A DNA stretch of 63,733 bases, the filler included, from Nemertoderma westbladi (lineage: Eukaryota > Animalia > Xenacoelomorpha), in assembly GCA_032718475.1 (NCBI GenBank). It is 3 parts of 3 records of this genome, joined end to end, with 100 filler letters (N's around TTAATTAATTAA, not from the genome) between each part and the next. Parts side by side here need not be neighbours in the genome. Positions count along the whole stretch, not along the records: positions 1 to 28,238 come from JAUCBJ010001173.1; 2 more parts are not named here. One strand, given 5' to 3'. The first letter of the stretch is position 1; each line of letters opens with the position of its first letter. The position numbers were made by a program, and so were the translations under genes. The notes beneath the pieces were generated by a model, which did no database searches, had not been told where the DNA came from, and worked only from the letters and a program-made list of their open reading frames with translations. Shown here piece after piece: positions 1 through 63,733 of the stretch.

Positions 1-107
1 CACATAACAATCAATCACACAGAACAGCCCATAACAACTTAAAGCATTTATAAAACAGGCAATATCATTGGATGTTCAGAAAATGATTGCTTGGGTTTTA
101 CTCTCAT

Positions 108-180
108 GTCAGAACGACAGGTTGATTAATGGTACCCCTACGCTAAGCTGCTAAGGCGGCCTCACTACGTGGCTCGCCCC
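108..180 (+). repeat. 3' end of a dispersed repeat (Helitron/DINE-like non-autonomous family)
   Basis: Near-identical to 4270-4335 (cagaacgacaggttgattaatggtacc...cgtggctcgcccc). Family assignment is an inference from the GACA-type microsatellite and terminal structure. Confidence 0.45.
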
Positions 181-319
181 ACATGTCATCCATATGCGCG
201 CCAGGATCCTCAATGCGCGCCACACGACCTTGTTGCTCCGCGCCAGGATCCTTAATGCGCGCCACACATGTTGGAATTGGAATTTCTAATTTGACGTTAA
301 ATCAGTTAAAATAATTATT

Positions 320-1698
320 TGGCTGAATGAGAGTGTAGATTGAATATATAAGGCCGCCGCCGCCATCTCGTCTGCGATCTGCTCTGTAAAGGAGATAGCC
401 TTCTACTTCGACTTCTTTGTTGGTGATGGAGTCATCGAGCCATGTCACTGAGATTGTCAGAATTTATTATGTAGTTTATTCGTGGCAAGTGTAAATTTTA
501 TTTCGGGCAGTTTTGGATATAGGCTTTGTGTATTCAGGTGTGCGATATCGATGCCTCTGTTGTTTTGCCATGGATATAGTGGTAGAGTAGTTGGGCGTGC
601 GCGTGTGTATAATGCAGCTGGGGTCCGTGCGGCTGCGGATAACGCAGCTGGGGACCGTGTGCCTGTGGATAACGCAGCTGGACACTGCGTGGCTGCGGAT
701 AATGCAGCTGGGGACCGTGTGGTTGCGGATAACGCAGCTGGTGACCGTGTCGGCGCGAATAGTGCAGCTGGGGAGCGTGTGTCTACGGATAATGCAGCTG
801 GGGACTACGTGGCTGCGGATAATGCAGCTGGGGACCGTGTCGGCGCGTATAGTGCAGCTGGGGCAGCTGGGGAGCGTGTGTCTACGGATAATGCAGCTGG
901 GGACCACGTGGCTGCGGATAATGCAGCTTGGGACCATGTACCTGCGAATAATGCAGCTGGGGGCCGTGTGGCTGCGGATAATGCAGCTGGGGACTGTGGC
1001 TGCGGATAATGCAGCTGGGGACCGTGTGGCTGCGGGTAATGCAGCTGGGGACCGTGTGGCTGCGGGTAATGCAGCTGGGGACCATGTGGCAGCGGAAAAC
1101 GACGCCGGGGGCCATGATAACACTGGTGACGCAGCTGGGGTCTGTATAGGCGCTGGCAGTTTCGTAGTCAATAAATTGTCAATCAACTCCAACTTCGATT
1201 TAAAACTCTGTTTGAGTAATTTCTACGTTGTTTAGCCGTGTTTCAAGAACAGTCCGCATGGCATTCATGGCGACGGTTTGTGCTTCGCTTTCATCAACCA
1301 GATGGTGGAGTTGCGAAGCTAACTGTCTTTCAAGTTTGCTGTTTTCAAATTGTAGACGAGTATTGTCAGCTTCCAGACTTTCAATCTTTACTGCCGCGCA
1401 CACCCCGCAGAGGAAGTTTTGGTTTGAGAGATCAAACCCATCGGCAATTGGTGTTTCAATTTCGGTCCAGGAACTCTGACAATGGGAGCATTCAATCTTA
1501 GCTGTGGTCCATTCCCGTGGTTTTGGCTTCCTTTTCTTCGTCCCAAATGACAGATTCTTCTGAAGACGTTCGATTCGCTTTCAGTTTATTGTTGGCGTTT
1601 GTGTTTTGAAGTTGTATTCGAGTGGACAGTCGCGCCGGTTTCGAGGTAACCATATCGACCTGTGATAAGCGTTGGTTTTGTTGAGTGTCGGTATTCAT
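320..1698 (-). mobile_element. Degraded 5' part of a CR1/L2-type LINE: ORF1 (CxxC..CxxC + coiled coil), tandem array, start of APE endonuclease
   Basis: Minus-strand translation gives KIECSHCQSSWTEIE...FLCGVCAAVKIESLEADN (about 1350-1500), then RGIDIAHLNTQSLYPKLPEIK and ILTISVTWLDDSITNKEVEVEGYLLYRADRRRDGGG (about 345-560), typical APE N-terminal motifs. Broken by frameshifts. Confidence 0.75.
611..1140. repeat. 30-bp minisatellite (about 17 units, aatgcagctggggaccgtgtggctgcggat)
   Basis: Directly visible tandem units; they explain the repetitive ORFs at 476-1235. Confidence 0.95.
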
Positions 1699-2516
1699 CT
1701 TCTCTCACCTCTCCAATGTCAGATGTTGCAAATACGAATAACGGTATATATTTCAATACTTGTCAATAGTAATATAGATAATTTAGATAACTATTTTATA
1801 TCTGTACTCTACATAAATTCCAACCTGTGTATCGCCGGTAGGGCTGTTGCTGTGCAAGTGCTAGTTGCCACCGGTCAGCCGGTACCGGTAGTAGGGTGGT
1901 ACCATGGCCTACTACACACAGGCCATGACAAGGACTTTGCTGTGAAATTAGCGTAGGCTGACTGATGAATTATCAAATATTATATTTTCCATGAATGCAG
2001 GGTCCATATTTAAAAGAAGATGACTAGATTTTCGTAAAGAATTTAATTGAAACAGTATTTAATAATAAATAAATTAATTATCGCTCGAGTTCCTGCAGCT
2101 TTTATTCGTGGCAGGAATGTTTGAACGCTAATAAGTCGGTCAATCATGGATGAAATGGAACCAAACTTGGTACACTTGTAGTCTTTAAAAAAATTTAGAA
2201 ATTCTACACACAGACAGACTTCTACAGTTCCCCGGTCTGCCGCTAGGGGGCGAATTAACAGAAACGTAAAAATAGCTGTAATTATAGAACCAACGATCAG
2301 ATTCATCTGAAATTTAGTAGTAGTTACCTAAGAGCATTGCTTAATTAGAAATTCTACAGAGACTTTTACAGTTCCTGTCTGCCGCTAGTGGGGAATTGTT
2401 AGAGCTCCAGTTCAACGTGCTTAGCACGGTTTAATAAACAATCAATTAATTATTTTATTCAATACAGTAATTATAACAGTAAAATGCAATGTATTCTATT
2501 TTTTAGTAAAATCAAG

Positions 2517-2778
2517 AGACAGGAGGGGGGTGGGACTGGACGCAAATCCCATCTTGGCGAATTAATATCCCGCCTCAATATTAATTTCTAAATTTTGGGA
2601 AAGGAGCAGGTTACAGTGGCACGTTATTTTAACCAAAACAATAAAGTAAACACAATAGAACAGGTTACAGTTTTATTTTTGAGAGTAATCAGCTGTTGTT
2701 ATTTGCGTCCAATTTCCCCTGGAGAGGGATGAATTTTTATTGCGTCCAGTTCCCCCCCCCCCCCCCCCCCCCCCTATC
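2517..2778. mobile_element. MITE-like element with terminal inverted repeats
   Basis: Left end agacagg-(g)n-gactggacgcaa is the inverse of right end ttgcgtccagtt-(c)n-tatct. A second partial copy (about 4340-4358 + 9139-9271) is interrupted by the Copia. Confidence 0.6.
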
Positions 2779-4099
2779 TTGAAATCAAATACCAAAAATA
2801 TATTTATTATATGAACAATCTATTTGGAAATTGTAAGTTCGGCCTATCTCTTTACCATAAGCTCAGTATCTTTATCTGGTGTGTTTTTATTATTTTACCA
2901 ATTATTTAATATGTTTGATAGAATTGAACAACACCGCCCAACACAACCAACTCTCTATCCGCCTCGAGCATCGAGAATACGAGAAACTCGATCGAAATAC
3001 CTGCTTATCCCAGTAGTATCCGTCCGTAGTCACCGGACCGCTGCGGTTTACTCCCGTAGAACAGTAGAATTCCCGCAGCTTCCGACCCAATTCGACAACG
3101 AATTCGCTTCACACTTTCGCGTCACAGAGAACGTAATCCAGTGCGATAACGTCTGCCCAACGTTCAACCATTTCCCCCAGGCGATCCCAGGATCCGGGCC
3201 GCCGCTAAACCCAGATCGCAATCCTCGTCGATTCGTCCAGTCGTCGACGTAAGTCAGTAAGTGGGACTCTTCCCACCGCACTCCAAGGTGGGTGACCGGA
3301 GTGAGGCATGATGAACTTGGCAGTGGCCCGCATTACGATCTGACCGACCGCCGTATTCCCAGTGTCTGAGTGTAGTAAATACCCAAATAGAATCGTACTG
3401 ACAAACAAGCAATTCCGTAGTATTCCCCCGTTAATCACCTCTTGAAGCAACTCGGCTGCTCGGGTCCAGATACATCGGACTGTCGGGAGCGTTTCAGACA
3501 GTAATGGAGCGGCATTTGCGAATATTTCCAATGGTTTTATAATAAATAAGGGGATTCAACAGTTCAATGCTAAAACAAATGGATTATTCCTAACCCCACC
3601 CCAATACAGCAATATACCTAACAGTATATAGCTTAGGTACCACAGTCTGACAGTACCACAATCAGCACAGTCAGCCTACGCATGGGTGGTACCTACGGTG
3701 CGCACTACAACGGCAGTACAGCAATACGGTGTACCGTGCCAATGACTGAATGATTAGCGGTAACTACTGAACTATCTAAACTATTATATTATTATTACCG
3801 GTACTAGGCTAATTAGGCCTAAACTATAATCACCGCAAGGGTTTCCGGGGCCATGTTTAGATTACATGATATGGCATGTCTGCAGTGTATGGTACCGGCT
3901 GACCTGTATTGCAGTATTAACTGATTGCAGAATTCTCGATTCAGGAATTGAGTACAGCCTGACAGTACCGGTACAAATGGTACATGCAGATTGGCAGACA
4001 GCCCCTATGTTTTGCAAAATTTGTCAGAAAACCAGCTGATTTATCCTACAGTAATAATAATTTAACGCATGTTAATTTTGGATAAATAAATATATTATA

Positions 4100-4338
4100 A
4101 CTACAATAACAGTTACACTGATGCTGCACGAAGGCCCCACGCAAATTCTACTTGGAAAATTTTCAAACTTTTGCCAAACAACATGTGTACCAAGTTTGGA
4201 TAGATTTCATCAAGGATTGGCCGAGTTATTAACGTTTAAAATAAAATACTGAAAAAAAACGCGACAGAACGACAGAACGACAGGTTGATTAATGGTACCA
4301 CTACGCTAAGGCTCACTCACTTCGTGGCTCGCCCCACA
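4100..4338 (+). repeat. Helitron/DINE-like non-autonomous repeat
   Basis: gctgcacgaaggccccac near the start (also at about 59584), catgtgtaccaagtttgg core, (gacagaac)n microsatellite, and 3' end shared with 108-180. Confidence 0.45.
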
Positions 4339-4358
4339 ATGGCACGTTATATTAACCA

Positions 4359-4600
4359 TATTAGAAAACAATTTATAACTGTGTCTCAAACAACCTTTTA
4401 ATCAATACATAAAATCGCTTTTCAAACTAGAAATAATATATCGTACAGTAAGTTACATTAACAGCTGATAGTCCATTTGAGTTTAGAAGACAAACAAACG
4501 CCCATCACCAATATACATAGAGATATTACAAAACAGAACTATATTGTGCAATACAGTTTGGCAGAGTACTTGACGAACCAATAATAAAATATTTCCAACA
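4359..4600 (-). repeat. Copia 3' LTR
   Basis: Direct repeat of 8892-9133; preceded on the minus strand by PPT GAGGGGAAG (4601-4609). Confidence 0.97.
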
Positions 4601-4648
4601 CTTCCCCTCGTCAAGTACGTCAGTTTATCTTGAGATCTGAGATGAAAT

Positions 4649-7600
4649 TTAACCCATCATTTTTGTTCTGAATTTTAAAAATTTTTCTTTGAATAGTGGT
4701 TTGGTCATAATGTCTGCGATCATATGTTCAGTTGGGCAATGTTTTAGAACAACAATCTTCTTATTAACCATGTCTCGAATGTAATGATATTTAATTTCTA
4801 TATGCTTAGTTCTTCCATGAAAACGTGGATTTTCCGATAACGCAATACACCCATTGTTATCCTCGAATAACGTAGTGCTCCCATTTTGGTCAATGCCTAA
4901 ATCCCCCAATAAAGTTCTTAACCACACTAACTCCCTGGTGGCGACACTAGCAGCAATATACTCTGCCTCCGTTGTACTCTGAGCCACAAGTGTTTGTTTT
5001 TTACACGCCCATGAAATAAGTGAATCGTTCACAAAGAACAAATATCCAGATATAGATTTTCTATCATAGTTTCTTCCCCAATCAGCATCTACATATCCAA
5101 CTAATTGAACACGGTTGTTAGATTGATCAGCAACATATTCAATGCCGACATCCATCGTTCCTTTAATGTATCTGAATATTCTCTTCACCGCTTTCCAGTG
5201 TTCCTCGCCTGGATTAGAACTGAATTGATTAACATTACTTAGTGCTGCAGCCAAGTCCGGTCTTGTAGCACAAACAGCATATGTCAGCCCTCCTATAGCC
5301 GCTTGATAACTCTTCTGATTAACTGACTCCCCTTCATTAAGTGACAAATTTGAATTGGCATCAAACGGTGTTGAGACAGTATTACAGTCTTGCATTCCAA
5401 ACTTATTTAAGAGATCTTCAAGATATGCTTGCTGATTTAATTTTAATTTTCGATTATCACGATCTCTTTCTATCTTGATTCCCAAGCAGTAACGTACTTC
5501 ACCTAAATCTTTTGTATTAAATCGCTCTGAAATTGCTAATTTTTCTTCCTTCAACATAATCATGGAATTGGAGCAAAGCAGTAAGTCATCTACATATAAC
5601 GCCAATATTAGAAAGTTATTACCTTCTCGTTTTATATAAATACATGGATCTGCATGCGATTGCATGTAGCCATTATCAACCAGATTGTCATGCATTGCTT
5701 TATTCCAACAACGAGATGCCTGCTTTAAGCCATATATGCTTTTCTCTAATTTACACACTAAATGTTCATCTCCTTTGAGAATAAAATGTTCAGGTTGTCT
5801 CATGTAAATTTCTTCCTCTAAAACTCCATTGAGAAATGCCGTTTCAACATCCATATGATGAACTTCCAAGTCAAGTTCATTGGCTAAAGATAGAATAGTA
5901 CGAACAGATGTGTAACGAACAACAGGAGCAAAAGTTTCTTGGTAGTCAATATTGGGTAATTGTGAGTACCCCTGAGCAACGAGACGAGCTTTATATCGTT
6001 CAATTTGACCATCACAACCTGTTTTCTCTTTAAAAACCCATTTACAACCCACAGCATTTCTTCCTTCTGGCAATTCAACTAATTTCCACGTGTCATTCTT
6101 TATCAACGAGTTATATTCCGTTTCAAGAGCCAATTTCCACTTTTCACTGTTCACACTATTGAGTACTTCATTTACTGTCTTTGGCGTTTCTCCTGACACA
6201 GAGAAAACCATATTCTCGAGATTCTCACCTTCTATCCAATCCCCATATCTATCTGGTTGTCTTTTTATGCGTGTAGATTTTCTTATAGACGATTCAGCCG
6301 ATTCATCATCATGGACTTTGTCATTTATGGTTGTCCCCTTAGCTACAATAGGTTCACTCTTAATGATATTTTCCACATCATTATCCACATTGATCACTTC
6401 ATCACACTCATTGATAATGTCACTTGTACTATGACTAATACGTCCATCGAAACTTAATTCATTAAACTTAATATCACGACTTGTTGATACCTTTTTTGTA
6501 TCCTTATTATATACTCGATATCCCTTCCTTTCACAATCATATCCAACGAACACATGTTTGACACTTTTAGCATCCCATTTCTTCCTTTTTTCGTCTGGAA
6601 CATGAACCCATGCGTCACACCCAAACACTTTAAACTCAGCTACTGATGGTTTAACTCCATAAAAACATTCATATGGTACTTTAGAACAAACGGCTTTGGT
6701 TGAACAGCGATTGTTTATAAACGCAGAAGTTAGAACAGCTTCTGCCCAAAATGAAATAGGTAGTTTAGCATATTGTAAAATTGCTCTCCCACTTTCAACC
6801 AAAGTTCGATTTTTTCTCTCAGCTATTCCGTTCTGTTGTGGTGAGTAACAAACAGTCATCTGTCTTAATATGCCTTTTTCCTTAAAATAATTTTTGAATG
6901 CATCATTGACGTACTCTGTTCCGTTGTCAAAGCGTAGTTTTTTAATTAGTTTTCCTGTTTGTCTCTCTGCCATATGTTTATATTCCAGAAACTTGTCTAT
7001 CACTTCGCTTTTGGCCTTCATAAAATATACCGCACAAAATCGAGATTTATCATCGATAAATGTCACAAAGTATCGATTCCCACCTAATGATACTTCAGAC
7101 ATGGGACCGCATACGTCAGAATGAACAAGTTGTAGAACACAATCGGATTTAGAGCTACTTTCCTTTGGAAATTCATTTCTGGATTGTTTTCCCAAAACAC
7201 ATCCTTCACAAAATTTCAACTGATCTTTCGTATTTAAGTCAATTCCATGTACAAGTTCATCATTAAACATTTTTCTTAATGTTTGTTCATTGACATGTCC
7301 AAGGCGACAATGCCACAAATCTATGTTTGATTCAGATTGAGCAAAATTTACCTCATGTTTCTCTTTATTTACGTGGCCTTCAAGCTCATATTGATTACCA
7401 TTCTCGGGAATTTTTGCAGTGATTAACAATTTATTGCTTTGTTCGCTAAATACATTACACATGTTCTCACTAAACACGACTTGGCAATCATGATTTGTTA
7501 TTTTCTTCACTGATAATAAATTTTGACACAAACTCGGAACAAATAAAACATTCTCAAATTGACATCTTTTAATCATAAATGCATCATTTAAATTGTTCCA

Positions 7601-8734
7601 TTTAACCATTCCAATACCCAAAGCTTCAACAGTTTCATTATTAGCTAAATGAATGACACTGGGATTTTGTAATTCAACGTATTCATGAAAATTATCACGT
7701 TTACAGCACATATGTTGCGTAGCTCCTGAATCTATAAACCATTTACTACTATTATCATATTTGTGAGATATTCCATTGCTCGATAAACACCAAAAGGTAA
7801 AATCATTCTCATCGTTTTCTAATCGAACTACATTAGCACCTTGGTTTGATAAACCAGAACTTCCTCTACTGTTCGTACTCGTAACATTATTATCTGGGCG
7901 TGTGCAGTATCTAGCTATATGCCCATATGTACCACAATTGAAACACCTTGGCGATTGGCCGAAGCTGTTCCTAGCACTGTAACTATTATTATTATTATTA
8001 GAATTACCTGCATTTCTAGGCCAGCTGCTACCTCTTCCTCTAGCAATACCACCGCGAAGTCCTCTGTTCCATGACGCACGACCTCTACCTTGATAATTAC
8101 CTGAAGCAGCATTGGCAAATAAAGCATCATTTTCGTTTGAATCAAATTTATGTGTTTCTTTCTTTTTTTGTTCTTCCATTAATAATTTTTGTCGCAGAAA
8201 TTCTATAGATAGATCATTAGACATTTCTAATGTGCTTACCAGCATTTCGTACGATCTTGGTAAACTAAGCAGTAATTCCCATATTTGCTCTTTTTCCGGC
8301 ACATTTGCTCCAATAGCATCCAGTTGAGCCGTCAATTCCTGATGCTTATTGATATGACTCATCATATCGTCGCCTTCTTGCATAACAGCGTCTCTATACT
8401 TTCTTTTATAATAAATTATATTTTGCATCGTTTGCATTTCGAACTGAGTCTTCAATCCATTCCACGCGTCTAATGTAGATGGTTTCCCCATCACTAGAGG
8501 TAATTGTGAATCGGCAAGATGCAAACTAATTTCTGCGCGAGCTTTCTGATCTTTCTTCAACCATTTTTGAAACGCATCGCCTGCTGCTTGTGGAGCGGGT
8601 TCACTACCATTTACAACATCCCACAGATCCATTGAAATCAGTACCATTTGCATTTTATGCTTCCACATAAACCAGTTTTGTCCTGTAAATTTATCAGTAC
8701 GTAAACCAACTTTATATTCACTGGACATCCTCAC
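4649..8734 (-). CDS. Copia Gag-Pol polyprotein (gag, CCHC knuckle, protease, integrase, RT, RNase H), 1361 aa
   Basis: CFNCGTYGHIARYC knuckle; WFIDSGATQH protease; WHCRLGH..CEGC and VHSDVCGP..FDNGTEY..NGIAERKNRTL integrase before RT (YKARLVAQG, LYVDDLL); RNase H YVDADW..TEAEY..FEDN..IADIMTK. Confidence 0.98.
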   Translation of the reverse strand: MRMSSEYKVGLRTDKFTGQNWFMWKHKMQMVLISMDLWDVVNGSEPAPQAAGDAFQKWLKKDQKARAEISLHLADSQLPLVMGKPSTLDAWNGLKTQFEMQTMQNIIYYKRKYRDAVMQEGDDMMSHINKHQELTAQLDAIGANVPEKEQIWELLLSLPRSYEMLVSTLEMSNDLSIEFLRQKLLMEEQKKKETHKFDSNENDALFANAASGNYQGRGRASWNRGLRGGIARGRGSSWPRNAGNSNNNNNSYSARNSFGQSPRCFNCGTYGHIARYCTRPDNNVTSTNSRGSSGLSNQGANVVRLENDENDFTFWCLSSNGISHKYDNSSKWFIDSGATQHMCCKRDNFHEYVELQNPSVIHLANNETVEALGIGMVKWNNLNDAFMIKRCQFENVLFVPSLCQNLLSVKKITNHDCQVVFSENMCNVFSEQSNKLLITAKIPENGNQYELEGHVNKEKHEVNFAQSESNIDLWHCRLGHVNEQTLRKMFNDELVHGIDLNTKDQLKFCEGCVLGKQSRNEFPKESSSKSDCVLQLVHSDVCGPMSEVSLGGNRYFVTFIDDKSRFCAVYFMKAKSEVIDKFLEYKHMAERQTGKLIKKLRFDNGTEYVNDAFKNYFKEKGILRQMTVCYSPQQNGIAERKNRTLVESGRAILQYAKLPISFWAEAVLTSAFINNRCSTKAVCSKVPYECFYGVKPSVAEFKVFGCDAWVHVPDEKRKKWDAKSVKHVFVGYDCERKGYRVYNKDTKKVSTSRDIKFNELSFDGRISHSTSDIINECDEVINVDNDVENIIKSEPIVAKGTTINDKVHDDESAESSIRKSTRIKRQPDRYGDWIEGENLENMVFSVSGETPKTVNEVLNSVNSEKWKLALETEYNSLIKNDTWKLVELPEGRNAVGCKWVFKEKTGCDGQIERYKARLVAQGYSQLPNIDYQETFAPVVRYTSVRTILSLANELDLEVHHMDVETAFLNGVLEEEIYMRQPEHFILKGDEHLVCKLEKSIYGLKQASRCWNKAMHDNLVDNGYMQSHADPCIYIKREGNNFLILALYVDDLLLCSNSMIMLKEEKLAISERFNTKDLGEVRYCLGIKIERDRDNRKLKLNQQAYLEDLLNKFGMQDCNTVSTPFDANSNLSLNEGESVNQKSYQAAIGGLTYAVCATRPDLAAALSNVNQFSSNPGEEHWKAVKRIFRYIKGTMDVGIEYVADQSNNRVQLVGYVDADWGRNYDRKSISGYLFFVNDSLISWACKKQTLVAQSTTEAEYIAASVATRELVWLRTLLGDLGIDQNGSTTLFEDNNGCIALSENPRFHGRTKHIEIKYHYIRDMVNKKIVVLKHCPTEHMIADIMTKPLFKEKFLKFRTKMMG

Positions 8735-8877
8735 AAGTTATATTACTCAACATAAATTTACTCTCAATTCTCAATAAAAGTTATACAGTACATTGTAATA
8801 CACAGTACGACAAACACAGTTCACATCATATTACCCATACAACAGAGGTCGGTTAGTACATGTTGTAATTAAACGTT

Positions 8878-8891
8878 CTGGGCCCATAACC
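8878..8891 (-). promoter_or_regulatory. Copia primer-binding site GGTTATGGGCCCAG (half-tRNAiMet type)
   Basis: Immediately follows the 5' LTR on the minus strand; matches the PBS type of Drosophila copia, which primes with a tRNAiMet fragment. Confidence 0.85.
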
Positions 8892-9133
8892 TATTAGAAA
8901 ACAATTTATAACTGTGTCTCAAACAACCTTTTAATCAATACATAAAATCGCTTTTCAAACTAGAAATAATATATCGTACAGTAAGTTACATTAACAGCTG
9001 ATAGTCCATTTGAGTTTAGAAGACAAACAAACGCCCATCACCAATATACATAGAGATATTACAAAACAGAACTATATTGTGCAATACAGTTTGGCAGAGT
9101 ACTTGACGAACCAATAATAAAATATTTCCAACA
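8892..9133 (-). repeat. Copia 5' LTR
   Basis: Direct repeat of 4359-4600, adjacent to the PBS. Confidence 0.97.
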
Positions 9134-10141
9134 AACCAAAACAATAAACTAAGCAGTATGCACAATAGAACAGGTTACAGTTTTATTTTTGAGAATAATC
9201 AGCTGTTATTTGCATTGAATTTCCCCTGGAGAGGGATGAATTTTTATTGCGTCCAGTTTCCCCCCCTATCTGTCGAAAATATACTCCGTAGGCCTAGTAC
9301 CTGGTGCCTCGGCACTCAGTAGGGGCCTACTACAGTACCGTAGTACTGTGGTGGTATTCGCCGCAGGTGGTAGGTGGTCGGCGCAGATAGTGTGGTCTAT
9401 CAGCTATGCTTTGTAGGCCTACAATGTACATAACATACCGCACTGTCTGTCTAGATAATATCTCAGCAAAATGAACCGTAAATGTTTTACGACACCCTAT
9501 ACAGTATAATACAAAATAAAACATACGTAGTTAATCTATTTTATATTAGGTCATGGCTAGCATGAGATATAGATACTGTATCAAACGTTGGAGTTTACAG
9601 TATACAATATAGAGTTATTCATTCATTCAGTTTTAGGTGAAATGTTTTCAAATTATTATTAAAGTAAAGGACCAAAATAACTATTTCATTTTTATTCCGC
9701 AATAAACTTTCGCCTATTACAGTGCACAACATACCTAGGCATCAGGTACTACCACCGTTGTACAGTATTAACCGTCTAGGCTAGGCAACTGGTACTGGGT
9801 AACTACCCGTAGCGGCAACCCAGTCCCGCTGTCCCGGCAACAGTCTAGCTGTACTTATTAATTATTTCGGACCAATTCGGACCAACATCCCATTTAGACC
9901 TTTGTATATTACTGTACGATAGTATCTGGTGCCTATTACTACATTATGCCGGGTAGTCTGGTGCCTCCTACACCGGGAAAGATTGTTGCGAAATAGCTGA
10001 GTTACTACAGTATGGGCGTTCGAACGTTGCACGGTTTTGCATCTGCGCGATGCCATTTTATCCTAATTAATAAATACAGGTACACCTGACTTCTGGAACA
10101 TTAAATGTATTTTAATATTATTATTGCTATTACGTAGCTAT

Positions 10142-10758
10142 TGTAAGCAGATACAATTCACTGCACTACCCAGCGGAAAATGGGGAAAGTGGCTTTTTAC
10201 CAATTATAGTTGGCTAGGTGACATCAGCAATATAATGTCACCTAACAACCAACAAAGGCAATATACATTGCCAGCCACAAGTAGAGATGAGAGGCTAGAA
10301 GCCATCTCAGGGGGACGAAGGGAGCTAGCGCGTGGGTATAAGGGAACAGGGAGTGCCAAGGGAAGGATGGATAGGTTAGCCAATGATGGGGCAGAACACC
10401 ATCTGATTAGGATGCATCCATTGGCCAGGCCACGCAGCAAGTAGCCATATTCCATATGTGTTAGTAATATAACCGTTGCATTTATTACCTGTTGTTCAGT
10501 TGGTTTGTGTAGAGATGTGGAAGCAAGACGGTTTAAACCGTCGTCATCGTCATTAACTGTGCTATTATTATATTCTGATTGTGCTATTATTGTATTCTGA
10601 CATTACGAACAACTGCCACTAAAACTCAGTTATTCTATCGGCCTCCGGCCTTTCAGATACCACAAGCCTTTCAGCAGCCAGCGGAAGCGGTGACGCGTAT
10701 TATCCAAAAGCAAACACATCGGTCAGGATTCCCTCACCAACTCAGGGATCCCATCACA
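10142..10758 (+). repeat. Element A 5' LTR
   Basis: Direct repeat of 20764-21368 with scattered substitutions and small indels; AATATAA at about 10466 and Inr-like TCAGTT at 10496. Confidence 0.93.
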
Positions 10759-10835
10759 GTTTAAACCTCGCTTAGAAACTTGAAAACCAGAATATGAGGT
10801 CCAAGACAAACTGTGACTGCGCAAACGCCAACGAG

Positions 10836-13800
10836 ATGAGTGAACAACAACCACCCCAAGGTCCAGAGGGAGGAGGAAGCCCGCCATGCACTCCGATTGA
10901 TAGAGACCAAACGATCCGGGAAGCAGCGACGAGAAGGTACCAGCCCGTCACACCGGATTCGCCGAGGAGAGACGGTTCGGTCAATGAGAAGGAGAACGGT
11001 CGAGTACGAGGAGAAGAGGGACGCGAGTCGGCACGGGATCAGAGTGGAGAACGAAGTACTGGAGTCGCCAGCCAACCAGTGGCTGAAGTCGCAATGGTGG
11101 GGCCGATGGTACGACGCCGGACGTGGAGAGAAGGTCAAGTTCAGGAGGAAGATGTCGGGACGAGCGATCGCCTACGACGAGGGTACAACGTGACAAGGAA
11201 GCTATACTCAAGGATGCTACGAGCGGAGGAAAGTTAGACCAGCCCAAGTTGTACCGGAGACTCGGTGAGTGCAATTAACATTTCCACTACCTAGTCCGAT
11301 TTTGGCAGGGGGAACTATCGAGTGAGAGGGCAAGGGCGGTCGCCACAGAACTGTTTGAATTGTGGCGATCCGAGATAATGCCACCTGGTGTAGTGTACGT
11401 AGGAATTATCTAGTGGATGCACGGGGGATTAAGTTAGTGGGATGGGCAGATCCGCACGACTGCTAGCAAGCACGGCAAAATTAGTAGAACGAACAGGCGA
11501 CGGGAGTCCGTCGCAACCGAAAAGTCTGCTACATCCTCCGCGAAAGCAAGAAGGGTGTTAGAGATAGATCTGGCGTGTCAGTTAGATATGGTTGCATTAG
11601 ATCAAAAGGAATTAGAGAGACAGCTGGATGAGGGGACTGCGTTATTAGAAAGGGAGCTAGCGAGAGTGTGTAAAGAGAGGGCTGATAAGGTGGTGAGAAA
11701 CTATAGGAAATGTGAGGAGATGGAAAAGAGTGAGCATGAAGAGCGGGAGGCGAGAGAGGTGAACGAGAGCAAAGAGCGAGAGGCGAGGAAAGCTGAGAGG
11801 ATTGCGAGGGAGGCAGAGTTAGCCAATCAGAGTGTTAGAGAGGATAGAGAGAGAGAGATATCTGGTAAGAGAATTCGGGATGATATGCATACCCGGTTGA
11901 CGGGGTTAATGCAGTATCAGGCGAAACAAAAGCGCCCATTAAAGCTGGCAAAAATGGGTTTATCAGAGAGCGAAGCTGGTTCGGGAAGTATTTACGAGGA
12001 ACCAGGGGTGATGGAAACCTTTGTTAATACCCCACTTACAGGTACCGGACGACAGACACAAAACTGGTGTGACCGGACGGATGGGGGGGGAGGTAACGAC
12101 AATACGTTTAATGAGAATGTTAATATTAATAATACCGTAATAGATAATCCTAACAATAATGAAACGTTTCTTACAGGAAATAATATTTTAATAGATATAA
12201 TGTAAATAAATATTGGTGCGCCGAATAACCAAAATAATTTAAATAATAATATTAGTAGTGGTACGATAAATAACAATATAATAAATAATCCTGGTGAAAT
12301 TAATCAAAATAATCTAAATAATAATATAATGAATAATCACGGCAAGGCTAGTGGCAGTACAATTAATATAAACATTAGTGAAGTATACAATGTATACAAG
12401 TATACATTGTATACAAAGTATACAAGTGAACTGGGGCTCCCAATGACGGAGGAGAATAGAGGGGGGCAACAGACGCCCCACGGATGTCTGCGGGAAATGC
12501 GCGCGGTGGGTTAGTGAACCGTGGCACCCAACAACGGGGGGAAAGGGGGGGGGGGGGGGGAACAGACGCCCCGCGAGCATTGGCGAAAAATGCGCGCAAT
12601 GAGTCAAGTGAACCGTGGCACCCAACGACGGAGGATAGTAGAAGGGCAACGGATATCCGCGAGGCCATACAACCAGGTAGAGGGAGGAATGTTGGTGCCG
12701 TAAGCGGCCAAACGAGAGAACGTCGAGGCCACTCGGAAGACGGAAGGAGAACAGTTCATCCGGGAGGTCGATACGAGACCTCATGAACATGGATATAATG
12801 TCGAAACCGGAGGATGCGAGGAGGAGCGAGGAGATGTTGCTACGGGCAACCTCTGATCTCGAGATAGGATGGACAGTGAACCATTGATAGTTGAAGTAGA
12901 GAGGGAGGGCCAGTGGGGTCGTACTCCGGGAGATTACCATTGCCCCGGAGAAACACAACCTGGCGAAATATATCACACACCGGGAGAGGGGTACAGAGTG
13001 TACCGGAACGAGGAGGAAGATAGAAGAGGGGATCGAAGGGAAACTTCCCATTGGAACGTAGCTGGTGATCGCAGGGAGGAGTTCTTGGAATATTCGAGAA
13101 GATTAAACTTCGATCCGGAGGAACACACCTACAGACTGCAGGACATACTGTAGGCCTTACTGCACATACTATAGGCCATGCTGGGAGAGATAGTGTAGGC
13201 GCTAGGGTAGCGCGAATGCCGGGATTGGACCCAGAGGTCGCGGCTTACATACCATTGAGTAGGCAGGAACCTGCTAGGAATATACCGGTACCTGCACACC
13301 AGTATGAATATAATATGCAGGGATATAACACATACCCAGGGGAGGGGGGGGGGTATTGCAGATAGCTGTATGCGCCCCAATATAATGACATCTGCCCCAG
13401 TGCCATTTATAACATCGGGGGGGGGGGGGGGGGGGCAGGGTGACATTCCCCCATTACTGTATCCGCAATAATGCAACCTAAAATAAAAAACGCGACCCCA
13501 AAGATCATGCAACATGGAGATATGGAGGGGACAGTTACCCCCGATGATATACCCTACTCAGGGAAAGTTGACGAAACCGAGAGGCGAAGCACAATCAACA
13601 TCGAAGGAGCCTGCATCCGTACCGTCAAGCGCACTGGAAATTCAAGCGATGGGAATGGCAACACTCATCGACGCGCTGAAAACTAGAATATAGCTGCCAC
13701 CAGTGGAGCCTTTTAAGTTTGATGTTAGCAAGCCGGAAGAATATCTACATTTCTAGAGGATGTCGAAAATCTCACACAGGCGGAGTGCCTTAAATATCCA

Positions 13801-16400
13801 CAAGTTTATACAGGGGGGCCAGCCTACGACATCGTGAGGCAATACCAAGGAATTGAAGGAGGATTTACAACCGCGTGGAGAGCCCTTGAACAGGAAATTT
13901 GGCCATCCTGCGAAGATTATCCGACAAACCTTAAGGGGAAGGGGAATAACATCAGGCGGACTCGCAGATAACCCTGTTAGCATCAAGACCTTCACTAACA
14001 AAGTAGAAAAGGCGCTGATAATCTTAAAGACCCTAGGCCTAGATGCACCATATTAACTCAATGCATCGAATAATATCACGACCATAGCGCAGGCACTTCT
14101 GATTTGGTTGAGGAACAAATGGAGAAAGATCGCTTTCTCCACTCGAGAGAAGAAGGGTGCAGAGCCAGGGTTGGAGGAGATGTTGAACTTCCTTAACTAC
14201 GAGGCGGATTTGATAACGGATCCAGTCTATAGTGGGGACAGTCTAGGCAAAGTACCGAAAACGGAATACAGCCGACCTAAACCCGAACATAGTGCGGCGA
14301 ATGCACTTCCAAAAGTGAGGCAGTTGCTACCATATGCGGCCACACAGGGGACTACAAGTCCGCAGAGTGCTGGGAGTAGAGCCACATCGTGGCAGGGACA
14401 GAAACAAAGCAACAAGACCAGTAGATATAAACCCAATACCCCCAGTAGGCCGAGTTCAAACAACCAAAACACCAAACTGCTAGATATGCATCTAAATGCA
14501 ATATGCGAAGCACTATATAAGGAATGCTACAACCCTGATTACAAATGCCGATTGCATAGGAGCGGGACATATAAGACCATAAACTGTAAGCATTGGCAGA
14601 TTAAACAAGACCAAATAGCCTCCACTGGAAAGAATGGCCCATGTCACCGATGCGCGGTAGGAGGGCACAGAAAGGATGAATGTCAAGAACCACCGATCAA
14701 GTATGCCAAGACTGATGGAACTGGAGGCCAGATGATGGCGACGAGCACCATGGGAGCAAGGTATTACTCGGAGTAGTACCAGTGAGAATAATTGGAGAAA
14801 GCGGACTATCGGTTGCAACATTAATGTTAGTCGATAGCGGAACAGCGTTCATGCTGACGGAGAGTTGGGTGGCTGTGAAGATAGGATTAAAGACCAGGCC
14901 AAGTAATATGGCGGTGACCATGATATCGAGCAAAGACGAGGTCATGAAGATGAGGATGGTACGGTGTGAAATTGGAGCAATAACACCAGGGTGCGACTAT
15001 GGGGCTACAATTGAACCCATTCAAATAATAGAGTCGATAAACATAAACGCCAGGCGACCTACAAAGATCGAGTCAAACAAAACCGGTACCTGGACGGCAT
15101 CGACTTCTCTGTGCCCAAACTAGATGTCCCGAAAGTGTCTCTCATAGTCGGCATGGACTGTCCGATGGCCCATGAGAGGTTGCAAACCATCTTCAGAGAC
15201 GACAAAGAGCGAGACCCGGTGGCCATTCTCACGTCATTCGGATGGATGCTCAGTGGCCCAATAAAGACGAGGATCCTGTTTAGCGTATCCGAATCCTCTG
15301 GATGCATGCTGTCCGGTACCTTTGAAGACATAGAGCAAAAGCAAAAGACGGGTGATGGGGAGGTTCCATATTGGAAGCGGCCCGAGCAGAAGTCAAAGAC
15401 GGGCGATGGGGGAGGTCCCATATGAGAAGCGGCCCGGGGAAGGATATCAGGAATCGGGGGCAGGAATGGATCTGGAACCACGCATAGTGGAAAGGGTGGA
15501 GGATGAGTCCAGAGAAATACCACCAATAGAAGAGTCAGGAGGAGGAGCAACAGCAAGAGAGTGGGCGGAGGAGAATGGGTTCAATGCACAGGACCTTGAG
15601 GCAATGGGATGGAACACAGACGTTCCTGGCAAGTATCAGTACGGGGATGGGAAAGAGTTGATGGCGAGATATCCAGAGAGATGCCCGGAAGAGACGCCGA
15701 TCCAATTGGGAAGTATACTGATACTAGGGGGATTGAACAAGAAGATAAGGATAAAGAAGAAGAAACATAACAGGGTTGATCCAAAGGGAGAGGATTTGAG
15801 GATAAAGGATGATGGGAATGGGAAAGTTAGAGGAGACGTGTTGAACACGGGACTGGCAGAGTGCGAGGGGGCATTAAATGTTAAACCATTTTGCGTACCG
15901 AATGATGACCAAGGGTCATCGGGGGCTTTAACGCCGGCACACATATTGAGGGGGAGGCCAGCAGAGGTGGAATGTACCAGTGACGATGATATGAAGGGGG
16001 GCATTCTACCGCCAAATGACTACAAGATGAAGGGTGGCATTCTGCCACCAAAAGACGATGACAAATTCTGTGAAATAGCGGGAAGGTCGGACCTGAGACA
16101 GGAGAAGAGGATGGGGGGGGGGGGGGGCAGTGACGGGCCAGATGTGATGTCAGTGGGCCAGAAGTGGATATGAATCCTACTGATGAAAAGACAACCAAGG
16201 GTAGCATTTGACTACAAAGGGAGGAATTTTATAAAGAAATGGCAAGTCTCCAGGATGAAGATGTCTATGACAGCAGGGGGCATTCTACTACTGAATGCTA
16301 CCCCAGCGAGGATGGAAAGATTAGATCCGTGGAAGTGAGGATCGGAGGAAAGATAGGGGCCAAAGATAGGAAGACCTACAGGAGGGCAGCGCCCTAATTA
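10836..16400 (+). pseudogene. Degraded BEL/Pao gag-protease with integrase C-terminal remnant
   Basis: Gag core (FGHPAKIIRQTL, LRNKWRKIAF..LEEMLNFLNYEA), knuckles (CRLHRSGTYKTINC, CHRCAVGGHRKDEC), protease (MLVDSGTAF, LIVGMDCP, TSFGWMLSGP), then ECEGALNVKP..ALTPAHILRGRP and ECYPSEDGKIRSVEVR. Many stops and frameshifts. Confidence 0.85.
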
Positions 16401-17379
16401 TTAGAGTCGTCCAATATATTGGACTGAGGGGGGTGGGAATGAGGGTGAGATGCCCTTCCCCACACACAAATAAAAATAAAATAATAAAATAAAAAATAAA
16501 AATGAGTAAGTAGTAGTACCAAGGTACAGTTTAGGTAGATATTATGTACATCTGATGGGTATGGACATAACAACGTACATAATATTTAGGTGTAGGTAGT
16601 TATAATTATGTACGTCGGATGGGTACGAAGGTACCAAAGTACCTAGTTTACATACGCACCACATGCCAGGTCAATGGGAGCAATATCAGTATATGATATA
16701 TACTGTAGTAGAAGGGTACATAGTACCATAGTAAGGATTGGAAGGGTATACATTGCGTACGTCTGATTGGCACAATGTGCCAATGTACGTAATAAATACC
16801 AAACATGCCGGGTCAATGGGACCAATATTAATACGTAATACATACTACAGTTGGCACTGAGGGTACCATGTGAGGAGTTAAATGGGGTATGTAGGCGTAG
16901 TAAAATAGACTGTGTAGGCCGCACGAACTAGACTACTATAGTGCATAGCCCGTAGTAAAGACTTAGGCTATTGTTACAGAGCCAGAAAGCTGTCTGGTAG
17001 GAAGCTAGTACAACAATAAGAAAACTGTAGCTAGTCTTCTCTGTAGACAAGTAGAGGTGAATTACTTACGTAGTAATTGAGTAGCAGGTAGAATAATAGG
17101 ACATGGGGGGGGGGGGGGAATATAAAAATAATAATAAAAAATTAGAAAATTATAGCAACTGGGAATAAGGATTCTAGAATCATTAATAAAAGTAACGGAC
17201 AGAATTACAAATTAGGACCAAAATTGGCACATAGGGGGAATATTTGTACAAAAAATCGACAAAAGACCAGATAGGAGGTAGGCCATCACTGATCAAAACT
17301 AATTAAAGACCATATTTAGTAATCTCTTACCTAACTGAGCCTTTCTAAGGCACCACCAGCCTGGTGAGAGAGTGGAATC

Positions 17380-18380
17380 GTGATGGTGGAGAAACTGGTG
17401 AAGAAGAGGAAGTCGGAGAAGAGCGGGAAGGAGTTACTAGTGGACTTCATGTTGAGGCATCCGGAGAATAAGACAACGGAATACTACAAACGACTCCTGA
17501 AGAGTCAGAAAGTGCATGCTCTACTAGATCAGTTTAGGGAGATGCACAAGCTACTACTAGTCGGGACCTATGGGATGCCGTCGTTGGATAACACGATCGA
17601 CGAGCATCTTCGCTACGTTGTAAAGGGAGACGAGGCTACCTTCAGGATACCGAAGTATGCGAGGGAACCACCTAGGAAGGAATGGAGGAGGTTTGTAGAT
17701 TCTGTGGAGAGGGGTGGATACATGATCCTAGATGACAAGGGGACTGTGGAGGATGACGAAGGGTCAAGAAGGGGGTCAGGAGGATCGGGTAGAACTATAT
17801 TGCTGCATTTAGCGGCGCCGAATGGAGATATCTTTCTATTCGACCTAGGGACCTATGGAAAGAGGAGCGGGCCGAAGTTAATCCACCTACCGGATGCGGT
17901 GCAGAAACTAGTAAGGTTGAAGACTACGATAAAGGTTGGATTGGCGATACGCGACGACGCGGAGAGGATTATTGGACCGGGCACCCCTCTTCTGGACATG
18001 CAGGTAGTCTACATGGCTATGACGAAACCAGATGGATTGGGATTGGTGGATAACACGGGACAATACGGAGCCGTGGTGATGGGCCAGCTGATGGGACTCA
18101 TCTGCCACAAGCTGACGGGGTGGAGCTTGCGAACTCACTCAAATGGGGAGCGAGATCGGGGAAGGAGGAGTTATATCACTTCTGGAAAGGAGCGATAAAG
18201 ATATATCAGAAGAGATATATCTTACAGGAGGACTGGATAATGACAGGTTTGCTGAACCTATTTATCACAGTGGTTATTGGCAGGGAGCCGACGGCGTTTC
18301 TACTGATGGGAGCAGCTTTGAGCCACAGGAGAGCCTTTAAGGTAGCCCTAGAAGGTCTTGTAGACCACCCAGGGTAGAAG
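17380..18380 (+). pseudogene. DEDDy (WRN/EXD/Mut-7-like) 3'-5' exonuclease-like domain within element A, frameshifted near 18120
   Basis: YMILDDKG (ExoI-like), LLHLAAPNGDIFLFDL, LPDAVQKLV..TIKVGLAIRDDA (ExoII-like), LLDMQVVY, and in the next frame FWKGAIKIYQKRYILQED (ExoIII-like W..Q..YxxxE/D). Confidence 0.65.
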
Positions 18381-19053
18381 GGCGAATCGGTGTATTCTGA
18401 TTCCCAACACCTGGTGGACATAGAGGTAGACACACCGTACAAATGATGGAAGAAACACGAGGCGGATAGAGAAAAGGAAAGGAGGCTAGAGGAAGTCGCC
18501 AGGAGAGAGAGGAGGGAGGCAGCAGGCAGAGAGGCAGATATAAGGGGAGGGGAGTACGATTTTGAGGCCCAAGATTTGGATGAGTTGAGGTGAGGATCGG
18601 AGATCTCGGGCGAGTTTCGGCTGGGGGACGAGGTGGATTGGATGGAAGAGACACTGATACAGTCTACATCGGGACTGCAAGGAATGCTGATGCCTGGGGG
18701 GGGGGGGGTCTGATGGCGACTTTGGAAGGAAGAGACCGAGGACGATGGAGGGGTGGAGGGTTACGGGCGAGTACCAGGCTGGAAAGGGACATGGTGGATC
18801 AACCGGGATCCCGGATTTGGAGCCGCTCGTGGCAGAGGAAGTAGAGGAGGACGAGTTTGGGAGGATACCGCCGATAGAGAGAATCAGCCGGTCAGACGCG
18901 GACTGGGTGGACGGGAGAGTGGTGACATCCAGTGGGGCGAGAGCCTTCTGGGACGCACCCGGCAAGCAAGCCTGGGAGCACGGGGAACCAATGACGGACT
19001 TCCTGGCGAACATGATTCGACTGGGTGAGCAACCGGGGGCGGCACCATGAGTA

Positions 19054-19608
19054 GTGTTTGGGGAAACGATGCCGAGGGAGGAGGAGGACGTTGACATGGG
19101 TAGGGAGGACAAGGTGGAAATGTTCACCTACCAGCGGCTCCATAGACCCAGGAGGCTATGTGGAGCCAAGGACGACTTGGGGCGAGATACAGTGATAGTC
19201 GGTTGCGACTACTGTGGGAGACAAACCCATCAGCAAAAGAACTGTCTGTATCATTACCAGAAGGGGATGACATGTCTATATTGCCGCGAGTCTACCCATA
19301 GGATGGGCCCGTGCCCAAGGTTGCACCACAGGTGTTCGAAGTGCAACTTTAGGGGGCACTTTGAGCGCCAGTGCGACTGGATGGAGGATGAGGAGAAATT
19401 CCGTATCTTCGAGGATTGGCCCGACATCGGAGTCATGACAAGGCAAAGGATGAAGGCCCAGGAGTTCCAGTGGGGGTTTTTCAACATTAACCTACAGGCC
19501 CACCAGGAGATTACCAAGAGGACACTACCATTCACGTATCAGGAGGTAGCGACAGCGGCATCATATGGAGGGGTCATTAACACCCAAAGATATAATCCAA
19601 AGCCATAA
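19054..19608 (+). pseudogene. Zinc-knuckle cluster, probably the C-terminal part of the extra ORF of element A
   Basis: CDYCGRQTHQQKNC, CLYCRESTHRMGPC and CSKCNFRGHFERQC: three CX2CX4HX4C motifs. Confidence 0.7.
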
Positions 19609-19988
19609 ACCAACGATTTATAAGAGGTCGCCAGAAAACAGGATGGAGTTCAGGTATTTTCTGGCGGAACATGTGCCGCGTGGGGTGAAGATGATCTTGT
19701 GGGACGGTACCAGGGGGAAGCAGGAGGGACACTCAGTGGGACCACCTGCGAAGCGATATCGCGAATTAATAACGCCCCCACCCAAGGATCCAACAACGGG
19801 GCTCGGCAAGACGGTATCAGCGAGAATGAGTAGCCTCAAGAGCAAACAGGAGGGGAGGAAGCAACCGAGGCAGGACGATGATAGAGGTAAAGAGCTGAGA
19901 TGGTTCCTGGAGGGTACGGGAGGAGGACTTTAGGACTCTATAACTGATTGCGGGCAATGTCAATGTGCCTGGAAGGCACCGCATGGAT

Positions 19989-20299
19989 ACATAAGTACAA
20001 ATAACTCTCAAGTGCAATTAATACAAGTGCAATTAGTATGTACGTACGTAATCAATTAATACTAGAGAAATATAATATACATAGAATAGTCAGATATAAC
20101 CTTTTCCAATTAGCTACTGGGACTGGGGACTAATTGACTGAAACATAAGTACAAATAACTCTCAAGTGCAATTAATACAAGTGCAATTAGTATGTACGTA
20201 CGTAATCAATTAATACTAGAGAAATATAATATACATAGAATAGTCAGATATAACCTTTTCCAATTAGCTACTGGGACTGGGGACTAATTGACTGAAACA
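19989..20299. repeat. 154-bp tandem duplication inside element A
   Basis: acataagtacaaataactc...gactgaa occurs at 19989 and again at 20143. Confidence 0.95.
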
Positions 20300-20763
20300 G
20301 GAGGACGGGACAATGACGGATCTCACTGACATGGTGAACACATGTGTGAGGCCTGATAGGAGTGTGTGGAGAGTGACAGCAAAAGGGGGTTGAGGATAAG
20401 AGAAACGTGGGAGGAAGGTGCTAGGACTTCGGGGAAAGTAAAGAGTGCGAGTGGGGAGCGAGCATAGAGGAGGATGAGTCCTATGGGACTAGTGAGCGAG
20501 GAGAACGGACGACAGAGTCCGACATAAATTGTGTGAGGAGAGAGAGCAATCGTCTAAAGAGAGACGCCAGATGCCTTGGTGCAGCTTAGCTCGCAGATGT
20601 ACCAAGGATGGGTAGTGAAAAGAGACCCAGGGGGGCCAGCCTGGAAACTTGGCCCCAAGAAGAGAATTCCACCCCACATCCAATATTAGATTGGATTCCA
20701 GCAGAATTGGAGCGTACTTAAGGTTGATGCTATCTTCTCACCGGGAAGATAGCATGGGGGGAG

Positions 20764-21368
20764 TGTAAGCGGATCCAATTCACTGCACTACCCAGTGGAA
20801 AATGGGGAAAGTTGTTTTTTACCAATTATAGTTGGCTAGGTGACATTAGCAATATAATGTCACCTAACAACCAACAAAGGCAATATACATTGCCAGCCAC
20901 AAGTAGAGATGAGAGGCTACAAGCCATCTCAGGGGGACGAAGGGAGCTAGCACGTGGGATAAGGGAACAGCGAGTGCCAAGGGAAGGAAGGATAGGTTAG
21001 CCAATGATGGGGCAGAACACCATCTGATTGGGATGCATCCATTGGCCAGGCCACACAGCAAGAAGCAATATTCCATGTGTTAGTAATATAACCGTTGCAT
21101 TTATTACCTGTTGTTCAGTTGGTTTGTGTAGAGATGTGGAAGCAAGACGGTTTAAACCGTCGTCATCGTCATTAACTGTGCTATTATTATATTCTGATTG
21201 TGCTATTATTGTATTCTGACATTACGAACAACTGCCACTAAAATCTATCGGCCTCAGGCCTTTCAGATACCACAAGCCTTTCACCAGCCAGCAGACGCAG
21301 CGACGCATACTATCCAAAAGCAAACACATCGGTCGGGATTTCCTCGCCAACTCGGGGATCCCGTCACA
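20764..21368 (+). repeat. Element A 3' LTR
   Basis: Direct repeat of 10142-10758, directly after the PPT. Confidence 0.93.
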
Positions 21369-21666
21369 GCGATGCAGTATTCATACATAAACAAAGTGTT
21401 CTAGAATATGGGGTACTTATTTATTAAATATAATAAGACTCGCGCACGTGCAAAACTCATGTGGGGGGGGGGGGGGGTGGCGGGCAAGTCACTGAATTAA
21501 GAAAATATATTCCAGGACATGGTGTGTGTTTCGCATAAAAATAAGTGTCTCCCCGGTTAATAATGTAAGATTCAAATGAAATTAAAGCAGTTTAGACTAT
21601 TACGAGCGTGCGAGGCAATAGTTGGAGCTTGTATTACATAATATAGAGAGAGTTATGTTTCTTTAT

Positions 21667-22827
21667 TTACTCTTGTAGACCAGGATTGGTAACTTTACCC
21701 AAGAAGAGCAGAATATCGTTCCTTTTGTCTCTAATAGCAAAAAGAAAGGGCCGAGAGAGACAGATAGACGGGTTCCCGCAGGAGTCACTTTCGTATACAG
21801 CAGTAACTGCGGCAGCCTCAGACCCTTCCTCGTTAACTAACACAAAGGTTTTGTGTACAATGCCTTCGACAGACAGGCCGGCACTGTTGGTCACTCCCGA
21901 TAGATCGCATATCTCCGAAAACAGATCCGTCATCCCCATATCCGACAGCGTTTCAGTCAAAGTGTAAGAATCTTCAAGTTTAAACTTCGGGATGAAAACA
22001 GTCACCTCGATCTCCTCTAACTTTTCGAACACATTATCGAACCATTTGTTGCTAATTTTGGCCTCGAGAGCGGCGATTTCGTCATATGGCAATATAAATA
22101 TCATCGAGAGATCATTTCCTTTGTAGGGTATCTCCAATACCGTGAAGTCGTTATTACGAACTACGTTAAAGCGCCTATCTAACATTCTCATATACATCAC
22201 ATCGACTTCTCCTTCCTTGTCAGTAATGAATTTATCTTGAAAGCTTTTCTTGGGATCGAATTTGTTTTCCCAATCACCCTTGAAGTACAAGGCGTTTACA
22301 AGAACCAATTTGGTATCACCATCGATACATCTCTCACCAACTATTTCCTGTATTTTATCTCTCGTCATGGATGCCACCCAATTATTTATCTCGATTCGAA
22401 CTTCCTCAGGGAACCTCACAAAGTCGACTTTCTCTACCTCAGAACCGTACTGCTCTTTGGTTAGCTGTAGATATTCATCTTTGATCGGATAATCCTGTCG
22501 CACGTATAGCTTATTAGCTCCATCGAGAGTGTAAGGCTTTTCATCTCTATAAAGATAGTTTTGTATTGCCTGAATAGCGTTGTGTATTTCGTCATCTTTT
22601 AGGTCTTTGTAATGGAGAACTTTTCTCATCTGTTGTTTAGTTGCCCCTGCAGTGCCACCATATGTCATGGATAGCGCCGTTATCAGACTCAATGGACTGA
22701 TCAGAATGTTGGTATCGGATTTATCCTTTATTATCTCCTTGTACAGATCGATAGCAAAGCTGGTGATCGATCGACTAAGGGCTTCCACATTCGCTTCGAG
22801 ATCGACTAATTCTTTAACGCATTCCAT
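21667..22827 (-). CDS. Serpin (protease inhibitor), intronless, no signal peptide, 386 aa
   Basis: NILISPLSL, EINNWVASMTRDKI, LVNALYFKGDW, IPKFKLE, hinge NEEGSEAAAVT, C-terminal RPFLFAIRD..LFLGKVTNP. Confidence 0.97.
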   Translation of the reverse strand: MECVKELVDLEANVEALSRSITSFAIDLYKEIIKDKSDTNILISPLSLITALSMTYGGTAGATKQQMRKVLHYKDLKDDEIHNAIQAIQNYLYRDEKPYTLDGANKLYVRQDYPIKDEYLQLTKEQYGSEVEKVDFVRFPEEVRIEINNWVASMTRDKIQEIVGERCIDGDTKLVLVNALYFKGDWENKFDPKKSFQDKFITDKEGEVDVMYMRMLDRRFNVVRNNDFTVLEIPYKGNDLSMIFILPYDEIAALEAKISNKWFDNVFEKLEEIEVTVFIPKFKLEDSYTLTETLSDMGMTDLFSEICDLSGVTNSAGLSVEGIVHKTFVLVNEEGSEAAAVTAVYESDSCGNPSICLSRPFLFAIRDKRNDILLFLGKVTNPGLQE

Positions 22828-23149
22828 TGTAAGCGGTGATTAAAATAATTTGGTTATTCTCTAATTTTATTATTTGTACTTTATTTTAATTACTTTATTG
22901 TTATCGAAACTTTTAGGTAGTGTTTTAGACACGAAAAGGAATTAGGGAAGTAATGAATGGAGATTCGGGTCTCCCTAAGACCCGGTCCTGTCCCTGTCCC
23001 CGGTCCCCAAGACACCTAAAACCCGGTCCGCCGGTCCCAATGAAAGTCTACGTGGAATTCATCCAGAAAAAAGGACCGGGGAAATCCCGGTCGGTGCTGA
23101 CCCCTAAGAGTCGACCCCTTAAAAGCCGGCCCATGCTTGGATGAAAAAA

Positions 23150-25208
23150 TATTCGAGCACCGAATGCAGACTGGACAGACTGATGAGGTTCTGATTAAGG
23201 ACATGGAGGGCGGTTGGCGACTCGCCCTCGCATCACCAGATGATAGTGGCAATGGTGGAATTGGTCTATTGATGAATCCAACTGCACATGCAGCATTGGA
23301 CAAAATAGACCAAATCTCTAACCGCATCATCCGTTGCAACTTCTCATGTTCTGGAAGACTGGCTAAGACGTTTCCTAAGGTGGTTCTGATTGTGTGCTAC
23401 TCTCCAACTAGTGTTGCCCCTGTAGAGGAGGTGGAAAATTTCCACCACAATCTTCAAGCAGCTACTGATGGAGTGGATCAGGATGCATTCTTAACATTCC
23501 TGGTAGATTTTAATGCAAGTCTGCATCATTCACCTACATCGCCCTGGGTCTATAGCAATAGTGTTAACCGAAATTCCGTCCATCTTCAGGATTTTATCTC
23601 TGGAAATGGATTGTTTTCGGCTGGAACCCAGTTCAAGAAGCGAACTGGAAAGCTATGGACTCATAGTGGACCCAGTGGTCACAATTCCCAGATAGACCAT
23701 ATTCTGTTTCGTAGGAAATACAGGAGCTCTATGAAAGACTGTAATGCATTTACACTTCGACCCTTCTCCAGTGATCACCGCCTTATTGTGGCCAAGGTAA
23801 AACTTAGTCTGCGTGGTAGCAGAACAACAAAATCTGCCTTGCCGCGGCATGACTGGTCCTCTCTGTTGCAACAGCCAAGTGTGAGATCCACCTTCACACT
23901 ATAGCTGAGCAACAGGTATGAGGTTCTTGCCTCTGAGGCGGCAGATCACTGCGAGGGCTATACTGCCTTCACAGAAGCAGTTTGTGTCTACTGTTGACGG
24001 TGACACAGAACCATTTGAAGTGTTATGCCTCCAGGAAGACACACTTGCACCATTCTTGTTCATAATTGTGGTTGACTATGTTCTGCGCATGTCCTTAGAT
24101 CATCATTATGATGATTGGGTGATGGTAACTCAACCTACTGGCTCCAAAAGTCGTAGAAATCATGCCAAGTACCTAACTAATCCAGACTTTGCTGATGACT
24201 TGGGAGTACTCTTGGAGTCACTAGAGGGAGCCCAACTAGTGTTGGACTTTTTGTTAACTCCAAAAAGACCAAAACTTTTACAGTTAACTTTAAAAGTTCT
24301 CAGCAAGTCTCTGTCCGGATGAGCAAAACCTCAAAGGATGGTGTGCTTTAGCATGTGAACGACTTCTGTTACCTGAGATCATGGATCCGGAAGTCAGATG
24401 TGGACCTTCGGATACGCAAGGGAAAGGCATGGGCAGCATTGAATGGGCTTTCCAAGATTTAGAAGTCACACAGAATTCATCGGAAACTTAAGGTCCAATT
24501 ATTTAGAGCAGTAGTTCCAGTACTCCTCTATGTAAGTCCTTGCTGGGCTCTAACTGCTGAGGACAACAAATCTTTGGATGGCACATTCACATGAATGCTA
24601 CGTCGGGTTTACTGTGTCAAGTACAATGCAAACATCTCCAACCAGACACTATATAACATTGGAGGTATCTCATTGGTTCTCCCAAGCTTGACACTAGAAC
24701 AAAATCGCCTCCGCTTTGCAGGACATTGTTTTCGCCGTGAGGACCAGCCTGTGCACAATCTTGTGCTTCTGCACCCCCCATGGCGATAAGCATGGTGGAC
24801 AGCCCATGACTTTCTTGAGACGCATCTTAAAGGACACTGGCCTTGAAGATGCGGATGATCTAGCAAATGTCATGGGTGATAGGGAGTTGTGGCGGCGCAA
24901 TTTTATGTTCTTGCACCCCCCATGGCGATAAGCACGGTCGACAGCCCATGACGTTTGTGAGATGCCTCTTAAAGGACACTTGCCTTGAAGATGCGGATAG
25001 TTTTGCGAAAGTCATGGGGGATAGGGAGTTTGTGGCGTTGCAACTGTGTTGACAAGCCGGCATAGCATTATTAATGCACGCTGCATTGGGCTTGCCAATT
25101 GTGGATTGAATGGTAGTGACAAAATGTTTTTGTCAAGCTGGCATAGCATTTCAATGTGCAGTTTCAATGCAGCAGGCCGATTATAGTAGTAGTAGTAGTT
25201 TTAGTAGT
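23150..25208 (+). mobile_element. RTE-clade non-LTR retrotransposon, internally deleted and degraded
   Basis: APE (EHR, GGIGLL, CYSPT, DFNA, QIDHIL, SDHRL), jump near 23975 to RT (QEDTLAPFLF, DFADDL), duplicated 3' segment and (tag)n tail; homologous to 37796-38424 and 59405-61105. Confidence 0.9.
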
Positions 25209-25576
25209 GTCGTTTCATCAAGATTCTCCAAGAATAGCTCAAGATCGGAATCGACAGTACCAGTTATAGCAATAGTATAAGCAGCTAGCTCTCCACCCAG
25301 TTTGGATTTTCAGTTTGTTTAGTTAACATCAGTGATGTTGGGAGTCCGTCTATAACTAGAGCAACCAAAAAAAAAAGAGCTTCCCATTTCCATTTGTATT
25401 TGCCATCCTTTTAAGTTTAACAGCCACAACACTCCCGGGATCTTCAGCAAGGATTTGATAACGATTATATCAGAAAATGGAAAGTCACAGCAGTTATGGT
25501 CATCCAGTGCTTTGGCACAGACATACACAGACATTTGGAAAACGACCCCAGAATAATTATAACCGTTCGATAATGG

Positions 25577-25644
25577 CTTGCAGTTCTGCCTCTCCCCAGA
25601 AGTTAAAGTGTTCTTTAACTTCTGGGGAGAGGCAGAACTGCAAG
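25577..25644. repeat. Perfect 32-bp inverted repeat with a 4-nt loop
   Basis: cttgcagttctgcctctccccagaagttaaag-tgtt-ctttaacttctggggagaggcagaactgcaag. Confidence 0.97.
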
Positions 25645-25875
25645 TTGTTACAAGTTATTTCACTTTCACCAAACACTTTGTTACAAGTTATTTCACTTTC
25701 ACCAAACACTTTGTTACAAGTTATTTCACTTTCACCAAACACTTTGTTACAAGTTATTTCACTTTCACCAAACACTTTGTTACAAGTTATTTCACTTTCA
25801 CCAAACACTTTGTTACAAGTTATTTCACTTTCACCAAACACTTTGTTACAAGTTATTTCACTTTCACCAAACACT
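25645..25875. repeat. 33-bp minisatellite, 7 units
   Basis: ttgttacaagttatttcactttcaccaaacact repeated exactly. Confidence 0.97.
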
Positions 25876-26127
25876 ACATATTGTGTTCTAGAACACAATA
25901 TTAGCTAATTTCATAAACAAAAACAAAAACATATCTACTAATGTTCTAGAACACAAACAAATTGCAGTATTTTTTAGAAATTCCTAAAAAAATGTTAATA
26001 TATAATAAATCATGTTTTGAAAAATTACTAGCAAGTCGATTAGCTAATGTTCTACAACACAATATTTTTTTTATGTTGCAATGAAGTCAGTCATCAGTGG
26101 TGATATTACTATGCAAAAAGTACATCA

Positions 26128-26701
26128 TTTAATTAATTGGTACTTTTGTACTTTACCCCCCCCCCCCCCCCCCAACCACCCAGATTTTTTGCATGTCCAT
26201 TTTTTGCTGTTTTTTTCTATTGGATGTTGTTCCCCAACACTTCATGAATCCATTAGAAAAAAAATTTTGTTCTAGAACACTAGCTATTATTGCTATTTTA
26301 TTTAGGCATAGTTCTGAAATATCAATGTTCTCACATTTTGATTTTATAATTTAAACAAAATACTTAGCTAGTAAAACAAACCACTAGCTACCTTAATAAA
26401 TAATATCTTGTAAATGTTCACAAACACTTATCCAATAGGCCTAACAAAAATAGAAAAAATACCGTACTTTTAAAATTTCAAAAAATACTAGCTAGTAAAA
26501 AAAAACACAAGCTATAGTACCATAAAAAAATATATCTACTTATGTTCTAGAGATATATGTTCTACAGTATGAGATATTTAAATACAGTTTTCTAGAATCA
26601 ATATCAAATTTACAAGAATTCACAAAATAGTGAGTGGAAAAATCTGTGGGGAGGGGGGGGGGGGGGGGGGTGGTAAAGTAAAAAAAGTACCAATTAATTA
26701 A
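26128..26701. repeat. Degenerate fold-back/MITE-like element
   Basis: About 65-bp inverted arms (ttaattaattggtactt..(c)n..cagattttt at 26128-26190; inverse at 26636-26701); recurrent ttctagaaca motifs; related sequence at about 48370-48790. Confidence 0.5.
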
Positions 26702-27699
26702 TATCAAAATATCAAATGCGCCTGCATACTGAACTCTGGCCGATAATATTGACCATTTCTTATATTTGTATGTTTTGTTCACGATTCACGAACATTTTCG
26801 CTATTATATACCAAATTTCTAGAATGTTCTACACAGAAAAAATTATGGAACATTTTTGTATACCAGTAAACATGTTCTAGAACAACAATTTAAAAATAAC
26901 AAAAACTAGCTTGCTAATATATTAATTTTGAACTATTTTAAAAAATGTAATATAATTATAAAAATAATAGTTAACATATTGACGAACATACTGTACTATA
27001 GCTATTATAAAAAAATACCTTATATTAGGTAATTTCCTACATTAGGTAAAAGAAATAGTTAATAATACACTCTGTTATTAATAGTAACCAAGACAGCGTG
27101 AGCAATAAATAAATAGGTGGATTACTTACGGCTCATCCATAGACGAGCGCAATCCAGAAAATTAACAATAAAATATATTTATTAAATACTTAACTTAAAA
27201 TATATTTATTCAAAAATTTTAACATTACTCAATACTCAACGCCGATAGTATTAACAGCGAGTTGTTATTTAGAACTTTACAATTTTAGATGACATTAAAG
27301 CATTGTATTGTATTTGGTGTTATTGTTTACGTGGTAACCCATGACGCCGTTAAGTAATGTCCACTAATGCGACATTACTTAACGCCGTCATTGGATACCA
27401 CGTAAATAATAGGTGGAAATACGCCTGACAGCCAGATATGCCTACTGCATTACCTGCCGGTAGGCGGGGTATAGCTATTAATAACCAGTTGGACCTAGCT
27501 ATATTATTATAATAACATGGTTCCAAACGCCACCATAAATATAAGCTAACTTATTTATAACATAATTTATGTCATTTTTACATTTATTTATACAGCAACT
27601 AATATAATTTGTGTAGTTTCTATCACTTATAAATGTATGTACACCAATAAAGGAGATATACAAATGTACATAATGTAAAATAATGCCGCCGTAAAATGC

Positions 27700-28238
27700 T
27701 TCTTTTCCTCAATTGGTAAAGTGGCAACGTTTATTGTGGCAACGAAAAGCCCGCCTCTGTAACCTGGCCCTTTCCTCAAATACATAAAGTTTATTGTTTT
27801 GGTTATAATAACCCTTCTATGTAACCTGCTTCTTTCCCCCCAGGTAAATTGATCGTTTATTGTTTTGGTTAGAAAAGCCCGCCTCGGAACCTGTTCCTTT
27901 GCCTCAATAGGTAAAGTGATTGTTATTGTTTTGGTTAGAATAACCAGTCTATGTAACCTGCTCCGTTCCCTCAATTGGCTGATTGGGTAAGGTGCTCGTT
28001 TATTGTTTTGGTTATAAAAGCCTGCCTCTGAGAACCTCCTCCTTTGCTTCAATGGGTAAAGTGGTCGTTTATTGTTTTGGGTAGAAAACCCGCCTCTGTA
28101 ACCTGCTCCTTTCCCTCAATTGGTAATGTTATCGTTTATTGTTTTGGTTAGAAAAGACCACCTTTGTAACCTGCTCCTTTCCTTCATTTGGTAAAGTGAC
28201 TGTTTATTGTTTTCGTTAGAAAATCCCGCATCTGTATC
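27700..28238. repeat. Diverged tandem repeat, unit about 65-70 bp
   Basis: Recurrent gtttattgttttggttagaaaa..ctgtaacctgctc..ctcaattggtaaagt running into the gap. Confidence 0.85.
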
Positions 28239-28338
28239 NNNNNNNNNNNNNNNNNNNNNNNNNNNNNNNNNNNNNNNNNNNNTTAATTAATTAANNNNNN
28301 NNNNNNNNNNNNNNNNNNNNNNNNNNNNNNNNNNNNNN
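28239..28338. other. Assembly gap with TTAATTAATTAA linker
   Basis: 100-bp N run with a central 12-mer giving stops in all six frames; same as 48831-48930. Confidence 0.97.
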
Positions 28339-28521
28339 CATATGATTGGAATTTGAAAAACATTAGTAGGGGGTGGGGGGGGGGGGGGGGGATTAGTCAC
28401 TTATATTAGTCACTTAATCTTGAGGTCAAGGGTTCTAATCCCAGAAAAAGAAAAGTAATTTATTTTTTTTAATTATTTTTTCCGATTACACAAAAGATTA
28501 ATAAGAATAAACAAATCAATT

Positions 28522-29870
28522 TTAGTAATTAAAAATAGTATTGGTGATCGGAGTTGGTCGTCGTTCCTGGTGTGTTTGTATATTCATGGTCAGGGTTCTG
28601 TCTTGATGAATTACTGGTTCGTTGGCACCGGCGAGGCATCGCGCAATGAAATTTCTTTCCAAGTTGCATGGTTTCGAAACACCGAATAAGTTTCTTGATG
28701 TTTTACTTCTTTTTTTTTTTAGTTGTATAGATCGTCGTCGTTGTAATAAAGATTTTTTATTTGCGGGTGATTTAGTAGGTTTTGGAAGCTGGGGCTTAGA
28801 TGTTAATGCTGTAATGAATGGAGTTAATAATTTCGTTTTAGTGTGCAAGGCTTGTAGTACTTCAGTATCTTCAATTACCTCTAGTTGTCCTAAAACACAA
28901 AGTAAGTGGCCACGGATTTTATCCTTAATTGTATTTGTAGGTTTAGAACCTTCAATAATAATTGAGGAAGTCGCTTCCAAAATTATATCTGTCTCACTTG
29001 CCGGTGCTTGTACAACCTCCTCATTTGAAAATTGTAGATCGATTGACGGTATCAATTCGGTCTCTTCAACTGAAGCCAATGGGTTAGAACTGTTAGCATT
29101 AGTTTCACATGGTTGCTCATCGGCAACAGAAAGAAGCTCTGCATTACTCAGAAGATTACTGGGACGGTCAGAATGTAAAAATCGATCTCAAATCTAAAAA
29201 TCGAATCTAATACGTCGCCCATAGACACACCAGCAGATAGTTTACCAGCAACCTCGACCCTCTGCTCCGTTGTTAACCTTAAGTGACAAAGATCGTCTTC
29301 ATGCCCAGCGTGATTTGGGCGAAACATTACCTCAACAACACCTGATTTATAAAACTTGGCTGTAAGACCAGAAGGGCACACAGAATTAATTTTTACAGAT
29401 CCCTGAATCTTCAGTTCCTTTTTTAAACTCCCATTACTCTCATAATATCCGCTTCTATAGCAGACGAAATATCGTATTTCGGTTTCACTGAAAACTTTTG
29501 GACCAGTTCTCGCAACGTAACGCTGGTTCGTTTTGGCTTCTTCATCAGACTTCCATTTAAAAAAATCTTCCTTGCCGTTAAACGTTAATTTCTTAGCATC
29601 AGGTGGAATAATTTCTATATGGCTATTGTCTCCATGTTTATTTCGTTGATGTACATATAAGTTACTCTTCTTGGTGAACGTGGTACCACACACCATGCAG
29701 TCTATTACTGCCGATGGCGACGAGTCATCTTCGCTTCCTTCGCATTTCCTCTTACGACCTCTAACGGTAACAACTTCTTGATCGTGAACAGTTTTACGAT
29801 GTTTGTTTAAATTACCGACACATGAAAATAATTTGTCACAAATACTACAGGATGTGGATGAGTCTTCCAT
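28522..29870 (-). mobile_element. Internally deleted Mutator-like (MULE) transposase remnant
   Basis: Two C2H2 fingers, then FFKWKSDEE..YFVCYRSGYY..LKIQGSVKINSVCP..HAGH..DLCHLRL (MULE N-terminal DNA-binding region) and C-terminal PANKK..QRR; no DDE core between. Confidence 0.6.
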
Positions 29871-30363
29871 TCAATATTAAAAGTTGTCGATGACAATAAC
29901 ACTGAAATACATTTATTGTTATAATACAAATACCTAACTGCCTAAATGTGTTAGTGTCTAACTCAACTGGCGATAGTAGTCAACTATTACATTTAAATTT
30001 CCCTCCATGGAATCATTCAGTCAATGTTCCTTCCGGGACCCGCTTGTCTCTTATTCCCCGAAGCTCCCGTCCAACACAGAGGATGAGCAGTGAGATAGGA
30101 AATTCAGTTCAGTAGCGCTGGGATAGGTCGAAATCAACGCCCACGCAAATTCTATTGGCCGACACGGACAGCAAGGCTTAGGCAACCTCCCTACACTGGT
30201 TGGCCGATTAAACTGAGCCCAGATATCTCCACACAGCACATCAGCCAATAAGCTGGTAGCTTGCACTATTTTAGTTATAAATCCCTTTGAGAGTATTCTA
30301 GCGACCGGGGGGGAACTGGCCAGCAAAGGCAAACGTATCAGTTATCCCACAAAAGCTTTTACA

Positions 30364-30942
30364 GGTGGGGTTGTAGTGCGGCGGCACAATGAGGTCCGAG
30401 ATGCTCATGGGGACCTTGTTGCATTAGCATACACAGAAGTGCAGCGGGAACCAGTGGTAAGGGAGGCGAATTTTGAAAATGGGGACCCTGGATTAAGGGC
30501 AGCTTTCCGGATCCGTGGAAAGTGGCAACCACAGACCGAGGCGTTGCTTGATTTTAAGGTAATGAACCTTGACGCATGATCATACATAGTCCGCAGTACA
30601 CTAGTACAGCTGCAGTTCTTGCCGAATCAGAAGAAATCAACTCACGTAAATATAGAAATGCCTGTGAAGAAAGGAGGGCTTCCTTTACTCCCATGGTGTA
30701 CACGATAGCTGGTGTTGCTGGAAGAGAGGCACAATCTTCGCACAAAGATTTCTAAAGAATCTAGGGGGTTGACTGGTTACAAAATGGGGCAAAGGCTATG
30801 GGGAGGTTATGGGATGGGTAAGGGGTCATCTTCAATTCGCTATTATTCGGGCTACAGGTCACTGTCTTAGGCGGTCTAGATCCAAATGACGAAGTGGTTT
30901 AGGACTAGAGGATGCTGCAGGGATGAGACTGTCAATGAAGTA
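30364..30942 (+). mobile_element. 3' fragment of a CRE-like non-LTR retrotransposon (restriction-like endonuclease region)
   Basis: RRHNEVRD..IRGKWQ..LDFKVMNLDA..KYRNACEERRASFTPMV..KWGKGYGEVMGWVR..FAIIRATGHCLRRSR, with stops and frameshifts. Confidence 0.7.
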
Positions 30943-31799
30943 ATTCGGGCTTGGTTTCCGAAGTAATGGTTTACTGCACTGAAGCAGTCAATAACCTAAT
31001 AACTCATTGAATTAATTTATGCGAACCTATATACAGTAGTTACTATTATAATATAATATATCACCGTTTACTTACGATTAGAAATGGCTTAAAAATAATT
31101 AAATTGAATGTATTTTCAATATGAATTATAAAAATGGTGGATAATTGAAAAATTATACAGTAAGCCTATAATAACCTTTGATTCAAATATATATTAATTG
31201 AGTGTCATTAGCATGATGCCCGCGTTACGTACCCACATGTTCTTATTGGCAACTACAGTATAATCGAAGTGTCAGAAATTAGCTATGAAGAACAAAACAA
31301 TAAATACATAACAAATAATTAAATAGTTCTTGCGCATTAAGATATAGGTACTTAACGTTTTTGAGAGGTAGGCCTACTTAAAATTATTATCTGAGCGAAT
31401 AATAAGTTTAAAATTAATATTATGTTAATAACAGCATAGTATAATAATAACAAATATATATAATAATAATAATAACATAAATGTCTGGAATGTTTCAAGG
31501 ACTTGCCGTGACTAATCCACTTTATGTACTGTGTGTAGATAAGCGGTGCAGTTTAAACGCAAACCAATAGGTACTTACTAAATACTAAAGTCCACTTGGA
31601 TAAATTGTTTCCTGTTTCTCACATGACACTGTGGAACTGAGTTTGAGAGTTTTTGACTAACGGTACCGCCCACATTATAACATAGAATGGGGCGAGTTAT
31701 AATTATAACCCATCTGTCTTTAGACTGGGTAGTTTTGCTACCCACCCCTCCAACTACCCAGTCAGGCCGGCAAAAACACGATGTATGTATGTTGGGGTG

Positions 31800-31919
31800 T
31801 ATGTATGTATGTATGTATGTATGTATGTATGTATGTATGTATGTATGTATGTATGTATGTATGTATGTATGTATGTATGTATGTATGTATGTATGTATGT
31901 ATGTATGTATGTATGTATG

Positions 31920-31948
<29 letters not shown>
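31800..31948. repeat. (ATGT)n microsatellite
   Basis: Perfect tetranucleotide run. Confidence 0.99.
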
Positions 31949-31951
<3 letters not shown>

Positions 31952-34030
31952 ACGTTATATATGTATGTAGGTATGTATATTTATATGTTTGTTTATATCT
32001 ATAAACCACCAATTGTCTTGAAACCATGTATTGAAAAATTGTAAACGCAATTATTTATCAATTGTTATCTACAGTAGTTGTTGAATAAAAAAATGTTGGT
32101 TACGGTTCGATGTACGATATTATAAATATTTGAAAATTATCAACATTATTGAACGCGAAATTAAATACCCACAACTACACTTTGAGCAGCCCATTAATAG
32201 AGTCAATGTAAAACCAGAACTACTGTACAATCACAACAGATGACCAACTTCACTAATAATTGTCAATTAGAGTTACGTAGGGCCTACATTAACTAATGTT
32301 CTATCAGTATTCAGTCAGTTAGAGTAGGCCCTACTGTTAAGCAGTATGTAGGCCTACATCATTTATATATCGTCTCTAAACCTGGGTCCAGAAAATTGAA
32401 CCAGGGTGAATGTATAAGGTAGAAATATAATAACTCTTCTTTATTTTATTTATCTAATACAGTAAGACCCCTTCGCAGGATAAACTGCTCTTTGGGGCCG
32501 TTTCCTAGGTTGCGGAGCTGATGGGGATAACATTTCACACATCGCACTAATTGTGATTGTGATTTTTTTGCTTAGGCCATTTTGTATTACTAGACATTAA
32601 GACAGTTGGTTTGGTTGATGCAAGTCATTCTGTTTTTTGGAGGCTGTGGAAGACAGGTTCATTTAAAGCCCTCTAGATGGCGTTCTAGTACACTGTACAT
32701 TGGGTCGTATTCAAAATTACTGTGTCTGGCATAATATGCATCAGAAATCCAAAAAATTTTGTCAAGACGCTACCCATAGAAACAGAGGGCTTTTTACACC
32801 TATCGAACTCCAGAGTAGCATTAAAAACATGTCCAACCATAAAGCGAATAGGTTAGATTAAATCCCTTCCGAGGTACGGAAAACAGGAGCTCTGAACCGA
32901 CCATTATTGGTTGTTTGCAGCAGGATGTTGAAAGGGGAAAAGCTACTGTTTCAATTTGGACTAAAAGTCAACTAAAACCCACCCCGTACGCTATTTATCT
33001 AGGGTTGGGGGGGGGGGGGGGGGGGGGGGGCTCCGCCCTCCACTCGTAGGGGCTGATGACAAAGATTAGCATGGCGGCTTTGCTCTGGTTGTGTGGGGAG
33101 GGGGGGGGGGGTGTACCTTTCTTAGATATAATTTAGATATTTAATATTTAAATAATAGATATTTAATATTTAAATAATAGATATTTCTTAGATCATAAAT
33201 ATCTCTACTCTCTTTTGAGTTCACAAATACAGTATATCCACCATGTTAGGCGTATGATATGGAAAATATATATAGTATATTTAATTTTATAGATTTCATA
33301 GATAAAAATTTGTAATTACATATTTATTGATAATAAGTTATATTAGTTATAATATGCATTAATCTGAATCGATTAATGATCTGAAGAGAGTTGTAAATAT
33401 TTTTAAGATCATTGCAGATCGATGCAGATATTTATGGCGCACTATAATTCTTAGAGTAGATCATAGGCCTACTGTAAGATCTAAATAAATTTAATTTTTT
33501 ATATACTTTATATTAAGATTGTTAAGATCAGACTATGATCATTGTCGATTTTAATTGACAAACATCTTAGAAGGGATACAGTATATACGGTAGTTCTGCA
33601 GTGAGGATTGTGGAAATCCAAAGATGGTAGATTATTGGGAATGTACAGATTCAGATACAGTACTAGCGCTGTGGAGGGAGATTGATTGAAGGAATTCAAT
33701 CAAAGAACCTTCCTGTTCTGATATTTGTGAACTTCAAGTGCTGCAAAATAGAGCAGCAAAATCCGGCAAATTCTACGACCTTTCGGTAAATTTTTAAATT
33801 AACATAGGGTCTAATGAATTACCGTACTAATAATGTACTAGGTCAGAGTCTGGCCACTCAGCTATTGCTGCATTGACCAATCTACCAATGCTGACCCTGA
33901 TAGTACTGCAGTATTCTGGTATTCTCAGAATTAGCAGACCAGAGTATCAATCAACCTTAATTCAGTAATTGTTAATACTGCAGTAGGCCTACTGCTATAG
34001 TAATAATATACCGGTAATAATTTCTTAATT

Positions 34031-34241
34031 ATGAGTTCCGGTCGAAAACAAACTCCTAGTGACTTCCTGAAGCAAATAGTCGGTCGCCCTGTCGTCGTTA
34101 AATTGAACTCAGGATCTGACTACCGCGGTGTATTGGCCTGTCTTGATGGCTATATGAATGTGGTTTTGGAGCAAACCGAAGAATATTTAAATGGGCAGCT
34201 GAAAAAGAAATATGGCGATGCGTTTATTCGCGGAAATAATG
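34031..34241 (+). CDS. LSM6: U6 snRNA-associated Sm-like protein LSm6, main coding exon (intron starts 34242)
   Basis: RKQTPSDFLKQIVGRPVVVKLNSG..YRGVLACLDGYMN..LEQTEEY.NGQLK.KYGDAFIRGNN matches LSm6; similarity ends at G|GTAAGT, a canonical donor. The final VLYIS exon was not found. Confidence 0.95.
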
Positions 34242-35750
34242 GTAAGTTAATGTTGCTCAGTTGCTACTGTTGTGTGGTAGTGCCGGTACGGCGGCACCGT
34301 ATTGAAGCTGTGAACAGGTGAAGTTGGAAATCTGTGACATAAATCAGCAATTGTGCAAGATGACAGAATGAGCAAAGTATTTAGCGTAACTGATGAACTG
34401 TCAACTACCGTTGCCGTTAGCTGACTGCAGGACTGGGGTGCGGTGCGGCTGTTTAAGTACCAGTACCGGTTAAGTCTAAGTCGGTTTAAAACCACGGGTC
34501 GGCGGTCGGGGTTAACTCTTAACTGTAAAAAGACGATACCGGTAGATATAGAAAAACACTGCTGCACTGGACTAATATTTTTCGATTTTTTTACTTTCAG
34601 TTTTGTATATAAGCACACAAAGGCGAAGAACTTAATGAAGGCTATAAGAATTTTGAAGATTAATTTCAAACCTAAAGTCGTTTCTGCTGGCGAGCTATAA
34701 TAATCTATATAAACCATGAGAACTGGAACTACCGGCAACCGTGAATATTGAACAAATGTTGAATATATTTATACTGATATATTCGAGTTTACTGACTGCT
34801 TCCAGTGGTATAGGTATTACTGATTAGACTGAAATTAGCATTATAAGTTTCGGTCTGTTATAGTTCATAACGTGAACCATAACTTTGCAATATTACATTC
34901 TATACTACACGTGATAATTAATTTTTCGTTGTTGAAATGTTGAGGATAGCTATTAGAATGCTATATAATTATTATAGTTGCTATAATATTATTACACCAT
35001 GTCCCGTAATATAGTGTCATTTTTTGATGACACGGACCCCCCCCCCCCCCCAGATTTTTCTACAAATCTTTATCATATTGTTTGAAATTTGAAACACAAC
35101 TAGTTCCACTCACCGTGGTTGTTACCATGAAGCCGGAATTTTCGATTTTGCCTGTAAATTTTTTTTATAAGTGTTTTAAAAACGTGTCTTTTCCGAAATC
35201 GCACCATCCGTGTCGTGGCCATTCTTCACATTAGTCGTAATTTTTTCATATTATTAGAAAGCTTGCCTTGCAAGGATTCCAAATATGTAACAATTTCTGA
35301 AATTCGTTGACGGAAATACGGAGCCCCTGATATGCCAGGAGAAAAAAAACGTCAAATATTTCGCGTTCCCTCGCGTAAGATTTCCCGTTTCCTCGCGTAA
35401 GATATTAGAAATTAAGACATAATTAAATATTACCCTTAAAAATAACCAAGTAAAGGTTATATGAATGCTAGACTTGGAAGTGATGGGGAAGAGGTACAGA
35501 TTAACACATTGATAGTAACAATGTGTTGGCAAGCTGTATTCTTCGAGGTGTTTGTTATTATATATTTATTATAGGAAGGAATCTAGGGGTCTTAACCTCG
35601 AATGATAAGTTTATTTTACCGAAAATAACTTATCTTTTATTGGTGCAATTGTAGGACTAATCCCATCACATGCGTACTTTTTAACCGGGTAGTGTACAAA
35701 TTTAGGAATCACGCAATTTTTCTTGAAATTAATATCTCATATCTCTCCAA

Positions 35751-35793
35751 ACCACGTACGCGTTTCGACCTTACTGGGTCTCATCAGCGTGGT
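35751..35793 (-). ncRNA. Minimal type I hammerhead ribozyme
   Basis: Minus strand ACCACG-CUGAUGA-GACC(CAGUAA)GGUC-GAAA-CGC-GUA^CGUGGU: stem I ACCACG/CGUGGU, full catalytic core, 4-bp stem II, minimal palindromic stem III, GUA cleavage triplet. Confidence 0.9.
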
Positions 35794-35856
35794 GTCGGAT
35801 TCGAACCTGGGACCTCGAGGTGGAAGCCGAGACTACAACCACTAGGACTCAGGTTC
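35790..35856 (-). ncRNA. tRNA-Gly(TCC)-like Pol III head (SINE-type, probably not a functional tRNA)
   Basis: A box-like (A)GTCCTAGTGG, anticodon-like arm CTCGG-CTTCCAC-CTCGAG, B box GGTTCGAATCC, ends in CCA; acceptor stem does not pair. Confidence 0.7.
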
Positions 35857-35984
35857 TTGAGACATGGAGTATTAATTTCAAAACCAGCTGCCATTTTATA
35901 TTATATTATAATATAATATATTAACATATTGAAAATGTTATAGAATTTATTGACAATACTATTCGCTCCGGCTTTGGTAGCATG

Positions 35985-36850
35985 GATACAGAATGATGCA
36001 CGCCAATTGCGTGAAAGAAGGCTTTGAAAAAAAAAAGGAGGGTGTGCGCACCATATTGCAGTACCTGGATCCAACTGGTGTGGAAATTCGAACCTCCAAA
36101 CGATTGAAACGACGACTATAATTTGCCAAAGGGCCAAATTATTTTTGGCATCTAGATGGATACGATAAACTGAAACCATTTGGTATGCATAAGTGGGTGC
36201 ATCGATGGTTTATCAAGAAAGATTATCTGGTTGAACGTTTACCGAAATGATAATGATTCTAAGTTAATTGCTGGCTATTTTTTGGAGGCTATTATTTCGT
36301 TAAAGGGGTGTCCTATGATTGTACGAGGTGATATGGGAACCGAAAATGCACGAGTCGTAACGATACGCGATATTTGTGGCGCGAGTACGGCTAACCAGCC
36401 CGTTGAATTGTTTTTGGCGATGCTAAGACGGGGCTGCACCGAATATTGGATTGTGTTTTTCACAACCTGCAGGATACGGGATTGTTCAACGTCAGTTATC
36501 TACACAAAAGTGTGGTGCAGTTTTGTTTTACCTTTCTAATTCAAACTGAACTATATAGGTTTGCTAAAGCATGGCAATGACACTTGATAAGATCGATAAG
36601 ACCAAATGTGCCCTCTGGTAGACCGGATGTGATGCATGAGGCGCTACAATTATGGGGTGCTACCGAGCAGAGCCAGTTCACAACAAAAGAAGATATCCAT
36701 AATTCGACAGAGGAAGTGATATTCCGGACAACATCAGGCTATTGTGATAATGATATTTACAATTTTGGCTGAAAACGATTTTCAGCTGCCAAATTCCCCT
36801 TCCAGCGCTCAGAATTTGTATACTTTTTAGTCACCAGCATTGAGGAGGCA
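35985..36850 (+). mobile_element. IS3EU-type DDE transposase fragment (pseudogene)
   Basis: LDPTGVE.R..RLKRR..KGPNYFWHLDGYDKLKPFG..ISGCIDGLSRKIIWL..CPMIVRGDMGTEN..GASTANQPVE..YW, with frameshifts. Confidence 0.75.
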
Positions 36851-37795
36851 ATTGGTGGTAGTGAGTGACTGAACACTGAACTAAGAGTGAACTGAGTGCG
36901 AACTGTGCAAAGCCTTAGCATAAGGGTACCATTAATTAAAGAGTATAGTCGTCAACACAATACTCGTCTCCTTCATTTGCCTCGCTGCTCTCGTTCGTTT
37001 TTGACTGAGCTTCAGATTCTTCTCCATGACCCAAGGTAGGTCTACTGAAGTCTTCCTTAGTTGATTATTATTTACTGTATTGTTATCAAGTTCCCACCAA
37101 CTAGTGCTGCAAACTGAATCAATATTTGACTAGTTTCAGTTCGAATAAATCTATTTATTTCAGTTCCAGTTTCCAAAAAAAAATAGTTTCAGTTCTAGTT
37201 TCAGTTTGAATGAGGCTGTTTAATTAAGTTCAAGTTCCGGAAAAAAAATAGTTTCAGTTTCAATTCAAGTATAATAACAATAAAAAGTAATAAGAAGGCC
37301 TACCGCTGTCATCATATAGAAACTACAATACTGTATATATATTCAGTACTAACTGTATATATTTATATTTATGGGCCAGTGTTGAGAATTCCAGAATTAT
37401 ACGAATATTAATTATTATCCTACAATAACTGAATAATAATTATAGTAGTAGTAATTTTATTGACAGAATATAGGAATAATACCTATATAAACCACCGCAA
37501 GGAAGTGCAGGTAATATTAACATTCGCAATACCTTCCCAAAAGTTAATAATTACAAACTCCGCTGGGAGGACCTGAAAACAGGCCTTTACTTATGCCGTA
37601 ACCGTATGTATAGTAGCAAAGGCTGAACAGAGGCCTACCAGTACTACAGAATAATATTCCAGAATATAATTATTTTATAGCCAATCTCTGACCAACTCCA
37701 TCGCCAAGGGTTATTGCTTTTATCATAGGCTTCTCCCTGCATAGATTACACTACATAAATTACAAGGAATATATCGGGGGAGGATGTGCACGGTA

Positions 37796-38424
37796 CTACT
37801 ACTACTACTACTACTAGGATCGGCATGCTGCATTGCAGCTGCATTTTTAAGAATGCTGTGCCGGCTTATCGACAAAATTGCACCGCCACAACTCCCTATC
37901 ACCCATGACATTTGCTAGATCATCCGCATCAGTGTCCTTTAAGATGCGTCTCAAGAAAGTCATGGGCTGTCCACCATGTTTATTCACTCCATGAGGCTGC
38001 CAAAGTGGCAGCACTGGCTGGTCCTCACGGCGAAGGCAATGTCCTGCAAAGCGGAGGCGATTTTGTTCTAGTGTCAAGCTTGGGGGAACCAATGAGACAC
38101 CTCCAATGTTATATAGTGTCTGGTTGGAGATGTGTGCATTGTACTTGACACAATGAACCCGGTGTAGCATTCTTGTGAATGTGCCATCCAGAGATTTGGT
38201 GTCCTCAGCAGTTAGAGCCCAGCATGGACTCCCGTAGAGGAGTACTGGAACTACTGCTGCTCTAAATAATCGGACCTTAAGTTTCCGATTAATTCTCGGT
38301 GACTTCAAAATCCTGGAAAGCCTATTCAAGGCTGCCCATGCCTTTCCCTTACGTATTCGAAGGTCCTCACCTGACTTCCGGATCCATGATCCCAGGTAAC
38401 AGAAGTCATCCACATGCTCAAGTA
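37796..38424 (-). mobile_element. 5'-truncated RTE LINE
   Basis: VDDFCYLGSW..WAALNRL..VLLYGS..RLRFAGHC; (tag)n tail; 9-bp TSD TGCACGGTA (37787-37795, 38425-38433). Confidence 0.92.
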
Positions 38425-38518
38425 TGCACGGTAATTCAGTCTTCTGAAGCACGGCCTACTTGCCAGTAACTTTGTATAAGGAGAGTTGACATTATAAGAA
38501 TCGTTCTAGCTAAAACAA

Positions 38519-39052
38519 TGTGACGGGATCCAGGAGGGATCCCGATTTATCCGATGTTTAGTTCACGCGTCCCCGCCGTGTGTAAAGAGTAAAATGAGTT
38601 CTGATGTTCGGTGTATATAATGATCAGTCTAATAAGATATAGATATAGGTTGTTGTACACGGAAGGCGGGATACGGTAACTAAAGTCCCGGTCCTTCCCT
38701 AGCTAAACTATCTAACTTAACTAGCACCAATACGATACTGGGATAACTGACTGATATGATTACTGGTAACTGGTTATATTGCACGGTGGCCTTATTGCTG
38801 TACCTAATCGATGCCTTTCCCCCCTCTGATTGGTTGATATCCCTGTTGGCACCCTTTGGAGTGTTTCCCTTCACTCCTTGTGTTCTCTCTCGGTTAGGGG
38901 TTTGGCCCCTGACCCTCCATTGTGTGTTTCTCCTTCCCTTCCCACTTTATTGGGGTAACACGAGGTTGATATTGGTAATCAACCTCGTGCTCCCAATATT
39001 GCTTAATGGCTCACTCTATGGGTTTGTGTTAGCGGAATTGGATAAGCTAACA
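38519..39052 (-). repeat. Element B 3' LTR
   Basis: Direct repeat of 46444-46979, adjacent to the PPT. Confidence 0.96.
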
Positions 39053-39671
39053 CTCCCCCCCATGCTATCTTCCCGGTAAGAAGATAGCATCCAACTAAAG
39101 TGCGCTACAATTCCGCTGGAACTCGATCTATTATCGGGTGTGGGGTGGGGTTATTTTCTTGGAGTCGGCTTTCCAGGCTGCTCCCTATGGGTATGATCTC
39201 ACTACCCTCTGGCGTCTCGTGTCGGGCCGATCGTGCGCTTCTCTCACACAATTTTTGTTTCCCCAACACTCTCGCCACTCTAACTTCGCTCTCTAACTCA
39301 ACTCGCTCTCTCCCCACTCTTACACTCTCCCCACACCTGAATCGCACTCTAACTTCTCGCCAACAGCTCTTCTCACTATCTCATCTCTACTCTCTGCTAC
39401 TCCCTAAGGCCCTAATCTCTAATGCTACCCCTGTGCTATCATACTATCTACCTTATCTAAGGTCTAACTTGCTAACTATCTAACTTCTCTAACTCTAACT
39501 AACTCCTAACTCTACTAACTCTACTCTACTCTCTGCTAACTCTTACTACTTCTAGCTCTAACTAAAAGCCTCTAACTTTCTACTAACTCTAACTAGAACT
39601 CTCTAACTTTCTGCTAAGTCTACTAACTATTTTCTAACTCTGACTAAAATCCTCCAACTAACTCTATCTCT

Positions 39672-40190
39672 ATCTACGTGGCGCTAACGGTGCCCACAAC
39701 CACAACCGGTACTACGTACCCTCTTACTAACTCTATCTCCATCTACGTGGCGCTAACGGTGCCCACAACCACTCTACTACTAACTCTAACTAAAACCCTC
39801 TATCTACGTGGCGCTAACGGTGCCCACAACCACTCTACTACTAACTCTAACTAAAACCCTCTATCTACGTGGCGCTAACGGTGCCCACAACCACAACCGG
39901 TACTACGTACCCTCTTACTAACTCTACCTCCATCTACGTGGCGCTAACGGTGCCCACAACCACTCCCTGCTGCTACTTTCTACGTGGCGCTTCCAGTGCC
40001 CACAACCCCTCTCTTACTACTTTCTACGTGGCGCTACCGGTGCCCACAACCACTCCACTACTACTACTTTCTACGTGGCGCTTCCGGTGCCCACAACCCC
40101 CCTCTTACTACTTTCTACGTGGCGCTTCCGGTGCCCACAACCCCTCTCTTACTACTTTCTACGTGGCGCTTCCGGTGCCCACAACCTCTC
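39672..40190. repeat. Array of ten 29-bp cores (tctacgtggcgct(a/t)(a/c)cggtgcccacaacc) with variable low-complexity spacers
   Basis: Core recurs with spacers of about 15-40 bp in the 3' non-coding region of element B. Confidence 0.9.
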
Positions 40191-40327
40191 TACCACTGCT
40201 ACTTTCTACTAACTATTATTTTAATTATTTATTATTGTTTATTTAAATTAAATAATTATTTTGTGGGAAGGGCGTCTCGCCCTCATTCCCACCCCCCTCA
40301 GTCCAAAATATTGGACGACTAAACCTC

Positions 40328-43300
40328 TTAACTAGGGCGATTCTTCCAACAGGCACTCTCCCACTGCTGCTCTTGTAGGTCCTGTAGGATTCGCCGCACT
40401 CTCATCGCCAATTCCATCTCACCAGGAATTGGTTCTCCCTCTTCTGCCACCCTGAAATCGGGTCTCTCCGCCGCCTTCTTAACTAGCTCATCTCCTGGCA
40501 TCAAAATGCCACCTCTCTCCTTGTTGTCTCCCGCCGGCAGAATGAATAGAAAGTGAAAGAACAGGCAGAACAGAAGGTAGAATAATAGTCCTATCCCTTT
40601 CCATCCTGCCTTCCTTCTCGACTTCCCCCTTGTCGGTATGCCTCCAAACCGGACCTGCGTCTCTTCCGGACACTCCTCTGGACACTCCCCCGGAGTGTTG
40701 TCCTCCGGACACCTCGCCGTCCGCTCCGCTCCATCTCCATACCGATGCTTGCTGGGAAACCTACTCTCCTCTGCCCACTTTCTTACCGTCACCTCCCTAT
40801 TTGGCTCTACTATCTCTTGTATCTCCTCTACTTCCTCTGCGTCTTCGATGCCTGGTATCATGCACCCAGATGTCTCTGTCACACTGCATGGGATGTTGGT
40901 TTTAACTGGGCCGCTAAGCGTCCATCCGAACGGCGTGAGGATCGCCGTCGGGTCCCGCTGCCTGTCTTCGCCGAAGACCGTCTTCGTTCTCTCGTGGGCC
41001 GTCGGGCAGTCCATCCCTACTATAATGGACACCTTCCTAACGTCCACCTTTGGTATTGAGAAATCGATACCGTCCAGGAATCTATATTGCTCGACCTCAA
41101 TGTTGGTTGGTCGCCTGGCGTTGATGTTTATCGATTTGATGATGTGGATGGGGTCGATCGTCGCCCCATAGTCGCATCCCGGTGCAATCGCTGCTATCCT
41201 GCACCGCCCCGTCCTCGTCTCCAGGACCTCATCTTTACTCGAGACGGTAGTTACCGCCATTCTGTTCGGCCTCGTCTTTAGCCCTATCTCTTCGGCCACC
41301 CAGTTCTCCACCAGCGTGAAGGCTGCTCCGCTGTCGACCAGCATTAATGTCGTTACTGATCGACCGCCCTCTCCTGATATCTTTACTGGTACTACCCCGA
41401 GTAGTACTTTTCTCTTCTTCTCCTCTTCTATAGTGCTTGTGGCCATTGCCTGGCCTCCAGTCTCGGACTCTCTGACTGCTGTTTCTCTACACTCTCCGTA
41501 TCTGTGTCCCTCTACCACACATCGATGACATAGTCCGTTTGCGTCTGTGTAGGCTATACGATCTTGTTTGGGCAACGCTTGCCAGTGCTTACAACTCCTG
41601 GTCTTATGTGTTCCGTCCCGATGTAATTGACATTCGAATCCTGGATTATAGCGTTCCCTGTATAGTCCCTCACGTATCGCGCGTAGGTTTATATGTACCG
41701 ATTTAGTGTTTTGGTTGTCTGTATTCGGCCTACTGGGTACATTGGGATTATGTTTATTTATGGTGTTATTTTCTTTCTGTCCCTGCCACGGTGTGGCCCT
41801 ACTCCCAGCTAACTGTGGACTAGCAGTCCCCTGTGTGGCCGCATGTGGTAGTGATTGTCCTACTCTCGGGAATGGATCTGCAGGATCGTGTTCGGGTTTA
41901 TGGCTTGTCCCCAAACTGTCCTCGCTATAGACTGGGTCTGTTATTAATTCGGCTTCATAGTTGAGGAAGCTCGACATCTCTTCTAAGCCCGGTTCCGCAC
42001 CCTTCTTTTCCCGTGTGGAGAAAGCGATTTTCCTCCACTTCCTTCGTAACCAGACCGGCAGTGCCTGCGCTATCGTGGTGATGTTGTTAGACGCGTTGAG
42101 TTCGTATGGTGCGTCTAGCGTCTTTAACACGATTAACGCCTTCTCGACCTTGTTTGCAAAGGTCCTTATGCTAACAGGATTGTCCTGTAGGCCATCCGAT
42201 GTTATGCCTCTCAGGGTTTGCCGGATGATCTTGGCCGGGTGCCCGTATTCCCTATCTAGCACCCGCCATGCTGTCGTGAAGCCGCCCTCGATGCCCTGGT
42301 ATTGCCTCACGATGTCGTATGCTGGGCCTCCTGTATATACTTGCAGATATTTTAGGCACTCCGCCTGCGTCAAGTTCTTACTTAATATTTCGTTACTACC
42401 CAGTGAAAAGTGCGCAAGCGTATCGCAAGCGTGCAACGCAGGCGTATCTCATGTGATTCCCAAGAGTTATGGCCCGACCTTTACGCAAGCGACCTACTTG
42501 CGTTAAGCCGCATAGATATCGCAACAACTTGCGTTAAGTCACATAAATATCGCAACAACTTGCGTCCAGTCACATAAAACACACATGCGATTCACTTGCG
42601 ACTTTCAAGCGTGATGACGCATAAATATCACAAAAATCTACCGGTTGTGATTTTTGTGTAATATATTGAGACCTTTGTGACAGAAAATATGATACAGTAG
42701 TTGATTATTCCACTACTGTTTGATACTATGGGCTTCCATATCATCTGCCTACTGTACTTACAGTACCTTACATTACATTACATTACAATCTCTAGACATA
42801 GAATATTAGACATACGGTATGAATCAATACTAGAAATGGTTGTTAATATACAGGATAATACAAATAGATTAGAATAACCATGACACATTTTTAACTATTC
42901 CCTATAATTTTCAATTCTATAAAATATATTAATATAATCACTGAATTCGACAGCCATATTAGATAATTCATATTCATCAATTTTATATTTTAAAACTATT
43001 TATTTATTGATAGGCAACTTTATTTTAATTAATAATCTTGAGTGTAATTAAAACCATGCGATTCACATGGGAATTAACGCATGATATTCTCATTGTGTAA
43101 AACATGCGTAAAATAAGTGTTAAATGAGGTGTGATTCGCATGCGATTTTCATGCACGGAATCACATGCGTAAAATAAGTTGTGAATCGCATGCGTGGAAT
43201 CGCTTCCCTATTTTACATGTGAATCACATGCGAATCACAAGAGTTTTATCGCTATTTATTGACCCGCAATTAAAACGCATGTCGCATTAAAATCACTTGC

Positions 43301-46300
43301 GATACGCATGCGCATTTTTCACTGGGTATACATGCGCCGAAACTGTAGATATTCTTCCGGCCTACTCCCATCGAATTTAAATGGTTCCACAGGTGGTAAC
43401 TCGATCCTAGTTTTTAACGCATCGATTAATGTGGCCATCCCCATCGCCTGCGCTTCCAATGGGTTCGATGGATGTTGTATAGTTTCTCTTGCTGGGTACG
43501 GTCCGTTCACCCTATCTGCTGTTGACTTTGCTTGTTGCGTCGGGTATATCATTGTGGGTAACGGCCCCCTCCATATTTCCGTGTCGCACGATCTGCTCTC
43601 GTCCAAGGGGTTCGATGTTCTCGCTCCTATTGGGGTATATTGTTGATATTGTGATGGGGGAATGTCACCCTGTCCCCCTCCCACCGGTATGTTTGGTACT
43701 GGGGTTGATGTTAATATATTGGGGCCCATACATCTATCTGCAATAATTCCCCCCTCCCCTGGATATATGTTGTGTCCCTGGAAATTATAGTCATGCTGCT
43801 GTACCGGTACCGATATAGGCCTATTCACTTCTTGCCTACCTACCGGTATGTACTCCGCGACTTCCGGGTTTAATCCCGTCGTCCGCGCTACCCTATCGCC
43901 TACTCTATCTCTCCCAGCATGGCCTATAATAGTATGTGCAGTAAGGCCTACAGTATGTCCTGCAGTCTGCATGTGCCCTTCCGAATCGAAGTTTATTCTT
44001 CGCGAATCTCGAATCTCCCCGCGACTACCGTACTCTCGATCGGCAGCTATATCACGTCGGGAAGTTTCCCTTCGATCCCCTATCCTGCTCTCGTCTTCGT
44101 ATCGGTACATCCTGTACCCCTCTCTTGGCGTGCGGTGCGTTTCTCCGGGGCGACGGCAATCTCCCGAAGTTCGACCCCACTGACTCCCTACCTCCATCTC
44201 TACTATCGACGGCTCGCTATCCGTCCTCGCTCTCCGGTTGCTCCTAGCAACGACTCTTCTATTATCTTCCCTTCTTCTCTCTTCGACCTCTCGGTTAAAC
44301 TCTGCTAATCTTCTTCTATCTTCGACCTCTCTATTATACTCTACTAATCTTCTCCTATCTTCGACCTCTCTATTAAACTCTACTAATCTTCTCTCTTCTG
44401 ACTGGGCTCGACGTTCCGTCGCCCGCCCTCTCGCGACGTCAACCTGTCTCTCTCTGCTCGATCGCACGCCGCTGGGGATACTCGCAATCCCCCTATTACT
44501 CTCCGTCGCCGGGTGTTGCGGTTTACCTAATTCGGCCCGCGCATTATCCGCTGACGCCTGTGGGACACTCTCTGCCCCCCCTCTCTCGCTACTAATCTCT
44601 CGTGGTGGGGCGCCCGTAGCCCCCCCCCCCCCCCCCACCCGCCACTTCTAACTTCACTATCTCTTACTACAATTCTGCGTCCCTCTTGTCGGACATTTTC
44701 TACCCCCCTTCTCTCGCCACTAACCTTCCGTGGTGGGGCGCCCGTAGCCCCCCCCCACCCGCCACTTCTAACTTCACTACCTCTTACTACACTTCTACAC
44801 CCCTCTTGTGGGGCATTCTCTGCCCCCCCTCTCTCGCCGCTAATCTCATGTGGTGGGGCGCCCGTAGCCCCCCCCCCCCACCCGCCACATCTAACTTCAA
44901 TATCTCTTACTTCGTCTCTACACCCCTCTCTAGTCGACACACTGTCTCTACTGCGGCCGGGTCTATTCACCCCCGCCTCTCTCTCTACTACTGCGTGGCC
45001 TACCAGGCCCACCTCGGGTTGGCTCAACCGCGCCACTTCCTGCCTACTAACTACGTGGCCTACCAGGCCGCCGTCTGCCGGGCTATACACGTCTGACGCG
45101 TTCACATTAATAGCACCATTCCCAATATTATTTGTTAAATCAATTAATTATTAGAACCATTAGAATTTGAAACGGGATTATTATTTAAATTATTTTGTGT
45201 ATTTAGATTTAAACTATTTGAATTATTTTGATTATTCTGAATATTTGAATTAATATTATTATTTGAATTTAAACTTAAATTACTACTACCGGGTAAAATA
45301 TTTCCTGTAATAAAGGGATTAGGGTTATTTACTACGGTACTATTAATACCAATATTTCCTAACGCACTACTACTACCCCCCTCGCCCGTACGGTTACTGT
45401 ACGTACTGTACGTGTACCGCACGCTCTGTTCTCTTGCCTCACGCTCTTCGCGTTCACTCTCTCGCTCCTTCCTTCCCCTCAGTCGCCACTCTAATTCTTC
45501 AATTTTTAATTTATATGCAGCCAGATTTATCTCCTGCACCCTTCTTTCTTTTGCGGAGGATGTAGCAGACTTATCGGTTGCGACGGACTCCCGCCGCCCC
45601 TCCGTCCTACCAACTTTCCCCCGCTTTCCGGGGTCCTCGCTGACCGACGAGACCGAATCCTCGGAGCTAACCTCGGATTCGCCCTCGTGCGGTCCCGCCC
45701 AACCCACTAACTTAACTTCCCTGGCATCGACTAAGTATGGCCCTATGTACACTACACCAGGCCCCATACCCCTACGTTCCCATAGCCCAAACAGTTCGAT
45801 GGCAACCCCTCTCGCTCTCTCGCTGGCTAGTTCTCCCTGGCCAGAACGCACTAGGTAATCAAAGTATCTGTTCGACTCACCTAGTCGTCTCCTCAACTTC
45901 ACCTGGTCTATCTCAGCCCCTCCTCTAGCTTCCTTCAGTTGTTCCCGGGTCGCGGCGTAGGCTCGTCGAAGTCGATCAGAAACCCCGACATCCTCGTCGC
46001 CGACCTCTCCTCCATCTCTCCGGGTTCGGCGTCGTACCGGCGGCCCCACCGTTGCCGTTCCGGTGGGCCGTCCGTCGCCCTCGGTCTGTGGCTGACCGGC
46101 GACATCGGTACGTCGACCCTCGCTCCGCGTCGACTCGTCTTTCTCCTCTCCCGTCTCACTCTCTCCTCTACTCGACTCGCTCTCTCGCTCGTAGACGACC
46201 CCCCACATCTTGGTTCGCCGGGTTGCTCGTTATCGACGTGGCGTCAACCGGCGTCGACGTGGTCGACGTAGCATCGACCGGCGTCGTGGGTTCGTATCGT

Positions 46301-46374
46301 CTCGCCGTGGCCTCGCGGATCGTTAGATCGTCGTCCGGGGTCCGCGGCGGTGTCGTTCCTCTCTCTCGACTCAT
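40328..46374 (-). pseudogene. Gag-protease of element B, interrupted by frameshifts and a DNA transposon
   Basis: FKFDGSRPEEYLQF / LKYLQVYTGGPAYDIV..AWRVLDREYG; CQLH..H..C and CHRC..GH..EC; VLLGVVPV..LVDSGA; IIVGMDCP..TPFGWTLSGP. Confidence 0.88.
42399..43326. mobile_element. Non-autonomous EnSpm/CACTA-like DNA transposon (928 bp) inserted in gag of element B
   Basis: TIRs CCCAGTGAAAA(G/A)TGCGCA(A/T)GCGTATCGCAAG, 2-bp TA duplication; removing it restores the gag frame. Confidence 0.82.
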
Positions 46375-46443
46375 CTTCGTCTTTAGTGATTGGTGGCTGG
46401 TGGTTATTGAGTTTATCCAGGGCAGCAGCACGGATTTAGTTAC

Positions 46444-46979
46444 TGTGACGGGATCCAGGAGGGATCCCGATTTATCCGATGTTTAGTTCACGCGTCCCCG
46501 CCGTGTGTAAAGAGTAAAATGAGTTCTGATGTTCGGTGTATATAATGATCAGTCTAATAAGATATAGATATAGGTTGTTGTACACGGAAGGCGGGATACG
46601 GTAACTAAAGTCCCGGTCCTTCCCTAGCTAAACTATCTAACTTAACTAGCACCAATACGATACTGGGATAACTGACTGATATGATTACTGGTAACTGGTT
46701 ATATTGCACGGTGGCCTTATTGCTGTACCTAATCGATGCCTTTCCCCCCTCTGATTGGTTGATATCCCTGTTGGCACCCTTTGGAGTGTTTCCCTTCACT
46801 CCTTGTGTTCTCTCTCGGTTAGGGGTTTGGCCCCTGACCCTCCATTGTGTGTTTCTCCTTCCCTTCCCACTTTATTGGGGTGACACGAGGTTGATATTGG
46901 TAATCAACCTCGTGCTCCCAATATTGCTTTATGGCTCACTCTATGGGTTTGTGTGTTAGCGGAATTGGATAAGCTAACA
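46444..46979 (-). repeat. Element B 5' LTR
   Basis: Direct repeat of 38519-39052; sense-strand AATATAA followed by Inr-like TCAGT. Confidence 0.96.
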
Positions 46980-48157
46980 AACAACGTACCAGTGCAGTAG
47001 AGTAACTTAGTTCTTTCAACATTTTTTTTTACTTAATTATTACTAAGTGTTAGTAGTAGTTTGTTGTATGTTGAATTCTGAGCTGAAATGTTTAGGTTGG
47101 GTTATCTGTCAATTTTGACATACATCGATACATGTTCACAATTTTCATCATAGAATTAATGTAGAAGTAAATTACCTTATATTCCACCCTGAAATTGTTT
47201 GTTTGGCAAATTGGCATCCTACTGAATGTACTAGTCTGGCTGTCTTCGCCTTGCGTTCATAAATAAAATAATAATACAATGAGTCGGCCTACACAGTACA
47301 TATACAGTACAAATTATTTGCATCGTTTGCAGTGGCTCAATGTATTTTTCCAGTTTCCGCAATGACTTCAACTAGCCAAGCCTGCACAACCGGCAGAAAG
47401 CAGACATCAGCCATTCGTTTATTCTACAAGAGGGAGAGTTGACGTTTTTGTTGTCATTATGTAAAATGATGATGATCAACAGTGTGAGTTTCAGTCAAAG
47501 TGTGCCAACGGTCCAAGTAATTTAAAAGAACATTTAGAGCGGCGTCACCCAATACTATACGAAAAATTTAAATCGGCCGAGAAAGACATATTAAGTATAA
47601 AAGAAGCAGGGGCAATAAAAAAAATCCAAGCTTCAAGCTCAAACTGGTTCTTTAGATGATTATTTAACAACCGTAAAGAAGGCACAAGTTTCAACTGGAG
47701 AAGGAGAATCTCTCGTGCCCATGTAGTTTCCAAATCAACAAAAACTGGTTTTGATATAGGCCTAAGTGACATATCTTTTGTTTTTTTATTCCCTGGGGGG
47801 GGGGGGGGGGGGGGCAATATTGTAATTTATGTTTACATTTATTTTCAATTTATTACTTCCAGTTTTCAATTTTCAGGAATTTTTATTACAGTTCTAGTTC
47901 CAGTTCCAGTATTTCAATATATCACGTTTCAGTTCTAGTTTCAGTTCAGTTGTAAAAAAATTTAAGTTTCAGTTCCAGTTCAGAAGAAATGCCAAAAACA
48001 ATTTCAGTTCGATTTCAGTTCCAGTTCAGTTTCAGTTCGCACCACTACCACCAACATCAAAGTATGAATTCGGTCTTGGTAGCATTTATATGCAATCCAA
48101 CCTTTTTATGATAAAAAAAACAATAATTAAGTGGGGGGGGGGGGGGGGGGGGATGTA

Positions 48158-48305
48158 GGACAATTCAGTCCCGGACGATTCGGTCCGGACAATTCGGTGA
48201 CGGACAATTCGGTCCCAACACACTAAATAAATGGGACCGAATTGTCCGGGACCGAATTGTCCTAGGAACGAATTTTCCTAGTACCGAATTGTCCGGGACC
48301 GAATA
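48158..48305. repeat. Short MITE-like element with about 15-bp subterminal repeats in inverted orientation
   Basis: ggacaattcggtcc(c) repeats followed by gggaccgaattgtcc repeats; another copy begins just before the gap at about 48814. Confidence 0.6.
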
Positions 48306-48830
48306 TTTTATATAATTATTTTTTTTTTTTTTAATATCCGGATATAATATTCCGGATATTTTTTTATGGTAGCTAGTGTTTTTCACTAGCTAAATTTTTT
48401 TGAAATTTTAAAAATACTGAATTTTTTTATTTTTGTTATAGGTAAGTGTTCGAGAACATTATTATATATTATTTAAGGTTTAGCTAGTGTTTTTTTTACT
48501 AGCTAGTATTTTCTTGAAATTGTAAAAAAACTTGTTAAAACATTGATATTTCAGAATTAGGCCTAAACTGTTGCAGATTATATTAATTACCAAAAATATT
48601 GATGATATTATAACAGTCACTGAATGAGATCCAGCTATTATCTAAGATAATAATTTAGGCTTGTTAACCAACCAACAACAAATACAGTATAGGCCTACAA
48701 TCTACATACAAAGCAAAAAAAAATACTAGCGAGTAAAAAAAAACACTAGCTACCATATAATAATATCTATTAAGGTTCTAGAACATTCACAATTATATAG
48801 TACCACTTAAATTTGGTCCCGGACAATTCG

Positions 48831-48930
48831 NNNNNNNNNNNNNNNNNNNNNNNNNNNNNNNNNNNNNNNNNNNNTTAATTAATTAANNNNNNNNNNNNNN
48901 NNNNNNNNNNNNNNNNNNNNNNNNNNNNNN
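48831..48930. other. Assembly gap with TTAATTAATTAA linker
   Basis: Same structure as 28239-28338. Confidence 0.97.
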
Positions 48931-49487
48931 CGGACACCAAACTAGGACACGTGTGCCTTCTCACCATACAAATTTTTCATCTCAGTGGACCAAACATCTC
49001 GACACTCTTGACACTATGGTGACACCCCCTCCCCAAATCCAGAACCGTCCACTAAAGGCCCTAACTGTACGTACACCGGTTCACATTCAGAATGCAAAGA
49101 CTAAACTGTGGGATCGTACTGGTTCTATTATAGGAGCCAGTGGCCGCAATTACCATATACGTTTACCAAGTGGCCGTGTTCTGTGGCGCAACCGTCGCCA
49201 TATTCGACGTAATATTCTGGAACAGGAACCGCAAATGAAGTATTCAGCACGATTACTCCCAAAGGGTATACTAAAAGAAAATCATAAAAATAGAATTCCA
49301 CCGAACAACAATCAGAAAAATAAATGCACTCTTAACCCAGCAACGGATGTTGTGGTATTCCAGAAAGATGAGCCTCCTACCGCCATGTTACGTAGGAGTA
49401 GTAGAATTCGACACCAGCCCATCCGTTATGACTCTACAAAATACTGACTCAGATCTCGTTAGACAAACTCAATCTTAAAGGGGGGAG
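48931..49487 (+). mobile_element. 3' end of a Ty3/Gypsy pol (integrase C-terminus) and PPT
   Basis: TKLWDRTG..RNYHIRLPSGRVLWRNRRHIR..RRSSRIRHQPIRY; stop at 49447; purine tract AAAGGGGGGAG at 49477-49487. Confidence 0.75.
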
Positions 49488-49661
49488 TTGGTGGGTTCTA
49501 CCCTTATTATGTTTATGTAACATTTAAATGCAGGTGGCGGGAAATTCAAAATGTATTCTAGCTTAGGATAAGTACGACTAATATACTACGGGATTACCGA
49601 TATACAGGATAAACTTAATTTACCTTTTTGCATGATCTAACTATATTATTAAGATCACAGC

Positions 49662-52600
49662 AGCAACCCGAAGGCTCCTCTCTACCGGAAGCAACCCGAA
49701 GGCTCCTCTCTACTGGAAGCAACCCGAAGGCTCCTCTCTACCGGAGGAAGCAACCCGAAGGCTCCTCTCTACCGGAAGCAACCCGAAGGCTCCTCTCTAC
49801 CGGAAGCAACACGAAGGCTCCTCTCTACCGGAAGCAACCCGAAGGCTCCTCTCTACCGGAAGCAACCCGAAGGCTCCTCTCCACTGGAAGTAACCCAAAG
49901 GCTCCTCTCTACCGGAAGCAACACGAAGGCTCCTCTCTACCGGAAGCAACACGAAGGCTCCTCTCTACCGGAAGCAACCCAAAGGCTCCTCTCTACCGGA
50001 AGCAACACGAAGGCTCCTCTCTACCGGAAGTAACCCAAAGGCTCCTCTCTACCGGAAGCAACACGAAGGCTCCTCTCTACCGGAAGCAACACGAAGGCTC
50101 CTCTCTACCGGAAGCAACCCAAAGGCTCCTCTCTACCGGAAGCAACACGAAGGCTCCTCTCTACCGGAAGCAACCCAAAGGCTCCTCTCTACTGGAAGCA
50201 ACCCGAAGGCTCCTCTCTACCGGAAGCAATCCAAAGGCTCCTCTCTACCGGAAGCAACCCGAAGGCTCCTCTCTGCCGGAAGCAACACGAAGGCTCCTCT
50301 CTACCGGAAGCAACCCGAAGGCTCCTCTCTACCGGAAGCAACCCGAAGGCTCCTCTCTACCGGAAGCAACCCAAAGGCTCCTCTCTACCGGAAGCAACAC
50401 GAAGGCTCCTCTCTACCGGAAGCAACCCAAAGGCTCCTCTCTACTGGAAGCAACCCGAAGGCTCCTCTCTACCGGAAGCAACCCAAAGGCTCCTCTCTAC
50501 CAGAAGCAACCCGAAGGCTCCTCTCTACCGGAAGCAACACGAAGGCTCCTCTCTACCGGAAGCAACCCGAAGGCTCCTCTCTACCGGAAGCAACCCAAAG
50601 GCTCCTCTCTACCGGAAGCAACACGAAGGCTCCTCTCTACCGGAAGCAACCCGAAGGCTCCTCTCTACCGGAAGCAACCCGAAGGCTCCTCTCTACCGGA
50701 AGCAACACGAAGGCTCCTCTCTACCGGAAGCAACCCGAAGGCTCCTCTCTACCGGAATCAACCCGAAGGCTCCTCTCTACCGGAAGCAACCCGAAGGCTC
50801 CTCTCTACTGGAAGCAACCCGAAGGCTCCTCTCTACCGGAAGCAACCCGAAGGCTCCTCTCTACCGGAAGCAACCCGAAGGCTCCTCTCTACCGGAAGCA
50901 ACCCGAAGGCTCCTCTCTACCGGAAGCAACCCGAAGGCTCCTCTCTACCGGAAGCAACCCAAAGGCTCCTCTCTACTAGAAGCAACCCGAAGGCTCCTCT
51001 CTACCGGAAGCAACCCGAAGGCTCCTCTCTACCGGAAGCAACCCGAAGGCTCCTCTCTACCGGAAGCAACCCGAAGGCTCCTCTCTACCGGAAGCAACCC
51101 GAAGGCTCCTCTCTACCGGAAGCAACCCGAAGGCTCCTCTCTACCGGAAGCAACCCGAAGGCTCCTCTCTACCGGAAGCAACCCGAAGGCTCCTCTCTAC
51201 TGGAAGCAACCCGAAGGCTCCACTCCACCGGAAGCAACCCGAAGGCTCCTCTCTACCGGAAGCAACCCGAAGGCTCCTCTCTACCGGAAGCAACCCGAAG
51301 GCTCCTCTCTACCGGAAGCAACCCGAAGGCTCCTCTCTACCGGAAGCAACCCGAAGGCTCCTCTCTACTGGAAGCAACCCGAAGGCTCCTCTCTACCGGA
51401 AGCAACCCGAAGGCTCCTCTCTACTGGAAGCAACCCGAAGGCTCCACTCCACCGGAAGCAACCCGAAGGCTCCTCTCTACTGGAAACAACACGAAGGCTC
51501 CTCTCTACCGGAAGCAACCCGAAGGCTCCTCTCTACCAGAAGCAACCCGAAGGCTCCTCTCTACCGGAAGCAACCCGAAGGCTCCTCTCTACTGGAAACA
51601 ACACGAAGGCTCCTCTCTACTGGAAGCAACCCGAAGGCTCCTCTCTACTGGAAGCAACACAAAGGCTCCACTCCACCGGAAGCAACCCGAAGGCTCCTCT
51701 CTACCGGAAGCAACCCGAAGGCTCCTGTCTACCGGAAGCAACCCGAAGGCTCCACTCCACCGGAAGCAACCCGAAGGCTCCTCTCTACTGGAAACAACAC
51801 GAAGGCTCCTCTCTACTGGAAGCAACCCGAAGGCTCCACTCCACCAGAAGCAACCTGAAGGCTCCTCTCTACCGGAGGAAGCAACCCGAAGGCTCTTCTC
51901 TACTGGAAGCAACACAAAGGCTCCACTCCACCGGAAGCAACCCGAAGGCTCCTCTCTACCGGAAGCAACCCGAAGGCTCCTCTCTACTGGAAGCAACCCG
52001 AAGGCTCCTCTCTACTGGAAGCAACACAAAGGCTCCACTCCACCGGAAGCAACCCGAAGGCTCCTCTCTACCGGAAGCAACCCGAAGGCTCCTCTCTACT
52101 GGAAACAACACGAAGGCTCCTCTCTACCGGAAGCAACCCGAAGGCTCCACTCCACCAGAAGCAACCTGAAGGCTCCTCTCTACCGGAGGAAGCAACCCGA
52201 AGGCTCTTCTCTACTGGAAGCAACACAAAGGCTCCACTCCACCGGAAGCAACCTGAAGGCTCCTCTCTACCGGAAGCAACCCGAAGGCTCCTCTCTACTG
52301 GAAGCAACCCGAAGGCTCCTCTCTACTGGAAGCAACACAAAGGCTCCACTCCACCGGAAGCAACCCGAAGGCTCCTCTCTACCGGAAGCAACCCGAAGGC
52401 TCCTCTCTACCGGAAGCAACCCGAAGGCTCCTCTCTACCGGAAGCAACCCGAAGGCTCCTCTCTACTGGAAGCAACCCGAAGGCTCCACTCCACCGGAAG
52501 CAACCCGAAGGCTCCTCTCTACTGGAAACAACACGAAGGCTCCTCTCTACTGGAAGCAACACAAAGGCTCCTCTCTACCGGAAGCAACCCGAAGGCTCCT

Positions 52601-55600
52601 CTCTACCGGAAGCAACCCGAAGGCTCCTCTCTACCGGAAGCAACCCGAAGGCTCCTCTCTACCGGAAGCAACCCGAAGGCTCCTCTCTACCGGAAGCAAC
52701 CCGAAGGCTCCTCTCTACTGGAAGCAACCCGAAGGCTCCTCTCTACCGGAAGCAACCCGAAGGCTCCTCTCTACCGGAAGCAACCCGAAGGCTCCTCTCT
52801 ACTGGAAGCAACCCGAAGGCTCCACTCCACCGGAAGCAACCCGAAGGCTCCTCTCTACCGGAAGCAACCCGAAGGCTCCTCTCTACCGGAAGCAACCCGA
52901 AGGCTCCTCTCTACTGGAAGCAACCCGAAGGCTCCTCTCTACTGGATGCAACACGAAGGCTCCTCTCTACTGGAAGCAACACGAAGGCTCCTCTCTACCG
53001 GAAGCAACCCGAAGGCTCCTCTCAACCGGAAGCAACACGAAGGCTCCTCTCTACCGGAAGCAACCCGAAGGCTCCTCTCAACCGGAAGCAACACGAAGGC
53101 TCCTCTCTACCGGAAGCAACCCGAAGGCTCCTCTCTACCGGAAGCAACCCGAAGGCTCCTCTCTACTGGAAGCAACCCGAAGGCTCCTCTCTACTGGAAG
53201 CAACACAAAGGCTCCACTCCACCGGAAGCAACCCGAAGGCTCCTCTCTACCGGAAGCAACCCGAAGGCTCCTCTCTACTGGAAACAACACGAAGGCTCCT
53301 CTCTACCGGAAGCAACCCGAAGGCTCCACTCCACCAGAAGCAACCTGAAGGCTCCTCTCTACCGGAGGAAGCAACCCGAAGGCTCTTCTCTACTGGAAGC
53401 AACACAAAGGCTCCACTCCACCGGAAGCAACCTGAAGGCTCCTCTCTACCGGAAGCAACCCGAAGGCTCCTCTCTACTGGAAGCAACCCGAAGGCTCCTC
53501 TCTACTGGAAGCAACACAAAGGCTCCACTCCACCGGAAGCAACCCGAAGGCTCCTCTCTACCGGAAGCAACCCGAAGGCTCCTCTCTACCGGAAGCAACC
53601 CGAAGGCTCCTCTCTACCGGAAGCAACCCGAAGGCTCCTCTCTACTGGAAGCAACCCGAAGGCTCCACTCCACCGGAAGCAACCCGAAGGCTCCTCTCTA
53701 CTGGAAACAACACGAAGGCTCCTCTCTACTGGAAGCAACACAAAGGCTCCTCTCTACCGGAAGCAACCCGAAGGCTCCTCTCTACCGGAAGCAACCCGAA
53801 GGCTCCTCTCTACCGGAAGCAACCCGAAGGCTCCTCTCTACCGGAAGCAACCCGAAGGCTCCTCTCTACCGGAAGCAACCCGAAGGCTCCTCTCTACTGG
53901 AAGCAACCCGAAGGCTCCTCTCTACCGGAAGCAACCCGAAGGCTCCTCTCTACCGGAAGCAACCCGAAGGCTCCTCTCTACTGGAAGCAACCCGAAGGCT
54001 CCACTCCACCGGAAGCAACCCGAAGGCTCCTCTCTACCGGAAGCAACCCGAAGGCTCCTCTCTACCGGAAGCAACCCGAAGGCTCCTCTCTACTGGAAGC
54101 AACCCGAAGGCTCCTCTCTACTGGATGCAACACGAAGGCTCCTCTCTACTGGAAGCAACACGAAGGCTCCTCTCTACCGGAAGCAACCCGAAGGCTCCTC
54201 TCAACCGGAAGCAACACGAAGGCTCCTCTCTACCGGAAGCAACCCGAAGGCTCCTCTCAACCGGAAGCAACACGAAGGCTCCTCTCTACCGGAAGCAACC
54301 CGAAGGCTCCTCTCTACCGGAAGCAACCCGAAGGCTCCTCTCAACCGGAAGCACCACGAAGGCTCCTCTCTACCGGAAGCAACCCGAAGGCTCCTCTCTA
54401 CCGGAAGCAACCCGAAGGCTCCTCTCTACCGGAAGCAACCCGAAGGCTCCTCTCTACTGGAAACAACACGAAGGCTCCTCTCTACTGGAAGCAACACAAA
54501 GGCTCCTCTCTACCGGAAGCAACCCGAAGGCTCCTCTCTACCGGAAGCAACACGAAGGCTCCTCTCTACCGGAAGCAACCCGAAGGCTCCTCTCTACCGG
54601 AAGCAACACGAAGGCTCCTCTCTACCGGAAGCAACCCGAAGGCTCCTCTCTACCGGAAGCAACCCGAAGGCTCCTCTCTACCGGAATCAACCCGAAGGCT
54701 CCTCTCTACCGGAAGCAACCCAAAGGCTCCTCTCTACCGGAAGTAACCCGAACGCTCCTCTCTACCGGAAGCAACCCGAAGGCTCCTCTCTACTGGAAGC
54801 AACCCGAAGGCTCCACTCCACCGGAAGCAACCCGAAGGCTCCTCTCTACCGGAAGCAACCCGAAGGCTCCTCTCTACTGGAAGCAACACGAAGGCTCCTC
54901 TCTACCGGAAGCAACCCGAAGGCTCCTCTCTACCGGAAGCAACCCGAAGGCTCCTCTCTACCGGAAGTAACCCGAAGGCTCCTCTCTACCGGAAGCAACC
55001 CGAAGGCTCCTCTCTACTGGAAGCAACCCGAAGGCTCCTCTCTACTGGATGCAACACGAAGGCTCCTCTCTACTGGAAGCAACACGAAGGCTCCTCTCTA
55101 CCGGAAGCAACCCGAAGGCTCCTCTCAACCGGAAGCAACACGAAGGCTCCTCTCTACCGGAAGCAACCCGAAGGCTCCTCTCTACTGGAAGCAACACGAA
55201 GGCTCCTCTCTACCGGAAGCAACCCGAAGGCTCCTCTCTACCGGAAGCAACCCGAAGGTTCCTCTCTACTGGAAGCAACACAAAGGCTCCTCTCTACCGG
55301 AAGCAACCTGAAGGCTCCTCTCTACCGGAAGCAACACGAAGGCTCCTCTCTACCGGAAGCAACCCGAAGGCTCCTCTCTACCGGAAGCAACACGAAGGCT
55401 CCTCTCTACCGGAAGCAACCCGAAGGCTCCTCTCTACCGGAAGCAACCCGAAGGCTCCTCTCTACCGGAATCAACCTGAAGGCTCCTCTCTACCGGAAGC
55501 AACCCAAAGGCTCCTCTCTACCGGAAGCAACCCGAAGGCTCCTCTCTACCGGAAGCAACCCGAAGGCTCCTCTCTACCGCAAGCAACCCGAAGGCTCCTC

Positions 55601-56378
55601 TCTACTGGATGCAACACGAAGGCTCCTCTCTACCGGAAGCAACCCGAAGGCTCCTCTCTACCGGAAGCAACCCGAAGGCTCCTCTCTACTGGTTGCAACA
55701 CGAAGGCTCCTCTCTACCGGAAGCAACCCGAAGGCTCCTCTCTACCGGAAGCAACCCGAAGGCTCCTCTCAACCGGAAGCAACACGAAGGCTCCTCTCTA
55801 CCGGAAGCAACCCGAAGGCTCCACTCCACCGGAAGCAACCCGAAGGCTCCTCTCTACTGGAAACAACACGAAGGCTCCTCTCTACTGGAAGCAACACAAA
55901 GGCTCCTCTCTACCGGAAGCAACCCGAAGGCTCCTCTCTACCGGAAGCAACACGAAGGCTCCTCTCTACCGGAAGCAACCCGAAGGCTCCTCTCTACCGG
56001 AAGCAACACGAAGGCTCCTCTCAACTGGAAGCAACCCGAAGGCTCCTCTCTACCGGAAGCAACCCGAAGGCTCCTCTCTACCGGAAGCAACCCGAAGGCT
56101 CCACTCCACCAGAAGCAACCCGAAGGCTCCTCTCTACTGGAAACAACACGAAGGCTCCTCTCTACTGGAAGCAACACAAAGGCTCCTCTCTACCGGAAGC
56201 AACCCGAAGGCTCCACTCCACCGGAAGCAACCCGAAGGCTCCTCTCTACCGGAAGCAACCCGAAGGCTCCTCTCTACCGGAAGTAACCCGAAGGCTCCTC
56301 TCTACCGGAAGCAACCCGAAGGCTCCTCTCTACCAGAAGCAACCCGAAGGCTCCTCTCTACCGGAGGAAGCAACCAGA
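49662..56378. repeat. 28-bp satellite array (gaagcaacccgaaggctcctctctaccg), about 240 units
   Basis: Directly visible; the stop-free unit creates the spurious 1780-aa and 458-aa ORFs. Confidence 0.99.
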
Positions 56379-56719
56379 AGGGCACGTGTGTATGTGTGAG
56401 TACGGGATTGATACACTTTAGTTAAGCGGGACTGTACAGTGAATAGGTTAACATGTAGTTAACCGGTACCACCGGTAGTACAGGTTAACCTATAGTTAAC
56501 CGGTATCACCGGTAGAACAGGTTAACATAAAGTTATATCTATAATCGACCGGCTGCATTGTAGCTGCGCACTCAATGAGATGTTATGATGGCTTAACAAA
56601 GAATTCGAGGTATAATAATAATTATATTCTTTAATCCAACATATGGAATTAATAATTTATAAAATAGCTAAAATAATTAATTTGAGGTATCACCATGCAA
56701 TGAACAATTGGCTTGCTGT

Positions 56720-56862
56720 GATGCAGCATGCATTAAGAATAATCTGCCGGCTTGTCAACGAAGTTGCACCATCACAACTTCCTATCCCCCCATGATTTTT
56801 GCATAAGAGGCGTCTCACAAAAGTCAGGGTTTCTCCATGGGGCTGCTAAAACACAAGATTGT
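56720..56862 (-). mobile_element. Degraded RTE 3' fragment
   Basis: gccggcttgtcaac..cctatcccccatga..gcgtctcacaaaagtca resembles the 3' ends of the other RTE copies. Confidence 0.6.
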
Positions 56863-56964
56863 TGTAAAATTTAATACTGTACACCATGAACTGTACTAAA
56901 TATATTTGTGGCGGAAAATTTGAATTGTAAATTGTCTTATTGCTTCCCTAAACCGTACCACTAT

Positions 56965-58413
56965 TAACTAGAAACGCAACGCGTTGCGTTTCTAGTTAGT
57001 AGTGGTAGGTAGTTGAAAAGGGTAAGGAGCCCTTTTCACCGAGTTATGAAGACCCTGAAATTGGTACGGTTTTTTTTTGTATATGTTCAGTTTGTTTACC
57101 GTCGATTGGACCATCCAGCCTATACTAACGTCTCGCAGTATATAAATAAACTTACGTGTAGCGTCGCTCAGCACGAGCAGCTGCTTACTCGAGAACGGGT
57201 AACCCGAGTACTTATCTCCTGCAGCACGAGCAGCTGCTTACTCGAGAACGGGTAACCCGAGTACTTGACTCGTGCAGCACGAGCAGTTGCTTACTCGAGA
57301 ACGGTTAACCCGAGTACTTATCTCGTGCAGCACGAGCAGCTGCTTACTCGAGAACGGGTAACCCGAGTACTTATCTCGTGCAGCACGAGCAGCTGCTTAC
57401 TCGAGAACGGGTAACCCGAGTACTTATCTCGTGCAGCACGAGCAGCTGCTTACTCGAGAACGGGTAACCCGAGTACTTATCTCGTGCAGCACGAGCAGCT
57501 GCTTACTCGAGAACGGGTAACCCGAGTACTTGACTCGTGCAGCACGAGCAGCTGCTTACTCGAGAACGGGTAACCCGAGTACTGACTCGTGCAGCACGAG
57601 CAGCTGCTTACTCGAGAACGGGTAACCCGAGTACTTGACTCGTGCAGCACGAGCAGCTGCTTACTCGAGAACGGGTAACCCGAGTACTGACTCGTGCAGC
57701 ACGAGCAGCTGCTTACTCGAGAACGGGTAACCCGAGTACTTGACTCGTGCAGCACGAGCAGCTGCTTACTCGAGAACGGGTAACCCGAGTACTTATCTCG
57801 TGCAGCACGAGCAGCTGCTTACTCGAGAACGGGTAACCCGAGTACTTATCTCGTGCAGCACGAGCAGCTGCTTACTCGAGAACGGGTAACCCGAGTACTT
57901 ATCTCGTGCAGCACGAGCAGCTGCTTACTCGAGAACGGGTAACCCGAGTACTTATCTCGTGCAGCACGAGCAGCTGCTTACTCGAGAACGGGTAACCCGA
58001 GTACTTATCTCGTGCAGCACGAGCAGCTGCTTACTCGAGAACGGGTAACCCGAGTACTTATCTCGTGCAGCACGAGCAGCTCGAGAACGGGTAACCCGAG
58101 TACTTATCTCGTGCAGCACGAGCAGCTGCTTACTCGAGAACGGGTAACCCGAGTACTTATCTCGTGCAGTACGAGCAGCTCGAGAACGGGTAACCCGAGT
58201 ACTTATCTCGTGCAGCACGAATGCTCCTCGAAAATTTTCAAAATATTGGAACTTTTCCTCTAGTAGGTCCATCCAAATTAGGTTGAAATTGAGTAAAGGC
58301 TTCAAAACGATTGAATTTTCCATTACAGACAGACAGACGGAGATGATTTTAGGCCCTAATACTAATTGAAATTGTGCACTAGTAGCTTCGCTCACTAATC
58401 GTGGCTCGTTCTA
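56965..58413 (+). mobile_element. Helitron/DINE-like non-autonomous element carrying a minisatellite
   Basis: 34-bp perfect palindrome at the start, aaaattttcaaa core, (caga)n microsatellite and gctcactaatcgtggctcg end resembling 4100-4338. Boundaries uncertain. Confidence 0.4.
57169..58220. repeat. 53-bp minisatellite, about 20 units
   Basis: gcagcacgagcagctgcttactcgagaacgggtaacccgagtacttatctcgt repeated. Confidence 0.97.
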
Positions 58414-58869
58414 CAGTATATTATTTTAATACAGTTCCAATTTAATAATTTAATAAATTTAATAATTTATTTAATATAGTTCCATCTAACAACTTCTGTT
58501 ATTAGTTTATTTAATACGTATGACCATTCAGTTTGACTAAACATTAACTTTTGTTACATTATGTCAACTTAACAGCATTCTGGTGAATTACTCGTAACGC
58601 TCCAAAGTACAGTACTACTGTACTTTGCAGCGTTGCGTCCTATAGAACGGAACGCTGCAAAGTAATCAATGACATGGAAACAACTTCAATTATATACCGT
58701 ATTCCAGAATGTATTATTTCCATTTATGTTAATGAGTGCTGCTTTATTATCCAGTTTGCAGTGACGGGACTAGCTACAACTGAATGTGAATAATTGTTTA
58801 ACGTGTACTCTAAAATCCATTACGGCGAAACGTCCACTAGAAGACACTAAAATGACCAAAGATAATCTT

Positions 58870-59116
58870 AATGATAGTCCTATATACCTGTGCTTTATAG
58901 ATAGTAGTAAAGCCTTTGAACTAGTAAATCACTACAAACTTTTTTCAAATCTATCTGAACGTAATATCCCGTTGTTTTATGTTAGAGTAATACGCTATTG
59001 GTATAGAGTTTGGGGGGGATGTATCTCAAGTAGTTTTAGGGTTACAAATGGGACCAAACAGGGGGGGATGTATCTCAAGTAGTTTTAGGGTTACAAATGG
59101 GACCAAACAGGGGGGG
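58870..59116 (+). mobile_element. Non-LTR reverse transcriptase fragment with a ~50-bp tandem duplication
   Basis: CFIDSSKAFELVNHYKLF..IRYWY..SSSFRVTNGTKQGG. Confidence 0.7.
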
Positions 59117-59404
59117 CTTTTTTCCACTTTTAAATATTGGCGTAATATTGGCTAACTTCCATTGCTGTGGTACCGTTGCTGTATCCATTGACTTCTGAAA
59201 AATATGTTTCAAGGGTAAACACATTTCAGAAGAGAGTTCTTTCAGCACAGCTGGGTAGACCTCATAGGGACCAGGTGCGCCTGATCCGTTCATCTTCGTA
59301 ATAGCCACAGAGATGTCTGATTCCTGGAACACGACCATTGTGATAGGTTGGTGGAACGGTAGAGGGTGTTGGACGTGGGGGATGACCTGACTGGTCAGGT
59401 CAGG

Positions 59405-61105
59405 GATCCAATTGAGAGACTGCGCCGTGGAAATCAGAATGGGTTCCGCAAAGGTCGTGGAACCATGGTGCCCATTTTGGCACTTAGAAGGATAATTGAA
59501 GAGTTATCAAAAAAGAAAGACAGGCATCTGGCTGTTATCTTTGTTAACGTGTAATCGTGTTAATCTTTGTTAATAAGTCACGTGCTGCGCGAAGGCCCCA
59601 CTTCGTGTATGATATGTAAATGATATGATAAGTAGTATAGATCCCGATATTAAACTCATTTTATATGCCGACGACAGTGCTCTTATTTTCTCTCATAAAG
59701 ATCCTATCCATATTTCCCAAAAGTTAAGTGCAGTTCTAGAATCCTGTAATGAGTGGTTGGTTGATAATAAGCTATCCATTCACTAATATAGTAAGCCATT
59801 CCATTGAGAGACTGCTCCGTGGAAATCAGAATGGGTTCCGTAAAGGTCGTGGGACCATGGAGCCCATTTTGGCACTTAGAAGAATAATTGAAGAATTATC
59901 AAAAAAGAAAGACAGGCATCTGGCTGTTATCTTTGTTGACTTCTTCAAGGCCTTTGATTCAGTCTCTCGCTCACGTATGTTCAGCATACTTTCATTATAT
60001 GGGATTCCTGATGAAATTATTGCAGCAATCAGATCAGTATACGATGGTTCAACAACATTTGTGTCTACTGTTGACGGTGACACAGTGACACAGAACCATT
60101 TGAAGTGTTATGGGGCGTCCTCCAAGGAGACACACTTGCACCATTCTTGTTCATTATTGTGGTTGACTATGTTCTACGCATGTCCTTAGATCATCATAAT
60201 GATGATGGGGTGATGATAACTCCACCTACTGGCTCCAGAAGTCGAGGAAATCCTGCCAAGTACCTAACTGATCTAGACTTTGCTGATGACTTAGGAGTAC
60301 TCTCAGGATCATTAGAGGGAGCCCAACGGCTCCTCAGCTCATTAGAACATGCTGCTTCTAGTGTTGGTCTTTTTATTAACTCCAGAAAGACCAAAATTCT
60401 GACAGTTAACTTTGAAAGTCCTCAGCAAGTATCTGATCGGATGCGCATAAGCTCAAAGGATGGTATGCTTGAGCATGTGGACGACTTCTGTTACCTGGGA
60501 TCATGGATCCGGAAGTCAGGAGAGGACCTTCGAATACGTAAGGGAAAGGCATGGGCAGCCTTGAATAGGCTTTCCAGGATTTGGAAGTCACCGAGAATTA
60601 ATCGGAAACTTAAGGTCCGATTATTTAGAGCAGCAGTGGTTCCAGTACTCCTCTACGGGAGTCCATGCTGGGCTCTAACTGCTGAGGACACCAAATCTCT
60701 GGATGGCACATTCACAAGAATGCTACGCCGGGTTCATTGTGTCAAGTACAATGCACACATCTCCAACCAGACACTATATAACATTGGAGGTGTCTAATTG
60801 GTTCCCCCAAGCTTGACACTAGAACAAAATCGCCTCCGCTTTGCAGGACATTGCTTTCGCTGTGAGGACCAGCCAGTGCATAATCTTGTACTTTGGCAGC
60901 CTCATGGAGTGAATAAGCATGGTGGACAGCCCATGACTTTCTTGAGACGCATCTTAAAGGACACTGGCCTTAAAGATGCGGATGATCTAGCAAATGTCAT
61001 GGGTGATAGGGAGTTGTGGCGGTGCAATTTTGTTGACAAGCCGGCACAGCATTCTTAAAAATGCAGCTGCAATGCAGCATGCCGATCCTAGTAGTAGTAG
61101 TAGTA
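59405..61105 (+). mobile_element. 5'-truncated RTE LINE with composite 5' junction and 37-bp TSD
   Basis: NQNGFRKGR, FVDFFKAFDS, GVLQGDTLAP, LDFADDL, FCYLGS; (tag)n tail; flanked by gttggacgtgggggatgacctgactggtcaggtcagg at 59368-59404 and 61106-61142. Confidence 0.92.
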
Positions 61106-61334
61106 GTTGGACGTGGGGGATGACCTGACTGGTCAGGTCAGGTATCTAGGTCATTGATCAAGAAAACTTGCCACCTCCATGCAGCATAAAGGAGGTGCCA
61201 CCTGTAGCTGCATAGTCCCTCTTACTAAGGCAAATCTGGTCCTGTAACTAGGACCCCCTTCGTACTGGGATATGGACGCCCTTGGTCCTGGATTAAGGAC
61301 CCATATACTTGGCTGCAGGGGAATATGGCCTGGC

Positions 61335-61730
61335 CAGGGCGGAGTACCGGATGGCGGGGCAGCCACAGGCGGAGTCCCGGATGGCGGGGTAGCCACGGGC
61401 AGAGTCCCGGACAGTGGGGTTGCCATGGGTGGAGTCCCGGATGGCAGGGTAGCCACGGGCAGAGTCCTGGGCAGCGGGGTAGCCAAGGGCAGAGTCTCAG
61501 ATGCTGGGGTAGCCATGGGCGGAGTCCCGGACAGTGGGGTTACCATGGATGGAGTCCCGGATGGTGGGGTAGCCACGGGCGGAGTCCCAGACAGCGGGGT
61601 AGCCGAGGGCAGAGTCCCAGATGCTGGGGTAGCCATGGGCGGAGTCCCAGACAGTGGGGTTGCCATGGGCAGAGTCCCGGATGGTGGGGAAGCTACAGAC
61701 GGTGTCCCCGATGGAACGGTAGCCATGGGT
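61335..61730. repeat. 30-bp minisatellite (ggcggagtcccggatggcggggtagccacg-like), about 13 units
   Basis: Tandem units; 10-aa periodic translation (xATPPSGTPP). Confidence 0.93.
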
Positions 61731-62988
61731 TGAGCCCCAGACGGAGTCCCAATTGGTGTGTTGCGGAATAGTCAGTCCACTTGTTCTTAGCTCTCTGTTG
61801 GGTTGGCAGTGGTATGGTTTACAGAACCTTGGCTTAACAAATCACGTTGTTGCCTTTGACAGCGTCTTTGTCTGGCCTTAAATTCCTCCTCACGTTCGTA
61901 TTTGGACAGATCGCGGTCTATATAATAGCGCTCTCCATTTTTTACAATGATTTCATCGCAAGTATGGTGTTCGCATTTTCAATAGACCCGAAGGACAGTA
62001 GCAGGGGTCGTGCTGAACCATCCTTTCTGTGTTTACCCAGCCGGCGTAAGTTAAGACATTGTGTGATTTCACCAATCGAATCTCGAATGGATTTCTCGTC
62101 TATTTCACGTTGTTATCTTTGTGAGTTAGCAGCATTGTCCCCAGGAAGTCGTATGATGACAACATTGCGTTTCCGTAAGTCGTTCTCATGAATTGCCCTT
62201 TCTATTGTAATGTAAGTGCTGGGATTTCCTGTTGTTAGTGGCAGAGTGGGTTGTTGTGTCATCTTTTGCAGTTCCATTACGGCCTTTGAATTTTTGCGAA
62301 CAACTTCAATCCAAGTAGACGAATTTTTGTCATTGGTTGGTTCATTATCATCCAATGTATCCAATGGGTTTGCTATCCAATCCAATGAGTTTCCAGTTTT
62401 GTGAAAATATCAGATTGAATTGTTTCTATTTCGTCTAGCTGTACCTCAATTTCGCTACGTAGTGAGGATAAGTCCTCCTCTCTTTGGGACGCTACGTTGT
62501 GTACATCATGTTTGGTTGAATCACTTGTTTGCTGAAGGTCGAGGTTCTCCTTTTCAAGATTAGCAATTTTTACCGCGGAACAGAAACCACAAGCAAACTT
62601 TACTTTCCCAATAGAGTGAGTTAGTGACTCTGTAGGAACTTCTATCTCCTCAGTCCATGTTGACTTACAGAATGAACATTTCACACTTGTTTTTGTCCAG
62701 TTCTTCGTTTTTGATTGGCGTCGGTTTGCAGCCACAATCTTCATTGGATTGCCACCTGATTGTCTTCGTTGATCGCCTGTTGGAGGTGCCATTAATTGTT
62801 AGTTTAACCCCGTAATGTTGCAATGGGTGAGTTCTCAGTGTCCCAAATCCAGTAATATATAATATATCAATAAAATGCAATTAGTGGTTTGGTCAAATTG
62901 TATTACACAAACAGTCTGATATAACTATTGTTTACCCAATTTCGAAATCTACTGAAAGGCGGTAGTTTCCCTCTGTCTCATTTCTATC

Positions 62989-63414
62989 ATACATTTATTA
63001 TAGGAAGGGATCTAGGGGTCTTTACCTCGAATGATAAGTTTATTTTACCGAAAATAACTTTTCTTTTATTGGCGCAATTGTAGGACTAATCCCATCACAT
63101 GCATACTTTTTAACCGGGTAGTGTACAAATTTAGGAATCGCGTAATTTTTCTTGAAATTAATATCTCATATCTCTCCAAACCACGTACGCGTTTCGACCT
63201 TACTGGGTCTCATCAGCGTGGTGTCGGATTTGAACCTGGGACCTCGAGGTGGAAGCCGAGACTACAACCACTAGGCCACAGGTTCATTAGATATGGAGTA
63301 TTAATTTCAAAGCCAGCTGCAATTTTATTAGGCCCTGATTTTTTGATTATTGATAGTAATAATGTGTTGGCAAGCTGTATTTTTCGAGGTGTTTGTTATT
63401 ATACATTTATTATA
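62989..63414 (-). mobile_element. tRNA-headed hammerhead retrozyme/SINE-like repeat, copy 2 (412-bp monomer + 14-bp terminal redundancy)
   Basis: Homologous to 35508-35899; atacatttattata at both ends; A box TGGCCTAGTGG and B box GGTTCAAATCC on the minus strand. Confidence 0.8.
63180..63222 (-). ncRNA. Minimal type I hammerhead ribozyme
   Basis: Identical to 35751-35793. Confidence 0.9.
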
Positions 63415-63424
63415 TATTATATAT

Positions 63425-63525
63425 TTAAATATTTAGGCGCCACATTGGATAACTGCTTATCAGGAGAAAGTACAGTGAAAAATATTTTCTCGAAAGTTAA
63501 CAGTAGGCTTAGGTTTCTATACAGA
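63425..63525 (+). mobile_element. Short L2/CR1-type RT C-terminal fragment
   Basis: KYLGATLDNCLSGESTVKNIFSKVNSRLRFLYR. Confidence 0.6.
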
Positions 63526-63534
63526 TGAATGTCG

Positions 63535-63733
63535 TCATCATGTTGTTATTTTGTTTCTGACCCTGCCACGGTGTGGCCCTACTTCCAGCTGCTTGTAGAC
63601 TACAAGTCCCCTGCGTGGCCGCATGTGGTAGCGACTGTCTCACTCTCGGGAATGCATCCGCCAGATTATGTTCAGGTTTAGGCCTGTTGTATTCAGCTTT
63701 CGGTGCCCTCCCCAAACTATCCTCGCTGTAGAG
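63535..63733 (-). mobile_element. Gag fragment of a third member of the BEL-derived A/B family (continues past the window edge)
   Basis: YSEDSLG..RPKPEH..FPRVRQSLPHAATQGT..AGSRATPWQGQK aligns with elements A and B. Confidence 0.88.

Follow-up and report, generated by a model that had tools for sequence, protein, structure and literature searches.

Two BEL/Pao-derived LTR retrotransposons of Nemertoderma westbladi, here called elements A and B, likely prime minus-strand synthesis with a 5' segment cleaved from their own RNA. They lie in a stretch of 63,733 nucleotides from assembly GCA_032718475.1 that was analysed as a whole and is referred to as the window. In a broad BEL/Pao clade to which we connect them, tRNA priming has probably given way to self-priming, with a primer put together from two LTR exons by the host spliceosome and with splicing as the licence for reverse transcription; lineages without the intron, among them A and B, would derive from a spliced 3' LTR copy and carry the primer ready-made.

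Anatomy and classification of elements A and B

The two elements and their parts are as follows.

10142-21368, plus strand: element A, BEL/Pao derivative
10142..10758, plus strand: 5' LTR of A, TG..CA, 617 nt (two-copy match, 93.7% identity to 20764-21368)
13661..15290, plus strand: BEL gag (capsid) and protease of A, frameshifted (hmmsearch; tblastn with BEL polyproteins)
15826..15963, plus strand: short BEL integrase remnant of A (profile positions 1619-1664, iE 0.0008; tblastn E 2e-5)
17368-18195, plus strand: 276-codon ORF inside A (Atlas: WRN-like 3'-5' exonuclease clusters, 0.84, lead only)
19051-19605, plus strand: 185-codon ORF in the 3' region of A with three CCHC-like knuckles (Atlas 0.79, zf-CCHC clusters)
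20744..20763, plus strand: polypurine tract of A, nearly identical to that of B
20764..21368, plus strand: 3' LTR of A, with the same partner site as the 5' copy
46979-38519, minus strand: element B, BEL/Pao derivative
46444..46979, minus strand: 5' LTR of B, 536 nt (99.3% identity to 39052-38519)
40328..42448, minus strand: BEL gag (DUF1759) and aspartyl protease ORF of B, 706 codons (domain and profile searches)
39053..39073, minus strand: polypurine tract of B, nearly identical to that of A
38519..39052, minus strand: 3' LTR of B (self-comparison of the window)

The target site duplication of B is exact over 5 bp (TTGTT), while the flanks of A agree at four of five positions (GCTAT, 10137-10141; GCGAT, 21369-21373). 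Because of the duplication around B and the divergence in both LTR pairs, the LTR ends could be fixed without recourse to pairing. DUF1759 was detected in B with an E value of 2.6e-8, and the Pfam match to Asp_protease_2 in A is weak. A profile built from 18 BEL polyproteins related to the B gag-protease found gag-protease in both elements (iE 1.9e-69), no reverse transcriptase (RT) or RNase H in either, and no integrase in B; the remnant in A amounts to 46 codons. The gag-protease DNA of A and B is 71% identical, and their LTRs are weakly similar to each other. As BEL/Pao elements, both possess TG..CA LTRs, a target site duplication, a polypurine tract and a BEL-type gag-protease and lack the RT-RNase H-integrase set as well as the 18-nt tRNA-Arg or tRNA-Gly site. 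A and B are thus non-autonomous BEL derivatives, incomplete as members. Closest relatives of the B gag-protease share 22-37% identity with it (HMMER, 1.84 billion representatives), and all eight long relatives of the protein that were scanned contain BEL domains. A word-indexed search for longer relatives returned none, although the HMMER search did recover relatives. Element B looks recently mobilised; contigs resembling its LTR are abundant in runs of three studies, where depth does not equal copy number. The ORF at 17368-18195 looks like captured cargo.

The window also contains the following features.

4353-9133, minus strand: young copia element, LTRs 99.6% identical, 1362-codon ORF (self-comparison, domain search)
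21667-22839, minus strand: serpin, a single uninterrupted ORF just outside the 3' LTR of A, with about 41% identity or less to anything found
49606-56400 and 57169-58220, strand not given: 28-nt satellite with about 240 copies, and 53-nt tandem array (self-comparison)
63539-63733, minus strand: part of the gag of a third BEL-like element, truncated where the window ends, 68% identical to B gag

The best matches of the serpin, at about 35-41%, come from many animal groups and bacteria. The LTR of the copia element ends in TAATA and is followed by a candidate half-tRNA-type site, which we take to be of the half-tRNA-iMet type. This contrast with A and B, which have no TGG, was counted in favour of self-priming.

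Pairing of the post-LTR site with the element's own LTR

The initial annotation had proposed that neither 5' LTR is followed by TGG and that the post-LTR sequence pairs instead with the LTR of the same element. With the 5' LTR ends fixed, the 8 nt after the LTR indeed contain no TGG in A or B, and both helices were recovered. In A, 10759-10767 form nine Watson-Crick pairs with 10538-10530, C10529 is bulged and 10768-10769 pair with 10528-10527; in B, 46443-46435 form nine Watson-Crick pairs with 46601-46609, C46610 is bulged and three pairs follow. The arms are 220 nt apart in A and 157 nt apart in B. Other details of that description also proved correct, namely the CGT after the partner site in both elements, the GGATCC-type hairpin closing both LTRs and, by direct reading of the sequence, the TATA/Inr-like pair upstream of both partner sites. 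The distance from TATAA to the A of TCAGTT is exactly 30 nt in both elements (10468/10498; 46703/46673), and a transcript starting there would begin 29 nt (A) or 60 nt (B) upstream of the partner.

10468..10501, plus strand: TATAA (10468) and Inr-like TCAGTT (A at 10498) of A, predicted transcription start (motifs only; identical spacing in B)
10527..10538, plus strand: candidate self-primer 3' segment of A, 9 bp, bulged C10529 and 2 bp; predicted cut after 10538 (pairing)
10539..10697, plus strand: second helix of A, 10539-10550 with 10687-10697, adjoining the primer helix (predicted fold)
10726..10751, plus strand: U5 terminal hairpin of A (predicted fold)
10759..10769, plus strand: candidate non-tRNA primer-binding site of A, flush with the LTR end (pairing)
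46670..46703, minus strand: TATAA (46703) and Inr-like TCAGTT (A at 46673) of B, predicted transcription start (motifs only)
46601..46613, minus strand: candidate self-primer 3' segment of B, 9 bp, bulged C46610 and 3 bp; predicted cut after 46601 (pairing; family variants mostly compatible)
46493..46600, minus strand: second helix of B, 46600-46590 with 46502-46493 (predicted fold)
46449..46469, minus strand: U5 terminal hairpin of B, 8 bp (predicted fold)
46432..46443, minus strand: candidate non-tRNA primer-binding site of B, flush with the LTR end (pairing)

The U5 terminal hairpin motif is common to all four LTRs. A given 9-mer had been estimated to occur by chance about 0.002 times per 600 nt at equal base frequencies, and the match does exceed chance, but its strength per element is lower than this figure implies. 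Compared with random internal 25-35-mers, the helices reached p = 0.043 (A) and 0.030 (B) when G-U pairs and an offset of 0-5 nt were allowed, and p = 0.013 (A) and 0.007 (B) with Watson-Crick pairs only. Duplex energy alone did not set the sites apart (p 0.17 and 0.29 for A and B; combined p 0.33), and with G-U allowed the 3' host flank of B scores equal to its post-LTR sequence. The matches in A and B by themselves are modest, and the evidential weight rests on the relatives.

Folding predictions vary with the ends chosen, giving pairing probabilities for the nine base pairs of 0.00-0.99 in A and 0.00-0.89 in B. The best fold of A from the predicted start prefers a local hairpin and does not contain the primer helix (z -0.38); the best fold of B includes it (z -2.26). 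The predicted folds of both are nested multi-helix junctions, not pretzels, and change with the segment folded. The A 9-mer is near-palindromic, as had been noted, and a competing local hairpin forms there. The bulged C does not fit easily with a primer that is simply copied past base 9. Both partner sites (10527-10542 and 46615-46592) can form an alternative local hairpin with the bases just 3' of them, for which a dimer or switch role is possible, and near-palindromic partner sites also occur in several relatives. For A, an Rfam search of 10100-21500 (E up to 1) gave no match at all, including none to the known self-cleaving ribozymes that mark retrozymes and other ribozyme-bearing LTR elements.

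For the B family, variants of at least 4% were read in three runs belonging to two studies. The primer helix contains four of them: one on each side of pair 5, one that gives a G-U pair and one at the bulge. On the partner side two positions vary, the bulge and pair 5, and the binding site varies complementarily at pair 5; these pair-5 variants, at 46439 and 46605 (C to T, 8-10%; G to A, 15-27%), are unequal in frequency and unphased. A variant at 46432 (11-17%, three runs) breaks the last pair of the helix. Neither the second helix nor the U5 hairpin has a listed variant at this threshold. Of the paired positions 3/61 vary, and of the others 28/121 (p 0.0015); with the low-depth middle left out, the counts are 3/61 and 9/58 (p 0.07).

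A predicted intron within the putative primer of related elements

The relatives comprise 78 BEL loci from metagenome assemblies; the scan of viral contigs for BEL elements yielded 0 loci, and the exact polypurine-tract pattern was found 0 times in metagenome contigs. For eight loci, termed boundary-fixed, the 5' LTR end is set by two diverging LTR copies. The set leaves out L074 and L077, whose ends are ambiguous, L039, in which identity continues beyond the end, L042, where a 35-nt repeat is spurious, and any locus with a repeat terminating at a contig end; the end of L022 was placed by eye, 10 nt before the BLAST end. A candidate end at L042:2462 was rejected, the true junction of L042 lying in its tail. 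TGG follows the 5' LTR in none of the eight.

Without splicing, plain helix length in the eight relatives plus A and B gave a combined p of 0.0016, compared with 0.33 for the 3' flank control (nine elements). Many partners break off after 4-7 pairs at an AG behind a pyrimidine tract, and an upstream GT donor supplies the remainder. A start of the partner at an Inr "YYAG" in the relatives was considered and rejected, since a pyrimidine tract precedes these AGs and a matching donor exists for them. When one GT..AG removal is allowed, L004, L012, L014, L022 and L076 reach 11-15 perfect pairs, and L029 and L057 reach 11 and 13 pairs across the junction with a wider donor set; with L036 contiguous over 11 bp, the other seven of the eight have 11-15 bp via a junction. 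The combined p for the ten boundary-fixed elements, A and B included, is then 4.5e-11, under a splice model devised after viewing some of the loci later used to test it.

A scan blind to the LTR end found a perfect complement of 10-15 bp over a GT..AG junction in 23/66 loci (20 distinct families) and in 0/66 with reversed queries; no real score equalled 9. Twelve of the 78 loci had been skipped (less than 500 nt upstream), and the donor set, widened after the earlier tests, was used in the control as well. LTR ends predicted by the scan agree with two-copy ends wherever both exist (L004, L012, L057 and, through L030, L029). The 43/66 loci without a junction helix of at least 10 bp include some that start inside or after the LTR, some with contiguous helices, which lay outside the query of the scan, and L067 and L074/L075, which are unexplained. 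At L067:880-985 the acceptor context is nearly identical to the B partner and its next bases, and no matching donor was found.

The predicted GT..AG segment that splits the paired bases measures 70-430 nt. Its reality as an intron is supported by L060 and L052, which are nearly identical in RT: L060 is without exactly the 168-nt GT..AG segment present in the 3' LTR of L052 and has 11 bp contiguous. L060 would thus bear the usual mark of intron loss through RNA. In the upstream LTR copy of L052 (L052:509-829) the match to the 3' LTR begins no earlier than 14 nt ahead of the predicted donor, behind an unrelated TATATA; this boundary may be a transcript start or an assembly chimera.

Thirty-two elements, chosen because the helix is present, were tabulated. 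Twenty-four are of the junction type and eight contiguous, and the modal helix length of exactly 11 bp occurs in 19. The helix begins 0-6 nt from the LTR end and is nearly all Watson-Crick, though one G-U was permitted; TGG within 8 nt of the LTR end was seen in 0/32. The post-LTR 11-mers comprise 28 distinct sequences, each of which finds its complement in the LTR of its own element, and another family's site reached 9 bp on a given LTR in only 4/790 trials. Distant BEL families preserve the pairing in different letters. In A and B the partner is found 3' of the TATA/Inr-like motifs, and in the relatives 3' of the predicted intron. On both sides of the helix, the first pair is A-T, not the usual G-C, in L014, L027, L031, L049 and L059.

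A and B, with only nine contiguous pairs, have the shortest helices of the 32. An intron was rejected for both: the best junction gives 5 bp against 9 contiguous in A, and 8 bp, with a donor upstream of the TATA motif, against 9 contiguous in B. They are the intron-less form. In the gag-protease tree (40/78 loci plus the 25 best proteins), B groups with the boundary-fixed L076 and with L078 at a FastTree support of 1.0, on a long branch (1.43) and with at most 30% identity to all relatives; the RT tree covered 65/78 loci by a quick method. The link of A and B to the wider set depends on the grouping of B and on the common geometry.

Proposed mechanism, alternatives and known systems

The initial annotation had read the post-LTR pairing as tRNA-independent priming in a BEL lineage, and the flush helix and the family-by-family covariation in the relatives support this reading. 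In the sequences analysed, none of the three outcomes named there as refuting it came to light: a tRNA-type TGG is missing after the LTRs, the complementarity persists in other families, and the partner sites follow the predicted start in A and B or the predicted intron in the relatives. Transcription by Pol II would start at the Inr-like site about 30 nt (A) or 60 nt (B) upstream of the partner, and in the folded RNA the partner would be paired to the post-LTR site, next to the second helix and the U5 terminal hairpin. Cleavage just 3' of the partner sequence (after 10538 or 46601), by a nuclease that on the model of Tf1 would be the RNase H of the partner element's RT, would leave a 3'-OH primer of about 41 nt (A) or 73 nt (B), probably longer than that of Tf1. 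Lacking both RT and RNase H, A and B would depend on an enzyme supplied in trans by a predicted autonomous element. RT would extend the primer into the terminal CA, copy U5 back to the cut and jump to the 3' LTR; plus-strand copying of the primer would then restore the binding site with LTR-derived bases, which would account for Watson-Crick matches that are near-perfect in every family. In intron-bearing relatives host splicing would first have to build the primer, because 10-15 paired bases are split by a GT..AG segment in most readable relatives. Only sequence downstream of the cut would be copied before the first jump, so that an LTR intron would be inherited from the 3' copy, passed on if that copy is unspliced and lost if it is spliced. 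This would explain both the persistence of the intron and its precise loss.

The pairing can be explained in other ways. Element RNA could prime without being cut in cis if a short LTR transcript or a 3' R copy were trimmed to the duplex, possibly by a 3'-5' exonuclease, and annealed in trans. The partner is present in both LTR copies, AATAAA or ATTAAA occurs between partner and LTR end in 15/25 tabulated elements, and the ORF at 17368-18195 of A has WRN-like exonucleases as its nearest Atlas clusters. That ORF has no Pfam or PDB match, however; no exonuclease-like ORF was recognised in B or in the polyproteins of any of the eight scanned relatives, neither signal is found in A or B, and the second helix fits an intramolecular fold, so we regard such trans-priming as unlikely. 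It is quite unlikely, too, that the helix is a conserved RNA switch (in packaging, dimerisation, poly(A) addition, translation control or the sensing of splicing) and that priming occurs by other means. Conservation proves function, not its kind, and both the competing hairpins at the partner in A and B and the near-palindromic nature of several sites would suit a switch. Nevertheless, the start of the helix is 0-6 nt away from the LTR end, at the very place that a primer has to occupy, its modal 11 bp equal those of Tf1, it is nearly purely Watson-Crick, and no alternative primer site is visible.

Priming by a host tRNA fragment or another small RNA, with the LTR match secondary, is very improbable. 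Sites based on tRNA are of few kinds and conserved, whereas here 28 different 11-mers each fit their own LTR or junction and rarely another's. Precedent exists in the half-tRNA priming reported for copia lineages in the available part of PMC6317226. No tRNA genes were found in the window or in the fetched loci. The chance that the matches in A and B are mere coincidence we consider practically negligible: despite AT-rich sites, the near-palindrome in A and per-element p values of only 0.007-0.043, the geometry of A recurs, in other letters, in the weakly similar LTR of B, and the relatives show the same position and the same GT start. Self-priming by the cut 5' end is thus the reading that we prefer.

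If it is true, self-priming occurs in a third LTR superfamily and across a wide clade. A splice-built primer would couple reverse transcription to RNA processing by the host and would allow a precise and cheap test, with a single junction and a single cut site to look for in each family. It would also bear on whether hairpin or self-priming preceded tRNA priming, as proposed in the accessible text of PMC3601003. Annotation tools that demand a tRNA site would overlook or misinterpret these elements.

That BEL/Pao elements are described as tRNA-primed, as the initial annotation had stated, is borne out by the ICTV profile of the Belpaoviridae, which gives host-tRNA priming from an 18-nt site complementary to tRNA-Arg or tRNA-Gly (PMC8742986) and is at odds with our reading of A and B. 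They resemble that family (BEL-Pao, Semotivirus) in their TG..CA LTRs, 5-bp target site duplication, DUF1759 gag, protease and polypurine tract, and the relatives carry BEL polyprotein domains; they differ from the profile in having no tRNA site, RT or RNase H (PMC8742986). In the titles and abstract openings covered, with subscription papers, Repbase reports and GyDB largely outside that coverage, we found no description of self-priming or a split primer in BEL elements. Term look-up in the available text of the BEL surveys PMC3118150, PMC554778, PMC6238403 and PMC8556966 gave no mention of a primer-binding site or of priming, and the corresponding text of PMC8220671 refers to the site only in general terms; PMC12440569 gave no hit. 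Fungal GalEa elements, with their "conserved hairpin site", and bivalve TRIMs likewise have no canonical tRNA site, and a 9-bp complementarity has been proposed instead; according to the excerpted account, their inverted repeats are confined to the inner domain, with 12-41 bp between them, and do not connect the LTR with the post-LTR sequence (PMC6934838).

Self-priming is established for Tf1 and has been proposed for Tf1/sushi, Tcn1 and copia TAR elements, as far as the accessible parts of PMC7175516, PMC4600332, PMC10085805 and PMC6317226 indicate. For the TAR lineage of plant Ty1/copia elements (Houba, Osr-1) and the Tcn1 clade it was predicted, as here, from sequence alone; those are plant and fungal copia and gypsy elements, and a split primer is not mentioned in the consulted portion of PMC6317226. 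In Tf1, by the available sections of PMC7175516, PMC10085805 and PMC4600332, pairing involves the 11 bases at the very 5' end, and cleavage by RNase H falls between bases 11 and 12. A and B differ in that the paired segment is predicted to lie 30-60 nt inside the transcript and not at base 1, the flanking helices are predicted to be nested instead of forming the "pretzel" of three duplexes, and a C is bulged; in the relatives the segment is split by a predicted intron. Their proteins are of the BEL type and not Ty3/gypsy chromovirus Pol, which places them in another superfamily than Tf1/sushi. Shared with Tf1, Tf2, Tj1 and Tf1/sushi (Ty3/gypsy chromoviruses), as partly described for these, are a site next to the 5' LTR that is complementary to the element's own R, about 11 pairs and, by prediction in A and B, a multi-helix leader. 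The feature seen in A and B is real and would work like Tf1 self-priming, outside that group.

What the first reader, a model, noticed from the sequence alone, without database searches (positions are those of the whole stretch)
17380..19933. DEDDy 3'-5' exonuclease plus zinc-knuckle cargo in the env position of a BEL-derived element
Seen: between the pol remnant and the 3' LTR lies a ~2.5-kb decayed coding region with ExoI-like ILDDKG (one G>A change from DDEG), LLHLA..IFLFDL, LP..V.KLV...IKVG.AI.DD (ExoII), an ExoIII-like W..Q..YILQE, an RG-rich stretch and three CCHC knuckles. Established: this fold occurs in WRN-exo, EXD1/2 and Mut-7/Nibbler small-RNA factors, and DEDDy ORFs are known as extra ORFs in some bdelloid rotifer retroelements. 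Inference: an RNA-binding nuclease carried by an RT-less BEL element, possibly for primer/RNA end processing or to counter small-RNA silencing. Element B lacks it.
Basis: partly seen in the sequence, partly recalled or inferred. Interest (0 to 1): 0.8.

Follow-up and report, generated by a model that had tools for sequence, protein, structure and literature searches.

The report
Exonuclease–zinc-knuckle cargo in BEL retrotransposon
A multi-copy jumping gene of the BEL/Pao group carries, where a viral coat gene would sit, an extra gene (broken in this copy) with three zinc knuckles and a domain that likely has the shape of an RNA-end-trimming enzyme, which the element likely uses to chew or hold the small RNAs that would otherwise silence it.

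Summary
A BEL/Pao-derived element without reverse transcriptase (LTRs 10142-10758 and 20764-21368, 5-bp target duplication) holds a decayed coding region of about 850 codons (17383-19933) between its pol remnant and 3' LTR. The region is multi-copy in the same organism. Differences between copies favour silent positions, and at the ExoI glutamate position about 97% of contig depth encodes the acidic residue this copy lacks. Three strict CCHC knuckles are real. The DEDDy fold is likely but weakly supported: no library or database hit; a WRN/EXD2-like profile ranks it first of 1067 window frames (E 0.03); ExoIII is unsupported. Two details are wrong: the RG-rich stretch is off-frame, and the cited ExoIII Trp is private to this copy. 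DEDDy ORF3s are published for bdelloid Gypsy elements, and exonuclease-plus-CCHC proteins for trypanosomes. I found no paper on either in BEL/Pao. This scan noted other exonuclease cargoes, and BEL self-priming, on other DNA before. Function is untested; counter-silencing is my best guess. Both BEL elements here show a self-priming signature instead of a tRNA site. Verdict: new variant of a known kind.

The parts
10137..10141 (+). target-site duplication, left copy (right copy 21369-21373, one mismatch)
10142..10758 (+). 5' LTR of element A, TG...CA
10530..10538 (+). LTR 9-mer complementary to the 9 bases at the primer-binding position (candidate self-primer)
   Evidence: 5 of 3000 LTR shuffles give such a match
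10759..10767 (+). primer-binding position; no TGG tRNA-type start; complementary to own LTR
11438..15330 (+). decayed gag-protease region, 65-71% alike in DNA to element B, whose frame carries DUF1759 and an aspartyl protease
15331..16397 (+). short pol remnant; no room for RT, RNase H and integrase core; integrase-tail motifs recognised by eye (recalled, no Pfam hit)
17331..17349 (+). branch-point-like CTAAC and pyrimidine-AG, a possible splice acceptor 34 bases before the ATG (inferred, no RNA data)
   Evidence: sequence
17383..18112 (+). cargo gene, first open piece: N-terminal region, ExoI (17725-17742; Lys at the Glu position in this copy) and ExoII (17929-17958)
18112..18115 (+). frame break; contigs of other copies carry extra letters here
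   Evidence: table 7 (positions of loose ends); (favoured frame switches here)
18117..18374 (+). cargo gene, second piece: candidate ExoIII helix (Gln 18207, Tyr 18216, Glu 18228, Asp 18231), then a hydrophobic stretch
   Evidence: no profile support
18375..19203 (+). charged, acidic linker with in-frame stops at 18375, 18444, 18591 and 19048 and a frame change at the G run near 18695-18709
19204..19374 (+). three CX2CX4HX4C zinc knuckles
19375..19933 (+). C-terminal part, with a further frame change near 19600
19986..20293 (+). 154-base tandem duplication in the 3' untranslated part
20748..20763 (+). polypurine tract
20764..21368 (+). 3' LTR of element A
38519..46979 (-). element B, a younger sister element (LTR K2P 0.004, perfect 5-bp TSD) without RT and without the cargo; comparison only

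Best explanation
The region is a broken copy of an accessory gene that a multi-copy BEL/Pao-derived family carries after pol, encoding three CCHC zinc knuckles joined to a likely WRN/EXD2-type DEDDy domain; intact copies would likely act as an RNA-binding 3'-5' exonuclease that likely trims or destroys the small RNAs that silence the element. Shown: position inside the element, multi-copy status, coding-type divergence, knuckles, acidic ExoI and ExoII residues in the family. Inferred: the fold (about 0.85), expression from a spliced subgenomic RNA, catalytic activity (about 0.6), RNA as substrate held by the knuckles, and small silencing RNAs as the target. The copy in this window is dead, and lacking RT it would need a partner element to move.
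For: Cargo lies between two anchors shared with element B (16390-16509 and 20610-20781), has no termini or duplication of its own and the same strand bias as gag-pol (purine fraction 0.628 in both, 0.48 in flanks). One contig from another copy joins the pol end to the knuckle region and then to the LTR (joints 16387-19093 and 19156-10598 in runs X2 and X3). Summed contig depth over the cargo is above 1,100 in X1-X3 against 22-48 in the right flank (not a copy number). Of 40 listed differences (the tool showed 40 of 150), 14 of 23 before the break and 10 of 17 after it are silent in the favoured frames, against 2-4 in the other frames. Fold: ESM Atlas top hits are WRN-like PF01612 clusters at 0.84 (a lead only); a profile of 87 bacterial WRN/EXD2-like proteins ranks this frame first of 1067 window frames (E 0.032) and above all 2000 shuffles; hhalign P 8.7e-5 with a 5-sequence profile and 0 of 200 shuffles with the large one. 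A DEDDy domain plus tandem CCHC knuckles is a working exoribonuclease in TbRND, where the knuckles hold the RNA (PMC7797062 passages). A separate gene that the sister element and most BEL elements do without points to a host-facing role rather than core replication (inference). Mut-7/Nibbler and EXD1 act in small-RNA pathways (PMC5408684, and recalled).
Against: No hit in Pfam, NCBIfam, PHROGs, PDB sequences or 1.84 billion representatives (the single hit P0001 is a repeat protein). The single-sequence model is poor (pLDDT 37) and finds no DnaQ fold. The confident model (pLDDT 71, EXD2 Z 9.7) was built on an alignment to exonucleases and is circular. ExoIII is unsupported and has Glu, not Asp, four residues after the Tyr. 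No RNA run was listed, and nothing here shows the substrate or an effect on silencing. In bdelloids DEDDy ORF3s showed no clear link to copy number (PMC5408684).
Confidence: 0.4

Rival explanations
1. The enzyme serves the element's own replication. These elements appear to prime reverse transcription with a piece of their own LTR RNA; the exonuclease would trim the cut RNA back to the paired 3' end, or polish other RNA or cDNA ends in the particle.
For: In both A and B the 9 bases right after the 5' LTR are the exact reverse complement of a 9-mer in their own LTR, with different letters in the two elements and only 4-5 bases in cross tests; 5 and 10 of 3000 shuffles match. The ICTV profile expects an 18-base tRNA site there (PMC8742986). 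3'-end processing was proposed for bdelloid DEDDy ORF3s.
Against: Element B has the same signature, is younger and lacks the cargo (it could borrow it in trans). Tf1-type self-priming is described without such an enzyme (PMC4600332 passages). Folding supports the pairing in 1 of 4 trial transcripts only (0.98 in one of A; 0, 0 and 0.18 in the others). The gene is separate from gag-pol, so packaging is not implied.
Confidence: 0.2
2. The domain keeps the fold but not catalysis, and with the knuckles works as an RNA-binding adaptor or decoy, as EXD1, Maelstrom or Egalitarian do, for example to move or shield the element's RNA.
For: ExoIII is atypical and unsupported by the profile. Catalytically dead DEDD derivatives act in piRNA biogenesis (PMC5408684). 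Earlier scan notes describe dead exonuclease cargoes elsewhere (unchecked).
Against: The family keeps both ExoI acids and the ExoII Asp, and a Tyr with acidic residues at +4 and +5; bdelloid ORF3s with a DEED variant are regarded as intact.
Confidence: 0.2
3. The gene is a host sequence captured once and carried as a neutral passenger by a successful non-autonomous family.
For: This copy is decayed, and element B spread without it.
Against: Silent changes are in excess among copies, the strand bias equals that of gag-pol, and no close cellular relative was found.
Confidence: 0.08
4. The N-terminal domain is not a DEDDy fold; the motifs are chance likenesses in a fast-evolving knuckle protein.
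For: All general searches failed; profile scores are low (9.3 bits); 1 of 200 shuffles reached the score of the read-through query.
Confidence: 0.12

Closest known systems
DEDDy-type ORF3 of bdelloid Juno and Vesta LTR retrotransposons and Terminons (PMC5408684)
   Same: A separate DEDDy-like gene after pol, in the env position, present in some families only; function untested.
   Different: Those LTR elements have a full pol with dUTPase; this one is BEL/Pao-derived and lacks RT. No triple CCHC knuckle is described for them in the two parts I read (a Cys-His-Cys motif is noted in Vesta2 and Vesta5). Kinship was not tested.
TbRND, mitochondrial RNase D of Trypanosoma brucei (PMC7797062)
   Same: DEDDy exonuclease domain followed by tandem CCHC knuckles, which bind the RNA there.
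   Different: A cellular enzyme with four knuckles and a short linker; here three knuckles after an acidic linker of about 300 codons. No sequence homology shown; likely convergent.
WRN-exo / EXD2 / Mut-7 (Nibbler) / EXD1 family, Pfam PF01612
   Same: Order and spacing of ExoI, two strands, helix, KVG strand and ExoII; best profile fit is to WRN/EXD2-like proteins.
   Different: Below Pfam detection; ExoIII atypical; fused to knuckles; carried by a retroelement.
Belpaoviridae (BEL/Pao) elements with env-like third genes (PMC8742986)
   Same: LTRs, 5-bp TSD, DUF1759 gag, protease, PPT, third-gene slot.
   Different: No RT, RNase H or integrase core; no tRNA primer site; third gene is not a glycoprotein.

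Membership tests
BEL/Pao (Belpaoviridae) | LTRs with TG...CA ends, short target duplication, polypurine tract | tested here: met
BEL/Pao (Belpaoviridae) | BEL-type gag and aspartyl protease | tested here: met
   DUF1759 E 2.6e-8 and protease E 3.1e-6 in element B; A matches B at 71% DNA identity there; weak protease hit in A
BEL/Pao (Belpaoviridae) | pol with protease, RT, RNase H, integrase | tested here: not met
   about 1 kb between protease and pol end, no RT or integrase hit; filed as a BEL-derived non-autonomous element, not a full member
BEL/Pao (Belpaoviridae) | 18-base primer site for tRNA-Arg or tRNA-Gly | tested here: not met
   no TGG start; the site pairs with the element's own LTR; host tRNAs were not available to exclude an unusual tRNA match
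DEDDy 3'-5' exonucleases (WRN/EXD2 type) | DnaQ-like alpha/beta fold | tested here: inconclusive
   targeted profile and language-model support; unguided model failed; guided model circular
DEDDy 3'-5' exonucleases (WRN/EXD2 type) | ExoI D-x-E after a hydrophobic strand | tested here: met
   met in the family (about 97% of contig depth); this copy has Lys
DEDDy 3'-5' exonucleases (WRN/EXD2 type) | ExoII Asp | tested here: met
   Asp at 17956 aligns to the invariant Asp of the profile
DEDDy 3'-5' exonucleases (WRN/EXD2 type) | ExoIII Y-x3-D | tested here: inconclusive
   Tyr with Glu at +4 and Asp at +5; no profile support
DEDDy 3'-5' exonucleases (WRN/EXD2 type) | metal-dependent exonuclease activity | not testable with these tools
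   needs an assay
bdelloid DEDDy ORF3 pool | separate gene downstream of pol | tested here: met
   own ATG at 17383 after a 1-kb spacer
bdelloid DEDDy ORF3 pool | clusters with Juno/Vesta/Terminon DEDDy proteins | not tested
   those sequences were not obtained
Tf1/sushi-type self-priming | primer site complementary to the 5' part of the element's own RNA | tested here: inconclusive
   9-base complement in both LTRs with different letters; transcription start unknown

The most novel reading that the evidence does not exclude
A lineage of BEL/Pao elements has dropped tRNA priming for a self-made RNA primer and has recruited its own knuckle-guided WRN-type exonuclease, supplied in trans within the family, to trim that primer (and possibly host small RNAs). 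This would be a retroelement-encoded primer-maturation nuclease.
Probability: 0.12. Interest if true: 0.85.

Novelty: new variant of a known kind. Interest (0 to 1): 0.52.

Why it matters
It extends non-env exonuclease cargo from bdelloid elements to a BEL/Pao lineage, in a new exonuclease-plus-triple-knuckle build that parallels TbRND. The function of such ORF3 nucleases has been open since 2017. A high-copy family with and without the gene in one genome is a good place to test whether animal retrotransposons encode suppressors of small-RNA silencing or their own end-processing enzymes.

Tried and rejected
No whole genome is held for this window, so intact copies could not be read. Searches that found nothing: Pfam, NCBIfam and PHROGs on the exonuclease pieces; word-index searches for longer proteins with the exonuclease piece and the knuckle piece (near-length proteins were not searched); phmmer on 1.84 billion representatives, one spurious hit; PDB sequences; phage records; viral and metagenome contigs with the cargo or with B's gag-protease. 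Single-sequence AlphaFold gave pLDDT 37 and no meaningful fold match. Direct BLASTP to one bacterial WRN-like protein gave nothing. Small RNase D/NrnC (6 sequences) and PolA (4 sequences) profiles ranked the frame 126th and 222nd; they are shallow, so this is only a hint for the subfamily. No RNA holder was listed, which says nothing about expression. Rejected: independent insertion (no termini or duplication at the cargo edges); duplication of the gag knuckles (no self match); RG-rich domain (off-frame). The Copia control used an LTR end that overshoots, so it is not counted. No phylogeny against host EXD/Mut-7 and no formal dN/dS were possible.

Full report
Setting. No genome is held for this window. 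A self-comparison shows element A with LTRs at 10142-10758 and 20764-21368: TG...CA ends, target duplication GCTAT/GCGAT, polypurine tract at 20748-20763, and LTR distance K2P 0.046, with 12 of 17 transitions in CpG context. A sister element B lies on the minus strand (38519-46979; K2P 0.004; perfect TTGTT duplication). B's long frame hits DUF1759 (E 2.6e-8) and an aspartyl protease (E 3.1e-6); that DUF1759 marks BEL/Pao gag is recalled. A matches B at 65-71% over gag-protease. In A only about 1 kb separates the protease from the pol end, and no RT, RNase H or integrase profile hits, so A is a non-autonomous derivative. An animal host is inferred from the BEL/Pao range (PMC8742986, whole text).

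The observation. All quoted motifs are present. The three knuckles are strict CX2CX4HX4C and make up 3 of 6 such matches in 127,462 six-frame codons. Stop positions and a codon model trained on B's frame and two cargo pieces (so circular over 17380-18111 and 19126-19596) trace one coding path from the ATG at 17383 to about 19933, with frame changes near 18113, 18700 and 19600 and in-frame stops at 18375, 18444, 18591 and 19048.

Is it part of the element? It lies between two anchors shared with B (16390-16509, 20610-20781). It has no terminal repeats or duplication of its own, and its purine fraction equals that of gag-pol (0.628 both; flanks 0.48). Of 6 runs listed I laid 4; X1 and X3 are one sample. 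Summed contig depth over the cargo bins is 1,186-10,245 in X1-X3 against 22-48 in the right flank; this is no copy number but shows many copies. One contig in X2 and X3 joins the pol end to the knuckle region and then to the LTR, a deleted copy that ties the three together (table 5). B lacks the cargo.

Was it under selection? Laying the same runs on 17690-18330 listed 40 of 150 differences. Before the break 14 of 23 are silent in the main frame against 3 and 4 in the others; after it 10 of 17 in the second frame against 4 and 2. Loose ends pile up at 18112-18115, so other copies carry extra letters at this copy's break. At the ExoI glutamate codon about 97% of depth in X1-X3, and the one X5 contig, encode the acidic residue; this copy's Lys is private. 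The Trp at 18183 is also largely private (85-93% of depth differs). Depth peaks fall on ExoI and, highest, on the ExoIII candidate (21,000-46,000 at 18196-18239), a weak hint that these are the best-kept stretches. This is a selected subset of sites, not a dN/dS.

The fold. General searches failed: Pfam, NCBIfam, PHROGs, PDB sequences, word-index searches, phmmer on 1.84 billion proteins with one spurious repeat hit. The ESM Atlas put WRN-like PF01612 clusters first at 0.84, below its threshold of trust. I built a reference family from bacterial WRN/EXD2-like proteins (the seed matches WRN-exo at E 8e-18). The 87-sequence profile ranks the cargo frame first of 1067 window frames (9.3 bits, E 0.032; next 3.0 bits) and above 2000 shuffles (best 4.6). 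hhalign aligns the two strands, the helix, the KVG strand and ExoII (P 8.7e-5; 0 of 200 shuffles). The ExoIII piece has no support (77 of 200 shuffles), and reading through with X did not extend the match. The unguided AlphaFold model is poor (pLDDT 37) though it places strands at ExoI and the next two motifs; its fold searches are uninformative. The guided model (pLDDT 71) matches EXD2 (Z 9.7, rmsd 5.1, 117 aligned), EXD1, WRN, Nibbler and TbRND, but it was built on an exonuclease alignment, had no decoy control, and counts only as compatibility. I put the DEDDy fold at about 0.85 and family-level catalysis at about 0.6.

How it likely works. The gene has its own ATG after a 1-kb spacer, with a branch-point-like CTAAC and acceptor-like AG 34 bases upstream, as expected for a third gene read from a spliced RNA; bdelloid ORF3s are said to be expressed so (PMC5408684, parts 2 and 3 of 5 read). 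No RNA data test this. In TbRND tandem CCHC knuckles hold RNA for a DEDDy domain (PMC7797062, passages). By analogy the protein would grip single-stranded RNA and remove bases from the 3' end. The gene is optional (B lacks it) and separate from gag-pol, and its closest animal look-alikes work in small-RNA pathways, so I favour counter-silencing (0.4) over primer or end processing (0.2), a dead RNA-binding adaptor (0.2), a wrong fold call (0.12) and a neutral passenger (0.08). Every step after the fold is inference.

A side result that bears on mechanism. Neither A nor B has a tRNA-type primer site. In each, the 9 bases right after the 5' LTR are the exact reverse complement of a 9-mer in its own LTR, 220 and 157 bases from the LTR end, both followed by CGT. 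The letters differ between the elements; cross matches are 4-5 bases; 5 and 10 of 3000 shuffles reach 9; only 30 of 9973 and 11 of 7365 internal 9-mers do so. This resembles Tf1/Tj1 self-priming (PMC4600332, passages). Folding supports the pairing in 1 of 4 trial transcripts. I noted this before finding that earlier scan notes report the same signature in BEL elements of other genomes (unchecked AI notes). It gives the primer-trimming rival a concrete substrate, but B has the signature without the gene.

What is known. DEDDy ORF3s are described for bdelloid Juno/Vesta elements and Terminons, and DEDDy domains inside some Dada DNA transposases (PMC3706591, passages); a review lists DnaQ-like domains among LTR accessory domains (PMC6338049, passage). 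Six searches showed no paper on an exonuclease gene in BEL/Pao elements; the main text of the BEL/Pao survey PMC3118150 does not contain the word exonuclease, nor do PMC12440569 and PMC13524379. The library lacks most subscription papers and Repbase, and I read no supplements, so an annotation there may exist. Earlier scan notes describe Rrp6-like or DEDDh cargoes in LTR elements of other invertebrates; none matched this sequence or the BEL-WRN-CCHC wording.

Verdict. A real, family-wide cargo gene, dead in this copy; probable WRN/EXD2-type exonuclease fused to three knuckles; new variant of a known kind; interest 0.52.

Noticed in passing
window 10530-10538 with 10759-10767; 46609-46601 with 46443-46435 (minus): Both BEL-derived elements have a primer-binding position complementary to their own LTR, with different letters: a self-priming signature.
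   Followed up: partly
window 11266-11271 and about 45880-45875 (minus): A donor-like GTGAGT lies at the matching place in A and B early in the gag region; it could feed a spliced RNA.
   Followed up: no
window 4353-9133 (minus): An apparently intact Copia element: one 1362-codon frame with gag, integrase and RT hits and LTRs 99.6% alike.
   Followed up: partly
window 21667-22839 (minus): An intron-free, uninterrupted serpin frame of 390 codons 300 bases from element A's 3' LTR.
   Followed up: no
window about 42400-43340: An AT-rich insertion of about 940 bases interrupts element B's gag, apparently a nested DNA element.
   Followed up: no
window 39651-40209: Element B holds imperfect tandem repeats in the slot where A holds the cargo gene.
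   Followed up: no
window 63540-63733 (minus): A fragment of a third element of the same group (84% alike to B), cut by another repeat and by the window end.
   Followed up: no
window 49606-56500 and 57169-58220: Satellite arrays with units of 28 and about 53 bases.
   Followed up: no
window 28239-28338 and 48831-48930: Four runs of 44 N in two matching blocks with a short palindrome between the runs.
   Followed up: no

Follow-up and report, generated by a model that had tools for sequence, protein, structure and literature searches.

A circularly permuted repeat of Nemertoderma westbladi that joins tRNA-derived A and B boxes to a dimer-type hammerhead motif

Results

The locus and its repeat unit

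The window analysed here, i.e. the whole 63,733-nucleotide stretch of Nemertoderma westbladi DNA (assembly GCA_032718475.1, three parts joined end to end), contains two copies of a short repeat, copy A and copy B (Table 1), in the company of coding frames and other repetitive sequences. An LSM-domain frame (34007-34318, plus strand) lies approximately 1.2 kb from copy A on the opposite strand, and an integrase-core (rva_4) fragment (36174-36536, plus strand) is found just past the 5' flank of that copy. Elsewhere the window holds an intact-looking Copia-type LTR retrotransposon frame of 1361 amino acids (4649-8737, minus strand) together with near-identical 248-bp repeats at 4353-4600 and 8887-9133; a single-frame serpin gene (21667-22839, minus strand) for which no relative above 41% identity occurs among the best 120 matches; three related copies of a LINE-like family, present as pieces with endonuclease and reverse transcriptase matches (23101-25088, 37798-38455, 58774-61107); and a DUF1759/protease gag-like frame (40328-42448) with related pieces at 13774-15308 and 63540-63732. 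Tandem arrays occupy 49658-56381 (28-bp unit x 239), 57169-58220 (53-bp unit x 20), 609-1145 and 61333-61744 (the last two with 30-bp units). Near-perfect short palindromes occur at 25565-25653, 27321-27411, 56952-57011 and 48156-48294; the miRNA-family matches of these four were at chance level, below gathering scores.

Table 1. Features of the repeat in the window (all on the minus strand).
Feature	Position	Remarks
Copy A	35508..35899	~392 nt, slightly under one 411-412-nt unit; circularly permuted; 10/344 compared positions differ from majority
Copy B	62985..63414	full 412-nt unit plus 18-nt terminal repeat, other permutation; 7/344 positions differ from majority
tRNA-derived segment (copy A)	35797..35856	tRNA positions 1-62 only, 3' acceptor arm missing; putative Pol III start near 35856
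A box (copy A)	35839..35849	damaged in copy A; consensus in copy B and in majority letters
Anticodon-like loop (copy A)	35820..35826	TCC in copy A; TTC in two sediment-run relatives
B box (copy A)	35797..35807	consensus match; last three bases also in hammerhead stem I extension
Type I hammerhead with extended stem I (copy A)	35746..35799	core 35751-35793; predicted cut 35757/35756; from Rfam and folding
ACGCGU, self-complementary, in place of stem III (copy A)	35758..35763	predicted pairing between two ribozyme copies
Enclosing stem, 5' arm (copy A)	35859..35883	24-25 bp predicted by folding
Enclosing stem, 3' arm (copy A)	35721..35745	fold prediction
Possible Pol III terminator (copy A)	35622..35625	T4 preceded by TA; only four-T run on the unit's ribozyme strand
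A+C-rich segment	35508..35573	70-77% A+C in two measured windows; at the 3' end in copy A and at the 5' end in copy B
A box (copy B)	63268..63278	
B box (copy B)	63226..63236	
Hammerhead (copy B)	63180..63222	

Positions 35556-35899 match 62985-63328 at 327 of 344 positions (95%), and positions 35508-35573 match 63349-63414 at 63 of 66, the order of this second block being swapped relative to the first. Copies A and B are accordingly circular permutations of one 411-412-nt unit, of which copy A is approximately 20 nt short. The unit is non-coding, with a GC content of 38% and no Pfam match in frames overlapping either copy; at 412 nt, with a single type I hammerhead motif, it has the properties of a non-LTR retrozyme (non-coding, approximately 150-450 bp, GC below 50%, one type I hammerhead). 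When folded as a circle it reaches a z score of -3.2, with none of 100 shuffles folding as well, as against -2.0 for the opposite strand, and in both copies a predicted stem of 24-25 bp encloses the tRNA-derived hairpin and the hammerhead.

The best candidate for a target duplication at copy A is a 7-nt match situated 20 nt from the end, with none adjacent, and at copy B, where the far flank was compared, nothing above 6 nt was found; the 5' end of copy A sits in an AT-rich run, and neither window copy carries a simple-repeat tail. Both are solo copies: two hammerheads in tandem were seen on no record, and no listed piece spans the unit and a second ribozyme. Copy A is likely a dead solo copy. 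A scan of 56 frames in the window gave no GIY-YIG match, and no frame combining reverse transcriptase and GIY-YIG adjoins either copy, so that neither is part of a recognisable autonomous Penelope-like element.

The tRNA-derived segment

A sequence-only reading of this DNA had described a tRNA-Gly-like Pol III head fused directly to a hammerhead ribozyme. Its placing of an A box and a B box upstream of the ribozyme is borne out, as judged against the A-box and B-box consensus strings: in the majority letters of the family both boxes are consensus, and the A box of copy A departs through two private changes (35849 and 35847). The box geometry of copy A, 11 nt before CTAG and 26 nt from box to box, is the commonest among 102 distinct real tRNAs, which were themselves fetched by a pattern built on the two boxes. 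Over tRNA positions 1-62 the identity to real tRNAs reaches approximately 72% in 60-65 columns, a value inflated by the choice of the comparison set (128 mostly archaeal and phage tRNAs, most of them picked by the same boxes); with this box-picked set the identity is above the 60% over 60 nt that marks a tRNA-derived SINE.

The likeness ends at the B box. In 101 of the 102 real tRNAs the three bases that follow it (CGG or TGG) complete the T stem, where the repeat has GAC, and the mean identity to tRNA positions 63-72 is 0.28 (n = 117). The 'ACCA' of the terminal GACACCA is therefore hammerhead stem I and not a tRNA end; the sequence-only reading was right that it opens stem I, and only the tRNA 3' end that the string might suggest is lost. 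Eukaryotic tRNA genes do not encode CCA.

The segment is no functional tRNA gene, a possibility rejected for want of a cloverleaf (1 of 7 acceptor pairs, 1-2 of 4 D-stem pairs and 2 of 5 T-stem pairs are present) and of any call, since ARAGORN finds 0 tRNA genes and the Rfam tRNA model has no match to the segment at E<=10. It is predicted instead to form one long hairpin in which positions 1-7 pair with positions 50-56. Nor is the glycine label established: in a comparison with prokaryotic and phage tRNAs, Gly(TCC) and Ala(CGC) are level as best isotype, 25 of 500 shuffles score equally, and two relatives read TTC in the anticodon-like loop. The term 'head' likewise has to be given up, the segment being internal to the unit and approximately 45 nt inside copy A, with sequencing depth steady at the tRNA start.

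The hammerhead motif

The complete minus-strand hammerhead core and cut site claimed earlier are confirmed as a motif by stems, core and Rfam match. In copy A, stem I (ACCACG/CGUGGU) comprises 6 bp, one bulged C and then 5 bp, and is followed through the core by CUGAUGA, a 4-bp stem II (GACC/GGUC) with loop CAGUAA, GAAA and ACGCGU, cleavage being predicted after GUA. CUGANGA, GAAA, NUH and stems I and II, which together define a type I hammerhead, are thus all present. Of the model search that had been suggested as a check, the hammerhead half gave weak Hammerhead_HH9 matches to both copies (26.6 and 27.2 bits, below the gathering score of 52; E 7.3e-5 in a search of a 211-nt stretch), and the tRNA half gave none. 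A pattern combining B box and core has two matches in the window and none in any of 100 shuffles; a loose core-only pattern has 6 matches, all within copies A and B, against 5.8 expected. Since the latter is no rarer than chance, the case for the hammerhead rests on the stems and boxes.

An intramolecular stem III does not form, as closing the A-U around CGCG costs 5.2 kcal/mol; between two ribozyme copies, however, the palindrome is predicted to give a 6-bp helix. The cofold minimum of two copies is a double hammerhead (-42.7 kcal/mol, versus -33.6 kcal/mol for two monomers), a prediction in keeping with the dimer action that the sequence-only reading had allowed for. Hammerheads with a short palindromic helix III are reported to cut as dimers (PMC4209133; PMC7229834), and the reduced stem III, as modelled, corresponds to this known dimer-type variant.

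Alignment of the copies also confirms that the ribozyme of copy B is identical over 43 nt to that of copy A. Given 17 differences in 344 nt, such identity has a chance probability of P=0.097, and the two-copy identity alone is weak, non-significant evidence of conservation. The proposal that the ribozyme is conserved beyond its flanks is not significant on the two copies alone and gains from sediment run X7, where a relative keeps the ribozyme region over a diverged body.

Relatives in a sediment run

The X7 sample is small, consisting of three contigs that are likely from other organisms and account for a small share of words. In the first contig, 2 of 80 letters differ over the region of B box and hammerhead (63163-63242) and 3 of 28 at the unit junction, and the 162 letters between these two regions do not align at 80%. 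The second and third contigs cover 63213-63308 with 15-16 other letters in 96, 3-4 differences in each being without a listed position. Between the boxes the listed changes fall at 8 of 31 positions, the B-box consensus is spared, the A box changes only at degenerate positions, and 4-5 of 21 hairpin pairs are broken. Small as the sample is, these contigs are better evidence of conservation than the identity of the two window ribozymes. Elsewhere, a scan for the B-box-plus-core pattern in animal-poor collections returned 3 viral and 14 metagenome loci, none of which resembles the repeat by inspection.

Abundance, joints and ends

Reads and contigs were aligned to 62900-63395 only, in four of ten listed runs (X1, X3, X4 and X7). 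In X1 and X3, which come from two studies of organism A, 3370 and 1321 contigs aligned, respectively, numbers that are not a copy count; 2499 of the 3370 in X1 are at least 95% alike. Summed depth in X1 is approximately 5-8 x 10^5, compared with 17-44 for the single long contigs listed, which again is not a copy number. From these contigs, rather than from a count, the repeat has the many copies of a retrozyme family, and we infer genomic copies in the thousands as an order of magnitude. The copies lie only 2-3% from the majority letters, so that the family is young.

Both of the aligned DNA runs of organism A contain joints that lead from 63392-63395 back to 62985-62999. In X4, one 441-letter contig covers 62993-63395 and then 62985-63022, i.e. 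a closed loop of 411 with its first 30 letters repeated. The permuted copies, the joints and this loop together give the repeat a head-to-tail organisation. The closed contig has the nine majority letters found in organism A, and its run is labelled organism B and only guessed to be RNA; in two runs of that study the repeat words are all but absent. Stray DNA or RNA of organism A is the simplest reading, though the contig may represent a real circle, and it was used here for topology only; of the listed runs that carry the repeat none is recorded as RNA, X4 being perhaps DNA as well.

Summed depth in X1 is steady across the tRNA start (505,067 at 63286 and 523,772 at 63275). Among the best 14 of 427 rows of loose ends, the greatest support goes to ends before 63346, with 16 and 18 contigs at an agreement of 0.41, and to ends before 62985-62998; none of these rows lies at the cut site or the tRNA start. 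Those before 63346 run into unrelated flanks. The hot spots are 3' ends on the ribozyme strand, copies A and B end at or within 3 nt of them, and the hot spot at 63346 follows the A+C-rich segment (70-77% A+C). The steady depth, the ends and the absence of an adjacent duplication would be easier to explain if priming took place within a circular or multimeric RNA than if it took place at the terminus of a linear SINE RNA. A dip in depth at 63325-63345 was considered as a breakpoint and rejected, since copy B differs there from the majority by two substitutions and an indel.

Hammerheads beside tRNAs in other DNA

The pattern scans brought to light an observation of a separate kind. Two metagenome tRNA clusters, L006 (424-553, plus strand) and L008 (1224-1085, minus strand), and a viral contig, L162 (tRNA-His at 181-254, oriented on the match), each contain a type I hammerhead whose stem I is 5 bp long. 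In all three the predicted cut falls exactly one base before a tRNA-His gene and leaves the -1 base characteristic of tRNA-His, which is U in L006 and G in the other two. The hammerhead core of L006 and L008 is also preceded, at a distance of 2 nt, by the end of another tRNA. L162 is the only independent case, being 1 of 95 viral loci retrieved with a pattern built on L006 and L008. These models suggest that the 5' ends of some tRNA-His may be ribozyme-made, a subject on which nothing was found by title in the literature searched. In eight further viral or metagenome loci (L001, L003, L007, L009, L011, L017, L002 and L016) a complete-looking type I hammerhead, its stem I 5-6 bp long, directly follows a T-loop-like motif or a tRNA; the first six form one near-identical family, in whose scanned loci no tRNA was called.

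Discussion

A possible life cycle

The length of the unit, its permutation and joints, the two boxes and the hammerhead motif are established above; from there we lean, if not strongly, towards the reading that the repeat is a non-LTR retrozyme with its own tRNA-derived internal Pol III promoter. On this reading Pol III would start near tRNA position 1 of a tandem unit and read into the next unit; the two hammerheads, held together by their ACGCGU palindromes, would cut at each GUA, and the unit-length RNA set free would carry the promoter at its 3' terminus. Its ends would then be kept together by stem I and the 24-25-bp enclosing stem for a host ligase such as RtcB, which is reported to have ligated other retrozymes in vitro (PMC7229834), and a single circle, being devoid of stem III, would escape recutting. 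A reverse transcriptase supplied in trans, likely of Penelope type, would prime inside the RNA and copy it once or for several rounds into AT-rich DNA, yielding permuted solo copies such as A and B as well as new tandems in which the order of promoter before body is restored.

Mobilisation of Penelope type is suggested because of the type of ribozyme (PMC4209133), the reported origin of retrozymes from pLTRs (bioRxiv 10.64898/2026.07.22.740005) and the combination of internal priming with AC-rich and AT-rich sequence (PMC11167929, PMC8557442). The Penelope reverse transcriptase is described as starting internally in an AC-rich loop and nicking AT-rich DNA (PMC11167929).

The main obstacle to this cycle is the TA-T4 run, which lies 131 nt past the cut, is present in the majority letters and argues against read-through. 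In HeLa cells TTTT is reported to have stopped 65% of B2 transcripts, and approximately 95% in a tRNA gene, with 42% for TATTT (PMC8466645); at such rates many Pol III transcripts may end short of the second hammerhead. The lack of longer T runs in the unit gives no significant sign of selection against terminators, T5 being absent from 72% of 2000 shuffles. SINEBase cautions that A and B boxes indicate Pol III use and do not prove it (PMC3531059), and minimal Penelope hammerheads are reported to cut poorly in vitro, even as dimers (PMC4209133).

We advance more tentatively, and think doubtful as a whole, an extended version in which the unit is a self-contained circular-RNA cassette: a truncated-tRNA Pol III promoter with its B box within stem I would be coupled to an obligate-dimer hammerhead that cuts only once the polymerase has entered the next unit, such that only tandems fire and the resulting circle is protected, and the recurrence of this layout in diverged relatives would turn the Sm-alpha design into a class of retrozymes found repeatedly among invertebrates.

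Alternative explanations

The box evidence could be accepted and its function denied. In a retrozyme of this kind the tRNA-derived boxes would drive no unit-length RNA, Pol III being silent or stopped at T4, some other polymerase would read the tandems, and the segment would be kept for its hairpin. The T4 run in the majority letters is as this account expects, read-through is the default proposal for retrozymes in PMC7761336, and the seven hairpin pairs between tRNA positions 1-7 and 50-56 have no listed change in relatives. Against these points, the hairpin as a whole loses 4-5 of 21 pairs in two relatives, in both of which the box consensus is kept, and the box spacing is exactly tRNA-like; we regard silent boxes as unlikely, if a serious alternative. 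We give appreciably less credence to the idea that the unit is the pseudo-LTR of a coding Penelope-like element with a captured tRNA promoter, its copies being solo terminal repeats. A minimal palindromic stem III is indeed typical of Penelope ends (PMC4209133), and retrozymes are reported to derive from pLTRs (bioRxiv 10.64898/2026.07.22.740005). Yet the unit closes on itself at 411-412 nt, no reverse transcriptase or GIY-YIG frame adjoins either copy, the hot-spot loose ends among the best 14 of 427 rows consist of unit sequence or bear no relation to one another (agreement 0.41-0.44), and the fraction that runs on unlike is 0 in both X1 and X3.

Two further readings would dispense with a retrozyme altogether, and both seem to us very improbable. 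A DNA-level satellite or dispersed repeat, spread by recombination with no RNA step and bearing an inactive hammerhead-like motif, would account for an Rfam score below the gathering score, and head-to-tail joints fit it too; it sits poorly with a core, stems and palindrome that are all complete, with a ribozyme region that has hardly changed in a relative with a diverged body, and with the strand asymmetry of the loose ends (best 14 of 427 rows). The least probable account is that of a classical LINE-dependent SINE whose 5' tRNA head is by chance followed by a hammerhead. The repeat is short, high-copy and partly dispersed, with approximately 70% tRNA identity over 60-65 columns, albeit inflated by the box-picked set. 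Nevertheless, depth in X1 reveals no 5' boundary at the head, ribozyme cutting would remove such a head, no similarity links the repeat to the LINE pieces in the window, and the copies have no simple-repeat tail and no adjacent target duplication; above all they are permuted, by which this reading is already contradicted. Neither a 5'-terminal tRNA head nor an interspersed, non-tandem arrangement with a simple-repeat tail, as a SINE would show, is found. Of the 'self-cleaving SINE/retrozyme hybrid' proposed in the sequence-only reading, there remain the tRNA-type promoter, the dimer-type hammerhead, the likeness to Sm-alpha and retrozymes and the repeat family; the SINE half falls with the permuted, head-to-tail structure.

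Comparison with known systems

The likeness to Sm-alpha in combining Pol III boxes with a hammerhead, also pointed out from the sequence, stands up, the tRNA-derived A and B boxes lying directly 5' of the hammerhead as in an Sm-alpha-like element. The ribozyme of Sm-alpha is canonical and active as a monomer; the repeat is set apart from it, by description, through a stem III reduced to a 6-nt palindrome that is predicted to need a partner, and differs also in that its tRNA part stops at position 62 and its B box shares bases with stem I. In its overall plan the repeat resembles Sm-alpha and Sj-alpha of Schistosoma, a tRNA-derived promoter being followed by a type I hammerhead in a high-copy unit of a few hundred bases (PMC6765202, PMC2770079, PMC8490949). 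In Sm-alpha, cleavage is reported to leave the Pol III promoter at the 3' terminus of the monomer, so that tandems are needed (PMC6765202), the arrangement predicted here too, and the element has been tied to tRNA-Gln (PMC2770079); unlike Sm-alpha (335 bp for W36.2), the present unit measures 411-412 nt. The design is therefore already known from Schistosoma, and the repeat is a variant of it with a dimer-type ribozyme.

With metazoan non-LTR retrozymes as described in PMC7229834 the repeat shares its non-coding nature, a single type I hammerhead, a GC content below 50%, head-to-tail joints and a predicted self-paired circle, with no LTR or primer site seen, and its weak palindromic helix III is as reported there for amphibian retrozymes. 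At 411-412 nt it is slightly above the 170-400 nt of expressed retrozyme circles and inside the 150-450 bp of the repeats. By sequence it thus fits a metazoan non-LTR retrozyme, except that no locus with two ribozymes and no circles came to light, and unlike those described it carries a tRNA-derived promoter: 'Pol III' and 'SINE' are absent from the main text of PMC7229834, as are 'tRNA', 'Pol III' and 'promoter' from the accessible text of bioRxiv 10.64898/2026.07.22.740005. The literature searched, from which most subscription journals are missing, yielded no report of a tRNA-promoter retrozyme outside Schistosoma, which does not establish absence from print.

The hammerheads of Penelope pLTRs offer a third parallel, being likewise minimal type I with palindromic positions 15.2-16.2 (PMC4209133, PMC11167929, PMC8557442), and partial-tandem permuted insertions, an AT-rich context and an A+C-rich 3' end of copies are common to both; unlike Penelope-like elements, the repeat has no coding frame, and its helix II is of the canonical 4 bp rather than enlarged. 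Like tRNA-derived SINEs (PMC3531059) it is short, non-autonomous and abundant, with tRNA-type A and B boxes; unlike them it has an internal tRNA part, a permuted and tandem-joined unit, a ribozyme and no tail.

The transcription of animal retrozymes is an open matter, read-through by Pol I, II or III being the proposal offered (PMC7761336), and in a young and abundant family whose boxes are intact and whose ribozyme is predicted to be gated by dimerisation, the question of Pol III transcription becomes directly testable. The surprise is a moderate one, in that the design is known, copy A is likely dead and function is predicted from sequence. Nevertheless, were the preferred reading true, the repeat would provide a compact natural model for the production of RNA circles from a Pol III promoter; were the cassette reading true as well, it would answer, for this class of retrozyme, which polymerase makes the circles. 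In either event the promoter-plus-hammerhead design of Sm-alpha would extend beyond the blood flukes.
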